Origin: Mytilus edulis
Lineage: Eukaryota
NCBI RefSeq assembly: GCF_963676685.1
Contig: NC_092350.1
Location: 25,668,001 to 25,732,000 of the forward strand
DNA length: 64,000 nucleotides
Direction of reading: 5' to 3'
Position numbers and translations under genes: made by a program. The notes beneath the pieces were generated by a model. That model did not search any database, was not told where the DNA came from, and was given only the letters and a program-made list of their open reading frames with translations. Of this stretch, positions 1-64,000 are shown one piece after another. How positions within the stretch are numbered: position 1 is the stretch's first letter; the number at the start of each line of letters is the position of its first letter.

Positions 1-399
1 ACATTCTTCCTTTTGTCTATATTATTATGATATTCTCATGGAAAGAGCTCTTTTTGAATAAAAGGGATCAACGAACCCAATATTACCTTTAAGATAGATC
101 AGTAAACATGGGCATAATTATGGGTGATTATTCAGACTAGTGCACACATTTGACAGTTCAAACAAGGCAATGCCGAGCGTGGCATCCCCTCGTATGTAAC
201 ATATTGGGGACAAATATGGACCGTGCACTATATTTGTATATGACACATGCAGAAAATGGTAAATTGAATATGCATATATTTATAAACTATTTTTTTAGAA
301 ATCAATCAAAACATTCAGTAACTGGAAAATTAATACCTTTAATATTGTCTTTAGAACCAGCAGGTAAAAAAAAATGAGCAACCAATTTCCTGTGTATTA

Positions 400-695
400 T
401 GCTATTTCAAGGAGAAAAAACAAGTCCATCTGCATGACCTTGACCTTTGGCCTTGAACGTAAAAATGTCAGATCATTACAAGGAGGAACATATACCAAAT
501 GTGGTTAAAATCTTTTGAAGCATATTGGTTTTAGAGTGTCCACAAGGGTGATATTGCTTGAACTTTAAAGTCAATAGCGCTTAAGATATTCTTAACGAGT
601 AACACCATACAAAGTTTTGATCATTTTGGTTCTAGAGTGTCTATAACAATTTCATCTACACGTAACTTACACGTAGAAGCCGAGGGGATAATAAA
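400..695 (+). mobile_element. Fragment of a non-autonomous Helentron/HINE-type element
   Basis: TGACCTTGACCTTTG core motif at ~436 and a 3' end GTAGAAGCCGAGGGGATAATAA resembling half of the terminal stem-loop of such elements. Confidence 0.4.
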
Positions 696-759
696 CTAAG
701 TTTTATAAGAATTAGACAAACAGATCGATTTCCCGTCATGCATGGCAGACTTGTACAGA

Positions 760-1115
760 AACGATATGTTGTCGAAATTCTGTTCGTATCTTTTAGACAT
801 CGTATGGCCATCGCACCATCATCGTAATCCATCGTTTAGCCTTCGTAATCCATCGTTTAGCCTTCGTGATTCATCGTGTAGGCTTCGGCTGAGATATGAA
901 GCTTAAATACCCGTCTTCGGTTTACCTTCGTATGTCCATCTTTTGCTATCGTATATAATTTCGGCACCATCGTATAGACTTCGTTATTCATCGTACTTGC
1001 TTCGGTCACTTTTTGGTATTTTAACGAGATCGGGACCAACTTCGTACGAACTTACAATTTTCGCATTCGGGTGTCCATCGTATATAAAAATCGGGACAGT
1101 GTGACGCGGGCATAA
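760..1115. mobile_element. One end of a MITE-like DNA transposon with CATCGT subrepeats
   Basis: Many CATCGT/CTTCGT subrepeats, a direct duplication at 821-866, and a TIR-like end GGGACAGTGTGACGCGGGCATAA; no partner TIR found. Confidence 0.4.
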
Positions 1116-4100
1116 TCAAATGGCAAAATCAAAAGCTCAAACATATCAAACGACTGGATAACAACTGTCCTACTCCTGACTTGGTACAGGCATTGATAAA
1201 TGATTATCAATAAAATAAAATATGGGGAAAAAATTAAATTGCGGCAAATAGTTGTATTTCTATTGAGTTTATGACACTTTTCTTTTTACATCATCTCAAA
1301 ATTGAGAAAACTCACATTTCATACTTTTCTATTGGTTAACATGGGAACGCAGTGCGCTATTGCTCACATCGAACATCAGGCTATAAAGGGCCATACAATG
1401 ACTATTATAAAACAATTCAAACAGAAAAACAGTTTTATCTACAAGTATATAAAACACCAGAAACGAAAAAACACTCATAAACCACATCAACAAGCGACAA
1501 CCAGTGAACAACAGGTGCATCTGTAGTTTGCTATCATGAGTACGTTATTCGGTATAAATTGTCCCAAGAGTCCGATATGAGCAATCCCTTTTTCAGCCTC
1601 TTGTTACAATGTTGTTAGGTATATCAACAAACTCCATACAGCGTTATCGTTCGGGTCATACTTCCCTTTATTTACAAAAAAGAAGCGTAGCCAGATGTCA
1701 CCACTGTTTCGGAGTTTGGTATATCAGAAGTGGAATTTATTCATAATCTAAAAAAGATCTAGGTCATAAGGTTTAGAACAAAATGCATTGAAACATATGT
1801 TCAAATTTTTTTGTAAGACACCTTGTCAATACGTGAACAGATCAAGTTCGTTTTTAGGAAGCACAACTTTCTTATTTTTGGAACAACGATAACCCGGTTA
1901 ATGGATACATGACGTGTTTTCATTCAATGTGTCTACAAATGGTATCTATTAAAAATGTTGAAATAGAATATATATGGAAATTCCGTTATTGATGTTAATA
2001 GAGTCAATAGACAATTATCAGTTTACGTTATAATTAACCAAAAAAAGGAATATACCAACGTAGTTTAATTGTTTGTTAAGAAAGCTGATATGTTAGAATT
2101 ACAAAACAAAATTTATGTTGTCAAGTTGAGAGTCAAATTTTATTTTTCCCATGTGTGTTTGTCTTTCACATCACAATAAACTAGGATATAAATTGAATAC
2201 GTTATCATATAACACCTGTATAATTTCTAAAGAAAATATGTCTCATAAAATAACCAGTTTCAATCCCTTTTACCACAAATAAAGGACGAATAATGTCTTT
2301 CATATTTTCATAAAACAATACACGAATTCCTTAGATTCGACGGTTAACGTATATCGCGTTTTGAAATTTAAATGAATTAAACTATTTTACAGAAATAAAT
2401 AAAGATAACCGCAGTATACTGTGGTTCAAAATTCATAAATCGATTGAGAGAAAACAAATCTGGGATACTAACCAAACCCGAGGGCAACACATCAACTACA
2501 AGAGTAAAACAATGGAACAACAGAAACAAACCAAACAAAACGCCAACTTACATAGAGAAACAATATATTTTTATTACAAAAGCTTTATTCCTGACTTAGT
2601 ACGGGACATTTTCAGACAAAATGGTTGATTGAAGCTGTTTTCATGGCTAGCCAAACCTTCCACTTACTGGCAATGTTTTTAATACGGCTAAAATTGCAAC
2701 ATTACATGACTTGAATACAGTATAAATAAATGCAAGGACACTCAGGACATAGACATACATAAACAAATAATATAATAGTATATTTCGACATGTTGACCAA
2801 AGAATAACAACGAACACCTAAAATTAATTGACGACAGTACACAAACACAGCATAATAGAATTGCGAACTGTGCGTTACACAAATGTAACAACGCCACAAA
2901 AATATTATGCACAGATAATTTCTTATAATTCAATATACATAGTTTTCTATGTTGTGTCTTGTATACTATTGTTTGTCTGTTTGTCTTTTTCTTTTTAGCC
3001 ATGACGTTGTCAGTTCAGTTTCGATCTATGAGTTTAAATGCCCCTCTGGTATCTTTCGACCCTCTTTTACAAGAATAGTAATAAAGAATTGTGTAAGTAC
3101 TGATATAATCAATTGTATTATCTCGGGTTTTCTTCTAAATCAAACTTTGCAAAATAAATAAATCCTATGCCTATAGTTGCTTTTAACTATATATTATATA
3201 AATGCACTAGGTGATTAATTATCTTTACTTTTACTTTAACATACGAGTAGGGGAAAAATCAAACTTCAAACGATAAGACAAAAAACAATATCCTATCAGA
3301 ATAACAAATAAAACATCATAGCTAAATACATGAATATTGGATGTACAAATACAGAGACACGTCTAATAGCACACTCAGCAAATATATAGTCATATTCGAG
3401 GTCACGCTCGGTATTTTAAAAGCCAGACGACGTAGATGGTAAACCACAACCTGAGACGTGATAAAAATGTCGTTATTTAGTTGAGACACAGACACATCGT
3501 ATAGATCAACCAATTCGTGATGGTGTCCATAAAATTAACAAACTGTCATTTCTAATCTTTCCTCCTCATTACTTTGTTTGAGCTGTGTCTACGGAAGGAG
3601 CACACTCCTGCATATGTAGTCCGTATAGTGTGCACCAGTATAACGTATCAACTTAGATTTGTAAATACTGTTCGATGGGGCAGCGGTTATGTTACTGCTG
3701 AGAAATGGGAAATTTGTAATTGGGAAGTTCGAACAAACTGTTTGAGAATCTGCAACTGCAAGAATTTTTGCAGTCACTTTGTTTTTAAATCCACAAAGAT
3801 GACATAAAGATACGTCAATCATAAGTATACTATAATTAGAGACACAAACCTTTTACAACGAGTATAATATGCTGAGTGACGGCCGGCGAAGGACAATAAG
3901 CAATAGCATATATATTCATTGCCATGGTCAGTTTATTTTCTATCTGTTAGTGTTGATTGTGTCTCTGGTATCTTTCGCCTCCCTTTCATTGACAGAGTAT
4001 TCAATCAGCAATATGGATTTTTCTTATTGTTGAGTACCATATGGTGAACGCCATTAGGTCTCTGGTGGAAAGTCGTCTCTTTGGCAAAAATACCACATCT

Positions 4101-7100
4101 CCTAATCTTTATGTACATGTAGCCTAATCGAGCTATATACGAACCTGAAATGAAACCCGAGATTTCCTGTACGGACGATAAAAAGGGGAATACCATTGCA
4201 ATTGCAGTGCAAAGATAAAATGTAAGTCTCGAAACAATTTGGCATTTACGAAAATGACAATTTCATCCCCTACGTTATGTTTATCAGTAACATATATCTT
4301 TTATATACAGATTGACATCCATAAATTTGTTTATTCGTTTATGGCATACACCTGTCAAAGGCAGAATGGATAAGATCATACTATATTTATAGGTATTTCA
4401 TATAAATTACATGTAATATATAATGAAAATCGACATTTGTCCCTGATAAATTTTTTTATTCTAGGCAAAAGATACTTATGAGTAAATTCTTTTTTTTTAA
4501 ATAGTTCTATTCTTAATGATAGACTGTTTATACTCATTCCGTTGAAAAAACTTATATCCAAATCATGCAAATAAGGTTCAAAATGCGAAAAAATAATATA
4601 CCACGCTGACTATCAGATCTCTTGAAACAAACTGTCGTTTAGTACATACTTCGCTAATGGCGATGCTCTCCATAAACTATGCGAGTGTCTTAGAAGTAAA
4701 AATATCAACTCAACCAGCCAAGAGACCAAACATAACAGTCAAATCGTATTAATGGTTCTGTAATGAATAGTAAACAAAAACTGCAAAAGATGCGAACATG
4801 ACAACAGTTTTGCATGCTGGGTTTGTTATATTTTTTGTTGAAATCTTAATAAAAGTTTTAGAGTCCTCACTTAAGATTTTTTTTTTAAATTGCATGATTG
4901 AATATAATTAAGATCGTAAAAAAATAAAAAGCTGCGATACTGCGACCTTTAAATACCAATAGAAACAGGAAGCTGGAATGGATTCCTATTTATGAAAGAC
5001 AGTGTTATATCCGCTACTTGTAAATTGGAAATGAGTTTCACTATCTGTTTGAGTCCCAGCCTGTTATGGTTAAAAAATATAAGAAATATGCATATTTCAG
5101 AATAGTACCACAGGTATCCACGTGTTGGACGCAATGTTTAAGTTATGAAGAACTTGTAATTTTTCATTAACAAATTAGTTAGTCTGACGTGTATGATATT
5201 GTTTACATTGTTCTGTAGCATTTATACAAATGATAATGTATTTTGCTTCTTTTTCACATGTATATATGTATATGTGTTTGAGTGTTTAAAAATAAACTAC
5301 AGTGTTATTGTTGTTATTGTGAAAATTTCAGATTGAAGAGTGTTTAAACTCATGTTAAATAATTTATTAACACTAATAATTGATACTTCAAAAATGTTCT
5401 CAAAAAGTTATTAAAATCTAAAACTTTATCTAGATTAGTAGATTAACAAAACGTTCATAAAAGAGATACAATAAAACCAGAACAGTAAATGGATTTTACT
5501 CTAAAATGTCAAAATAATGGCTACAAAAGAACTGTCCTAATTTTCCTCTATTCTTCTCTCACATGATCAAAATCGAATCTATTTTCAAAATTAAGACATT
5601 TGAATGTTACATATTGGTCAATTTATTTATGAGTGTTTTACAACACTTCATCACTATTTTCTTTTATGACCATCAGTTTTGAATGCCGGAGGAGGCCAAA
5701 GTGTAATGAGAGAAGGGCTCCTTTGATATTCGGGTTAAGAGTCTTGATATCATACTTCAACGATTCGTTATTACTACCAAGTCCTCTTTGAATGTTCCAT
5801 GTTAATAGTTTTTATGTTACGCTTGAAAGATTATCAAATATTTCATAGTATTTCCATTGTGTTCGAGATAAGGATGTTGTGCGTTATGTAATATCTTTAA
5901 ACAAACAAATAAAGCAATGTAAACCGGTTTTGTCTATTTTCATAACTCACAGTATTGACAAAAATTGAAGGTCAATTTTAAAAGTATAAATTCATGCATC
6001 TGCGACGATTTCAACAGTGTTGTTTTGTGAAGGATGTTAGTCGTATATATAGAAACATGGATATACAGATTTTGGTTTGCTTATTTTTGATGTATAATTT
6101 GAGGGTCATCTCATTATGTAAGTATTATTATATTATTTTATTTTCTTGGTCAATAAATGATCGATTTGATTTCTGTGTTTTTTTAAGTGAAATTCGCCGA
6201 ACAATATTTTTTTTTATTATTCTTTGGTCGGGTTGTTATCTCTTTGACACATTCCCCATTTTCATTCTCTATTTTATTACATTTCAAATAAAATGCAGAT
6301 TCTTGCTAAAATTAGATTATCGCCTGTTTTCATTTGATCTACTATATTTTCGAAAGAGATCTCGTCCACATTTTGAATCTTAAAGCTTTTAATTCTATAA
6401 AGTTGTCTTGTTTTAATTCGGCATTTGTCAATTCATGCAAAATTAAAGCGTATGGCCGTATCAAAATATTCTTCTTTCACCCAATAACAAGTAAACACTA
6501 ACTATAAATACATATGGGTTTAGTCCAACTATGAACAGCAAGTGAACTTCATTACCACACATATTTGAAAGTTAACTTTGTTTCCTACTTTGTTTCCTCG
6601 ACACGAAGTTAACTTCCGACCAGAACCGCGTTCTGTCAATTGATAACAAAAACTTTTTTAACCCTTCAAAGTTGCCCGATGTTTAGTACATGTAACACTT
6701 TGATTGGAATGAAAAATATCTTCCAGATTTACCTTTTAAAAATCAAAAGTATTGGAACAAACTGTTAAAAGACAACCAGCTTATACGTACATATATGACA
6801 AAGCGCATTCAAATTAAAAAAAAAAGTTTATTTTGAAAGAAAAGGCCAAGTGTCAACCGTTTTAAAATTTAACAGTCCTTTTCACTTGAAGGTTTAAAAA
6901 CTTTATATAGAAACATATTTGATGGTATTTTAATTTTGTAATTCAGACGAAAGTTTTATAAAATATAACAATACAGTACATAATGTAATTATATTGACTA
7001 ATGAAAGTGCTCTCTATTAAAGAAAATAATTGCATATACATGTAACGAACTGGTGAATACAAATATAAATAAAGCAGCAATATGGATTCCACTTTGGAAC

Positions 7101-7181
7101 ATAACAATGTATTATGTCAGAATGGTTTGTATGAAAAAACTGTTTATCCACATCAATCACACTTTGTAATTGTTCTTTGTA

Positions 7182-7852
7182 GGGTTTTATTCTCGATTGT
7201 CCCACTTTTTCAAATTTTAGAGTTCTGAATGTCCCACATGAAAAGTTCTAATTATCCCACATTATTTTTTTATTTGAAATGTTCTTAAATAAACAGTAGA
7301 CTTTGTGTTTATTGTGTTAAAATAACAAGAGTTAATTATTACCTTTTCAAAGTATTATCTTTGGATTATATCCATTTTATTAATGTATTTTGTATTCTTT
7401 ATTGTTGAACCTTCTACAATAATTGTGATTTATACTATTAATTGTGTTCTAAAATGCTTGATTGAAACCGTTTATCATACATTAATGAAGAATGAGTAGT
7501 GCTTGATATCTGATATTTTATGACTTTACATTATATTCTATGTTTGCTGCTTTTTCATATTAATATGTGCAAAATAAAATATTTTTTAATAATTATTTTA
7601 TGTTCTTTTTTTCATATTTTACAAGAAAATGATTAATTACCTGTAATTACCTTCTTTACACTATAAAACAGATTAATCACAATCAAAACAATTCCCGATT
7701 GTCCCACAATTAAAAGAGGGACGAAAGATACCAAAGGGACAGGGGGAATTAAACTTCCCAATTGTCCCACAAACATCTTCCCGATTGTCCCACAAAATTT
7801 CACTACATTTTTACCTGTAATTTCAAAAAGTGGGACAATCGAGAAGACACCC
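7182..7852. mobile_element. Non-autonomous TIR DNA transposon (MITE)
   Basis: TIRs GGGTTTTATTCTCGATTGTCCCACTTTT / AAAAGTGGGACAATCGAGAAGACACCC; both ends flanked by TTTGTA (7176-7181, 7853-7858); repeated subterminal ATTGTCCCAC motifs. Confidence 0.8.
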
Positions 7853-10277
7853 TTTGTAGAATATAATCGACAGCAATACTGGTACAAAATGACTACTTCT
7901 AGTCCTAACTCAAAGTGTCATATTTTTCTTTTTATTCCAAATACTGAACCGGCATCCAAATCAGTAGTCTTCACTTATTAGGGTTGTTTGATAAACATAT
8001 AATTTTTCGGCATAAATTAACCGTGGCCATATTTGTACTTCATAATAAACAGTTTATGATGGTAGTATAGTTACCTTGATTGTTTCTTTCTCATCGATTT
8101 ACGAGATTTAAACATTAATTGACTACTTTTGCTTCAACTTTCAATTCTTCGTTACGTAATGATTGAATTTTATAATATATAAGATAGCAATAGTGATATT
8201 AAATGACTAAAAAAATCTCTCATCTAAAATTACGAATGCCAACATTTTTTTATTTTTTCCAAATACTGCACCAGCATTGAAATTCAGTTGGTTTCATTTG
8301 ATAAACTCGGCCTATATGTCAAACCTTTTGAATTTGAAGTTCTCTATGCTCTTCAACTTCGTTCTTGCTTCGGCCTTTTAACTTTTATAATTCGAGCGAC
8401 ACCAGTGCGTTCTTTTGTAGACGTGATGCGCATCTGTCGTACAATATTATGAGGGTTCGGATGGGGTTAAATGATTAAAGAATAATGCCCAAAAAAAAAG
8501 AAGATTAGAGAAATGCGTTGTCTAATTTTTTGAAAATTAGAGAAAAAAGGGGTTAATTTTTTGAAGATTAGAGAAAAAGGGCTGAAAATTAAACTTTAAT
8601 GAGTTTGGTTTTTTTCAAAAGTCAAGATGGTTTGTATATTTTGTCGAAACTTGTGAACCATATGAGGTGTATTTTTGGTTAGAAATTGATGGCCTCTTTG
8701 CAACTTGTGCCGCGTTGATCTATCATAAACACTCTGGTTACATTAGTTGGCAACGTATCAAATCAGACACATGATATTGATGGATCGTTTGTAATGACCA
8801 TTTCAAACAGTCATGTCTCTAAACACTGACATTTTTATAACATTCTTTAAAGTTATAATCAAACCAAGTGTTTATATGTACTAAACAACAGGACTAGGTA
8901 TACATTTCGATCCCTTTACAATGAATTGCAACCAAAGACAGCCATCAAACCAAGTCAAAGACTTGATTTTGTGGCTACGTCTTACCTGTATTATAAATCA
9001 CATATCAACTGATAAAATCATTTTTTTTCTGAAATAGAATCAATTTTAATTGACATTTATTAACTCAATGTTGATAACTGAATTCAGCTTTAAAGGTTTC
9101 TTAAAAAGTTTGATATAAAAATAAAAAAATGAGCTATTATTGCCAATGAGTCGACATCTTATTATTGAGGTTGTTCATATGAGGTACGTCTTCTTTTCGC
9201 GCGTCAATCCTAATTAACCCAAGGTACAACTTCATGTTCAGGGACAGGATCAGATTTTGGAACATATGCTTTATTCATGTTACAAATTTTTAACCTTTAC
9301 TTAACAGGAAATTTGCACTTTACCTCGGAAGAAGGGCAAAACTGACATCTCCATGGCCAAAAAAAGACAAACAATACTAGTATTACTACACAAAACACAA
9401 AATTGAAAACTAAAGACTAAGCAACACGTAAACTTCCAAAAACTTGAGGTGATCTCAGATGCTCCGGAAGTGTAAGCCAATCCTGCTCCACATGTGGCAC
9501 CCGTCGTGTTGCTCAGGTAGCAAACACACTTAGGAGTTAGTTAGTTATCCATTCGTTTGATGTGTTTGAACTTTTGATTTTGCCATTTGATTGGGGACTT
9601 TCCTTTTTGAATTTTCCTTGGAGTTCAGTATTTTTGTGATTTTACTTTTTAAGAGTTTAGTTTCGCATTTTGGCCCTTGTGGATTTTTCAAATAGGAAAC
9701 TTATTGTGTAATAAAATTAATTTTTAGACAGCTGTGTGCTAATTTAGCCTTCAAAGATGGTTTATAACAGCATTAAGATTATTTTTTACATGTTTTATTG
9801 ACTGTTTTCTGTTTGACAATCCGTATTTTCATATTTTTCACCGGCAATCGCTCCAGAAATTAATGTAATGTTTACAAACACTTTTTTTTTACACGAAGTT
9901 TTTGAAAAATGAGACGAAAGACATATGATTTTCATTGGATTTGCTGAATGATATATGTACACAGTTTCAGAAAAGGTATTACTTCAAGCGATTGAAATTC
10001 TACTTTAAGTCAAATTTTGGGGAAATATTTGACATCTTTTCTCCCCTTTTAGCAATATTTTATAACAAATAAATGCAGATTGTTGCCATGGATACACCCA
10101 AAAGAAATTATATTTTACCATTTTATATACTGGATATAAAATCTATAAAGGATTCTGATTACATACATATGCCCATATATGACACAAACAGTAAGCTTGA
10201 TATTGCAAAAAAGCAATGAAAAGGGGATGGTAAAATTTATAAGGGCAAATTTTAATATTTTTCCTAACTGTTTATTG

Positions 10278-12075
10278 CTACCTCATGTTAGTACAAACCC
10301 GGTAACATGTGTAATTCGGTAAAGGAACGGGATTGTAGTTACAACTTTGGGAACACATCCGCTGGAATCTGTGAAACGGATATTCCATAACGGTCACCAA
10401 ACTCGTGGTAGCGTCCGTAAAATTTACGAAAGGTGATTTCAACTTCACCAGTAGAAATTCTTGATTTAAAAGCTTCTTTGTGATCAGCAACCCTCTATCA
10501 AGGAAATCATGATAGGAAATACAAAGCCGTGAATATCGTATTAATTGGGAGATATGTTCTCCGTATGAAGGGGCTGCTGGAATGTTGCTACATAGAAATG
10601 TAAAATTAACAATTAGGAAGCTAAAATCATCTTTTTTGTCGTTTTGTTTTCAACCGACACTCAATTTCTAGATGTAAGTCAAGATATGAGGCAGACTAAA
10701 CTGTTTCGTATGTATCCTAATATTGTTAATATTTTATTTTACTTTTATATATCCATGTTTACTATGGGTACACTACTGCCAAAGGTTTGTCTGTTATTCG
10801 CAGCTAGATTGGATCTTATTTAATATGAACTTCAGGGCTAACTGTATTTGTCAATCTCATTGATAATAATAATAATTATAAATATATAAAAATAAAAAAA
10901 ATAAAAAATGTATAGATATATATAACTATATATATATCACATATTGATGTTTTTGGGGTTTTTTTTTTATGATTTTCTTTTGTTTAACATAATCATTGTA
11001 ATCATTGTAATCAAATGTACATTTAAATTTATCTTGATTATTCTGCTTGTAATGGGCGTCTTTAATTGACAATAAAAATATTGAATTGAATTGAATTTAT
11101 CTCAATAATGATGGAATATTGGTTCTCATGGGAATGACAATAGTTTGTTGAAAAACACGTCCTCCAAAAGTAACAGTGATGGAAGATCCAGTTCTTCATT
11201 TCAGGTTGAAATTCCAACGGAACATATAACAGACCTATATTTATCAAGGATTTCCTCTTCTCTAGTGTCGTGGGTTATATGTTGAGTTTCAATGTGATTT
11301 GTCAATATCTTATTCATTTATCAAGCAGTTAATGTAATGTGATTTACACAACAAAAACGATAGCGTTATATATGTGGGGTCAACAACTTGTTTGTTATGG
11401 AGGTAGGAGGTAGCAGTGTGCAGTCAGGAGGTTTGGACCTGAAGTCGTCAATATTGTGATCCTGCAATAGGTGTTTGGAATTGAACATTTTATTTGCAAT
11501 TGGTTTTGTTTTGGTAAAAGAAATGATTGATACAGACTGAGGTATTTTCGATTATTTATGATGAACGATATTGGCCAAGTTGACGGCATCGAGACCATTG
11601 TTGGCAAAGGAAAATTTAAGAAAGGATATTTTTTTTTTATTATATTTTCCAATACGAACTAGTTTGAAACGTTTGAGAATTGCAATATCTGAGATAATAC
11701 TGTAAGTTTGTATTGGTTTGAATGAGGGTTTGTAACAGTGGTTTCCAAACATAAGTTGGAAAAAGAATGAAGTCTTGAAAGGGGTTATGAATAAAGTTTC
11801 ATGCGAATGTGATGAATACATAACGGGTTTTGTATAAATGGCAGCAGGTCATTACTAAAGACATCATGGAGAGTTGGGGATGTATAATGACGATACCCAT
11901 GATTACTTTTACGTCGACCCGTAGAGTCGAAAATATTCATCACTTTTACCGAGCTAAAGGAAGGACTAGATAGATTACCTATACCATCAATTTCGTAATT
12001 GCAACCAGAAGGTGTCGCAGTTCCCAAGTGTCTAAGGAGAGGCGTTGCAGGATGAAGATTGTTAGACCTTGTTAA
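10278..12075 (-). pseudogene. Decayed, internally deleted Penelope-like (Naiad-type) retroelement, same family as 19364-22086
   Basis: Minus-strand ORF fragments GTATPSGCNYEIDGIG (11785-12027) and LITKKLLNQEFLLVKLKS (10278-10490) match the 19436-21776 ORFs; many frameshifts; matching 3' UTR piece at ~9350-9515. Confidence 0.85.
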
Positions 12076-13424
12076 AAATCATATATTAATGAATTTTAAA
12101 GCTTAAAGAAAAACACTCACCTGAAAACAACTTAGTTACCGAATTAGACTTACCAGCTATGCTTACCTCTCCAGAGCTTCTGAATTCATCCTGGTTTATT
12201 ATGACCGTTCGATATCTTCAATCTTTAGTTTTCTGTGTTGCGTTTTGTGTTCTGTTGTTATCGTTGAATGAAAATAAAATTGAGCAGGGACATGATAGAA
12301 AGTATGACTAAGGTCCACGATGCCACTTAATCCATATTCTAGTACGTTTGAAAATTATTGAAAGATGAACATGTCAAACCATAAATACTTCACTGTTCGT
12401 CTTGAGAAAACAAAATGTATTTCAAATGCAATGAAAAAATTAACTGTATGATAATTGAATTTTATATTTTTATAGTGTTGCAACTTTCAAATATAAATCC
12501 TTAAATAAAATCGTATTTATTGTTCGACCATCTAGATAAGAAAAGAGTATTTGCATGATCATGGAAGGTCGATTCAAACTCATTAGATTAATATGTAGTT
12601 CTTCTTAAGTAACCAAAATCTTGTGAAACCTGCATGGCGCTTAAAAGCAATGGTGATGTCTTTATCAAAAATAACAACAGATATTGATAAATTTGAAAAA
12701 TCGAGACAATTGGTTGTTACCAAACGTGACTTATTTCCGATTGTGACTGTTTTGCTGAGTGTGAATTCGAAATGCTGTAAGACGTGTCACGGTATTTTGT
12801 TATCTAAAATTCCTGTATTTAGTTTTGATGTTATATTGTTTATTCTCATCGGATATTGTCAAATGTCTTATTGTTTGTAGTTGTAAATCTGATTTTTTTC
12901 TGTTCTATTCGTGTGTTTGGGTAAAGATAATTAATCATTCAGATCATTTTTAAGATTTTAGTTTGGGTCAACTAAACTTACACGATGCATTTAGTTTACA
13001 GTTTCATTTAGAAGAAATACCAACATACATGTAGCTAGATAAAACAATTAAATATCTTATTACTACAACAATTTTATGTTAATAAGTATTGTAATTGTCA
13101 TTGTTATTAATACATGTAACATCAGTATTACAAACCTAATCTTGAACTCTATACTATTTTTTGGAAATATTTTGAAATTTAATTGTGACGTCACGTTTGT
13201 GCGTCGATGTATTCGGCTAACATATAATACGTTGTTCAGCTGTGCTGTTGGTTTTTTTTGCTGATTTAGGTTGTTTTACGTACTGGTTTTTATTCTGTGG
13301 TTAGTCAACACTTTAGTGTTAACATTTATATCAATTATATATTCATTTTTATAAATTAAATGTTTGCATAAGTATGAATTATTCTAAATACTGAGGATTT
13401 TCGTATCCAAGGCAGATTAACTTA

Positions 13425-13643
13425 GGCAGCAACCATTTGATTTTGGGGGGGGGGGCTTTGGGTTTTTTTGGAAAAAAAAAGTTTGTTTCCAGTTTTTGGA
13501 GAAAAAAATAATTTGTTTTTGAATCTGAGAAAAAAAAATTCTTTGTTTCACCCTCAGCTGAAAAAATAGATTGTTTTTCGCCGCAGTTTGCACAGAAAAA
13601 AAAACCATAGCCCCCCCCCCCAGAAAATCAAATAGTTGCTGCC
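13425..13643. mobile_element. PIF/Harbinger-type MITE inserted in a hammerhead-family repeat
   Basis: TIRs GGCAGCAACCATTTGATTTT / AAAATCAAATAGTTGCTGCC; TTA on both flanks; the uninterrupted host site is visible at ~18161 (AGATTACCTTAACCGTATTTGGC). Confidence 0.8.
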
Positions 13644-14334
13644 TTAGCCGTATTTGGCACATTTCGGTCATCAGAGCTTTTATCTTTGTTTGGCTTTCAT
13701 TGCTATTTTGACGGACGACTACGCGTCTGGCGTATTAAGTTATAAGCCTGTTATCTTCAATAACTATTACCTTGTCGTAATGTTCCATTTGTATTGTTTA
13801 TTTGTGTGTTTCTCTGTTCTGCATGTTCTGCCATTTATTTGTACTGTAGTCCTAGCATGTAATGTTGTCATTTTAATATGTTCAACATAGCCATAAAAGC
13901 GGGAGGCAAGCCACAACACCAGTAAACCCACCATTTTTTCTTAAAATATCCTGTACCAAATTATGAAAATTTCCATTTTTATATTATAGTTCGTTTCTGT
14001 GTGTATTGCATTTTAGTGTTTCTGTTGTGTCGTTGTTCTCCTCTTATATTTGATGTGTTTCCCTCAGTTTTAGTTTGTAGCCCGGATTTTTTTTTCCTCA
14101 ATCGATTTATGAATTTCGAACAGCGGTATACTACTGTTATCTTTATTTGTACATATTTTAGTTCTAGTAGTTAAAAATATCTTCCAAATTTGTCTAATAA
14201 AACTTTCTTTTTATACCTGGTTTGTGCGTTACTACTCGACTACCTCCACTCAATGCTTAAAGGAACTGATAGTTTACAAACCTCGGAAGTTGTAGCAGCA
14301 CTTGGCCTTTTATAATTGAATGAATTTGTTTCAG

Positions 14335-17300
14335 CTTTCACGAGGAAGATTTTGTTTACAACCGATGCCTTCATTAAGGAATTTGACGTTGAATCAAACA
14401 ATGTGACAATTCTGGCCGAACTATCTGATCGATCGTTTGGTATGGACTATGATGATAAAAACAACTATATTTATTTCACAAGACACTTCGCTGCCGATAT
14501 AATGAGGTAAGCATGTACTCATAGGACTTTCTTGGAACTCATTTCCGAAAGCCGGAATTTTATTTTTCAAATAAAAATTCAATACGAGTTATTTCCGTTA
14601 TTTGGGAGTATACTATTATAAAGATAAAGATAAGATAAGATAAATAATGGTTTATTAAAGTGTCTAATATTGATTTATAACAAAATTTCAAAACAACTTC
14701 ATAAAAAAGATTAATACCCAGCCTATAAAGACTTACTAGACGCTGTCTAAATACAGATTTACTGCTATATCGAGAAATAGTGAGAAGTAAACATAAAACA
14801 ATGTGTTACCTCAATATACAATCATTTTCAACTTTATAATCCGGTTTGAGTGCAAGTATGTTTATAGAAAAAATAACAACTATATTTATATAAACCAAAC
14901 TTTATCTTAAAATTAACACTGATTTTTTTTGCCGTTGATAGTAGACTCTTTATAAATCATCATTTTCGCAAAATAGTCTTCTACCAAACTAAGAAAGTAA
15001 CCTGCTTCAAATTATAATTTCAAAGTAAAATTCCTAATTCCTGAAATTACTTTCGGAAAGGCCATTTACAGCAGTGAAATTAAAAGAGAAATTCAAACTT
15101 ATCAATTTGAACAACGACATTACGTGGATTTTTTTATGATTTTATAGTCAATGTTGATTTTGCAGTCAGGTCACAATATTTATTATATGTTTTACCAAGA
15201 TATGCCTGGCTCTATTCTTCCCTGTATTTCAAACCTATTTGTGCAGCTTCTTATTATTGTGTTATTCGACACAACATAATAGTTTAAGATATCTAATTCT
15301 GAGATGAGTTTATTTCATAAAGGATCTCTTTTGTTTATCTAATGCACCCGAAATTATAAACCTAAGTAGGTTTTTAAATTAAGGTTCTATTTAGTAACGT
15401 ATATTCGGAATGACTAATGTGGCCCACTATAGGTTGCACTTTGTAAATACAGCTGTTTCTCAAACCATGCCTCTTTTGGGGAGATATAGACTATTCATAG
15501 ATAATTAATTTTATTTACATACTGGTTCCAAGTTCTGATCTGTAGGATGCATCTCATAGAGACATAACTTGGGAGTGTAACCAGTAAATACACATGTGAA
15601 TATTGTTTATGTTGAAATATGTGGTAACCCTACAGTCGAGGTAGGGGTAGTTAAGAAAAAAGTGTTAGTTTAAACTCTTAGAAGTTTAGAAGGGCATATA
15701 AAAGTTGAAAATATGCCGCACAGCCCTATATTTTTACCTTTGAAAAAAATAGTAGTGCGTATGAACTTTTTTATTCTGGGATATGAGTTTTTCAAAACTT
15801 CATAGTAAAAGTGATACAGTTTTAGCCGTAAGGGAAGTTTCTATGGGAAAATGCATTGTCAATTTTTACAGAAATGCAACCTTTAACTCTAGTCTTTATA
15901 ATGTAAGACATGTCAGTCACTGGACGTAAAGGGAGCAATCAATCGTTCAGCTTAATTAATTTATTTATATAGTTATTAGTCTTAATTGGATAAAGATTTG
16001 GAACATGTAGCTGCATATTACACACCTAAATCAAACGGTGATTTTTATCTCGGATTTTTAATTGTACAATAAGTTAAGGAAAATTTGGAAGTTTTCAAGA
16101 GCGTCCAGCGACAAAAATGGGATTTTTTCATCATATAAATATTAAATCCTTTATTCAAGATCTTGCAGCTCCTACTCAGACTTTGTAAAACGTCATCAGT
16201 GTCTGAGTAGAAAGTTGATGAACGAGGGGTATGTCCAAGAACATCTCGTCCTTTTTCTAAAAAAGTTCATCGGAAGGTACCAAGACCTTGTTGTTAAATA
16301 TTCCGTATCAACTTCACAAATAATACACGATGGTCTTGATGTATAGATTCTGCGTGCTGATTTTGTTTATCATCTTAACAACGTGTTATATTGTTCTTTC
16401 ATTTGTCTTTGTTCTATTATTGATATTACTTTTACTGTTGGATTGTTTTATGTGATATCCGTTTAACGTGGCTCGGTACTTAAACATCCCGTGAAGGTGT
16501 TTGTATTATCTTTCATTTTTTGCTGGTGTGTTTTGTATATGCGACTCTTTGTGTTCTTTGGTTTTTATAACGTGACTCTGTACTTTAAAAGATCCCGTCA
16601 ATATGATATTGTTATATTGTATGTCATTATGATATATCTCTATTATGAATAAGAAAATACGTTGAACCACAAACGTCAAAATTATTCAATCGCGTAGTGG
16701 AATGAAGTATTTGTAGATTCTTATAAATTCTATACAACTTTTGGACTATTTTAAATCTCGGTCTACTTCTGACATTAATTCTTACATACTTTGATTTTTT
16801 AACCCTGTATGCTAACATTGCCCTTGTGGAATTTTTAAATTGTTTGTATATGTTCCAGACCATATGAGTATTTGGACCGTACGCGTACGGTCCGGACCGT
16901 ATAAGTATATTTGTACGGTCCGACCATACGCGTACGGTCCAGTACGAGCTGACCATACATGTTATTTGATCATATGGGTTAAATTGAAACAAGCATTTAT
17001 CACAATCTTTATTTTTAGTTTTAAAATTGTTATTGATAATTTATTACAATTAAATAGATGAAATGAACAAACGAACAATTGAAATTAAGTATTTGTTTAA
17101 TTTTATATCTGAATCCCATTTTGGTACTCTCGCCCAAGGTGACACAATTCAAGTAACGTAATATTTTTTACATTTTCATGTATGCAGTTCATGCATATTC
17201 CTTTGCATTTGCATTTTTTTGGTAAAGTTGCTAAATATTCTAAAACAATTGACGTCCCACATTATGTTTACTTCCGATATCTTCAATTTCAGTGGTCATA

Positions 17301-20300
17301 ATTCAATTAATGCATTACTGATCGACATGCTTAATACAAGAGACTACCAGATTTAATTAGCGTGAATTTAAAAAAAGTTAAAATATAAAGTTTTTGTTTC
17401 AATTACAATTGAACCTTTTTAGATTAATTTGATAGTTAAGTTATGTTGATCTGCTATATGCATTTGTAACTAATAAACTTGACCAACTTTTTAATATTAG
17501 TCAGACCGTACGCGTACGGTCCGACCGTATGAGTATTTTGAAAAGGTACGCATACGGTCAGGCCGTACGCGTACGGTCCAAATACTCATACGGTCTGGAA
17601 CATATATACATTGAACGACAAATTTATGTGACGTATAAATTTTCTAACGTCATACACGCGAATCAATGAATGTGTTTGTAGATAGATGTTTTTTTGTGTT
17701 CTGTTAAATTGTTCCTTTTAAAATTGTTACACGATGGTGACTGCTGTACCCATATTTTGACTATTTTATGTATTATGTCTGTTTAGTTCACGCATTATTG
17801 TAAATATAACGGAATTTGATGAGACTGTCATCAAAGTGAGAGGTTTAGCGCTTTAAAACCAGGTGTAATCCAGCATTTTCTACATTTGAAAATGCTTGTA
17901 CTAAGTCAGGAATATGACAGTTCTTGTCCATTCGTTTTTTATGTATTTTGTCATTTGATTTTGCCATGTGATTATGGACTTTCCGATTGGATTTTTGTGA
18001 TTTTACTTTTTGGCATGTATAAATAAATACTTTGCAAGTTTTTTTCTCATTTGATGTTTCATTTTGCATTTTATTTTGCTAGTTAAACGTAATTTTTATC
18101 TTTTCCTTTTTCTAAGGTATGAATTATTCGAAATACTAAGGATTTTCTTATCCCAGACATAGATTACCTTAACCGTATTTGGCACAACTTTTTGGAATTT
18201 TGAGTCCTTAATGCTCTTCAACTTTGTACTTGTTTTTGTTTCTAGCTATTTTGATCGGAGCGTCACTTGTGAGTCTAAGGTAGACGAAATGCTGGTCTGG
18301 CCTATTAAATTATAAGTCTGGTACCTTTGATAACTATTTACACCACTGCTGGTTGACGTTTCGTCCACGAGGGTATCACCAGCCCAGTAGTCAGCATTTC
18401 AGTCTTGACATGAATATCAATTATATGGTCATTTTTATAACTTTACTGTTTGCAAAAGTGTGAATTATTCGAAATACTAAGGATTTTCTTATTCCAGGCA
18501 TAGAATACTTAGCCACATTTGGCAAAACTTTTTGGAATTTTGGGTCCTCAATGCTCTTAAACTTTGTACTTGTTTGGCTTTCTAACTATTTTGATCTGAG
18601 CGTCACTGTTAAGTCTTACGTAGAAGAAACGCGCGTCTGGCGTTCAACTTATAAGCCTGGTACCTTATCATGTGTCTTCTCCAATTTGTAGAAAATATAG
18701 TCAATAATCTAACGTATAACTCTCTAAATGGACAAATGACTCGACGATCAAAACAGGTTTTTTACAAGTGTCCCTGTTAAATTCATTAACCAATAAATGT
18801 ATTTACTAATAGTCTACTCATTTAAAATATTCATTGACACATAAAAGTTTCTGTCTACCATTGCAGTCCGTTTGTCCACTTGATATCTTTTGAAAGTGTT
18901 GTCGGGTTAATGTATTACCATCTTTGACATTTAATTAATGATCTATAAAAAAAATTATGGGAACAGGCGTTACATGTTGCCTATCCAAACAACTATGGGA
19001 AAAGGGAATAGGACTGCACAAAAAAGTGATAAAGGGACTATAACTCCTATGTGTGAGTGAATCACATTTACATTCATGTAAGCATATTTGCAGATCTTAT
19101 CCAAGTGATACAAAATGAGGGTCTTAGTTTATATCTTAATATATCAAAGATTTAGTACATGCAAAAATGAAAAACTCATTTAATAATTCAAACAATTCCT
19201 AAACATTCAACAAGTTATCGTCTGAAGAGAATGAAGCTGTGCGGTTACTTAAAAGCAGAGAAGAAATTATAATAAAACCAGCAGATAAAGGTAGCGCTGT
19301 TGTCGTCATGGACAAATGTGATTACATCCAAGAGGCAAAACGTCAACTCTCTGATGAGAGATTTACCATAGCTCTAACAATCCTAATCTTTCAACGACTC
19401 TCCGTAGACAAAAAGAAGACTACTGGATTAGACAATTGGGAACTGCAACACCGTATGGCTGCAATGACAAAATTGATGGTATAGGTATTCTATCTAGTCC
19501 TTCGTGTAACTCGGTGAATGTGATGAATATTTTCAACTCGACTCCTCAACGTAGACGCAGTCATGGTCATCGTCATTATACATCACCCTCTCTGCATGAT
19601 GTCTCTATTAATGACTTGCTGCCATTCATACAAAAACCGTTAGGTATTCATCACATTCGCACGAAACTTTATTCATTACGCCTTTCAAAACTTCATTCTC
19701 TGTTCAATTTATGTTTGGAATCCACTGTTACAAACCCTCATTCAAACCAATACAAACTTCAAGCTATAATTTCGGATATTGCAAGTCACAGACTTTTCAA
19801 GCCAGTTCGCATTGGAAAAGATGAAAAAGAGAAAAGATATTTTCTAAATCTTTCCTTTGCCAACAAAGGTCTCGATGGCGTCAACCTTGGCAATGTCCTT
19901 CATCATAAATTAGTTCAATCGAAAATACCTCCTTATTTTAAAGACCAGTCTGTACCAATAATTTCTTATACCTATACCAAACCTATTGCAACTAAAATTT
20001 TCAATTACAAACGCGTTTTGCAGGATCTCGATATTGACGACTTCAAGTCTAAACCTCCTGATTGCACTTGTGCTAGTTCCCAATTCACATATAATCCCGC
20101 TGGCCACGTTATTACCGGTGACCTTAACATTGTTAATAACACTTCTCTACGAAACGTGTTATCGAAAGGTCCGAAATATCGTGAGCCTAAATCCATCAAT
20201 TGGAAATACAACTTTAAAATTTTGATGGATTCAGTCGAGGATTATGCCAGGCAATGGGCTAAGCGCGAGAAGGAAGACGTAAACACTCTATCCGAATGGA

Positions 20301-23300
20301 TAAAGGCAGTGAGGTCCTTAATACAAATCAGAATTAAAAAACTGAATGGGTCCATCAATGCCCATGCTACGTCAATTTTTTAAAGACCCAAATGTTGCTA
20401 AACACCTATCCGACCTCCATGATAAATATGTTGTTGTCCCCACAGACAAAGCCCCAAATAACATCGTTTTTGTCTGTAAAAGTCATTACATTAATTGCTT
20501 GATAAACGAATTAGGTATAGACAATTCACTTGGAAACTCAACATATACCCTCACGACACTTACCAAAGAGGAAATCCTGGATAATCATAGGTCTGTTCTT
20601 TGTTCCTTTGGTATTTCAACCAAAGATGAAGAACTGGATCTTCCATCACTGTATTGGATACCTAAACTACATAAGTGTCCTTACAAACAGCGGTATATTG
20701 CTGGGTCTTCCAAGTGCTCCACAAAACCTCTTTCTAAATTATTAACATCCATTTTATCAGCAATCAAAGACGGGCTTCAAAGTTATTGTGAAACTGCCTA
20801 TTCTAGAGGTGGCGTGAATCAGATGTGGATACTTAAAAATTCCAAAGATCTTTTAGAGTACATACAATCTAACTCTCTTTCATCTTGTAACAGTATTAAA
20901 ACATATGACTTCTCTACTCTTTACACAAGTATTCCACATTCCAAACTTAAAGACAAATTAAAAGAGTTGGTATTACTTTGCTTCATAAAAAAGAATGGCC
21001 AACGTAGATACAAGTATCTTGTCTTAGGGAGGGATAAATCCTACTTTGTAAAGAATCACTCTGATTCAAACAAAAAATTCTCTGAAACCGATATTATCAA
21101 GATGCTTGATTTCTTGATTGACAACATATTTGTTACGTTCGGAGGACGTGTTTTTCAACAGACTGTCGGCATACCAATGGGAACAAACTGTGCCCCTCTA
21201 CTTGCTGACTTGTTTCTTTATTATTATGAGGCTGACTTCATGCAGGAACTTCTTAGGAAGAAAGATAAGAAGTTAGCAATATCCTTTAACTCTACTTTCC
21301 GCTATATAGATGACGTTCTTTCACTAAACAATTCAAAATTTGGTGACTATGTGGAACGCATCTATCCCATCGAATTGGAGATAAAGGATACTACAGATAC
21401 AGTTAAGTCAGCTTCATATCTTGACTTACATCTAGAAATTGACAATGAGGGTCGGTTGAAGACAAAACTTTACGACAAAAGAGATGATTTCAGCTTTCCA
21501 ATTGTGAACTTTCCATTTCTAAGTAGCAACATTCCAGCAGCACCTGCATACGGGGTATATATCTCTCAATTGATACGATATTCCCGTGCTTGCATTTCCT
21601 ATCATGATTTTCTTGATAGAGGGTTACTGCTCACAAGGAAGCTATTAAATCAAGAGTTCCAAATGGTGAAGTTGAAATCATCCCTTCGTAAATTTTACGG
21701 ACGCCATCACGAGTTGGTTGACCGTTATGGAATAACCATTTCACAAATGATATCGGATATGTTCCTCACGTCGTAACTACAATTCCCTTCCCTTTCATGA
21801 ATTTGACCTACCGAATTAGACTATTTACCGGATTTGTAATCACATAAGCAACACGACGGGTGCCGCATGTGGAGCAGGATCTGCTTACCCTTCCGGAGCA
21901 CCTGAGATCACCCCTAGTTTTTGGTGGGATTCGTGTTGTTTATTCTTTAGTTTTCTATGTTGTGTCATGTGTATTATTGTTTTTCTGTTTTTCTGTTTGT
22001 CTTTTTCATTTTTAGCCATGGCGTTGTCAGTTTGTTTTAGATTTATGAGTTTGACTGTCCCTTTGGTATCTTTCGTCCCTCTTTTATAGGAAAGACTCCA
22101 CCCCTCAACTCAACAAAGAATTCACCACAAACCTGAAAAAAGCATGTGTGGTCATATTGATGAAGACACATTTAAGTATTTAAAACATGAAAATTCAAAG
22201 CCATCTTCTGCCCGAAATACATAAAGTCAATAATCCAGGTAGACCAATTGTTTCCGCCAATGACCACCATACAGAGAAAATATTAGAATTTATTGACTTT
22301 CATCTCAGACCACATGTAGAACATTTACCATCCTATATACAAGACACCAACACATTATCTTAAGAAAATGGAATCTTTGAAACCTCTCCCACCTGAAACG
22401 ATCCTTGTCTCGCTTGATTTTACCTCCCTCTATACTAACATCCCCATGACGATGGAATTGAAGCATGTAGGGAAGTCTGGAACTCTCGTAACACCTGACA
22501 TCCACCATCTGAATGTCTCATCCAGCTTCTAACTTTGGTATTGCAATGCATTAACTTCACATTCAATGGTGAACACTTTCTCCAAGTTAATGGAACATCA
22601 ATGGAAACAAAGATGGCCCTGTCTTATGCCAATATTTTTATGGGGAAATTAGAACAGAGAATTCTCAATTCTACTCTTTATCAACCCCTCTCTTGGTTCC
22701 GATTTATAGACGATATTGACATGAAATGGGATAATACTGAACAAGAACTAAATTTGTCCATTCAACATGCCAACGATGCCCATCCCTCAATAAAATTCAC
22801 ATATGAAATCTCTGACTCTCAGATCACATTTCTTGACACTACAACAAAAGTGAGGGATGGAAGCATATTTACAGGTATGTATTGCAAGCCCACAGACAAA
22901 TATCAATATCTATCTCCTTTGAGTTGTCATCCTCAACATTGCACCAAGAGCATTTCCTACAGCGAGGTCATACGATTAAAAAGGATTTGCTCCATCAACG
23001 ATATTGCAAAATAAAACGACTACAAGAACTTCGCAGTCACATAAAACATCGAGGCTACAAAAAAGATAAGACATTGATAAAGGTTTGTCTCGTGCTAACA
23101 ACATCAGCCGAGATGAACTTTACATTATAAAGACAGAAAGGTCAACAAGAGGATGCCTTTTGTGTTGACTTACCATCCACAATTTGACAACTTATCACAC
23201 CTAATCCGCGAAAGTTGGAAAGAAATCAATTAACAGCCTAAACTATCGAAGATCTTTCCCGAGCCTACTATACTGGCTTTCCGTAGGCCCAAAAGCCTTA

Positions 23301-26300
23301 AAGACTAGCTGGTGAGAGGTTTTAACAGTCACTCCACTTGTATAGAATACACCATATTTTGCAATGTAAATTGCAAGACTACAATTGTTGTGTATCTCCT
23401 ACAGTGCAGATGTGGTAAACAGTATGTTGGCGAGTCAGAACAGCCGTTTCCCAAACGAATGAACGGTCATCGTAGCGACTACCAATGCAAGCCAGACCTC
23501 CCTCTCAGTCTACATTTGAGAACGCCTGGCCACACTAAGGTAGATCTCAATCGACTGACCATTACAATCATTGACCACAACTCTGATTGGTCTAGGGAGT
23601 ATAGAAAAAAAATTGGATAAGAAAATAAAAAAACTCTAATTATTACTACATTCTCTGTTTCTTTTTCTTTACCTTACTCATCTCTAAAATAAATTTGTTG
23701 AATATACCAGTTTAAATTGCTTAATTTTTTGAGGGATGTAAAAGTACCAAGCCACGTTCAACTAGTTAACCTAAGTCAAAATTTATTATAATATTGTAAC
23801 GGCCTTTTGTTTGCGATTTTTGAATACGCAGCCCCTGTTGTAACTATTCTACCGTTGTCAAATTTGAAATTTAGATCGTTCAGTGCTGTTTATTTGGAAG
23901 TCTTTACTGACGCAATCAGTCTTGTAATATCATAACTGGCGTCACCGTTAAAGTTTTAGAATTGTGCTGGTTCATATCGCACATTGTTATTTTTATTTGA
24001 AGCATATATTTGCAGTCTCTGTTTTAGTTAGCCATAATACTTATATCATGTTTAACAAATTTTAAGAATGGTGCAAGCGTCTTAAGGTAGATGGGTTGTC
24101 TAAATTATAATCCATAGAATTTTTTTATAATTTGCCAAAATGTACTTTATTTCATGCTTTTTAAAGAAAATTAATAAAAAGAATTGGTCAGGGGTCTTAT
24201 TTTCACGTTACACGGTGTTCAAAATTGATAGATTTTGTATAGATTATGCATGAAAAACCCATTTTTTTGCAATTAAGCGTAAACTACATATTATGTGACA
24301 ACTCTACAACAGATTTATCGATCGGATCACCAGCAGTGATGGTGATACATGGCTGTGTACATTCTGTATATACAACTCGTCTAAACATCAACCTAACAAT
24401 GTTAGATCTGTAAATTTGCTTTCGCATGAATATTCAATTTTCTCATATTTATTCACCCATGGCGTTACAATATGTTTAAAAAAAGGTCGTAAAACTTTGT
24501 TTTTGAATAGTTTTTATCTTTATTTCTTAAAACCTTGACTGAATATCTGAATATTCTAAAGCTCCTTATTCATCAAGATCTGATAAAGATGTTTGACAAG
24601 ATGTTAAAAACTAAAAGATCACTTTCGAGTTATGTCCATCTCAAAAAAAGATCTTCAATTATGAGCGATTTTAAGACGAAACTATCCACAGAAAGGGGAC
24701 CTGTATTATTTTAAGTTCATCAAGCGTTTTCGTGATCGTCATTATGCACGATAAACTATAAGTAATGTTTTTCCGTTGGTAATTAATCATAATTTAATAA
24801 TGACAGCAGTGCTGATTACCAATTATAAGAATAATTTGCCGAATTATTCATACACTATAGCATCATTTTGTCAACCGCTTCATCAACATTGGGAGAACGT
24901 GACGTCGCGCCTAAAAGCACGAATAAAGTTCAATAAAACCAAAGCAATGAACTCGAAAATGGGCTGTTGTAAGAAGAGATGTAACTACATTTTATTCTAT
25001 CCTAAAGATTAAAGATGATGAACACATATGGCAAAAAGTTTCGCATCCGTTTGTTTAATTTCCGAATAATATAAGATGTTTAAACAAAAACATTCTTAAA
25101 CAGAACTGTATTGGTAAATTGGGAATGGGATCTGTAAAGGTTTATCATGTTTATAGTTAACTGATTGATAATATGAAGAGTCTTTATTTTGAGATCTTGA
25201 AATTAAAAAGTATAAATATATCCCAAAATTTATAAAACCATCACACGGTGTTTATTTCCAGCTAGCAAAATGAAATGCGAAATAATTCAATAATTAAATA
25301 ATGTAACTGTCAATTAATCGTTACTGACTCCAATCAATTATATAACTGTTTTTCTATATATCTGATGACATAGTTGTTTGTTTTTAAAAAGGTTTAGATA
25401 ATGACACAATGTAGACTGCTGTACCTCAATTTTGACATTTTTACATATTATGTCTGTTTGTTTTGCTCACACATTTGCTAGCCAAAATGCCAGTTTATTT
25501 CTAAAGAAAACACGTAAACTTATAACGTACAAGTACACACCTGTGATATCGCGGGTCCGTGACTGAATTAAAGTATATAACTATGCCTAAGCCTTATTTT
25601 AGTAACTGGTATTGTCAGTCCTTTGATTATGACCCGTGTATATAGCAAAATCCTAAATACACCATTTGATGGTGCACCTGTCAAATGCGGAACGTACAGA
25701 AAAGGTAATAGCTGAGTATACTATTTGTATCGGTATCGGATTCGACCCGGAAGTTGTTAATTATTGGCAATATTAATTATGCTGAAAACAAAAGGGTCTG
25801 GAGTGGTGTAATTTTTGATCTACACCATTGTCCTATATTAGTTATAAATAGAGTTGAATTCTTTGATTTGTCGTTTTTACCCGATGACGGCTGACAAATT
25901 GGACCTCGTAATTTTAGTATTATAAATTGTTATAAATATCAGGTAAATAAACTCATGTTGAAGAGCATTCATGACCGAAATTCCTAAAATATTTGCCAAA
26001 GTCATCTATTCCTGAGGTAGAAAAGCCTTAGTTTTTCAAATGTAATTCGTGGTTGAAATATGATTTTTACAATATGCATTCAGTACAGAGAAGAATTACT
26101 ACAAACATGACTAGAAACGACATGACCGTTTGTTTTAGAGTCAGCAGAGTAGTAGAGTCAGTATTAAACACTTAGATCTACCTAACTCCATTTGGCAAGA
26201 TATACTTTATAAGTTTTCGAAATGGAGAAAAAGGTTCACGTTTTGTATTTATGCAAACAAAACTGTACTGTGATAGAATAACATCAAATTTTAAACATTA

Positions 26301-29300
26301 CAAGTTGAGAAATAAGGCTACTAAACACTTGTTTGTTTTATTTAGATTTCGTTACCCATCACAGAACTATACGTTTCAAACAATTTGCACAACAGGAATT
26401 AACCCAGGAGGTATAGCTATAGATAACGTACTTGGACATGTGTATTTCGCTCACGATAACACCAAGATCTCTAGATGTAACCTAGATGGATCAAATGCAG
26501 TGGATATCCATACAAGTCTAAACGGCCCTTTTGCTTTAGGACTCGATGTTAAAAATGGGTATATATATATATCCGTTGGTAATGATATCTTTGTGCATAT
26601 AAACAACTTCAAAAGGTAACTGTGTCATCCTAAACGAATCAAGATTTGTTTTTATTATCTGGTCTACAGATCTGTATATTGAATAGCCTCAATATTAAGT
26701 AAAAAAAAATTGAACTAATCAAGACCTCTTGGTTGATTTAAAAGAAAGGTGGAAGGCACCAAATACATAATCAAACTCATTAGTAAAAACAAACTTATTA
26801 TGCCATAGCTAAAAACAAAACAAATAACAAACAACATAAAACTGTCTACAAAACAAATTATAGAATACAAAGAATCCCAACAAAACATGGGAGCCGAATT
26901 CCTCTGCTCTAAGAGGGTAAAAGATCCGGATCTACAAGTGGAACCTGGCGGGTGGATTTTGTAAGTACAAACCCAGTGATAAGTCTCATAACGAGAAGAG
27001 GACTTATTCTTTGTCAACAATTGCAACATATCCATCGTTATCTGTAAAACAAATATTCCATAACGGTCAAGCAACTTGTGAAGGCGTCCGTAAAATATTT
27101 GAAGGGATGGCTTTAACTTCATTATTTAGATATCTTGGTTTTATAGCTTCCATGTAAGTGGCTAACCTGTATCAATAAAATCATGATAGAAATGTCAAAC
27201 TCTTGAATATTGTATCAACTGGGAGATATCTACCCTATATACAGGAGCTGGAGTATTGCTACTTAGAAATGGAAAGTTCATAATTGAGAAGCTGTAATCA
27301 TATCTTCTGTCCTAAATTTTGTTTTCAAATAAACCTCTGTGCCAATTTCTAAATGCAAGTTATGATATGAGGCACATGTAACTACATCTGTTTTATCCTT
27401 TAAGTAAAGTTTGTTTGAGTAGATATGTTCAACATGGTCACCAACCTTTGAATTTTGCAATTATAGGAAATCATGTATAAAGTTGAACGTAAAGTTAAAG
27501 TATAATGCGAACTTCTTTTTATTCATATGCATAACAAGATAAATTCAAAATCTTTCAAAAGTACTGCATTGTTAATATGTATATCTTTTTTTAAAGATAG
27601 TTCGACAAATATGTAATGAGACTATATAATGCTTTGCACTTGTCTCCTTTTGGTGTGTAAATTCATCAGAAATTCTATATAGTCTTACAATTATAAGTCA
27701 TGTTTATCTAAATATGTAGTTTAAATTTGGCCGTTTTTCATTCTACGATTGTTTTACTTCTTTTAAGCAAGATAAACATTTGTTTTCAAATCTGTATTAT
27801 TTATATAATGCATTGTTATTAAATATACTTATTATATGTCTTTCAGGTGGATGTATTTTTCAGAAAATGGAGTTCCACGTAAAATGGTAAGATCAAGATT
27901 TGATCTTTCTCAAAGGCAAGACATTTATACCCAATCATTCGTAGCTTACAGCCTTGATCTAGGTATGAGAATATCGTATGATTATATTTCATAAACATTT
28001 AGTAGTTCTTTAATGAGGATGGATGTTCATAAGGAAACACAAATCAATTCAGACTCAGTCTACGGCAATACTTCTTTCGGATATTGATAACCACCTAAGC
28101 GTCCTAATCCACGTTTGATTAAAGTAAATGTTAAATGAATGTCCGGAATATATTATTAAAGTAACTGTTGTTAAAACTGAGTACATGTAATGACTTGTGG
28201 AACAATGTTCTACTCTACTGCCATATTACATCGGTTAACTAGAGAAGCTGGTATATAATTCCAGGTGGTTGGCCATTATGTTATCTGTGTTTAAGATCAC
28301 CACAGATGTATAACAATTATGAGATGTAGTATGATGGCTAATGGGACCACTTTTTACTAGTTCAAATGGCGTAGAAATAAGCCATGAACGTATGGCCGTT
28401 AACAATGAAAATGACCCAGACCGTATGGTATATTAATGGTCCGACTAAAAGCATGTAAACACTTAATTTTGAGTGTAAATTCACATTGCGATAAGACGTG
28501 TCACGGTACTTGTCTATCCCAAATTCATGTATTTGGTTTTGATGTTATATTTGTTTTTCTCGTGGGATTTTGTCTGATGCTTGGTCCGTTTCTGTGTGTG
28601 TTACATTGTAGTGATGTGTCGTTGTTCTCCTCTTATATTTAATGCGTTTCCCTCAGTTTTAGTTTGTTACCCCGATTTTGTTTTTTGTCCATGGATTTAT
28701 GAGTTTGAACAGCGGTATACTACTGTTGCCTTTATTTATTCAGAAATAAAAGCGTAATCATTACGAATACAGTTGACTTAAAACAAATATGAAAGACATG
28801 AACCGGTTAAAACCATCGAATTATTGGCTCCCGACTGGGACAGCCACATGTGGCGGGTTAAAACATGTTCGTGCGCGTTGAATCCTTCCCTTTTATGGGA
28901 GAGTAGAGAACAAGTTTTACAGAATACATCAGAATAAACTGTGAAAATCAGTTGTGTGGGTTTTTGTGGTTCAGTCCTGAGTTTTTGATGTTTTAATATT
29001 CATGGATTTTCCATCGCTTTTTATTTCTTTTTTTTTTGTTGTTGCTATAGTGTATTCAGTTTTTCACGAGTATTGAGTTTTAAACGTTTCCTTCTGCCTC
29101 TTTAATCATAATAACAGAAATAGAGTTTGAATTGATTAACTTATGGAGAATTATATATCCCTTGAATCCTTAATCAAGCATAATGCTATTGATCAGTTAC
29201 ATATTCAGTTCCTGGCTCAAGTAAGAGGTTTTAAAAGAATATAAACAATAGAAAAATCAAATTAAAAAAAAACAGACTTTAAGGTCAGAGAAAAATTCGA

Positions 29301-32300
29301 AAAGATAGTCTAGAAAACTTTCAATGCTATTTTTTTATTGTTTCTGTTAATCTTTCTAGAAAATTCATTGAAAAATGTAAAATAACAAAAATTCCTAACT
29401 CCAAGGAAAAGACCCTTATCAAATTGCAAAATCAAAAGCTAAAACACATCAATTGTCATATTCATAGTCATGACTTGGTACAGGCATTTCCTAATGTAGA
29501 TAATTGTGGGCTTACATGCTAGCTAAACCCCTTATATGACAGTCATATAAAATTCCATCAATTTGACAAAAATCTGTGTACAAAACAAAATGACATAATA
29601 GGTAAAAATGTCAAAAATTGGTACAGCAGTCAACAGTGTTATAATCTTAATCACTATGAAAATAAACAAATTTATCAACAAAGAAAATCAAAATGGTATA
29701 TATAATGAGCACATATGCAAAACAAAACAAATAAGGATACCAAACAATTACCATAACACAATAGCACAATGGGGGATGTATAAGTACCGAGGACCAGGAC
29801 GGTTAATTGGTAGTCATATTGTTGATTGTTGAATATAAAAAATAAGGAGATGGGATATAATTGCCAATGAGACAACTCTCCATCAGGGAACAAATGACAT
29901 AGAAGTTAACAATTGGTTTACCGGACGGCGTTCAACAATGTTTCTTTTATTTAATTGAAGTACATGTATAGCCCGTAGGTATTATAAGTCGTCTATGTCA
30001 CGGGGTTTGTCCCTCATGTTGTATGATGTGACAGAAGAATATATAAACGTACTTAGTTATAATCTCCTTTTCATTTATTATTTTTGTAGTATGCATTCGT
30101 GGGATAAATTCGCACGTTGTTTTTGTATATATAATAATTGCACTTACATTTGGTTTTTTATAATACGTCTCCATCTTATGTTCAATACCAAGTAGGTTCA
30201 ATTATTCTAGATTTTATCCCAATGGGTGACATGATCGAACGTTCAATTTTGTCTCATATCTGAAGGGTTACACGTAATGACCTATGTAAGAATCGTTGTT
30301 TGAATTTGAAAGAATTTCTCATTAACATTTTTTCTCATACCGAGTTTCCGGATAACAATGAAATAATGAAATTTTCCTCAAAATTTCAATAATAACGTCT
30401 TTCATATAGACTTTTTTCAAGTGTTTCATATTCAAAGACATGTAACTGTAGTTTAAGTTCTATGTTGATCAAGCAATGACATTTGCGTGCTTGTTCCGGT
30501 GTGTTGATTCCCAATTGACTTTAATCCTCTTGTGTTTCTTCCTCATTGATTTTTACTCTCTTGTGTCACTTCCTCGTTAACTTTAACTCTCTTGTGTCTC
30601 TTCCTCGTTGATTTTTACTCTCGTGTGTCACTTCCTAGTTGATTTTAACTCTCTTCTGTATCTTCCTCGTTGACTTTAACTCACTTGTGTTTCTTCATTG
30701 TTGATTTTAACTCTCTTGTGTCTCTTCCTCGTTGACTTTAACTCTTTTGTGTCTCTTTCTCATTGACTTTAATTCTCTTGTGTCTCTTCTTCGTTGATGT
30801 TTACTCTCTTTTGGGTCTTCCTCGTTGATTGTCACTCTCTTGTGTCTCCTCCTCGTTGATTTTTCTCTCTTGTGTATCTTCCTCGTTGATTTTTACTCTG
30901 GTGTCTCTTCCTCGTTGATTTTGACTCTCCTCTGTATTTTCCTCGTTGACTTTAACTCCCTTGTGTCTCTTCCTCGTTGACTCTATTTCTCTTGTGTCTC
31001 TTCTTCGTTCATTTTAACTCTCTTTTGTGTCTTCCTTGTTGATTTAAACTCTTTTGTGTATCCTCCTCTTTCACTATAAATCTCTTGTGTATCTTCCTCA
31101 ATAATTTAACTCTCTTAATTGTGTCTCTTCCTCCTTGATTTTTACTCTCTTCTGTATCTTCCTAGTTGACTTTATCTCCCTTGTGTCTCTTCTTTGTTGA
31201 ATTTAACTCTATTGTGTCTCTTCCTCGTTGACTTTAACTCTCTTGTGTCTCTTCCTCGTTGACTTTAACTCTCTTGTGTCTCTTTCTCGTTGACCTTTAC
31301 TCTCTTATGTATCTTCTCTGTTGACTATAAATCTCTTGAGTCTCTTCTCCGTTGACTTAAACTCATTTATGTCTCTTCCTCATTGACTTTAATTCTCTAG
31401 CGTCTCTTCCGTGTTGACTTTAACTCTCTTGTGTCTCTCCCTCGTTGATTTTAACTCTTGTGCAGCTTCCTCGTTGATTTTAACTCTTTTGTGTCTCTTC
31501 CTTGTTGACTTTAACTCTCTTGTGTCTCTTACTTGTTGAGCTTAACTCTCTTGTGTCTTTTCTTTGTGGACTTTAACTCTCTTGTGTCTCTTCTTTGTTG
31601 ACTTAAACTCTCTTGTGTCTCTTCTCTGTTGAATTTAACTCTATTGCGTATCTTCTTTGTTGATTTTAACTCTATTGCGTATCTTCCTTGTTGATTTTAA
31701 CTCTATTGTGTCTTTTCTTTTTTTACTTTAACTCACTTGTTTCTCTTTTTTGTTGACTTTAACTCTCTTGAGTCTCTTACTCGTTGACTTTAACTCTCTT
31801 GTGTCTCGTCCTCGTTGACTTTAACTCTCTTTGTGTCTCTTTTTTGTTGACTTTAACTCTCTTGTGCCTTTTCTCTGTTGACCTTAACTCCCTTCGGTCT
31901 CTTCCTCGTTGACTTTAACTCTCTTGTGTCTTTTCTTTGCTGACTTTAACTCTCTTGTGTCTCTTCCTTTTTGATTTTAACTCTATTGTGTCTTTTCTTT
32001 TTTTACTTTAACTCTCTTGTGTCTCTTCCTCGTTGATTGTAACTCCCTTGTGTCTCGTCCTCGTTGACTTTACCTCTCTTTTGTCTTTTCTCTGTTGACT
32101 TTTACTCTCTTGTGTCTCTTCTTCGTTGGTTGTAACTCTCTTGTGTCTTTTCTCTGTTGACTTTAACTCTCTTGTGTCTTTTCTCTGTTGACTTTAACTC
32201 ACTTGTGTCTCTTCCTCGTTGACTTCTTTAATTCTTTTGTGTCTCATCCTCGTTGTTGACTTTTGTCTCTTTCAATGTATAAATATACTTTAATTTATGA

Positions 32301-33527
32301 AAGTCCAAGCAATACTAGTATTATCATAATTTCGCTATTTCATTTAATGCTAATTTTTGTTTTTAATTTAAGTCATGAAATCGTGGATGAATTAAAATCC
32401 TATCTTTTAGATTATGATGAACAAATGATGTATTGGATTATTGATGAAAGTAATGAAATAAAATCAGCAAACTTTGATGGGACTAATATTAAAACGGTCA
32501 TGAACCTTAATGCACATGGCGGCAAATATGACAATATTGCCATTCGCATTTCTACAAGTTACATTTTCTTTACTGAATATGGCAAGTTATTTAGGATGAA
32601 TAAAACGACTGCGACCTCGCCAACTCTATTGTATACCGACACTAAAAGTATTAACAGCTTATATCTTTATGAACATACAGGTAAGAAACGTCATAAATTC
32701 AGTCTTGAAAGAAATGATATTTCGTAACAAATAACATTTGAAACTGTTTAGAAAAGCTCACTCGATGAAAGATTATTTTGTTTTAACAAATTTTTATTCG
32801 ACCGCATTTTGATATGATTTGTTTTTATTAATTATTATTCAATACTGGACAATAGTGATTTATGACAATGGTTATGGCAAATAAAATGCAAAAGGTGCTT
32901 CTTTGATCATTCATGTCAATTCTTTTAATCAAGTTCAAATCCAATGCTTTACCAAACTTTTATTATTTGTATTTCTGTGTACATATATTTTATTATAACT
33001 TTACGTTTTTGTTGATATGGCTTGAATTGCTTTGTATTTATATTCTAATTTATTTGCATGCTTTCAATGTTTTATACGTTTAGAATTAACGAAAGTATCA
33101 TTTTTCAATATTTTACAGTGTTATTTTCATTGAGTGACTATCATGATTGTATATTTGAATATCGATAAATATGTCTGTTTTATTGAGTATTGATTTTGAC
33201 ATTGACATATGACGTTCTTTAAATTTTGCAATTTAACAAACAGTAATGCAGATAGGGATATTCTAGATTGTACAATTTGTCCTTGCATTTGCAGGAGGAA
33301 ATATGCAGTCACTCCCATTCTTTACCTTTATTTGCAAGTGCATTCTATGTTCATTATGAGTGTCATATTTTTTTCAATATTGAAATAATTTGGTACATCA
33401 GAAATATCTTTAATACATTACTAAGTATAACTTATTTATCACCATTCCTTCAAATTCTTCTTGAAGTATGTTATACATCTTAGCAGACGCCACAAAAGAA
33501 GACAGAATTGATGAAACTTACATTTAA
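14335..33527 (+). CDS. LRP/nidogen-like YWTD (LDLR class B) beta-propeller protein; spliced, first coding exon not identified
   Basis: Phase-compatible AG/GT exons 14335-14506, 26346-26558, 27847-27962, 32411-32680 and a probable last exon 33487-33527 (stop, then ATTAAA at 33531). Motifs [74 protein letters not shown]. Joined length 812 nt keeps the frame (~270 aa). The last exon is less certain. Confidence 0.85.
16152..18010 (+). mobile_element. 5'-truncated Penelope-like element, second family (RT C-terminus plus long 3' UTR)
   Basis: 16152-16346 translates [27 protein letters not shown]...[23 protein letters not shown], homologous to the end of ORF 20346-21776; its 3' tail recurs at ~1115-1195, 9545-9650, 29370-29640, 35820-36120 and 39606-40238. 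Confidence 0.75.
16851..17602. mobile_element. TA-flanked MITE with palindromic subrepeats
   Basis: ~40-bp TIRs TGTTCCAGACCATATGAGTATTTGGACCGTACGCGTACGG and inverse; TA/TATA flanks; repeated palindrome GGACCGTACGCGTACGGTCC. Confidence 0.85.
18118..18668 (+). repeat. ~340-bp tandem repeat with degenerate minimal type I hammerhead ribozyme motifs (retrozyme/PLE-pLTR-like)
   Basis: Unit repeats from ~18119 and ~18460. Motifs GCGTCA-CTTGTGA-GTCT..AGAC-GAAA-TGCTGGTC-TGGC (18260-18301) and GCGTCA-CTGTTAA-GTCT..AGAA-GAAA-CGCGCGTC-TGGCGT (18600-18643). More decayed copies at ~8330-8440 and 13300-13770. Confidence 0.65.
19200..23640 (+). pseudogene. Penelope-like retroelement with RT and C-terminal GIY-YIG endonuclease, decayed and split by a nested insertion
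   Basis: [16 protein letters not shown]...RQLSDERF (19239-19364) resumes as YRK at ~22085; [17 protein letters not shown] and WFRFIDDI (22535-23014); [30 protein letters not shown] (23312-23620); multiple frameshifts and stops. Confidence 0.9.
19364..22086 (+). mobile_element. Penelope-like retroelement with N-terminal GIY-YIG remnant followed by RT (Naiad-type), 5'-truncated, one frameshift
   Basis: Frame from 19364 reads [35 protein letters not shown] (GIY-YIG C-terminal half). ORFs 19436-20383 and 20346-21776 carry [35 protein letters not shown] and FRYIDD. No endonuclease after the RT. 3' UTR ends GGTATCTTTCGTCCCTCTTTTA. Confidence 0.9.
25532..25925 (+). mobile_element. Possible non-autonomous Helitron/Helentron-type element
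   Basis: 5' stem-loop ACACCTGTGATATCGCGGGT and 3' AATTTTAGTATTATA end. Confidence 0.3.
26740..27490 (-). pseudogene. Old Naiad-type RT C-terminus and 3' UTR fragment
   Basis: ORF fragments [22 protein letters not shown] and [11 protein letters not shown]...[10 protein letters not shown] match the end of ORF 20346-21776. Confidence 0.8.
30515..32270 (+). repeat. 31-bp minisatellite, roughly 55 copies, consensus TTGACTTTAACTCTCTTGTGTCTCTTCCTCG
   Basis: Directly visible tandem array with diverged units; strongly pyrimidine-rich on +; intronic. Confidence 0.95.
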
Positions 33528-34982
33528 GACATTAAAAGTAAACTTTGAATCTTTCATGAATAGTTTTTGAAGAGTTATCCTTAATTTAATATAGTAATGG
33601 GGAAATAGCTACGAGATATATAAAAATTGTACAGCAAGTATGGTTCAATCTTGTCAAAATAAGAAACATTACTAATAATTCGACCACATCGAATCCGTAT
33701 TCATGTGACCTTTAATTCAACCCCTTATCTAGAGATTGATTACGCATAAATTATGCGTGTTCAGTTATTAAAAGGAAACACATGTCAACACTGAAAATGA
33801 AACAAAGGTAAATAATTTGATTGACTGATTTGATCGTCAAAACACCATTCTTATACATGTACAAATGATGATTTACATATATTGTTAACCTATAATATGA
33901 AATTAAACAGTCGTTGAAAAAATCGAATGTCCCGAAAATACAGACGAAACGTATATACATATTATCGAACCCATGTCTTGTTAGTTGGATTTTTTTAGAC
34001 TTTTTACAATTTGGATATACATTTACGTATGTTATAAATCAAGTACTATGAGAATTTGAGTCAAATCTGTGAACATGAATTCGACAGCATTGCATCTTAT
34101 ATTTGTTTTATGTGATTATTTTTTAACAATTCTCAATCGTGAATATGCTTTCATGTTACTATTTTATTTTTCTAATAATAGTGATAATATAAGTACTGTT
34201 TTGAAGTTTTGTATTGTTATTTTCCTTATTTCTTAATTCTTATTAAATCATTTATGATGGTTAAATGATATTGAATGTATATCTTAGTAAATGTATCAAC
34301 AAATTTAAACCAAATTGATTTCCTTGAAAGATAATATTTCTTCTTTCATTTCAATACCTTTTGTGTGAGCTTTAACGAAAGAAAAGACCACGAAGAATGT
34401 TCATCATTTTTATGTGATACGAAAGAAAGTTATTTGGAATAGTAAGTATTTTTGATATGGAAGAAACCAAAGCAGTTATTTGAAAAAGTGAGTTTTCCAC
34501 TTTGTCAATATGTCATCTTCTGCTTCTTTTTTACTATTTTTTACCTTAACTTGGCGTAATGAAATATACAAAACAGATATTGATTCATGTATTTTGAAAA
34601 CACACATTACGATTCTATGTTAAGGAAACCAAAGAATTATTTAAAGGTATTGTATAGCACAGATGCCTTATTTTATAATGCTACTGACTGAAAAACGCAG
34701 TATTTTGCCAACTTTATCAAACATTATTTGTTTCTAATTAAATTCTTGTTAATTATTTATTCTAAACTAATGAAAAACATCATGTTATGTAGCTGAAAAA
34801 AATCATGCTCATCCGAGCATACACCTTTTCTGGTGACTTCAAAATATAAACAACTTGAGACTTGTGAAATTTGAGAGACACACAAAGCTTTGAAATAGCA
34901 GTTTGACAATTTGAGATCTTTCATTATTATTAAATACCAAAACAGTGCATCAAATGAAGTGTATCTTAAAAAATAAACATGA

Positions 34983-35530
34983 TTTTTGTCGAGCCTGGAC
35001 TTTTGTCGCAGAAAGCTCGACATAGGGATAGGTATTCGGCGGCGGCGTTAGCTAACTTCTTAAAAGCTTTATATTTTGGAAGGACGAAGACCTGGATGAT
35101 CCATACTTTGTATATAGATGCCTCATGATACGAAGTTTCCGTCGGTCACATGTCCAATGTCCTTGACCTCATTTTCATGGTTCAGTGACTACTTGAAAAA
35201 TAGTTCAGATTTTTTGTTATGTTAAATTCTCTCTTATTATAAGTAATAGGATAACTATATTTGTTATGTTCGTACCTTCCAAGGTCCTCAAGCCCAACAG
35301 ACAGTTTTCATTTGACCACGACCTCATTTCCTGGATCAGTAAAGAAGGTTAAGTTTTTGGTGGTCAAGTCCATATCTCAGATACTATAAGCAATAGGTCT
35401 AGTATATTTGGCTGTAAGGTGTACAAGTCCAACTGGCAGGTGTCATCTGACCTTGACCTCATTTTCATGGATCATTAGTTAGAGTTAAGTTTTTGTGTTT
35501 TCGTCTGTTTTTCTTATACTGTATGCAATA
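34983..35530. mobile_element. Helentron/HINE-type non-autonomous element
   Basis: Terminal stem-loop TGTCGAGC...GCTCGACA, (GGC)n tract and internal TGACCTCATTTTCATGG repeats; related pieces at ~49480-49795, 52380-52880 and 63330-63635. Confidence 0.6.
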
Positions 35531-36911
35531 GGACAAAAGAGATGATTTCAGCTCCCTAATTGTGAATTTTCATTTTCAACTAAAAGTTCCAAATGGTGGA
35601 GTTGAAATCATCACTTTGTAAAGTTAAGGGACGCCATTACGAGTTGGTTGACCGTATGGAATATTCGTTTCACAAATTATATCGGATATATCGTAACTAC
35701 AATCCCGTTCCCCTTTTTTACGAATTTGACCTACCAAATTAGCCTATTTACCGCCTTTGTAATGACACGAACACCACCACGGGTGCCACGTGTGGAGCAA
35801 GATCTGTTTACCTTCGTGTTGCTGTTGTACCCGTATTTGTGACATTTTTACCTATTGAGTCTGTTTGTTTTGTTCACACATCGTTGTCAATATATTAGAA
35901 TTTGATGTGACAGTCATAAAAGTGAAGGATTTAGCTAGCTTTAAAAACAGGTTTAATCCACCATTTCCTACAAAAAAAAATGTCTGTACTAAGTCAGGGA
36001 TATGACAGTTGTTATCCATTCGTTTGATACGTTTGCGCTTTTGATTTAACCATTTGATTATTAGGGACTTTCTGTTTTGAATTTTCCTCCGAGTTCAGTA
36101 TTTTTGTGATTTTACTTTTATCCAAAATCATTAAGAAGACGACTTACTTTGTCATCACTCAATCATCAATCAAACACAATCAATTACATGTATGTTTTGG
36201 CTCAACATTGTTGTACATGTATGAAGAAGAAAAAGTTCTTATTAACTTGATCAAAAAAAGGTGAACTCCCACCACTACTTTTTTTACACAATGTACCGTA
36301 AGGATGTACATATTTCTGCTGTGACAGTAATATTTTTTCCGGAATGATCTTCGGACGAACAAATCGCCCGCGCAGAAATATATGGAACAGTTCATCGTTA
36401 ATAGACCTTTTTGTCCGCATTTTGCTACGACTGCATTACCTAATGCTGAATTAGTTATGGGTAGCTTTTGTTACGGTTCCTTCCAATACGTATCATTGAA
36501 GGGTTGTGTCATTTTTCATTTAGTATCCGAACCATTTGACATTGAAGGATTCTTTATCCTAAGACCTACCACGTAAAAACCTGAAGAATTTCTGTGCACC
36601 GGGATTTCCAAGATTCCTTGAACTTGACGCTTCATTTTTTTGTAAAACAAAACAGTTTTCTGATTAGTAGCTTTGTGTTGCCAATATGAAAGGTGACTAC
36701 GAACATTCGATTATAAATTCAATCTGTAAATCTTAAGAAAATGTTTATTTCTATTGGAAAATTCAAAAGCAATTATTGAGTCAACTGTTTATTGTTATTC
36801 TTTGCTTTATATGTTTTACGAACCATTTAGTCTGCGTTGAATAATACCTATAACATTGAACGATCGACCAACTTGTAGTATTGACACCCCACAATTGAAC
36901 AAACTCACTAG

Positions 36912-37954
36912 ATGGTTTGCTTGATGATGTCAAAATTAACAGAACTGAATTATCAAAAAGCAAACAGACCATTGAATGGATCTAATATCGACCCACGGAC
37001 CAAGTACAAAATGTATCTACAGAATCTCTCTTCGGGTTTTGATTCCAGCACAGTAAGTCCGATACATGGACCTGAGACGGAGCGTTCTCAGAATCAAACT
37101 TCAACTGATCGACGCTACAGGCAACCCCATTGCCAAAACAACTACGTGGCTTTTGTTGATCTATGTTTGCATTCCATCTTTTTGCAAGTAGACTGTTATC
37201 TTCAACAAATTTAATCTTCCTTCAGAAAACTGGGGAGTACTTATCCGTTGAAGGCTTACATAGATACCTTACTGAACATAGGTGCCAACGACTTCATTCG
37301 GCGTACCTCGTAATTTTTTAAAAAGATACGGCAGGTTATCACGACGACACTAACGTACAAACGGAATATACTTGCGCTCCAGATACACAGACGAGGGACG
37401 CATCTTGAATAATGGAATAGACAATTCACTCCAAGCAGTAATGTTCGCTCAATAGTCTATCGTTGAAGTTCTTCGGGAATGCGACTGTCTTGTACCCTGT
37501 TGTAGGCAGTCGCTTTAATACTGCCATCGTATCGGTGGGCGAATACAGTCACTGCGAGAACAATGTGTTCCAAAGTAAAGTTCAATCTATGTTAATTGTG
37601 GCACTCGTCAACAACGAAGCCTTCAACGGAAGTAATAATAGGTCATCGTTCAATTTCCAGGCGTACGACTGTGCTTTTGTGGGGGTTTTACATCGACGGA
37701 CAGACATTTCCAGCTAAACTTTTGCCGGCAAGAACTAAGTGGAAGTATAAAGGGGCCTGGCTGTTTTTACAAGTAACGTGTTTATCATTAATTTCCAATA
37801 CTCGGACACCAGGGATTTCAATACCAAGCGCAGATAATATTGTATTTTAGAACCTCGTTTTGGTAACACCCTACCTGAAAGCATCACTGAGCTCATGCAC
37901 GCTAAGCTTTCAACGATCATACACGTGGACCAATCCCACAGCGTCTTACTCTAA
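36912..37954 (+). pseudogene. Polinton/Maverick major capsid protein (double jelly-roll), disrupted
   Basis: Across frameshifts: TIEWI*YRP..RYMDLRRSVLRIKLQLIDATG..VAFVDLCLHSIFLQVDCYL..TYPLKAYIDTLL..FLKDTAG..NVFQSKVQSMLIVALVNNEAFNGSNNRSSFNFQAYD..FYIDGQTFPAK..LEPRFGNTLPESITELMHAKLSTIIHVDQSHSVLL*, colinear with Polinton MCP motifs. Confidence 0.85.
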
Positions 37955-38050
37955 AGAACAACTTAGAACTGGAAGAACTGTTACAAAACTATCCCGTACC
38001 GGCTGAAGCGCGAACATCGATCTCGTTGAGATGATCATCAACGATAATCT

Positions 38051-38170
38051 ATAATTATCGTTACGTCCATCGTCTGTCTGACAGTGCAAAACAGCATGAA
38101 CGAGCTGTGGATCACTCTACTGAGCATTGTCATAGGTTATTCTCTACCCAGTATCTCGCTGAGGAAAACA
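38051..38170 (+). pseudogene. Polinton-type small transmembrane protein remnant
   Basis: IIIVTSIVCLTVQNSMNELWITLLSIVIGYSLPS: two hydrophobic segments and a W..LL...GY.LP motif like the small membrane ORF of Polintons. Confidence 0.55.
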
Positions 38171-38200
38171 TCAGAAAGACTTCGGAGAAGACAGAGCATC

Positions 38201-38545
38201 ATGGGGTATCCATTTTTATCGTGCATGCGCATCATAGGGCAAACGAATTCTTGAAAAACGCCTTTTGTCTACATGTTATTGTAACAATTGGATGGCATGT
38301 ATGTCAAAGACCCGCAAGTAAAAGTGCTCTGTTGTTATGGCTACTCCAATCTCTCTTTGACAAGATGGAAGAGACAATACCTCGACTTACTTTTCACAAT
38401 GGCTTACCACGTGCACTGATGGAGACGAACGAGGAATTTATAGCTGATAACAGTTTACCGCTTGATCGTGTTGGATGACTTGATACATCGTGTGGTACGT
38501 AATGTCAACATGGAACTATTGTTCACACAGGGGTCGCATCACAGA
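38201..38545 (+). pseudogene. A32/FtsK-like genome-packaging ATPase of the Polinton, disrupted and C-terminally truncated
   Basis: YPFLSCMRIIGQTNS*KT (Walker A with TGA at 38252 in place of Gly), KVLCCYG, QSLFDKM, FHNGLP, Walker B LIVLDDL, LFTQGSHHR. Confidence 0.85.
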
Positions 38546-38559
38546 CCACTATATCCCGG

Positions 38560-41400
38560 AAGCTCGAATATCTCACCAAGTTCTTAAATCACGCCGTTTC
38601 TAGGCTGTTAAGATATCTTATGTCATGATTAATTGTTTTTGTCCATGATGGTTCCGCCGTATGAGCTCTTTCCTTCCAGTTTGGACGTATCGGCGATGAT
38701 GGCTTTATTAGAATGAAATCAACCATTCGACCGACGATTGTCACTCACTATCACAATGACAGCGATGCAGCGTAAATCAAATCACCTTAAAAAAAAATTG
38801 GAAACCTCCATACCGTGTTCCTAATACCATTTCAGCAGTGGAGTGGCAATCATTATTTGTCCAGAATCGTTTTCGTAACCCACTTATTAGAAGACAAGGT
38901 TTGTCAGAAAATTCGAATCGTCGGACATGATCCTGCATGTGTTCGCCGATAATATCGACCTCAACAGAGGTAGTATTCAAAAGTTGTCATGTTCGCAAGT
39001 TGAAAATGTGATGACTATACGCTGGAACTTGGATGTCGCATTCCATCATTCAAAAGAGTCGATCGTTCTAAACAACTTGGTGGTTTCCGGGAATTACAGA
39101 AGGCTTTTAAGATGTCGTCTCCTAGAATCTCGCCTTTCCTGGCCTGTCGTCCTTCGTGCTATTTCTGCTCTTTGACTGTCTTTGTTTTCTACAATTTTTA
39201 TCATGTCAGTCATATCCGTGAAATTGATACACGGTGTTTGATTGCGCATTGAATCCGTCCACCGGATAGGGACCGATCTTATTCTCTTTGCCCATGTTAA
39301 TTTGTGCTGGATATGAAGACCCTGTGTAATGTTAAGGTACTCCATCCAGTCATACATCAGAGCGTATTTATCTCTTGTTTTCTATCCTTCATCCAAACGA
39401 CGACGAACAAAGGCTCCAGTCGGCACTTCCTGGTCGATGGTCCACAGATAGAAAGACAAGGATTCTTCTGACATGGTTTTCCGGATTGTTCCGAAAGTAC
39501 GATAGTCCACTTTTGGTAGTGACGATAGAGAATGACGAACGGACCAACAGTTCAATTGTGTTTAACGGTGTGATATAGAGCACTATTGACTTCGGCGAAG
39601 AGGGCAAAAAAAAGTAAAATCACAAAAATACTGAACTCCAACGGAAAGTCCCTAATCAAATGGCAAAATCAAAGGATAAAACACATCAAACAAATGGACA
39701 ACAACTGTCATATTCCTGACTTGGTACAGGCATTTTCAAATGTAGAAAATGGTGGATTGAACCTGGTTTTATAGCGCTTAACCTCTCACTTGTACGACAG
39801 TCGCATCAAATTTAATAATATTAGGTAAAAATGTCACAAATAAAGATATAAAGTCTAATTCGGTAAGTCACATTCGTGCAAAGGGAACGGGGTTGTAGAC
39901 ACAAGGAACATATCCGATATCATCTATATAACAGATATTCCATAACGGTCAACCAACTCGTAAAATTTACGAAGTGATGATTTCAGCTTCCCAATGCTTC
40001 ACTCTTCGTCGTAAAGTTTTGTTTTCAACCAACCCTCATAGTCAATTTCTAGATATAAATCCTAATCAAGTGACAAAATCAAGAGCTCAAACACATCGAA
40101 CGAAGGGATAACAACTGTCATATTCCCGACTTGGTACAGGAATTTCCTATGTAGAAAATGGTGGATTGAACCTGGTTTTATAGCGCTAAATCTCTCTTTT
40201 ATGACAGTCGCATCAAATTCCGTTATTTTTAAAACGATGCTCCGGCTGTCGACTCATATTGAAGAACATACATCGTGCGAGTCAAGATACAAATATGGAC
40301 GATTTAAAAACGATTTCTTGCAAAACAGGCGTCGTTGTTGTTTCTTTGGAAGTGTTGTCTGAACCGTGAATGTCTAGTTGCTTGGCCAAGTATGATTTGA
40401 CCAGATGCATGTCGTACTAGGCCGAATTGAATCCCAAAACGACGGTTTGGATGCAGTAATCATCGAGGTTTTCCTTAAGCTTGAGAAAGACGTTTTTCAC
40501 CCTCTCGACGTGGTTTTACATTCTTCATCGTCCAAACATGCATCTAATTTATATTCATCGTCGTCGTCCTCCTCAAGGACAGCTCTCATTAGATGATATC
40601 TTGTTGTCGTACTGACATCGGGATTTGTAGACGGTAAAGGCTACACTATCATTCCATAATTGATAGACGTCGACGTTGGTCTTGAAGCAATGTTTGAAAT
40701 AGGCTATTTGATGTAGTGGTAAATCCTTGAATTTCTTGGCATCAGTTTTGACGTGTAGCTGTTTATCTAGAGCAAACTGGATTCATTTATCGGGCAGTCG
40801 TTTGGTGTGCAAATCCAGTTACAAAATATATATGTCCTTTGAGGACGGTCAGACATCGGAAATTGCAACTAGTTTCTTATTACTTTTATTCAGATCGATG
40901 ATCGATTTAGATGCAGTAATATACTCTGGTAACTGGTTGTCGATATATCACAAGGGATAGTTCAAATAGTATAGAACGAACCTGACGTTGGTGATCAGGT
41001 AGGATTTCCACTTCGCATAAGGTCGAAACGTTGAAGACTGAGTCGCAGTCATACACATTTGTACGTCTTAAAATGTAGATGAAACGCTGTAATAGAGATT
41101 CATTGGCATACCCTAAAAAATAGTGCTATTAAGACTGATTTTCTTGCTATAGTCGATTTGTTTTGCCTGTTCCATAAGTTGTGGGACAGTGAGGTCGCTG
41201 GTCAGTGGGACGATATACGTAGAAGAACTTTCCTTTCGATTCTATAAATGAGAGGTGCATTTCTTTTTTTAAACTGTCATCATCGTCGATTTCCCATGGT
41301 GCTTGGTCGAGATTTAATGGCACCAGCTCCTATCTGTTTATGTTCCTTCATGCTGTACTGTTGACTTCTGTCCGGAAATTGGGAAGTGCACCAGAGACAC
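38560..41400 (-). pseudogene. Protein-primed DNA polymerase B (pPolB) of the Polinton, disrupted and interrupted at ~39606-40238
   Basis: Minus strand, in order: RPYAKWKSYLITNVRF (~41000), LPEYITASKSII, exonuclease-II VVLGFNSA*YDMHLVKSYL (~40390-40445), LYLWTIDQEVPTGAFVRR (~39400-39455), IQHK..KIGPYPVDGF..NTVYQFHG, MECDIQVP, IGEHMQ, KWY*EHG, motif B IIADTSKLEGKSSYG (~38655-38700). Motif C (DTDS) not seen. Confidence 0.85.
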
Positions 41401-43514
41401 TGGTATGAACTGGGTCACGGTTGTAAAGAGATTGAACAAATTAACCTTTCGACTTAATAAAAATAGGTTATTACGATCCTTTCACTTTAAATTTAATTGA
41501 TCTTTTGTTTTAAACTTTACCCCTTTAATATCGCTAAAACTTAATCACTTGAATATCTGATCCACTACAAATCAATCCCTTGAATGTCGCTGCAACTAAA
41601 ATTTTTGAATATCGTTTAAAATTGTAATTAAATTCCTTCTAACATTCTTTTTTAATCTTTCGACCTGATTAAAATAGGATATTATTTATGTCTTGAGTTT
41701 TTATTTATTACTTGAGTTTTTTTACAACTATTCCCTTGAATGCTGTTTAAAAATACAATTGATCTCGTTTTAACAACTGAATTTTTCGACGTGATAAAAA
41801 CAGGATATTTCGATCCTGAGAAAATGATTTACAACTTAATCCCTTGAATGTCTTTAAAATATCTTCATTTTAATCCGATATAACATACTATATACTTTTT
41901 TGATAAATGAGCTGACATGACAATCGATGTTTCTTTAAATCTTGCTTCTATTTGTATTTCGTTTCACAAATTGTGTACCGATATCCCCCCCCCCCCATAT
42001 GACTTATATCGTGATTTACATCAAAAAAATAAACAATAAGGGTATTTAAATCAAAGCGCTGTAAGCACTGTAGGCAGTTAGCCAAAAACCAAGGCAAACA
42101 TAATTATGAAAACTGTGGCAATGTTGCTTCAATTTTTTTTAAAGATTTAAAATAACAAACATTAAACATTCATATAGAATTGTACATTTATGTTCATTTA
42201 ATGAATTAATTATTAAGGCAAATAATTCATATTTTATCAAGGTTTTCAATAGCAACGTATATATCAAGTATATTTTTTTTCATGGTCACGAGTCTCGAGT
42301 CAGCAGTGGTACAAATTCGCAATGATTGCAGTTCTTCTAGTTGATCGTAATTGTTCGTATTAGTTGACTGTTAGTATTTCAAGTTGACTTTAGTACGAGC
42401 TTGTAAAAGGATGAATGGACTTGCTTCCCTGGAAAGATAACTGCGTTTGTGTTCTACAGTACAAAAGTTATGAGACACAAATCAGACAAATGTTTACTAC
42501 TACAGGGATCAATAGTGAGGTCTGACTGACATGTCCATAGTAAATGTAAATGACTCCCACCTTCAACCCATGTCCATGATGTCTAAGTTTGGAATAAAAT
42601 GATAGGTGTTAGATCTAGCAAAGTGATATGCATATGTGACGCCTATGAGATTGACCTTGTATGTCATTCAATCTTTTTGAAATGACAAACAGGAATGAAT
42701 ATGGTTTAGGAGTTGGTATCTCAATCTTTTACAAGTTCTCAAAACACACACAAGAGGGTGTGAGTGACCCTAGGGACTTCCCCTATTTTTCATTTGATTT
42801 TTAATATTGTCCCATACATGAATATATATATGGTTTAGGGGTGGGGACCCCAGTGACTTCCCCTATGGGGATCTCATTTGTTTCCAAGTTATCAAACAGG
42901 ATTGGGTAGGGTGACCCTAAGAACTCTCCCTATATTTCATTTGATTTGTTCTTTTGTCCCATACAAGAAACTGTATGGTTTAATTTAAGGTTAGGATCTC
43001 GACTGTTTCCAAGTTCTCAAACAACAGGAGGGGTTGGCCGCAGGGACTTCCCCTATATTTTATTTGAATTTACTTATTTTAAGACTACTGACGCAGTTGA
43101 CTACGTATTGACGACAAACAATATTCCTACGACTTTTGCCATTTGGGAAATCTAAACTACATGTCTTTAGAAATTTTCGGCGATTAAACATTTAATACAT
43201 TTGTTCCTTGACAGCTTAGCCAAAATCTCTTGGGATAATAAACTACATAAAGATTCCTTATGTGCCCTACTTCCTATGTACAACTTCAAAACTTTTGGAT
43301 AAAACGACGATCATTTAAGGTTTTTTTGATCATATTTTTTGTAATCAAGAATTAAAATTATGAACAAACTGTCCAATTAGTTATGAATAACATTAATATC
43401 CAGCTAGATAATAACAATGGCACATATTTCAGCATTTATTGGGTAGAACACAAATCTAGGGTGCTCGCATAAGGCAGCTTAACTGCCTAAAAAAACACAC
43501 TTTACAGTATCAGA

Positions 43515-44080
43515 GATGATTTCATCTTCCCAATTGTGAACTTTCCATTTCTACGTAGCAAATTTCTAGCAGCACCTGCATATTGAGTTTTTTCTGCCGG
43601 ATATTCCAAAGCTTGCACTTCCTTTCATGACTTCCTGGATAGAGCCACTTAAAAGAAGCTACTGAACCCAGTAATTCAAGTGGTGAAGTTGAAATCATTT
43701 CTTCGAAAATTTTACGACAGCCACCAATTATTGGTTGACCGTAGGGGAATATTACATGCGACGACGGATATGTTCGATATTTTGCAACCACAATCCCGTC
43801 CTGTTTTCTAGAATCTGGCCTACTGAATCACTTATCACAGGGGTACTTCTTAGCTGAAAATCAAGACGGATGCCACAAGGGGAGTAGGATCTGTTTATTC
43901 TTCTTGAGATCACCTCGAGAGGTCCGTGTTGGTAAGTCTTTATTTTTCTATGTTGTGTTTTGCTTACAATTGTACAATTGTTCGTCTTTCGTTGTTTTTA
44001 ATGTTTTGCCATGGCATTATCTGTTTGTTTTCGACTTACGAGTTTTGATATCCCTTTTGTTTCTTTCGTCCCCCTATAGA
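43515..44080 (+). mobile_element. Old Naiad-type 3' fragment
   Basis: GATGATTTCATCTTCCCAATTGTGAACTTTCCATTTCTA matches 21483 onward, followed by the same 3' UTR; similar fragments at ~35535-35810, 39850-40055 (-) and 3320-3660. Confidence 0.75.
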
Positions 44081-44412
44081 AATTTTTAATATTTTCAAGT
44101 AAATGTTTGCACTGCTTTTGGCCCCTAAAATTGCGGTCTGTTGTTTGTAAATGTGTAGTTTCCCAATCTCAATGTCTAGAATACAATTTTTTTATGGTTG
44201 CATTAGAGATAAAATTGAGAATGGAAATAAAGAATGTGTCAAAGATACAACAACCCGATCAAAGAGCAGAAAACAACAATGGGTCTTCAATGCGGCGAGA
44301 AACTCCAGCACCCGGAGGCATGCTTCAGCTTACCCCTAAACAAAAATGTATACTAGTTCAGTGATAATGGACGCCATACTAAACTCTGAAATAAATAAAA
44401 GAAACTAAAATT

Positions 44413-45350
44413 AACAAGAGGCTGTCACAACGACAGCAAACCGGATTTATTAATATTTATTTGTGTCCTGGCAATATCACAAGAACCATTACTGATGAAT
44501 GGTGAAAGTGAAAATCGTCAATATCAAATTTGACCTCCATTTTGTCATCAGTAACAACATATAAAAATTTCAAAAGCTTTGGTTGAATGGTTCATGAGAA
44601 AATGCACGGACACGACTGGAAACACCATTTTTCAATCTTTCAAGAACCATAACTCCTGAACGGTAAAAGTCAAAATCGTCATTATTGAACTTGACCTCTA
44701 TTTTGTCATCAGTAACAATATATTAAAATTTTGGAAGTTTTGGTAAAACAGATCATGCGTAAATGCACGGACACGACTGGAAACACCATTTTTCAATCTT
44801 TCAAGGACCATAACTCCTGAACGGTAAAAGTCAAAATCGTCATTATTATACTTGACCTCCATTTTGTCATCAGTAACAACATATTAAAATTTGGGAAGCT
44901 AAGGTAGAACAGTTCATGCGTAAATGCACGGACACGACTGGAAACTCCATTTTTCAATCTTTCAAGAACCATAACTCCTGAACGGTAAAAGTCAAAATCG
45001 TCATTATTGAACTTGACCTCCATTTTGTCATCAATAACAACATATTAAAATTTGGGAAGCTTAGGTAGAACAGTTCATGCGTAAATGCACGGACACGACT
45101 GGAAACTCCATTTTTCAATCTTTCAAGAACCATAACTCCTGAACGGTAAAAGTCAAAATCGCCATTCTTGAACTTGACCTTCATTTAGTTGTCAGTAACA
45201 ACATATTAAAATTTTAAAAGCTTTGGTTGAACGGTTCATGAGTTAATGCACGGACAACATTTGACAAAATGTTTGATTGCCGCCCGCCCGCCCGCCGTAC
45301 ATCCCCAAAATCAATAACCGACATTTTTTTCACAAAAATCCGGTTAAAAA
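44413..45350 (+). mobile_element. Helentron/HINE-type element with an internal 161-bp tandem array
   Basis: Starts AACAAGAG; subterminal inverted AACCGGATTT / AAATCCGGTT; ~4.5 copies of a 161-bp unit; (CGCC)n microsatellite; the empty site is visible in the sister repeat at ~46520. Confidence 0.8.
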
Positions 45351-45499
45351 TCATACAAGACTAACAAAGGCCAGCGGCTCCTGACTAGGGACAGGCGCAA
45401 TAATGCGACTGGGTTAAACATGTTTTTTTTAGATCTCAACCCTCCCCTTATACCTCTAGCCAATGTAGAAAAACAAACACACAACAAAACACACAGTTA

Positions 45500-45756
45500 C
45501 AGCCGATTGCATTAAATGTGTAGGAAAAGGTAGTATCTTTGGTTAGCTTGCTTGCTAGCTGAACCTTGAAGTCATTACTATCCTTCTTTCGAAGTAGCCT
45601 ATTCCTAAAGACAGATATATTGGTTATCTGTTGGACTAGTCTACTCTTAAAGGAGGGTAGCTTACCTAACCTTATAATGACTTCATGGTTTCGCTAGCAA
45701 GCAAGCAAGCTAACCAAAGTTAATACCTTTACCTACACACTCAATGCAATCGGCCG
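45500..45756. mobile_element. 257-bp fold-back MITE with TA target duplication (Tc1/mariner-type)
   Basis: Arms CAGCCGATTGCATTAAATGTGTAGG / CCTACACACTCAATGCAATCGGCCG, pairing continues toward the centre; TA at 45498 and 45757; empty site GTTAAACTC at ~46671. Confidence 0.85.
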
Positions 45757-47577
45757 TAAACTCAATTTAAAAGAAGTCCGAGTCCGATGTCAGAATAGAA
45801 CAAAAGAAACTAAACAAAATGACAATGATACATAAATTAACAAAGGGATACTAGCAGTAGTTATTGACATGCCAGCTTCATGTCTCATTTACACTGATTG
45901 AAATATTATGTCTTCATCATATCAAGCACAATCACTTCCGTTATGGGTTTAGTATTATACCATCATAACATATAAGAGAAGAACAAAACGCATATCATGC
46001 CAACAACTAATTTTAGAATAAATGTGTTTATTTCTGATGCAAAGACCCTATAGATGAATCAATATTAAAGCCAAAATATCCTATCTTTAATGGCCTAACT
46101 ACAGTATCGTAACTATATCTCTTCTTAATAAGCCTGTAGAGGTCGTTCGATTTATACGTTTACGTATACGCATCTGGGAGAATATGCTCAAATAATTTCC
46201 GTGATCGAGATTGATACCCCATGTAACATTTTGAAAGAATAACGGGAATCAAACTTCGGGGCACTAATCAATTTACATCTGTGTACTTCTGAATGCCTAA
46301 TTTCAACTTAATATATAAAATTTAGAAAGGGAATGGGTGATGTGTCAAAGCGACAACAACCCGACCATAGAGCAGACAACAGCCGAAGTCCTCCAATGGG
46401 TCTTCAATGTAGCGAGAAACTCCCGCACCCGGAGGCGTCCTTCAGCTAGCCCCTTAAAAAATATGTATACTAGTTCAGTGATAATGGATGTCATACTAAA
46501 CTCCGAATTATACACAAGAAACTAAAATTAAAATGCATACAAGACTTACAAATGCCAGAGGCTCCTGACTTGGGACTGGCGCAAACATGCGGCGTGGTTT
46601 TTTTTAGATTTCACACCTCCCCTATACCTCTAGCCAATGTAGAAAAAACAAACACACAACTATACGCAAGGTTAAACTCAGTTTAAAAAAAGTCCGAGTC
46701 CGATGTCAGAATAGGTAACAAAAGAAACTAAACAAAATGACAATGATATATAAATCAACAAAGGGCTACTAGCAGTTATTGACATGCCAGCTCCAAACCT
46801 CTGGTTATAGAATAAATGTGTTTATTTCCGATGCAAGGACCCTATAAATGAATCAATATTAAAGCCAAAGTAAAGCATCTGGGAGAATATGCTCAAATAA
46901 TTTCCCTGATCGAGATTAATACCCCATGTACCATTTTTAAAGAAAAACGGGAATCAAACTTCGGGGCACTAATTAATTTACATCTGTGTACTTCTGAATG
47001 CCTAATTTTAACTTATAATATATAATACATAACTTATTGATATTTAGCATTGAAATAACAAAAGGGTACATAAGCCTTAAGTCTATGTTGCATATGAAAG
47101 ATCTTTATTTGAGCTGCGTCGGATAGAAATCGACATAATGCAAGTGCACTCATACATGTACATGTATAAGTGATTGATTGCATTTGTAATATTCTATTAC
47201 AAAAGAACAGATGAATTTTGGTCTGTTATGTAGGGTTCGTATATCAGCTAAATTTTCTAATAGTTACAGACTTTGCATAGATGTTTTATTCAACACAAAA
47301 TAAGTTAACAGATGTTCTGATTTTCATTGGCATATTAAGGTCGATTTCTAAGCGACGCAGCTCATTTCATTGGGAACTACAACAATTAAACACTGGGTTT
47401 TTTTCCAGATTGGTAATAATTTTGTTTTACAAAAAAAGGGAGGGGGTATCACTTACGAGTAGTACGACATATGACATTGATCCAAATTAATCAAATAGTT
47501 CACCGATTATATTCGTTTTAGATGATAATTTTAGCATATTTCCCTAGTTGCATATCGGATACTTTGGGTACGTTTTA

Positions 47578-47755
47578 CAATGACGGACCCAGGGGTGTGG
47601 ATTCCGGGCGTTGGAATTCCCCCTTTTTTGGGACGATCAATGCATTTGAATGGGGGACACATACTTGGAACACCGACCCCACCCCCTTTACCTGGGTTTG
47701 GAACAACAGCCCCCTCCCCCCACCCCCTAATAGAAAATGGCTGGATCAGCCCCTG
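47578..47755. mobile_element. hAT-like MITE, degenerate
   Basis: Ends CAATGACGGACCCAG / CTGGATCAGCCCCTG with G-rich left and C-rich right interior; no target duplication seen. Confidence 0.45.
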
Positions 47756-48247
47756 TTTTGATCTCTATATGAATACATTGAAAATGAGTTAAAATCTTCT
47801 AATGTATAATTGGGCTTTAAATGTGGTTTTGTTATATTAAAGATAACCATCAAAATTATAAAATTTAAACTTTCTAAACAAAACAAATATTATCACCTGC
47901 TACGAAATACCTCGATGATCACTTGTGTATGGCACTACAACCAAACATTTTCATTTTTTAGGTACGTTCACAAATACAATGACATATATATAAACAACAA
48001 TAGTGAATGGGTCACGCTCAATATAGAACACCATATTTATGATCAACATTTAGTAAATGGTTCGATGTCGGCTAGACAGATAAATAGGTCAATTAAATAC
48101 CTATAGTTTGAATTCCTTCTTTGGCGTTTCACCTGACTGTTGGCAGGTAAGTTATGCATACTAGTTTTTAATTTGGTGGAATGTTAATGAATTGCTTTTG
48201 TTTTCTGCTGATGTCAAAATCTAGGATGATAAATTGGATATGTATCA

Positions 48248-48925
48248 GATACAATACAAAGGTAACAAAGAAACAGGCCGGTACATTTAACAACCGTTGC
48301 CGGATAGTTTTTCTGCATGCACGAGTAGTCAGGTCAAGGTCCGATGCGCTAGCCGAGGACCATGACCTGACTACAAGTGCAGAAAAACTATACGGCAGGT
48401 TGTTTCCGGCCTGGTTTTTTTTGTTACTTTTGTTTTGTATCTTCTTTGTACGACGTTTTAAGGAAGAAGTATTACATTTTACAAGACTGAACATTTGAGA
48501 GCCTCAGAAACTTAAATGGCCTCAAATCAGTGAATGTAAGTTATAGAATAAACACATTTTTTTCATTTTCCTTCAACGGATTTTTTTTTCTGGAAAAGAA
48601 ATCAGGAATCTAATAATTTGATAAAAACAATAGAACCATTTCAAGTATAAGATAAATGTTATCAAGGTTGAGACTTTTTTAAAATGCAACTTCGTTGAAA
48701 TGTAATATATTAAAGAAATATTTTAGCCCAAAATTGAGGCCTGACATAAGTTGAACGTTGTTTTTCAAGAGTTGTTGCTTATTTGGACATGTAATACACA
48801 AACACTTTTTATCTATAGTATCAATCGTGCATTGGTGAGTTGCTAGGGATTTTATCTTTTGGTGAGATTTGATTTTTATTTACATATTTCCTGTCCTTTT
48901 TAATTGAAATATAAACGTCGGTACA
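48248..48925 (+). mobile_element. Hairpin-capped non-autonomous element (Crypton-like architecture)
   Basis: Hairpin 48248-48441 with loop CGATGCGCTAGCCGAG; imperfect inverted pair TGTACGACGTTTTA (48447) / TAAACGTCGGTACA (48912). Confidence 0.55.
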
Positions 48926-51900
48926 TCATTTCTTCACTTTCAGCATTATCCAAAATTACTATTCATGTCCATGCTCCATAAAAAGGGGGAGGGGTATGTA
49001 CTTTTCTGAATATATTAACTATTTACCTTTACAACACCATCACCATATATATATATATATATATATATTTATTTTTTTTAAATTAGCACTATTTTATATA
49101 TATATACGGTATTCGAAAAATCAGGAATCATGCAGATCATTAATTTGTTATCTGCTTGACCACAGTAAATTTTTTCTCATACAATTTGGGATCAAAATAT
49201 CTTTTTTATTAGGAGAAAAACATACCCCCCCCCCTTTTTTCGTACAAATTCCATTTACACACAATCATGCGTCTTTCTTAAATCTAGGTTTGTCGTCATC
49301 TTTTAACAAATATCGCCGTATTTACTCAGTGAGTACATACAACCCTGTACACATTGTTAAGTTTTCAGACATGACAGGAACCATGTACAATATTAAATTT
49401 AAAACGCATTTTTAGATTGAAATTTTTTAACATTTTGATGAATTTTTAGATTATTTTTTTATTGTTGGTTCGTTCCCACAGAATGCCAAACAACGAGTGC
49501 ACACACTGAAATGTCTCAACTTCTTTAACCATTGAGTCTATGTTGATAGTCCTTAATATAAAGCTTAATACAACTATTACATAAACTTAACATGATCCAA
49601 AAAAATGAGGTGAAGGTCAGATAAATCAAACTAGAAATACATCTACAACATGTACAAGGTATATATATACAATAGTGTCAAGAATCCAGATCATCTACTT
49701 CCTGAAATATATAGCATTTAAGAAGTTTGTTAACGCCACCGCCGTCGCCTCAATACCCATATTTATGTCGAACAGAAGTTGCATGCTCAACAAAAATCCA
49801 AGTTTAGAAAAATGAGAAGTTCTTACTGAGTAATAATAACAGTGAGTTGTATCGATTTACAATAGATGTCTGACCACATAACATAATATAACACAAACGA
49901 CTATATAAGGTGATTTAAACATAAAGTTCGGGTGTTGTGTTTGGCACTCTTGTGGAAACGACAAAAAAGAATCTCAAAATCAAGGTTAGTTTTCAGTCTA
50001 CTGAAACATAAAAAGACATTTTGATTCCTGCCATCCCTTAAAACTTGACCAGGCGCACAGGTATTTTTGTACTCACGAGAAAACTAATTGGCCGTGTAAA
50101 CACTGCCATATTTTTTAATTTATGTTCTAATTCCTTCTGAGTTAGAGGGACTCGCTTATTAGCAGATTGAAAATAGTTTATCATTGTTTTTTAAATCTTT
50201 TTTTTTTTTGTTGCATTTCCTGTCTATTTGTATAATCAACGTTTTAATTTCATTGTTGTCTGGCAATCAAAAAAAATGATACCAAAAATGCGAAATTTGA
50301 AAAACATTGATAAGCAATATTTCAATCTTCTTACCGAGTCCTTGTGCCTCAAAGAAATATATAATAATATGTACATGTAATACAATTTAATCATTGTGTT
50401 GACAGTGTATTCATATTATCATAAACGGAAGGATTATTTGGATAATTAATCATTACATTCGGGTACTTCAGTTTGTGCGATTATTATCTGCCATTTGTTT
50501 GGTAAGTAATCGGTATATAGAATGAATATTTTTTTTAAATCTAGTTATGCATGGTTTTCGTTTTGTGGGGGAGTAGGGTGTCTTATATTTTCGGTGTTTG
50601 GTGGCTGAATATTGTCTACAATCGCGTCGCTGTGAGCTCAGGCTGTGAGATGTATTTCAATCTCTTTATATAAAAAATAGAAGTTGTTGTATGATTGCCA
50701 ATGAGACAACTCTCCACAAGAGACCAAATGACACAGAAGTTAACAGTCATACTAGGTCACCGTACGGTCTGTATTTCTTGAGTACACACAGCATAGTGCA
50801 GCTAGGTGAACATTGGATCTTTGATCAAATGTTTTATATTATTCATATACCAAGGTCGATGAGTTATTAATTTAAAAAAAACATATACTGGGACTAATTG
50901 TTTACATCTATCCTATATCTGTTTAATAACTAGTATACTTGTCTGGGTCGTAAATTAGAACTTGGTTAATATGATGCCTACACGCCTCTACATAATATAA
51001 CTGATAAACCATCCATTCTAAAATTGTGTACAAAGGGAGATAGATCAAATGAAGATATTGTCGACATTTCTTTCTTTCCTTAATACAATGTAATGTTTGA
51101 CTTAGATTCAGAGCAAAAATGGTGTGATATGGCCTTGCGAGTACTTGTATTTTCAATTGGGACCATATTTGGCTGCTTGTGAATCATTTTTGCAACAGGG
51201 GATTGATACTCTTATCGTTCATGCATGGATATTGTACCTGTATTTCCCACTTCTGTATAAAGATTCCTTTCGGCTATTGTGTATCTAGGTACAAATGTCA
51301 TGAAAAGCCATGTGACGATTCTGGTAACGTTAATTATCTTACATGTGTTACAAAAACATCGGGTTTTGCGTGTGTTATAACAACAGAATAGCCATAGTCA
51401 TATTTCTGCCGGAAAAGTAACCGCTTATTTGCCCTGTTCTCATTGACGACCAAAGTGTTCCTAACAGCGGGCGGGAAACTCATTTTGTCAACGTCGACCA
51501 AAATGACACAGCGGGACAATTATAGAATCGGTGACATTAAAATATGGTATTCCATGACTATTATAGTTTAGAATTGTTGAGGAGCTTCGTATTAATGAAA
51601 ATATCACTGTGGAGGAATGGAACAAGTATATCACTACACATTTCTTCAATTTTCTCACGCTTTAGATCACCTTGCCTGGAGGTCTTGCATAAAATCTTTT
51701 GTCATTCTTTTGCGTCCACCGCCTGTAAACTTTTCCCTTTAAAGACCAAACAGCCTATTGTTTTAAATGCTCATCAGCTAACGCAACTTGGTAGTGACAT
51801 AAAAGCTCTATGACGTTGTTTCTAGCAATGAAAAAACGTCAAATTATAACGTCCTATTTCGCGTTTTTCACGGATTCCAACATGGTGTACGCTACGTAGG

Positions 51901-53557
51901 TACGCTACGTCTCCCAAGAAAAGAGGAACTATTATGCGTCGCGCTACTTTAATATCCTGTGGAGATTTAACACAAATGGACACATAAGATACTACACTAT
52001 ATATTACCTTCGTTCTAATAAAAATAATAAAATATAAATTTTTATCTCGACTTTTTGCATTTGCGCCGTTCTGCATTTCATTTTTTTTTTTATTCTTTCA
52101 CATGCGTAGATTTTGTCTTATATTTGCGTCGATCTGCATTTTATTTTTTCTTCTTCTTCACTTGCGTAGATTTTGTCTTTCGTTTGCGCCGATTGTGTAC
52201 AGGTAAGGTGAAAGGGGTTAGAAATGAATAGGCTGTTTGGTCTTTAAAATATCCTCCCAAACTGCTCAATGGGTTGAAACCAACGTGTGTCTGCTTTTTC
52301 CGTAGGATCTCAACAATAAAGTTTGTGTTTTTTGTCAAAGTTGATCAATAACATTGCTGTCTTGTCTACAGAATATAGGGGTCGAACTAAAGTCTGGTCG
52401 AAAATCTCTAAAATTAGATTAATGGTGTATGGAATGATTGTAAGGGTGTAAATATCCAAATGGCACGTGCCATCTTACCTTGACCTCCTTTTCGTGGTTC
52501 GGTGGTGAAAGTTTAGTTTTGGTGTTTCGGTCTGTTTTTCTGATTCCGTATGCAATTATAACTATATTTGGTGTATCAAAATATTTTACGATGTATGTGC
52601 AAGTCTAGCAGGTTTTATTTGACCTTCACCTTATTTTCAAGGTTCATTGTTCAATGTTATTTTTTTGTATTTTGATCCATTTTTCCTAAAGTATAAGGTC
52701 ATGTAAGTATGGGTCAGCTATATTTGGTGTATTCTGGCTTGCTTTATATGACCTTGGTCTCATTTTCTTGGATCGTGTTGATTTTATATGATACTTGTAG
52801 TAAAACTTTGCATTTTGGAACTATCAACGATCAATGGTCAGTACATCAGGCGAGACATATCAACGTGTGCTCTCTTGTTTTAGTTTTTAAAGTGAGACAC
52901 ACAAAGCAGTTGAAATATTCATTCGTTGGTAGTTTGGTGGAATTGTGCTTGATTTTCATATGTTGAAGAAATTATCTTTTAAACAGTTTAATTGAGGTCC
53001 GCATGTGACATGTCAGTAACTGCTAGTAATCCATTGTTAAATTGTGTATTATTGTCATTTTCTTACGTTAACTATTCTGTTATCAGACTGAATTTTACTG
53101 TGAGTACTGTTGTGTGTTTGTTTATTCTACATTGGCTCGAGGTATAGAGGGCGGGTTTAAATCTCACAAAACACGCTCAACCCAGACGCAATTGTTTTGC
53201 CTTTCCCAAGTCAGGAGCATCTGTTAATCTTTTTTTATTTATTGTTTTTGGAGTTTTAGTGGGACGCTCATTTTTACTGAGCTAGTACACAGTTTTCTTT
53301 AGGTGTCAGACAAACCCCGCCTCCAGACGTGGGATTTTCTTGCTGTGTTGAAGCCCGGTTGTTGGACTTCTGCTGTTATCTGCTCTTTGGTCGGGTTGTT
53401 GTCTCTTTGACACATTCACCATTTTCATATTCAATTGCATTGTTATAATTATTTGTTCGTCTTGTCTTGTGATTCAAACTCCCTTGAGCCTCTAGTTTTC
53501 TTATTTCAGCGAACTTGCTTGTCATTGACACTTTAAACTACACAGACACTAAAAAAA

Positions 53558-56500
53558 ATGCAGTCGGAACTAGAGGAGAAGAGAAAAATGTTGGCCCAAC
53601 TTGAAAAAGTTCCTCAGCCAGAATTTGAAGGAGTTTCGTATCCATCATTTAAGCCGTTTAGGAAAAAAGAAGCCAAGAATGCAATTGAAGATATAATGAA
53701 TTTCAAATCTAGAGATTCAGATATAATAATCTGCACGTATGCAAAGTCAGGTATGGAAGAATATTAGTTATGTTTTAAAATCTAATTGTGTGAACTGACG
53801 TTTGCTTCATATAGTGGTCAGGAGAAACATCTCAAACTTCACGTTTTAGAACAGATAATTCACTACTCATTTTTGTATTAAATAATGGTAGAATTTTTAA
53901 GCTAAAGCTTCAAGTGCCGGTTGTAAATTACAGGAAAAATGCAATACAAGTACGTTTCCATATATTTTTTTTTTATTAGAAACAGCTATTTGGATTAAAA
54001 ACAATTATCCTACAATTTACTTCTGGCACTTGAATGTAATAGCTTTAGTTATTTAAATCCAAATAATTTGTCTAATTTTTCATAGAAATTGACCGCGAAA
54101 TAAAAACAAAAAATAAATTGGTAGACAAAATGAAATATTCACATTAGCGCTGACTCAACAAGGAAGCGAAGTAATAGAAGACTACAAATACAATACAGAA
54201 AAAAAAAGTTTTATGTCCCTGCATGCATGATATGCATGTAGCTGATTGCAAGATAAAAACAATTATACAGAGTGTAAACTGTATATGAAATTTGGACACT
54301 CGATATAATCTGGTTTGCCGTTTTGTACTAGTTGTCTTATTTGATCATCATAATTTTCAATATTTAATTCAATAAGGGTTTTTTTAGTTTGTTTTTTTTT
54401 TTTTATAGATTTTACAAATAAGTAGGATTTATTATTTTGGACATATCATAAATCTTTGTTATGGTAAGGTGATGACAAAAAGCAATTTTCTTAATATTTT
54501 ATATTTTTTTCCAACAATCTTCTTTTAAAAAAAAATGAATTTAAAAGTTAATATTTATTAGGTGAATGGCTTTCCATGACTGATTACTATATGAATTTTT
54601 TTTTATCAATATTCTTTAATTTCAATAATATTTCAAATGTCTGATCCAAGTGAGAGAAAAAAAATACTTTCATTTTAGGAACACATTGGACTTACGAAAT
54701 AGTGAATATGTTACTGAGAAACACGACTGAATTAGACAACCAGAGCAAAATGCAAAGCATGTTAGAAGCAGTTGAAGATTTGTCTGTGCTAGAAGGTGTT
54801 CCATCACCAAGAATTATGGACACGCATTGTCTATTTAAATATTTACCAAAGCAACACAAAGAAAAAAAGGTCAAAATTGTGCACATGATTCGAAATCCTA
54901 AAGATGTATGTGTTTCATATTATTATCACTGTTTAAAAGATATGTTTATCAACTTTGATGGAACATGGGAGGAATTTTTTGAACTGTTTATGTCCGGAAA
55001 ACGTGAGTATTTTAATGACAATAATAGTGCATTGACTTGACATATCAACGATATAAGGATGAGGCTTAGAAACGGGGAAATGCGAGGCTGTGCCGAGCTA
55101 TTTCCCCGTTTCGGTCCGAATCCTTATATCGTTGATATGTCAAGTCAATGCATTATTATTGTTTATATACTGCAATCTAAAAGAGTACTTTTTCAATTGT
55201 TGTTTAGTGTGTATGTTATTATTTGATTAAAATATTGGGAAACTTCCCCTTTTATAAAAAGATCTCATATCATGCAGGCGGAGAAATTTACAGCACAATG
55301 AGATGTACATCTACCTGTTGAAACCTGCAATCGATGATAGAATAAACTAAAGTATCAACAATAAGCATAAAACATAATGATACATAGTTCGCAAACCAAA
55401 AATATTAAAAAGTGAAATATGTTTTTTTTCTTCTAAAATTGCAAAAGAAATAAGTTTGAGTCGTTGTATACTTTGGAAACAATAACAGGTTGAATAGGTC
55501 GTATGAATAATTAATTACAATTTAGGCAATTTGTATTTAAATATTCATGAGGAAAAGTGATATCAGGTCAGTGACTGTATATGACATAGAAATATACGGT
55601 CAACGCATTTTGACTGCTCAAATAGAACGAGTGCAGTATAAATTCTACTAAATGTATTTGTGGTCAACATAACTTTTCATCAACACAATGTTCATGATGA
55701 GTTGCCTTGTAACGTCATTGTTCTCGAGTAGTCACCGATTGGACTACTGGATACCCATTACTTTACTCCGGGTCCGATAACAAAAAACAATCTTAGTTTG
55801 AAATATATGTTTGTTTGACTTGGTCTTGACAGGCTGAATATTATAAAATCATAAACAAGTGCCTTCCTTATTCTTTTTGTTTCTGTTCTTTTTCTCTTTT
55901 TGTGTTCAATGAAGTGATCAACATTAATCTTTTAGTTCTGAAAGGCTACTTTAGTTAGAATCCAGTATATATTATAATTCTTAAAACTAAATAATTCACT
56001 GCAAACATATCAATAGTTTTTTTTTTTATTTCCCTATACTTTAAAGATATATCAAGGTCGATATATTTTGATGTATTTAAAAACAAAATGTATATTGTAT
56101 ACTCCATAGTGCCTTATGGATCATGGTATAACTATGCGTTAGAAATGGAACGAGCAGCAAGCGACTTTCCAGAGACGATTTTTACCTGTTATTATGAAGA
56201 TATGAAAAAGGTAGTCAACTATCTTCATAAAAATATTATGAAAACTTTTAGTGATACATGTGATAGTCATTTTTTTTTTAATATGATTTTACCGCCGTAT
56301 AAAAATTAAACGTGTATAAAACTGACAATTTCAACAGCAAGTTTTGAAGTAAGCATTTGTCAACCAATTTGAAAGACCAATCAAATCTCATAATTTTACC
56401 GTCATGAGTGATGCAGGATCAATAAGCCCTTCCGGAGCACCCGAGATCCCGGCCCGGTTTTATCTGTTGACTGGATGGATGGTCTTTCGTAGTTTTTTAC

Positions 56501-58700
56501 GTTGTCAACCTATGAGATTTGAATGACAATTTAAGTAACATAAAAGTCAGTATAAACTAACAAAAAAGGGCAGGACCGAATATAGTGACTATAAAACTGC
56601 AGGACAGAGATAACAACTGAAAAAAGCACAGTAATTTCTTTTTCATCTTAGCACCACCTCCACAAATCAAATGGTAGCTCCTAAAAGAGGTTAGGATAGT
56701 CAAAATAGAACATTACCATTACCCTCTTAAATACTTTTCCCCAACTTTCATCAACTCCAAATGAAGAAAACATGAATGCTTGGATTTAGGCTTTAGTGTT
56801 GCAGCTTTCCTCAAAATACATCTATTCAACTTTAGACTAATGAGAGGATGTGACCGGAACATTTCAGTTTTCGTTATATTTTGAACATTATTGAATGAAA
56901 AAATGAAACAACATTTCTTTTGATAATTAAAAGAAAAACAACGGATATGGGGTATTCATCCATGACACAAAATCAGTAAATGCACAACCAAAAAAATATG
57001 CCAAGAAGGAACAACGCTTTTATTGCTTCATCTCAGTCAAAGTAAGACCTCAACACTGAGCAAAAAAAAACTCTCAACTCACCTCACTTATGTTACTCCA
57101 AAATATGTTTATTTTGATAGTTATACCACCATATAAATATTAATTTTTTTTAACAACAGTTAACTTTTACAACACATTTAGGAGTAACTGACATAGTTAA
57201 TTCATGGTTTAATTTTTTTAAGGAAAATTCTAACCTATAGATCAATAGGGCGTAATTTTTGGCCAATTTTATTTTGGTCTTGACTAAGCACTACAAAATT
57301 CAGTATTTATTTCAATTAATTTTAAAGTCTAATTTACTTCTTAAGAAATTGTGTAAATATGCATGGTCAATCAGATCATATTATTTTACTTGATGTTGCT
57401 TATTTTCTCATTTCAAGTTTTCCTATTAAGATATTTATGTATTTGTAGCTATAGCTCTCTGTCGTGTTGTAAATATGTTTTCGTTGCTTTTAATAGTATA
57501 ATTAATGCTTTTTTGATAAAGTATTCATTTATTCATTAATAAGTTTAACATACGCATAAAAATACCTTTAGTTCATCCAACTTGATTATACATTATTTTC
57601 TATATCATTACTGGTCTACTCTAGGATCCTGTAAGAGAAATAAAGAAACTTGCAGATTTTCTTGGTACACCATGTACAGACGACACATTAGAAAAGATTG
57701 CCAAAGAAACATCATTTGGAAATATGCAGAAAAACAAATTTGATATCACAGTGATTGTAGATGGCAAAGGGTTCATATATCGGAAAGGTAAGTATATAGT
57801 TTGTCCGATTTGCCAATTTACGTGTTTGTGCATGTAAGATCGCCTGTACAGTTATGTTGTTCACGGTCTGGTCATCTTGAAAATGTAATGGAATTATTCC
57901 ATTCTGTTTTTTCTTTATTATTTAAGAGATTTCTGGTCTGCCATTTGCATCTTTTATCTTTGATTTTGACGCTAGACCGGTTGCAAAATGGCAAATACTT
58001 CTACTTGAGTTAGTTTATGACTAAACTGGTAAGCATGACTTAGGTATGGGCTTTCTAAATGAGGTTAGAAAGTGAAATACAGCAACTCCCAAGTGAACAA
58101 AAGGAGATGTGACATTTACGTCAATGAGACCGCACGCCAACAATATTAATACAGCAAAAAGATCTAGAAATCGGCATACAATCTTCAATAGTAGACAAGA
58201 CTGCCGGGTATCTTAAAATATGTAAAGCTTTAAATTGTCATAAGTTTACTTCAAAACAATTATCACCAATAAACCAAAGAAAAACTATAAAAGATCCGCC
58301 ATCAACAAAACATTCTTTCAACTAGCTTCTTTCTGTCTCTAAAAAAGTTTTTTTTTTAAAACTTTTTATTTACTAAATTGCAAGTACTTCAATCGAAAAG
58401 GTGCAACTGCTGTATTTGTTTCGACTAAATTCAGAAAGTTGTTAACACAAAATGGAGAAATTACTAAATATTATATAATTATGTAAATTCCTTATATTCA
58501 AAATACACACGATTTTGTCAGCTTTCTACACAAACACAGGTGGGGAGTATTCGTACCTCTTGCTTATAATAATGTTAAACTTATTTTCAGGTGAAATAGG
58601 AGATTGGAAAAATCATTTTACGGTCGCACAGAATGAGAAATTTGATGCTCAGTACAAAGAAGAAATGAAAGACAGTAAATACAAGATAACATTTGAATGA
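53558..58700 (+). CDS. Cytosolic sulfotransferase (SULT1-like), 296 aa, five coding exons
   Basis: Exons 53558-53750, 54679-55002, 56110-56210, 57625-57787 and 58591-58700 (891 nt, all GT-AG, in frame). Motifs TYAKSGTHW, PRIMDTH (catalytic His), [32 protein letters not shown]. Acceptor at 53509 implies an upstream non-coding exon. AATAAA at ~58802. Confidence 0.95.
55018..55642 (+). mobile_element. Hairpin-capped non-autonomous element (Crypton-like architecture) in a sulfotransferase intron
   Basis: Near-perfect hairpin 55018-55162 with loop GCGAGGCTGTGCCGAGC; inverted pair TATATACTGCAATC (55164) / GAGTGCAGTATAAA (55629). Confidence 0.65.
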
Positions 58701-59850
58701 AATAATGTGTATAAATTTTGCAAATGAAATTGGAAGGCTAGCCAGTTCCAAACTGTATCAGAACGGCCGAAATTGTACTATCGAGTTGTTATGGCAAGAT
58801 GAATAAATAAAGCGTATCATCTAGTTTTACAGTATTCTTTGTTAATATCAAAATTTACATGTTTGTGTGCAGAAACTTTTATGAAGAAAGCAAATGTATG
58901 TCCATGTGATTGTGTATTACACATTGTAGAACACCACCAAAACTGGGGGGTGATCTCAGGTGCTCCGAAAGGGTAAGCAGATCCTACTTCACAATCACAT
59001 GTGGCACCGTGACATACGTGAGACAAATTAAGGTATACTAGTACTGTCAATTTGAATGATATCTCTTTCTTATTGATGATTGCAGTGTTAATATTTTGAA
59101 TTTATAGTATAGATATTAGAACTAAGCGGATAGGGTGTTTAATTGAAGCACACACTGTTATTTCATCACTTATTTCCTTCTACATACTTTTAATCTACTG
59201 TAAAGTTTCTTATTTTCGCGGATGCTTTTTTCGTTGTTCTTTCTGGCCGATTCGAAATTGGATTTAGATCTTGTCATACGGTGAATGCGCCTGTCTATTA
59301 GTCCAGATGACTTTTAATAAACCTAAGTTTACCCCTCCCCCTTTTTTTCATCTTGAGGAGGGACCCAGATATTAACCCTTTCCTTGCGAAGATGATTTCG
59401 ATTGTGTACATCTTTTTATTTCGCAAAAGAATAGCCAATGGTTAATTCCCCTTAGCAGATCAAAATATATGTTTTATAACATGGCAATGAATAATTCATG
59501 AATACAGCAAATAATTCGGATGGATTGCATAACAATTTCCCAAAAACTTACCAAAAGAAAGAAATGAAGTAATATACACATTTATATACCTGTAAATGCA
59601 CAAGTTCACACACCTGAAAATATCTATCAACCTTTACTCAGTTCGAGAGACAAAATCTGTTGATATGATACAATCAAAAAGATATTGGGTATGTTTTCGT
59701 AAAATAAAATACATACAGGAAGAAATCAAATGCAATGCAATTCTCTAACCCGTAAGCGTTGCCTTCAACAAGGAACTAAAACTTGCACCTCTCTTCAAAT
59801 TCATATACACCGATATCATCGGTTTTAACGGAATTCCTTGTTAAATGTCA

Positions 59851-61000
59851 TTGTGCGGTTATGCAGTTGTAAACTTGAATTCTACTGGCTGCCTTGCAAT
59901 CTGCTAAATAACCATGTTCGCCGTACACAACCCAATCAAATTATCCCAATAGAAGAAACCTTCTTACAAAACATGTACCTGTAGCCAATCAGAAATTGCG
60001 TTGTAATATGTTGACCTTTAACCAATGTGCTCAACCTATTAACCTGAAATCATGTGTGCTATAAAAAAAAAAGTAAGGTACACGCTGTCTTGTGATAACC
60101 TTCGTGTATTGCCCTACATAAGACCAGTTGACTTGTTAGCCTGTCCGCGTGTGGAAATTTCCACTGGTTGACATCTATACATGCATGACGCAATCAATGG
60201 CTTTATCAATCTAGAGAAATTCAAATAAAATATATTTATTATACATCTCTGTATTATATCATACAAACTTAACAGTAATAACAGATTTAAAAATGGTTTT
60301 CGTCCAGAAAAAAATATAAATAAGAAAAAAAATATAAGATGGAATGAAACAAAGTGAAATGCTCCCGATCACATTAAACCCAACGGTAAATAAAAATGTG
60401 TTCGAAAACTATCAGATCTGTTCTTCTAAAAATGAAGTCATTCTTTTTTATAAACAATAGTTACGGAACAGTTGTTGAAAACTTGTGGACATTTCGATCA
60501 GCTTTACGCACATCTATATAAAAATGACCCAACACTTCATTTACTTTTAATGTGTCATACTGTTCAAATCTAGGATCCATTTTCTTTACTTTTAAATACT
60601 CCCTGAAAATAGTGGCTGCTGCTATGTTCTGCTTTATTGTTTTGTCAGCACTCATTTTCAAACGTTTTTGTTCAATTTCTTCATCACTAGTATCAACAAA
60701 TCGTCTTTTACCAGACTCCATCTTTAGTTGGCACAAAAACACATGAACTATGCACTACAAGGAAAATCAATAGATCATAAGGTTACACGATACACATTAA
60801 GAGTGAGGTCAGTGGGCGGAGTTAACATGTTAAAATTGCGAAGTGAAATCTAGGACACTTGTGTATTAAACGTTTCATTAATTATATACCTAATACGGTT
60901 AGCATAACCGCACAAAAATGTTATCATGCTTTGACCTAACTAGCATGATTATTAAGACGGAGTCGAAATAACCATGTTAGTTGGGTCAAAGCATGATAAC
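59851..61000 (-). mobile_element. Crypton-like (DUF3504/tyrosine recombinase-related) element remnant
   Basis: ORF 60461-60724(-) RFVDTSDEEIEQ...KTIKQNIAAATIFREYL...FEQYDTLKVNEVLGHFYIDVRKAD resembles the region N-terminal to DUF3504 in Crypton/KCTD1/ZMYM-like proteins; hairpin 60920-61000; perfect 14-bp inverted repeat at 59851 and 60902. Confidence 0.7.
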
Positions 61001-61693
61001 TTATAATCACGCTACATCTGTGTGCGCTGTGGTCAACATTATGATGTCAATAGACAAAGATATATAATAAGAGAAATTTACCAATAACTATACCACAAGT
61101 CTATACGACATTTCAGAAGATGAACTACTTAGACCACTCGGCTATCAGACAATACAAGACGCAATATACCAATAGGGGAGACAATAAAACTCATAACTTT
61201 GTTTCAGACACGCAACACTATTATAATACAACCAAACGAAAAGAAAAACAAACAAACAGTTTAGAAAAAATACACATAAAACTAGTCATTGAGCAACATG
61301 GCTAAAACTACGTATATGTGTGCGCATGTGCTAGGAAATGGACGTCTAAATTGCAGCTCTCAAAAACATTTGGAACTTACAGATTTTTCCACATTGATAA
61401 ATCCCGGATCTTGCTATTACATCAATATTTGGCTTTTATTTGTCATTGTGTGTATGAAAATTATCAAAATGTTTGATATTTCCTTGTAAATTAAAATGTT
61501 GTATACGTAAATTTTTGATTCACATTTGTACAGTGGCGGGAAAATTATTTTCCATCAATGTAAACAGTGTAAACCACTTCCGGTTTACTTTTTTGTTTGT
61601 TTTTGTTTTGATCGGCAAACAGAGTCTTTGTGATTAAAAAGGTAATAATATCCTATCTATCAATCCTTACACCTTATATAATATGGCTTCCTA

Positions 61694-62002
61694 GTGTGTT
61701 TATCCTGTGTCCTTTGCTCTATTTGCTCGCATGAGTGTACCTGTGACAGTGATGCTATTGTTTGTGATAACTGCGATAAATGGTGTCATATTGCATGTGT
61801 AAATATAAGTCCATCTATGTATGAAAAGTTAGGAAATTCATCAGCACTTTGGATATGCCCGATATGTGATACTCCTAATCACGCTAGAACCATTTTTCAA
61901 TCATACCTCTCATCAGGTAATTCTTTTTTGAACCCTAACTCATATTCAGTACTTTCAGATAGTTCAGCTTTTTCCTTAAGCTTCAATATAAATGACTGTT
62001 GA
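61694..62002 (+). pseudogene. PHD-finger ORF remnant, probably the 5' end of a non-LTR retrotransposon
   Basis: C4HC3 pattern CSIC..CDNCDKWCHIAC..WICPIC followed by a Ser-rich linker; the upstream ATG (61683) is out of frame; no downstream EN/RT. Confidence 0.6.
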
Positions 62003-62327
62003 TATTGATTAGTGGCTTCTTGTGACACATTTCCCTTTTTGTAGACCTTTAGGTAGGTAACCATATCAATGAAATACAACTTGAGATCATTATTAAATAA
62101 AAGAAAATAAATTAAATTGAGCTTTCCCTGTTTGTTAAAAAATCAATTTTGAAAAGAAAAAAGGATAATTGATCTGATACAAGTATAATTATTATGACTT
62201 TTTACTATGCATATACAAACTCCAGTTTAATTATTCATTGCATGCATGTACATAGTGACTATTTCATGTGCATTCCAACATACTTCTGATAAATAATTTT
62301 ACTCAAAAATATATATTGTGTCTTTTT

Positions 62328-62460
62328 TAGCTGTGACTTTTTTTCTTGTGACTTTTTTTGCTGTGACTTGTGACTTTTTTGCTGTGACTTTTTTTCTTGT
62401 AACTTTTTTTCCTAGCCTGTATTTTGTGACTTTTTCCTGTGACTTTTTTTTCGTTTACCA
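62328..62460. repeat. TGTGACTTTTTT subrepeat cluster, probable MITE end
   Basis: About eight TGTGACT(T)n units ending TTTCGTTTACCA. Confidence 0.55.
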
Positions 62461-63814
62461 CTGTATCATAGGCCGATAACACCCCCTCCCTCCCTTTCCC
62501 CCCAACATCACCTTTTATTCATCATAAACTGGTTCAAAATTTAAAATATATAAAAACAAAAAAATCATCATGTATAGTTTTCTAGAAAAAAAAATGTAAA
62601 AACAAGAATTACTTTTTGACTAGCTGCTACGTTTTGCAACTTTAAATAGTAGTCTTGAGCTATTTGACTAGGAATGCCGCTCACGATATCCCCGTAGACA
62701 AAGCACGAACATATGGAGAAAAGATTATCTGTGAAACAGAAGCAACGCTTTGTATTATTTTTTTTTGGAAAATCATATCAAAAGCTGGTTTAAAAGTGCA
62801 GTGACTTTTATGTTATATCGTAGGAAAAGTAACCTGACATGTTTTATTTACGCTTTGCCGTTTACACCCACACAATTTGGTTAAAAAGGTTTTTTTCTTC
62901 TTAGGCGGTTGATAAGTAACTTCGTTTAATAAAAAGGCCATCAAACAAATTATCAGTTTTGAGGTGAAACACATATAGATTAATTTCGATCTAAACCATG
63001 TCAAACTTGACCAAAACCATGACGAATTTCTAGACTTTTAACCGAACCATATCAATCGCTTAACCAAACCATAGCAATTCCAATATCTTGCTTATTCTGC
63101 ATTAATTTCGTGAAACAACAATTCCAATGTAGATATTTTGACTTCAAATACAGATTCAAACATCTCATTTGCTTTTTATTTGCTCGTTTGAATAGAACTG
63201 AGGCAATTGTTTTGGGAAGTACCATAAATTAACCATGTCAATCTTAACCAAACTAGTATGACAAATCACTGTACTAAACCTACTCGATATGACGAGGTTA
63301 CTACCCGTGATAAGCAATGAATTAACTTTATTTGGTGTATGAAATGATTGTAAGTTGATGTCTCTCTTGTAGATATCGTCTGACATTGACCTCATTTTCA
63401 TGGTTCATTGGTCAATATAAAGTTTCTTGTACACTGTAAGCAAAAAGTCAACTATATTCGTTGTATGGAATGATAAAAAGGTGAACATGTACATGTCTGG
63501 CTTGGTTTATCTGACCTTGACCTCTTTTTCATGGATCAAGTTAAGTTTATGTGAAATTCGTAGTAAACTTCGCTTTCGTTTAGAACTCTGAACAATCAAT
63601 GGTCAGCGAGACACTTTAGTGTGTACTCTCTTGTTTTAATTTTTTATTGCGAGATCGACAAAGCAGGTGAATTATCCACGCGTTTTGGTTTGGAGGGATT
63701 GTGCTTGATTTTCATATCATAAAGACATAATTTTTCAATCAGTTTAATTGGGGTCTGTATAGCTGGCATGTCAGTAACTGCTGTAGTAGTCCTTTGTAAA
63801 TTTATGTATCATTT

Positions 63815-64000
63815 TTATTAGCTCACCTGGCCCACAGGGCCAAGTGAGCTTTTCTCATCACTTGGCGTCCGTCGTCGTCGTCCGTCGTCGTTAACTTTTA
63901 CAAAAATGTTCTCCTCTAAAACTACTTGGCCAAATTTAACCAAACTTGGCCACAATCATCATTAGGGTATCTAGTTTAAAAAATGTGTCCGGTGACCCGG
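63815..64000. mobile_element. Helentron/HINE-type element end, cut by the window edge
   Basis: Stem-loop AGCTCACCTGGCCC..GGGCCAAGTGAGCT followed by a (CGT)n/CGTC microsatellite. Confidence 0.65.

What the first reader, a model, noticed from the sequence alone, without database searches (positions are those of the whole stretch)
36912..41896. Hidden endogenous virus fossil: Polinton/Maverick capsid, membrane protein, packaging ATPase and pPolB
Seen: by stitching frames, ordered motifs for a major capsid protein, a small membrane protein and an A32-like ATPase on +, facing a protein-primed PolB on -. Stops and frameshifts hide all of this from the ORF track. Known: this gene set defines Polintons/Mavericks (adintovirus-like), which are predicted to form virions. 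Inference: an old integration of a possibly undescribed bivalve lineage; no integrase or protease is recognisable in what remains.
Basis: partly seen in the sequence, partly recalled or inferred. Interest (0 to 1): 0.8.

Follow-up and report, generated by a model that had tools for sequence, protein, structure and literature searches.

The report
Decayed Maverick virus fossil in mussel
This 4.5-kb stretch is the broken, partly deleted remnant of a virus-like Maverick (Polinton) element that entered a mussel genome long ago; it is real but ordinary, since the same genome holds many such elements.

Summary
Confirmed. Window 36965-41420 is a single-copy, decayed remnant of a Maverick/Polinton. 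Proteins of an ORF-complete 18.6-kb relative in the same genome (two copies, 339-bp terminal repeats, 6-bp target duplications) map onto it in the same order and orientation. On + lie the major capsid gene, half of a small membrane-protein gene and half of the packaging ATPase; on - lie pieces of a protein-primed polymerase. Over 1,126 aligned codons identity is 57%, with 19 stops and 28 frameshifts. Folds of relatives match double-jelly-roll capsids and phi29 polymerase with an inserted VSR nuclease, a trait already reported for mollusc Polintons. Integrase, minor capsid, nearly all of the protease, the polymerase end and the terminal repeats are gone, and host repeats interrupt two places. 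The capsid gene falls in a bivalve clade, next to an ORF-intact public sequence (70%). Its decay fits about 0.15-0.2 neutral substitutions per site. The locus is shared by runs under four organism labels. Bivalve Polintons are already known in very large numbers, so this is a new member of a known kind. No function for the host was found.

The parts
36965..37951 (+). Major capsid protein pseudogene (double jelly-roll)
   Evidence: 320 of 420 residues of the relative align, 53% identity, 6 stops, 7 frameshifts, about 70 residues lost; 70% over 310 columns to P0008; the relative's model (pLDDT 91) matches Sputnik, iridovirus, PBCV-1 and mavirus capsids, best E 4.9e-16
37957..38004 (+). Possible stub of the maturation protease start (marginal; overlaps the host repeat at its end)
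   Evidence: 16 codons, 44% identity, score 29 against a maximum of 28 in 100 shuffles; sits where the protease follows MCP in relatives
37994..38064 (.). End of a ~280-bp dispersed host repeat, lying where the protease and the first half of the membrane-protein gene are missing
   Evidence: Dozens of 84-89% matches across the genome; the 7 loci examined share a longer repeat; depth thousands of times the flanks in this bin
38051..38170 (+). C-terminal 40 codons of a conserved 76-residue hydrophobic protein
   Evidence: 57.5% to the relative, no stop; 120 of 120 listed homologues hit it at E<1e-5, best 75%; the relative has a strongly hydrophobic first segment, Kyte-Doolittle 2.4, and a weaker second one; no Pfam family
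38201..38551 (+). N-terminal half of the A32/FtsK-type packaging ATPase, pseudogene
   Evidence: Residues 1-117 of 217, 60% identity, 2 stops, 2 frameshifts; Walker B region kept, Walker A eroded; the relative hits PF04665 at E 9.5e-5, just under the cut-off
38552..38637 (.). Junction of the large internal deletion that brings ATPase and pPolB face to face; 86 unassigned bases
   Evidence: About 3.5 kb of the relative is missing here (from coordinates); one contig of run X15 leaves the window at 38550 while another bridges it
38638..39608 (-). pPolB residues 700-1079 (motif A region, VSR insertion, motif B), pseudogene; motif C and the C-terminus are absent
   Evidence: 316 codons, 58%, 9 stops, 9 frameshifts; alignments; motif C lies at residue 1168 of the relative
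39610..40240 (.). Host repeats inside pPolB, in place of roughly residues 570-699
   Evidence: Related copies elsewhere in the window and in fetched loci; depth up to 10^5-10^6 against about 5-20 on the viral parts
40276..40586 (-). pPolB residues 464-569 (exonuclease II region), pseudogene
   Evidence: residues 294-463, including the Exo I region, are absent
40585..41420 (-). pPolB N-terminal region, pseudogene
   Evidence: Residues 1-293 at 41351-40585, 58%, 1 stop, 8 frameshifts; homologue P0122 extends the match to 41420
41421..41896 (.). AT-rich stretch with degenerate 33-40-nt repeats; possibly the element's non-coding upstream region, not shown
   Evidence: Weak direct repeats; single-copy depth; no match to ORFs or termini of relatives

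Best explanation
A Maverick/Polinton of a bivalve lineage with a VSR-containing protein-primed polymerase entered the germ line once at this site and then decayed. Shown: the four genes, their order and orientation, their breakage, the host repeats inside them, single-copy status, and sharing of the locus among samples. Inferred: the element arrived whole through its own retrovirus-like integrase, as relatives with perfect 6-bp target duplications did. Later deletions removed both ends (integrase, minor capsid, accessory genes, terminal repeats) and three internal stretches, host repeats landed in it, and point mutations accumulated neutrally to about 0.15-0.2 per site. It now encodes nothing functional and cannot copy or package itself. 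What the living element did follows from the family: terminal-protein-primed replication of a linear DNA, integration, and predicted packaging into a double-jelly-roll particle by the ATPase; virions have not been observed (PMC8097293). Confidence in the identification alone is about 0.97; the number below includes the history.
For: Gene map and chance control. 19 stops and 28 frameshifts in 1,126 codons, spread over three of the four genes. Folds of relatives: capsid; polymerase, whose 9 best matches are all phi29 polymerase, best E 1.8e-8, followed by VSR (VSR also by profile, E 4e-7). Relative with integrase (PF00665, E 4e-11) and protease (PF00770, E 0.0018, under the cut-off). 4 of 4 repeat-bounded relatives have identical 6-bp flanks. 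Tree: fossil sister to P0008 (SH-aLRT 100; end branches 0.47 and 0.025) inside a 17-row clade with this genome's C6/C10, C2, C3 and C1 elements. Simulated neutral decay of 0.15-0.2 gives 67-75% protein identity and 4-7 stops per 318 codons; observed 70% and 8. Flat, flank-level depth over viral parts and left flank in DNA runs X1 and X15.
Against: No terminal repeats, target duplication or integrase remain, so integration of a whole element is inferred from relatives and not seen. The tree is the quick one (careful search unfinished; no bootstrap). The age rests on taking P0008 as a stand-in for the ancestor and on a simple mutation model. The relative's polymerase has no PF03175 hit at E<=0.01, and the capsid profile has no sequence match in PDB; both identifications rest on predicted folds and motifs. 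Whether P0008's own polymerase is also the fossil's nearest was not tested.
Confidence: 0.85

Rival explanations
1. The piece never was a whole element here: a truncated fragment was captured by DNA repair or copied from an older insertion elsewhere, or the two halves come from two separate insertions.
For: No ends or target duplication survive. One X15 contig departs from the window exactly at the ATPase/pPolB junction, 38550, for 237 letters.
Against: The two halves face each other as in the C6/C10 relative and have similar identity to it (53-60%) and similar lesion density. No closer donor copy was found in the genome by DNA or protein searches (these score only the best candidates).
Confidence: 0.1
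2. The remnant is kept because it serves the host, for example as a small-RNA source against active Mavericks, a regulatory element for the neighbouring gene, or a retained membrane peptide.
For: The locus is held by runs under four organism labels. The 40-codon membrane-protein piece has no stop. A host gene exon lies 4.3 kb upstream.
Against: About one stop or fewer is expected in 40 codons at this decay, so none is unremarkable. The piece has lost its first half and start. Alleles differ by 2.5-3.5% with indels inside the viral genes. At 62-67% DNA identity to the nearest ORF-complete family, small RNAs would pair poorly (inference). Of 26 reads laid from one small-RNA run, none fell on viral sequence (weak, 13% of one run).
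Confidence: 0.04
3. Artefact: contamination by a free virus, or assembly errors that mimic stops and frameshifts.
For: None found.
Against: It lies inside a 93-Mb contig among host repeats and exons. Independent runs give the same sequence, X1 with 9 differences in 4,545 bases over the 8 pieces listed, with contigs running from flank into viral DNA.
Confidence: 0.01

Closest known systems
Mavericks/Polintons (polintoviruses; animal 'adintoviruses')
   Same: Double-jelly-roll capsid, packaging ATPase and protein-primed PolB in two convergent modules. Relatives in this genome add integrase, protease, AGTAGT-ended terminal repeats and 6-bp target duplications, as described in PMC8097293 (passages), where 96% of vertebrate loci are likewise degraded fossils.
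   Different: This copy is a 4.5-kb remnant without integrase, minor capsid, intact protease or termini, and it cannot be autonomous.
Mollusc and marine-nematode pPolB2 Polintons with a VSR insertion (10.1101/2023.08.22.554363; passages and section 8 read)
   Same: VSR nuclease domain inside the polymerase of the family; the fossil aligns across that region. Close homologues come from Crassostrea, Haliotis and Tegillarca, genera listed in that paper's alignment legend.
   Different: Placement in the pPolB2 clade was not tested with that paper's sequences; its extended data were not seen.
ORF-complete Maverick family of this genome (G000:C6 about 49,399,744-49,418,354 and G000:C10 about 11,184,731-11,203,342)
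   Same: Same gene order around MCP, membrane protein, ATPase and pPolB; 57% protein identity over 1,126 codons.
   Different: A separate subfamily (60-67% DNA identity). Its two copies are 99.4% identical and so recent; the fossil is old and single-copy.
Degraded Maverick relics on human chromosomes 7 and 8 (PMC9683012, abstract; PMC8502044, passages)
   Same: Old, broken, orthologous Maverick insertion usable as a dated fossil.
   Different: Different host and lineage. The age here is relative only, with no calibrated date.

Membership tests
Maverick/Polinton | [quoted passage not shown] | tested here: met
   652 of 1,407 codons align as broken pieces; the family has invariant PolB motifs and folds like phi29 polymerase. 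No PF03175 hit for the relative.
Maverick/Polinton | Double-jelly-roll major capsid protein | tested here: met
   320 of 420 codons align; the relative's model matches virophage and NCLDV capsids.
Maverick/Polinton | A32/FtsK-like packaging ATPase | tested here: met
   N-terminal 117 of 217 residues; the relative scores 22.4 bits on PF04665 against a cut-off of 22.8.
Maverick/Polinton | Retrovirus-like integrase | tested here: not met
   No match in the 64-kb window at E<=1; present in relatives. The locus is therefore filed as a remnant derived from a Maverick, not as a complete Maverick.
Maverick/Polinton | Adenovirus-like cysteine protease | tested here: inconclusive
   Only a marginal 16-codon stub; whole in relatives.
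Maverick/Polinton | Minor capsid protein | tested here: not met
   The relative's 140-residue ORF upstream of MCP (taken as the minor capsid from position only, not tested) has no match in the window.
Maverick/Polinton | [quoted passage not shown] | tested here: not met
   No match to three relatives' termini beside the fossil and no 8-base terminal motif in 33-47 kb; one 7-base match at 42495 has no partner. Met in 4 of 4 repeat-bounded relatives.
pPolB2-VSR subgroup of mollusc Polintons | VSR nuclease domain inserted in pPolB | tested here: met
   Relative residues 785-843 match E. coli Vsr (E 0.002); family profile E 4e-7; the fossil aligns over residues 746-1003.
pPolB2-VSR subgroup of mollusc Polintons | Phylogenetic placement within the pPolB2 clade | not tested
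   Reference pPolB1/pPolB2 sequences of that paper were not in hand; no polymerase tree was built.
Alpha/Beta adintovirus classes | PolB class, OTU domain, and PLA2X or GasderminX accessory genes | tested here: inconclusive
   Lack of a PF03175 hit fits the 'divergent' Beta description (PMC8502044), but several close homologues do carry PF03175. OTU and accessory genes were not tested.

The most novel reading that the evidence does not exclude
The fossil time-stamps a mussel-infecting virus lineage that is still circulating almost unchanged. Its capsid gene sits 0.025 substitutions from the node it shares with an ORF-intact public sequence, while the fossil has drifted 0.47, roughly ten times the allele divergence between organism labels. 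The lineage has entered this genome repeatedly (fossil, C1, C2/C3, C11, C6/C10 and C12 subfamilies at different stages of decay). Members carry a TBP-like gene and a conserved, unnamed 76-residue membrane protein wedged between protease and ATPase (144 homologues, no Pfam family), which could be the sign of an internal membrane or packaging-vertex component in Maverick particles.
Probability: 0.25. Interest if true: 0.5.

Novelty: new member of a known kind. Interest (0 to 1): 0.2.

Why it matters
By itself little: degraded Mavericks are the commonest state of these elements, and this genome has dozens of capsid and polymerase loci (100 matches among 100 of 131 candidates scored for MCP; 136 matches among 87 of 173 candidates for PF03175). 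Its use is as a calibration point. It is an orthologous, neutrally decaying insertion shared across samples, with a barely changed living relative, and that allows the long-term rate of Maverick capsid evolution in bivalves to be bounded. It also shows that proteins filed as host 'uncharacterized protein F54H12.2-like' in bivalve annotations are Maverick capsids.

Tried and rejected
Pfam on the window's own ORFs and read-through frames gave no relevant family. The capsid profile against PDB sequences gave 0 matches. A search of IMG/VR for the membrane protein gave 25 pattern matches, none confirmed. No RNA holder was listed for the stretch, which says nothing on expression. Run X14 is only guessed to be RNA and covers flank and fossil alike, so I do not take it as transcription. 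Small-RNA run X22 gave 26 reads, all in host repeats and all only partly fitting; short reads may be lost, so this is weak. Remains of other genes beside the fossil: none, with 17 proteins of the C6 relative against the whole window or ORFs of four sister elements against 32300-36960 and 41420-47000, apart from a zinc-finger hit at 41915-41983 (E 0.01) that I treat as chance. Inverted-repeat pairs 35938-36119 / 39610-39775 are copies of a host repeat, not termini. I first suspected that the 'membrane protein' was only host repeat; rejected for 38051-38170. Whether the fossil lies in an intron could not be settled: exons of a propeller-type host gene were found at 14334-32682 (+), none further downstream. 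Earlier scan notes: nothing for this genome or this sequence. The careful tree search did not finish.
Full report
1. Is it there? Yes. The region has no long ORF, and Pfam finds no relevant family in 12 ORFs or 13 read-through frames. A DNA search of the own genome with 36950-38700 and 40230-41440 pointed to two loci on C6 and C10. These hold two 99.4% identical 18.6-kb elements with 339-bp terminal inverted repeats and different 6-bp target duplications. Their proteins map onto the window: MCP at 36965-37951 (+), a 76-residue hydrophobic protein at 38051-38170 (+), ATPase residues 1-117 at 38201-38551 (+), and polymerase residues 1-293, 464-569 and 700-1079 at 41351-38638 (-). A frameshift-aware alignment gives 639 identities in 1,126 codons, 19 stops and 28 frameshifts. 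The best score is 139 bits, against at most 26.6 in 20 shuffles and 11 other tiles.

2. What the genes are. The relative's 420-residue protein, folded with 63 homologues (pLDDT 91), matches Sputnik, iridovirus, PBCV-1 and mavirus major capsid proteins (best E 4.9e-16); it has no Pfam hit and no sequence match in PDB. The database copy identical to it is labelled 'uncharacterized protein F54H12.2-like [Mytilus edulis]', which is my basis for calling the host a mussel. The 1,407-residue protein has no PF03175 hit at E<=0.01, but its family keeps invariant PolB motifs, and a homologue's model (pLDDT 77) has phi29 polymerase as its 9 best matches, then Vsr. The VSR insertion is also seen by sequence. 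The relative further encodes an rve integrase, a C5 protease (weak), an A32-like ATPase (just under the cut-off), TBP-like, CARD, PC4 and zinc-finger proteins.

3. What is lost. No integrase, minor-capsid candidate, accessory gene or terminus matches near the fossil. The protease is at most a 16-codon stub; its place and the first half of the membrane-protein gene are taken by the 70-bp end of a host repeat. About 3.5 kb, including the ATPase C-half and polymerase motif C, is missing at 38552-38637. Polymerase residues 294-463 are missing, and host repeats fill 39610-40240.

4. Relatives and age. No closer copy was found in the genome (lower bounds only). I built a 59-row capsid tree from the fossil, 4 other G000 genes and 54 of the 120 listed homologues (quick IQ-TREE, SH-aLRT only). 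The fossil is sister to P0008 (support 100; 70% over 310 columns; end branches 0.47 and 0.025). They lie in a 17-row clade with this genome's C6/C10, C2, C3 and C1 elements, next to oyster and pearl-oyster sequences. Random decay of a relative's capsid gene by 0.15-0.2 substitutions per site gives 67-75% identity and 4-7 (SD about 2.4) stops per 318 codons; observed 70% and 8. So nearly all the distance to P0008 can be neutral decay after integration (inference). Of 24 listed runs, 15 hold 0.39 or more of the sampled words; they come from 9 studies, four organism labels and two metagenomes. I laid 4 runs. Over the 8 pieces listed per run, X1 (organism A) differs at 9 of 4,545 bases, X14 (B) at 92 of 3,715 and X15 (D) at 180 of 5,169. 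Depth on the viral parts equals that of the left flank in X1 and X15. The insertion is thus about ten times older than the split between the window's allele and organism D's (0.175 against half of 0.035); this is rough and has no calendar date.

5. How it works. The remnant does nothing as a virus. The history I favour is integration of a whole element by its own integrase, then deletion, repeat insertion and neutral decay. Integration is inferred from relatives (4 of 4 with perfect 6-bp duplications). Capture of a fragment or two separate insertions (0.10), host co-option (0.04) and artefact (0.01) are the rivals. Against my reading stand the missing ends and one X15 contig that departs at the deletion junction.

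6. Comparison with what is known. PMC8097293 (passages) defines intact Mavericks by eight ORFs, terminal repeats and 6-bp duplications and finds 96% of vertebrate loci degraded. 10.1101/2023.08.22.554363 (passages and section 8; extended data not seen) reports VSR-bearing pPolB2 in mollusc Polintons. 10.1101/2025.04.19.649669 (passages; supplements not seen, and they may list this locus) counts 107,631 viral regions in bivalve genomes, 58.5% Orthopolintovirales. PMC10294476 (passages) finds Mavericks in all mollusc genomes it analysed. PMC8502044 and 10.1101/697771 (passages) define adintovirus classes and describe a comparable human relic; PMC9683012 (abstract) dates such relics. Six searches showed no description of this locus or family; Repbase could not be searched. 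Because integrase, minor capsid and termini were tested and not found, I file the locus as a remnant derived from a Maverick, whose lineage membership rests on the tree and on relatives that meet the features.

7. Verdict. Observation confirmed, interpretation supported, novelty low: a new member of a known kind, interest 0.2. The more interesting leads lie in the relatives: near-stasis of the capsid in P0008, TBP-like and CARD cargo in recently mobile copies (TBP already noted in other genomes by earlier scan reports, unchecked notes), and the unnamed conserved membrane protein.

Noticed in passing
G000:C6 ~49,399,744-49,418,354 (L013-L015) and G000:C10 ~11,184,731-11,203,342 (L017-L019): Two 99.4% identical, ORF-complete 18.6-kb Mavericks with different 6-bp target duplications, so recently mobile. 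They carry TBP-like (PF00352, E 3e-22), CARD (PF00619), PC4 and C2H2 zinc-finger genes, and a 213-residue ORF that looks macrodomain-like by eye, with no Pfam hit.
   Followed up: partly
G000:C2 ~52.31 Mb, C11 ~35.12 Mb, C12 ~1.84 Mb (L067-L068, L071-L072, L075-L076): A TBP-like gene is present in 3 of the 8 further regions examined. Earlier scan notes report TBP in Mavericks of other genomes; a TBP label appears in figure legends on non-animal MELD viruses in 10.1101/697771.
   Followed up: partly
G000:C11 ~35,111,765-35,126,877 (L067-L068): A 15.1-kb repeat-bounded element with a target duplication keeps PC4, a frameshifted pPolB, TBP and CARD genes but shows no capsid, ATPase, protease or integrase match: an internally deleted derivative.
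   Followed up: no
window 38550: Run X15 has one contig that leaves the window at the deletion junction (237 letters unaligned) and another that bridges it, suggesting two alleles.
   Followed up: no
L014:7328-7555 (-), and window 38051-38170: A 76-residue hydrophobic protein between protease and ATPase has 144 homologues among 145 candidates and no Pfam family; Atlas neighbours are unnamed viral clusters. It was not matched in the C12 or C1 elements.
   Followed up: partly
window 14334-14507, 26332-26571, 27830-27967, 32383-32682 (+): Exons of a host gene of a large propeller-repeat (LDL-receptor class B-like, weak Pfam hint) family, with 59 matches in the genome.
   Followed up: partly
window 19358-21773 (+): Reverse-transcriptase-bearing retroelement ORFs (PF00078, E 1.3e-5).
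   Followed up: no
window 54654-55037 (+) and 61682-61999 (+): A sulfotransferase exon (PF00685, E 2e-21) and a PHD-finger ORF (PF00628, E 2e-7).
   Followed up: no
window 30515-32255 and 44480-45256: Tandem arrays of 31-bp (56 copies) and 161-bp (4.8 copies) units.
   Followed up: no

Follow-up and report, generated by a model that had tools for sequence, protein, structure and literature searches.

Recombinases of the DUF3504 type are assigned to the CryptonA lineage in the relevant passages of the Crypton papers (PMC3212892; PMC13465315). The published proposal for how such elements move is an excised duplex circle (PMC3212892; PMC13565253), and a 2026 review, which assumes such a circle, notes that no experiment has ever shown Crypton transposition (PMC13565253). 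The words 'hairpin' and 'palindrome' are absent from the main texts of PMC3212892 and PMC13465315. No description of folded Crypton ends such as those below was found in the literature, Repbase entries lying outside that scope. In bacteria, recombination on a folded single strand is the route taken by attP of the CTX phage. The attC sites of integrons likewise exchange one strand with a duplex partner, and replication resolves the product (Bouvier et al., 2009; PMC2727003).

The window analyzed here, a stretch of 64,000 nt from Mytilus edulis (GCF_963676685.1, NC_092350.1, positions 25,668,001-25,732,000, forward strand), carries one copy each of three multicopy families with sharp ends, at 48242-49247, 55014-55641 and, on the minus strand, 61005-59851. 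One exact 27-mer of the first family (F1) occurs 62 times and one exact 23-mer of the second (F2) 440 times, with 0 occurrences of either when reversed. An earlier, sequence-only reading had proposed that three dissimilar elements share a terminal hairpin and an asymmetric repeat pair. The hairpins were found where that reading had put them, the common design is real, and comparison among the three elements returned no meaningful similarity (best cross-family E 0.19). The proposed layout, a 14-bp motif behind the hairpin with its inverse at the far end, holds in all three, with repeats of 9-14 bp rather than a fixed 14.

Element 1 (48242-49247, plus strand) is a doubly deleted copy of F1, a non-coding family whose full-length members measure ~1.82 kb and have no long ORF. 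Its hairpin (48247-48442, plus), in which one apex G.A that is intact in the family has mutated, is followed by an inner repeat (48446-48454, plus), the inverse of the true far terminus. The last 8 nt of that terminus (49240-49247, plus) remain after an internal deletion of ~300 bp, the element's second, and the host T at +8 on the far side is 49255. The far repeat had previously been placed at 48912, at a 465-bp spacing shared with element 2. This match is internal, lying within a degenerate inverted duplicate of the F1 subterminal region (48795-48969, ~180 bp, no strand assigned). Since the true far repeat is at 49240-49247, the shared spacing is chance, and both proposals were dropped. Element 2 (55014-55641, plus) is a complete copy of the non-coding family F2, located 11 bp inside a sulfotransferase intron. 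Its hairpin (55018-55162, plus) holds two tandem G.A internal loops and precedes an inner repeat (55165-55177, plus); the far repeat and terminus (55629-55641, plus) are followed by host T at +8 and A at +9. Element 3 (59851-61005, minus) is an internally deleted copy of the recombinase-coding family F3, full copies of which are ~2.4 kb long and encode the recombinase as their sole long ORF. On the same strand lie its hairpin (60920-61000), the apex of which is deleted here and present in full copies, an inner repeat (60902-60915) that matches the far repeat and terminus (59851-59864) at 14/14 positions, and the N-terminal remnant of a DUF3504 tyrosine recombinase ORF (60461-60721), which lost its catalytic domain through a deletion near 60491. 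A likeness between the loops of elements 1 and 2 had been remarked upon, and the apex is indeed common to the elements: GA, a 3-bp G/C stem, a 3-4-nt loop and GA.

The ORF in element 3 had been called Crypton-like. The remnant in the window has no Pfam match, but it corresponds to the first 79 residues of the ~480-aa F3 ORF (84% identical), and the protein of a full F3 copy scores 30.4 bits against DUF3504 (cut-off 29.7), which supports a Crypton-type tyrosine recombinase at the family level. Close relatives of this protein carry the PF12012 annotation. F3 has a single ORF of this type and neither a reverse transcriptase nor a DDE gene; the elements also lack the symmetric terminal inverted repeats and target duplications of DDE transposons and MITEs. 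The catalytic R-H-R-Y is conserved in 4/5 aligned proteins; in the exception (L118) Cys replaces the second Arg, which is kept in a sister copy (L123) frameshifted upstream. A fold search with a model of the F3 recombinase, middling in quality (pLDDT 68, pTM 0.45, five-sequence alignment), matched QRICH1 and Cre, with an integron integrase only at rank 37 (E 0.04) and no closer than Cre. Solved structures searched by sequence gave nothing below E 0.7. Given the DUF3504 match and what the papers state about its lineage, the elements are classed as CryptonA-type, with one recombinase-coding and two non-coding families. The ORF points away from the hairpin in F3, as had been noted, but this is a minority layout (3/16 coding families).

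Elements 1 and 2 could alternatively be rolling-circle elements of the Helitron2 type, mobilized by an HUH protein, their likeness to element 3 being convergent. Helitron2, as far as the source was available, does combine asymmetric short terminal repeats beside hairpins with one-strand transfer and no target duplication (PMC3627910), and a survey of 110 recombinase loci turned up none with F1 or F2 ends. One locus (L191) was considered as the coding partner of F2 and rejected, as the hairpin there is that of a non-coding sister family, ~740 bp long. Against this reading, the apex, the bubble geometry and the target rule described below are common to F1, F2 and the recombinase-coding families. 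The subterminal repeat of Helitron2 is placed in that account just 20-30 bp from the end, compared with F1 and F2 hairpins of 150-200 nt, and its small hairpins stand at both ends, an arrangement that the mussel elements lack (PMC3627910). The RepHel gene was absent from every element read, F1 having no long ORF and F3 only its recombinase. A Helitron2 origin is thus very improbable.

The association between hairpin and recombinase extends well past the window. Where recombinase loci were selected on protein or Pfam matches alone, long hairpins lay beside 29/40 and 26/40, or 55/80 in all, with 0 in 59.7 kb of host control flanks. The hairpin was absent at threshold in the other 25/80 genomic loci, including a three-copy family (L205-L207). 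In 14/15 further families the far terminus is the inverse of the motif behind the hairpin, and in the fifteenth no far end was found; G13, whose far end was not found, was left out of the junction geometry. At single loci, repeat scores alone were no better than those of shuffled motifs, and the repeats were therefore established from multicopy boundaries, by which the link between hairpin and far repeat holds across many families. Terminal hairpins span 90-200 nt.

When the two ends are joined, the hairpin lengthens to a single stem interrupted by a small, asymmetric bubble where the crossover falls. Each family has one crossover point, flanked by the far repeat and by the hairpin's first arm. 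The bubble is 7 nt against 5 nt in 13/17 families (an offset of 2 nt between outer and inner spacer), the offset is 1 nt in 3/17 and different in 1/17; in one family the spacer carries no bubble. For the 14 extra families, crossovers were placed by eye from 2-6 copies each. Because the families are related and several consensus hairpins derive from 1-2 copies, binomial values exaggerate the independence of the counts.

The insertion sites bear out the earlier expectation of movement without target duplication. Element 2 is absent in other individuals (a 628-bp skip, one base ambiguous), with an orthologous empty site in 3/4 runs; three paralogous empty sites were found among 46 two-ended insertions. 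All show zero net bases, leaving microhomology only. Host targets are spaced at 6 bp, with the consensus Y-A-N, 6 bp, N-T-A. Host T occupies +8 in 48/60 insertions of F2, 22/22 of F3, 20/36 of F1 and 29/42 of others, and four families follow the rule poorly (3/13). The duplex junction of F2 has its T at +9, a position where hosts show T in 16/60.

The products are one-sided. The element spacer is present at left ends, at 4/6 positions or more, in 79/81 cases, the remaining two being 1-nt shifts, and at right ends, at 6/6 positions, in 0/118. Left out of these counts were 39 left-anchor reads of F2 and 6 of F3 as inner-arm or tandem, the label of the 36 tandem reads covering both classes, and 2 right ends of F2 as tandem. 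Exchange of one strand predicts the spacer only at left ends, while an unrepaired two-strand exchange predicts half each; the counts would thus fit one strand exchange and are also compatible with biased repair. Tandem and mixed junctions occur as well, and a head-to-tail junction was also present in a contig of one run. This supports the importance that the sequence-only reading attached to the head-to-tail junction, though such junctions would be explained equally by insertion at an existing right end, and neither a free circle nor a free single strand was observed.

The stems themselves are polarized. On the hairpin-first strand, mismatches number 53 G.A to 9 C.T and 22 G.T to 6 A.C, against 22 T.T to 16 A.A as a control, and G.A and G.T stay on that strand irrespective of ORF direction. 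Between F2 and a sister family, 20/66 pairs have changed on both sides while both tandem G.A loops are kept. Apex polarity at metagenome loci is 17 versus 0 among 38 distinct hairpins, and the generality of the pattern past the mussel genome rests on this count. The two strands are separated by just 0-5 kcal/mol in folding energy, the hairpin-first strand being lower in 15/18. At the level of sequence, the crossover bubble, mismatch bias and covariation are those of a predicted folded single-strand site, with an unpaired central spacer and unpaired bases specific to one strand.

A hairpin without any role in recombination, arising as a by-product of template switching or arm-to-arm conversion or else acting as RNA, would account for part of this pattern. 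Conversion can homogenize long palindromes and also yields two-sided changes, and the apex is deleted in many copies. Yet conversion should erase mismatches, and in unrelated stems the tandem G.A loops have nonetheless been kept on one strand. Host targets, moreover, copy the base of the stem. An RNA role finds little in element RNA, at a depth of 0-7 in three runs (too shallow for a strand call), or in Rfam, which gave no match. We consider a hairpin outside recombination quite unlikely.

From the observed ends, the absence of target duplication, the single crossover, a 7/5 or 6/5 bubble set against 6-bp target spacing and the mismatch bias, the best reading we infer, and a probable one, is recombination between duplex targets and a single strand folded in the manner of attC, with replication completing the event. 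Pairing of the far-end repeat with the inner repeat would create two short duplex boxes that flank the asymmetric bubble. The repeat duplex and the base of the hairpin are likely the two boxes that the recombinase would bind; a two-box site of this composition requires a folded strand. Only the hairpin-first strand would be exchanged with the duplex target, Y-A-N, 6 bp, N-T-A, and the junction would be resolved by replication. For excision, a fork or an extruded cruciform may release the strand while the donor stays on the sister chromatid, such that movement is likely copy-and-paste. An element's own right end would still be a good target, building tandem and mixed arrays. The earlier proposal that the repeat pair alone forms the site on circularization, with the hairpin as a separate signal, is not supported as written, because the repeats are 80-200 bp apart in a duplex circle and host targets, by their T at +8, mimic the base of the hairpin's first arm.

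A classical Crypton route, in which the excised circle is duplex and recombines with the target through its duplex junction, deserves the most attention among the alternatives, and we regard it as unlikely. The hairpin and inner repeat would then be accessory, whether as an additional binding site, as a cruciform enhancer or as a signal for priming, and one-sidedness would follow if the second exchange were blocked or repair were biased, as happens in strand-biased elements of bacteria. Beyond being the published proposal, this route draws on the detection of Starship circles, in the portion of the preprint concerned (bioRxiv 10.64898/2026.09.21.753150), and on Vibrio tyrosine recombinases that circularize with strand bias, according to the sections available (PMC9345347). 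The spacing of the duplex junction equals the target's 6 bp in F3, G2 and G4, and in the three 6/5 families the duplex junction lines up with the target without any shift. In 13/17 families, however, the duplex junction is 1 bp off the host register, whereas the folded 7/5 form brackets the target. A duplex circle also leaves unexplained the exact, stem-extending register of the inner repeat and the strand-specific bias of G.A and G.T.

The end anatomy specifies a cut position, a strand, a target consensus and a short folded substrate, which makes the question testable with oligonucleotides and one protein. If the folded-strand reading is true, animal genomes too make use of a mode of recombination known in bacterial integrons and the CTX phage; this would offer a testable account of how an old group of animal transposons moves and would explain hundreds of copies for a recombinase with no replication gene. 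The end rule would then help to locate Crypton ends, which the papers call hard to define, and may hint at the first recognition target of domesticated DUF3504 proteins (ZMYM2-4, QRICH1, KCTD1). A small integrase that accepts loosely defined duplex targets and inserts without leaving a scar could also serve as a tool.

Set beside described systems, the mussel elements are like CryptonA (PMC3212892; Glomhoppers, PMC13465315) in their one intronless DUF3504 tyrosine-recombinase ORF with R-H-R-Y, many non-autonomous derivatives, end microhomology and lack of target duplication. They are unlike the animal Cryptons of 2011, for which that paper reported no terminal repeats, as a description and not as a defining trait of the group (PMC3212892): 17 families here have a 9-14-bp asymmetric repeat and a hairpin. 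Their 90-200-nt hairpin, asymmetric pair of repeats and single crossover also set them apart from the published duplex-circle model. Starships too are eukaryotic elements with a tyrosine recombinase, microhomology to the target in place of duplication, an extended target consensus and an end-joined intermediate; they differ in their DUF3435 recombinase family, giant cargo and clean donor excision, as the sections at hand describe them (PMC10104507; bioRxiv 10.64898/2026.09.21.753150), and 'hairpin' is absent from the 2026 preprint. The strand-biased circularizing integrative elements of Vibrio employ a tyrosine recombinase and a one-strand circle that leaves the donor unemptied, but have four conserved genes, a fixed target gene and, in the portion of the source available, no long terminal hairpin described (PMC9345347).

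The likeness to integron attC is one of working: a diverse imperfect palindrome, two predicted boxes around an unpaired spacer, strand-specific unpaired bases and head-to-tail arrays (Bouvier et al., 2009; PMC2727003). The mussel elements are nonetheless no members of the integrons, as the protein is not IntI-like and box sequences vary by family. They are eukaryotic, encode the recombinase within the mobile unit, and lack the attC core triplet and a fixed attI; their crossover is at the bubble edge instead of inside the R box, and they have tandem G.A in place of single flipped bases. On balance, and a shade less firmly than for the folded strand itself, we favor the view that animal CryptonAs are eukaryotic counterparts of integron cassettes, which in many families and hosts would use a folded strand, an asymmetric bubble, conserved tandem G.A and one-strand exchange to move by copy-and-paste; theirs would be the first recombination site of this kind in eukaryotes.

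The three hairpins fold as the sequence-only reading had described, as a fold check confirmed, and pairwise comparison finds no alignable sequence common to the elements that carry them. Searches with the AT-rich eukaryotic DNA of the window, in an assembly of 1.37 Gb, assign each element to a separate multicopy family (40 candidates scored of 78, 376 and 1921). Element 2 (55014-55641) is an intact copy of F2, a family of ~635 bp. Element 1 (48242-49247) belongs to F1, which is ~1.82 kb long and lacks a long ORF; it has lost ~560 bp internally and ~300 bp near the far end, leaving the final 8 nt of the terminus at 49240-49247. The repeat at 48912, earlier taken for its closing end, proves to be an internal match, and the 465-bp spacing common to elements 1 and 2 is therefore chance. 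Full F1 copies and window positions 48795-48969 contain an internal inverted duplicate of the F1 subterminal region (180 bp, ~70% identity). An F1 element at locus L102 (G000:C3:104769761) has its final 55 bp turned round and placed ahead of the hairpin end, as if an inversion had taken place between the true crossover and a similar site within the element.

That these elements make no ordinary target site duplications was borne out at empty sites, which duplicate nothing. Contigs from three of four other runs skip 55014-55641 exactly, with nothing between (one base is ambiguous), and three of 46 two-ended insertions tested lie in other repeats with zero net bases, the other six matches being tandem self-matches. 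Element 2 is a polymorphic insertion; it lies 11 bp inside a sulfotransferase intron, adjoining the splice donor, with exons at 54654-55002 and about 56064-56210.

F3, represented by element 3 (61005-59851, minus strand), is ~2.4 kb long and encodes ~480 aa in full copies. The Crypton-like ORF proposed for element 3 is sound at the family level, where the full-copy ORF scores above the DUF3504 cut-off; the window copy retains 79 residues only. Profile searches add weak matches to QRICH1 and phage integrase, and a predicted structure of middling quality for the F3-type recombinase matches the QRICH1 fold best and Cre next. The residues R, H-x-x-R, H and Y align across families, and the closest named relatives, 88-94% identical, are from Mytilus. 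The proposed orientation, away from the hairpin, is found in 3 of 16 coding families; the ORF points towards it in the other 13. The recombinase domain, its catalytic residues and the behaviour of the ends class F3 as a CryptonA-type element, and the shared end design is what suggests the same for F1 and F2. Movement of the non-coding families by an HUH protein appears very improbable to us.

The end design extends well beyond the window. Among recombinase loci chosen regardless of hairpins, a hairpin of at least 100 bits lies within 2.5 kb of the ORF in 29/40 found by protein similarity and 26/40 found by a Pfam model, and 18 host flanks (59.7 kb) used as control contain none of that strength. 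Loci without one include truncated copies, single-copy loci and a three-copy family, L205-L207; this family and two single-copy DUF3504 loci that lack a hairpin (L228 and L230, with long ORFs of 496-597 aa) may have a different end type or be domesticated genes. The hairpin is terminal in 15 multi-copy families, and in 14, the only ones in which a far end was found, that end inverts the motif following the hairpin, as expected. Hairpins also accompany 30 of the 80 loci drawn from metagenomes, many of which are short or redundant and most of which share 31-47% identity with the query. Elsewhere in the window, a fourth long hairpin lies at 45497-45759; it is imperfect, has a large loop and lacks a G.A apex. 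The short hairpin at 17504-17578 consists of a palindromic unit in several copies and represents another kind of repeat. Two overlapping long ORFs at 19358-21776 (341 and 476 aa, the longer with what we take to be a reverse-transcriptase-like motif), with fragments elsewhere in the window, are probably a retroelement; 30406-32000 and 44472-45254 are occupied by tandem repeats with units of 31 bp and 161 bp.

The two strands of the hairpins are unlike. On the hairpin-first strand, 18 family hairpins contain 53 G.A against 9 C.T mismatches, and 22 G.T against 6 A.C, whereas T.T and A.A stand at 22 and 16, in families that are related and with some consensus hairpins built from one or two copies. 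The G.A mismatches come in tandem, at the apex and frequently mid-stem too; such tandem pairs are stable in DNA. Among 38 distinct metagenome hairpins, the G.A apex reads from the terminus inward in 17, the reverse in none and neither in 21. F2 has a highly abundant non-coding sister family (~740 bp; L383-L392 in G000, L191:710-888; 1861 first-look candidates), which keeps the F2 boxes and G.A loops on a different stem. Between the two families 20/66 pairs have changed on either side alike, whereas both tandem G.A loops are kept; this amounts to a single comparison between two lineages. That the hairpin is a by-product, or serves as RNA, strikes us as very improbable.

When the far end is joined to the hairpin end, the far repeat pairs with the inner repeat directly behind the hairpin and lengthens the stem, a consequence of the repeat itself. 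In the stretch from this repeat duplex to the base of the hairpin, the outer strand exceeds the inner by 2 nt (7 vs 5) in 13/17 families and by 1 nt in three (F3, G2, G4), and equals it in one (G3). To the right of insertions, host T stands at +8 from the crossover in 48/60 (F2), 22/22 (F3), 20/36 (F1) and 29/42 other ends, often followed by A; four families fit poorly (3/13). Inspection by eye gives T at +8 followed by A at +9 in 4/4 distinct flanks of a 7/5 metagenome family (L304-L308), and T at +8 in 7/9 for the F2 sister family. In left host DNA, position -2 agrees with the element end and position -1 is unconstrained. The host target can be read as a pair of half-sites flanking 6 bp; a 7/5 duplex junction is therefore one base too long and the inner strand one base too short, and in 7/5 families the folded form alone would bracket the target.

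The element spacer (at least 4/6 positions) is found at 79/81 left ends, the remaining two being one-base shifts, and whole at 0/118 right ends, where five, including a tandem junction, match at 5/6 positions. An internal pattern served to select half of the F2 set in this count. By established tyrosine-recombinase logic (PMC2727003), complete two-strand exchange with unlike spacers would place the spacer at the right end of half the copies unless repair were strongly biased. A duplex circle with the hairpin as accessory is a reading we hold doubtful. Head-to-tail junctions occur in F2, F3, G4, G5 and G6 and in a contig of one run. In two other hairpin families (L062:1470-1530, L087:1470-1530) F2 has inserted precisely on the right end, giving mixed head-to-tail arrays; arrays can therefore be extended when an element inserts at a right end already in place, and such junctions are no proof of free circles. 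The best reading, which we consider reasonably probable, is that the recombination site of the element would be a folded single strand that exchanges one strand with a duplex target; replication would resolve the junction, and the donor copy would survive on the sister chromatid.

Among known repeats, Eulor repeats have hairpin-tail shapes. No description of this end structure for Cryptons was found in the available parts of PMC3212892, PMC13465315, PMC13565253, PMC5753468, PMC9345347, PMC2727003, PMC10104507, PMC3627910, PMC7175516, PMC11872487 and bioRxiv 10.64898/2026.09.21.753150; Repbase, Repbase Reports, subscription journals and bioRxiv supplements, outside this scope, may mention a terminal palindrome. 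The end design is real, widespread and apparently undescribed, in a transposon group that is itself known, and it points to a specific mechanism that is cheap to test. The element is not a member of the integron system, yet by sequence criteria its end would work much as an attC site does.
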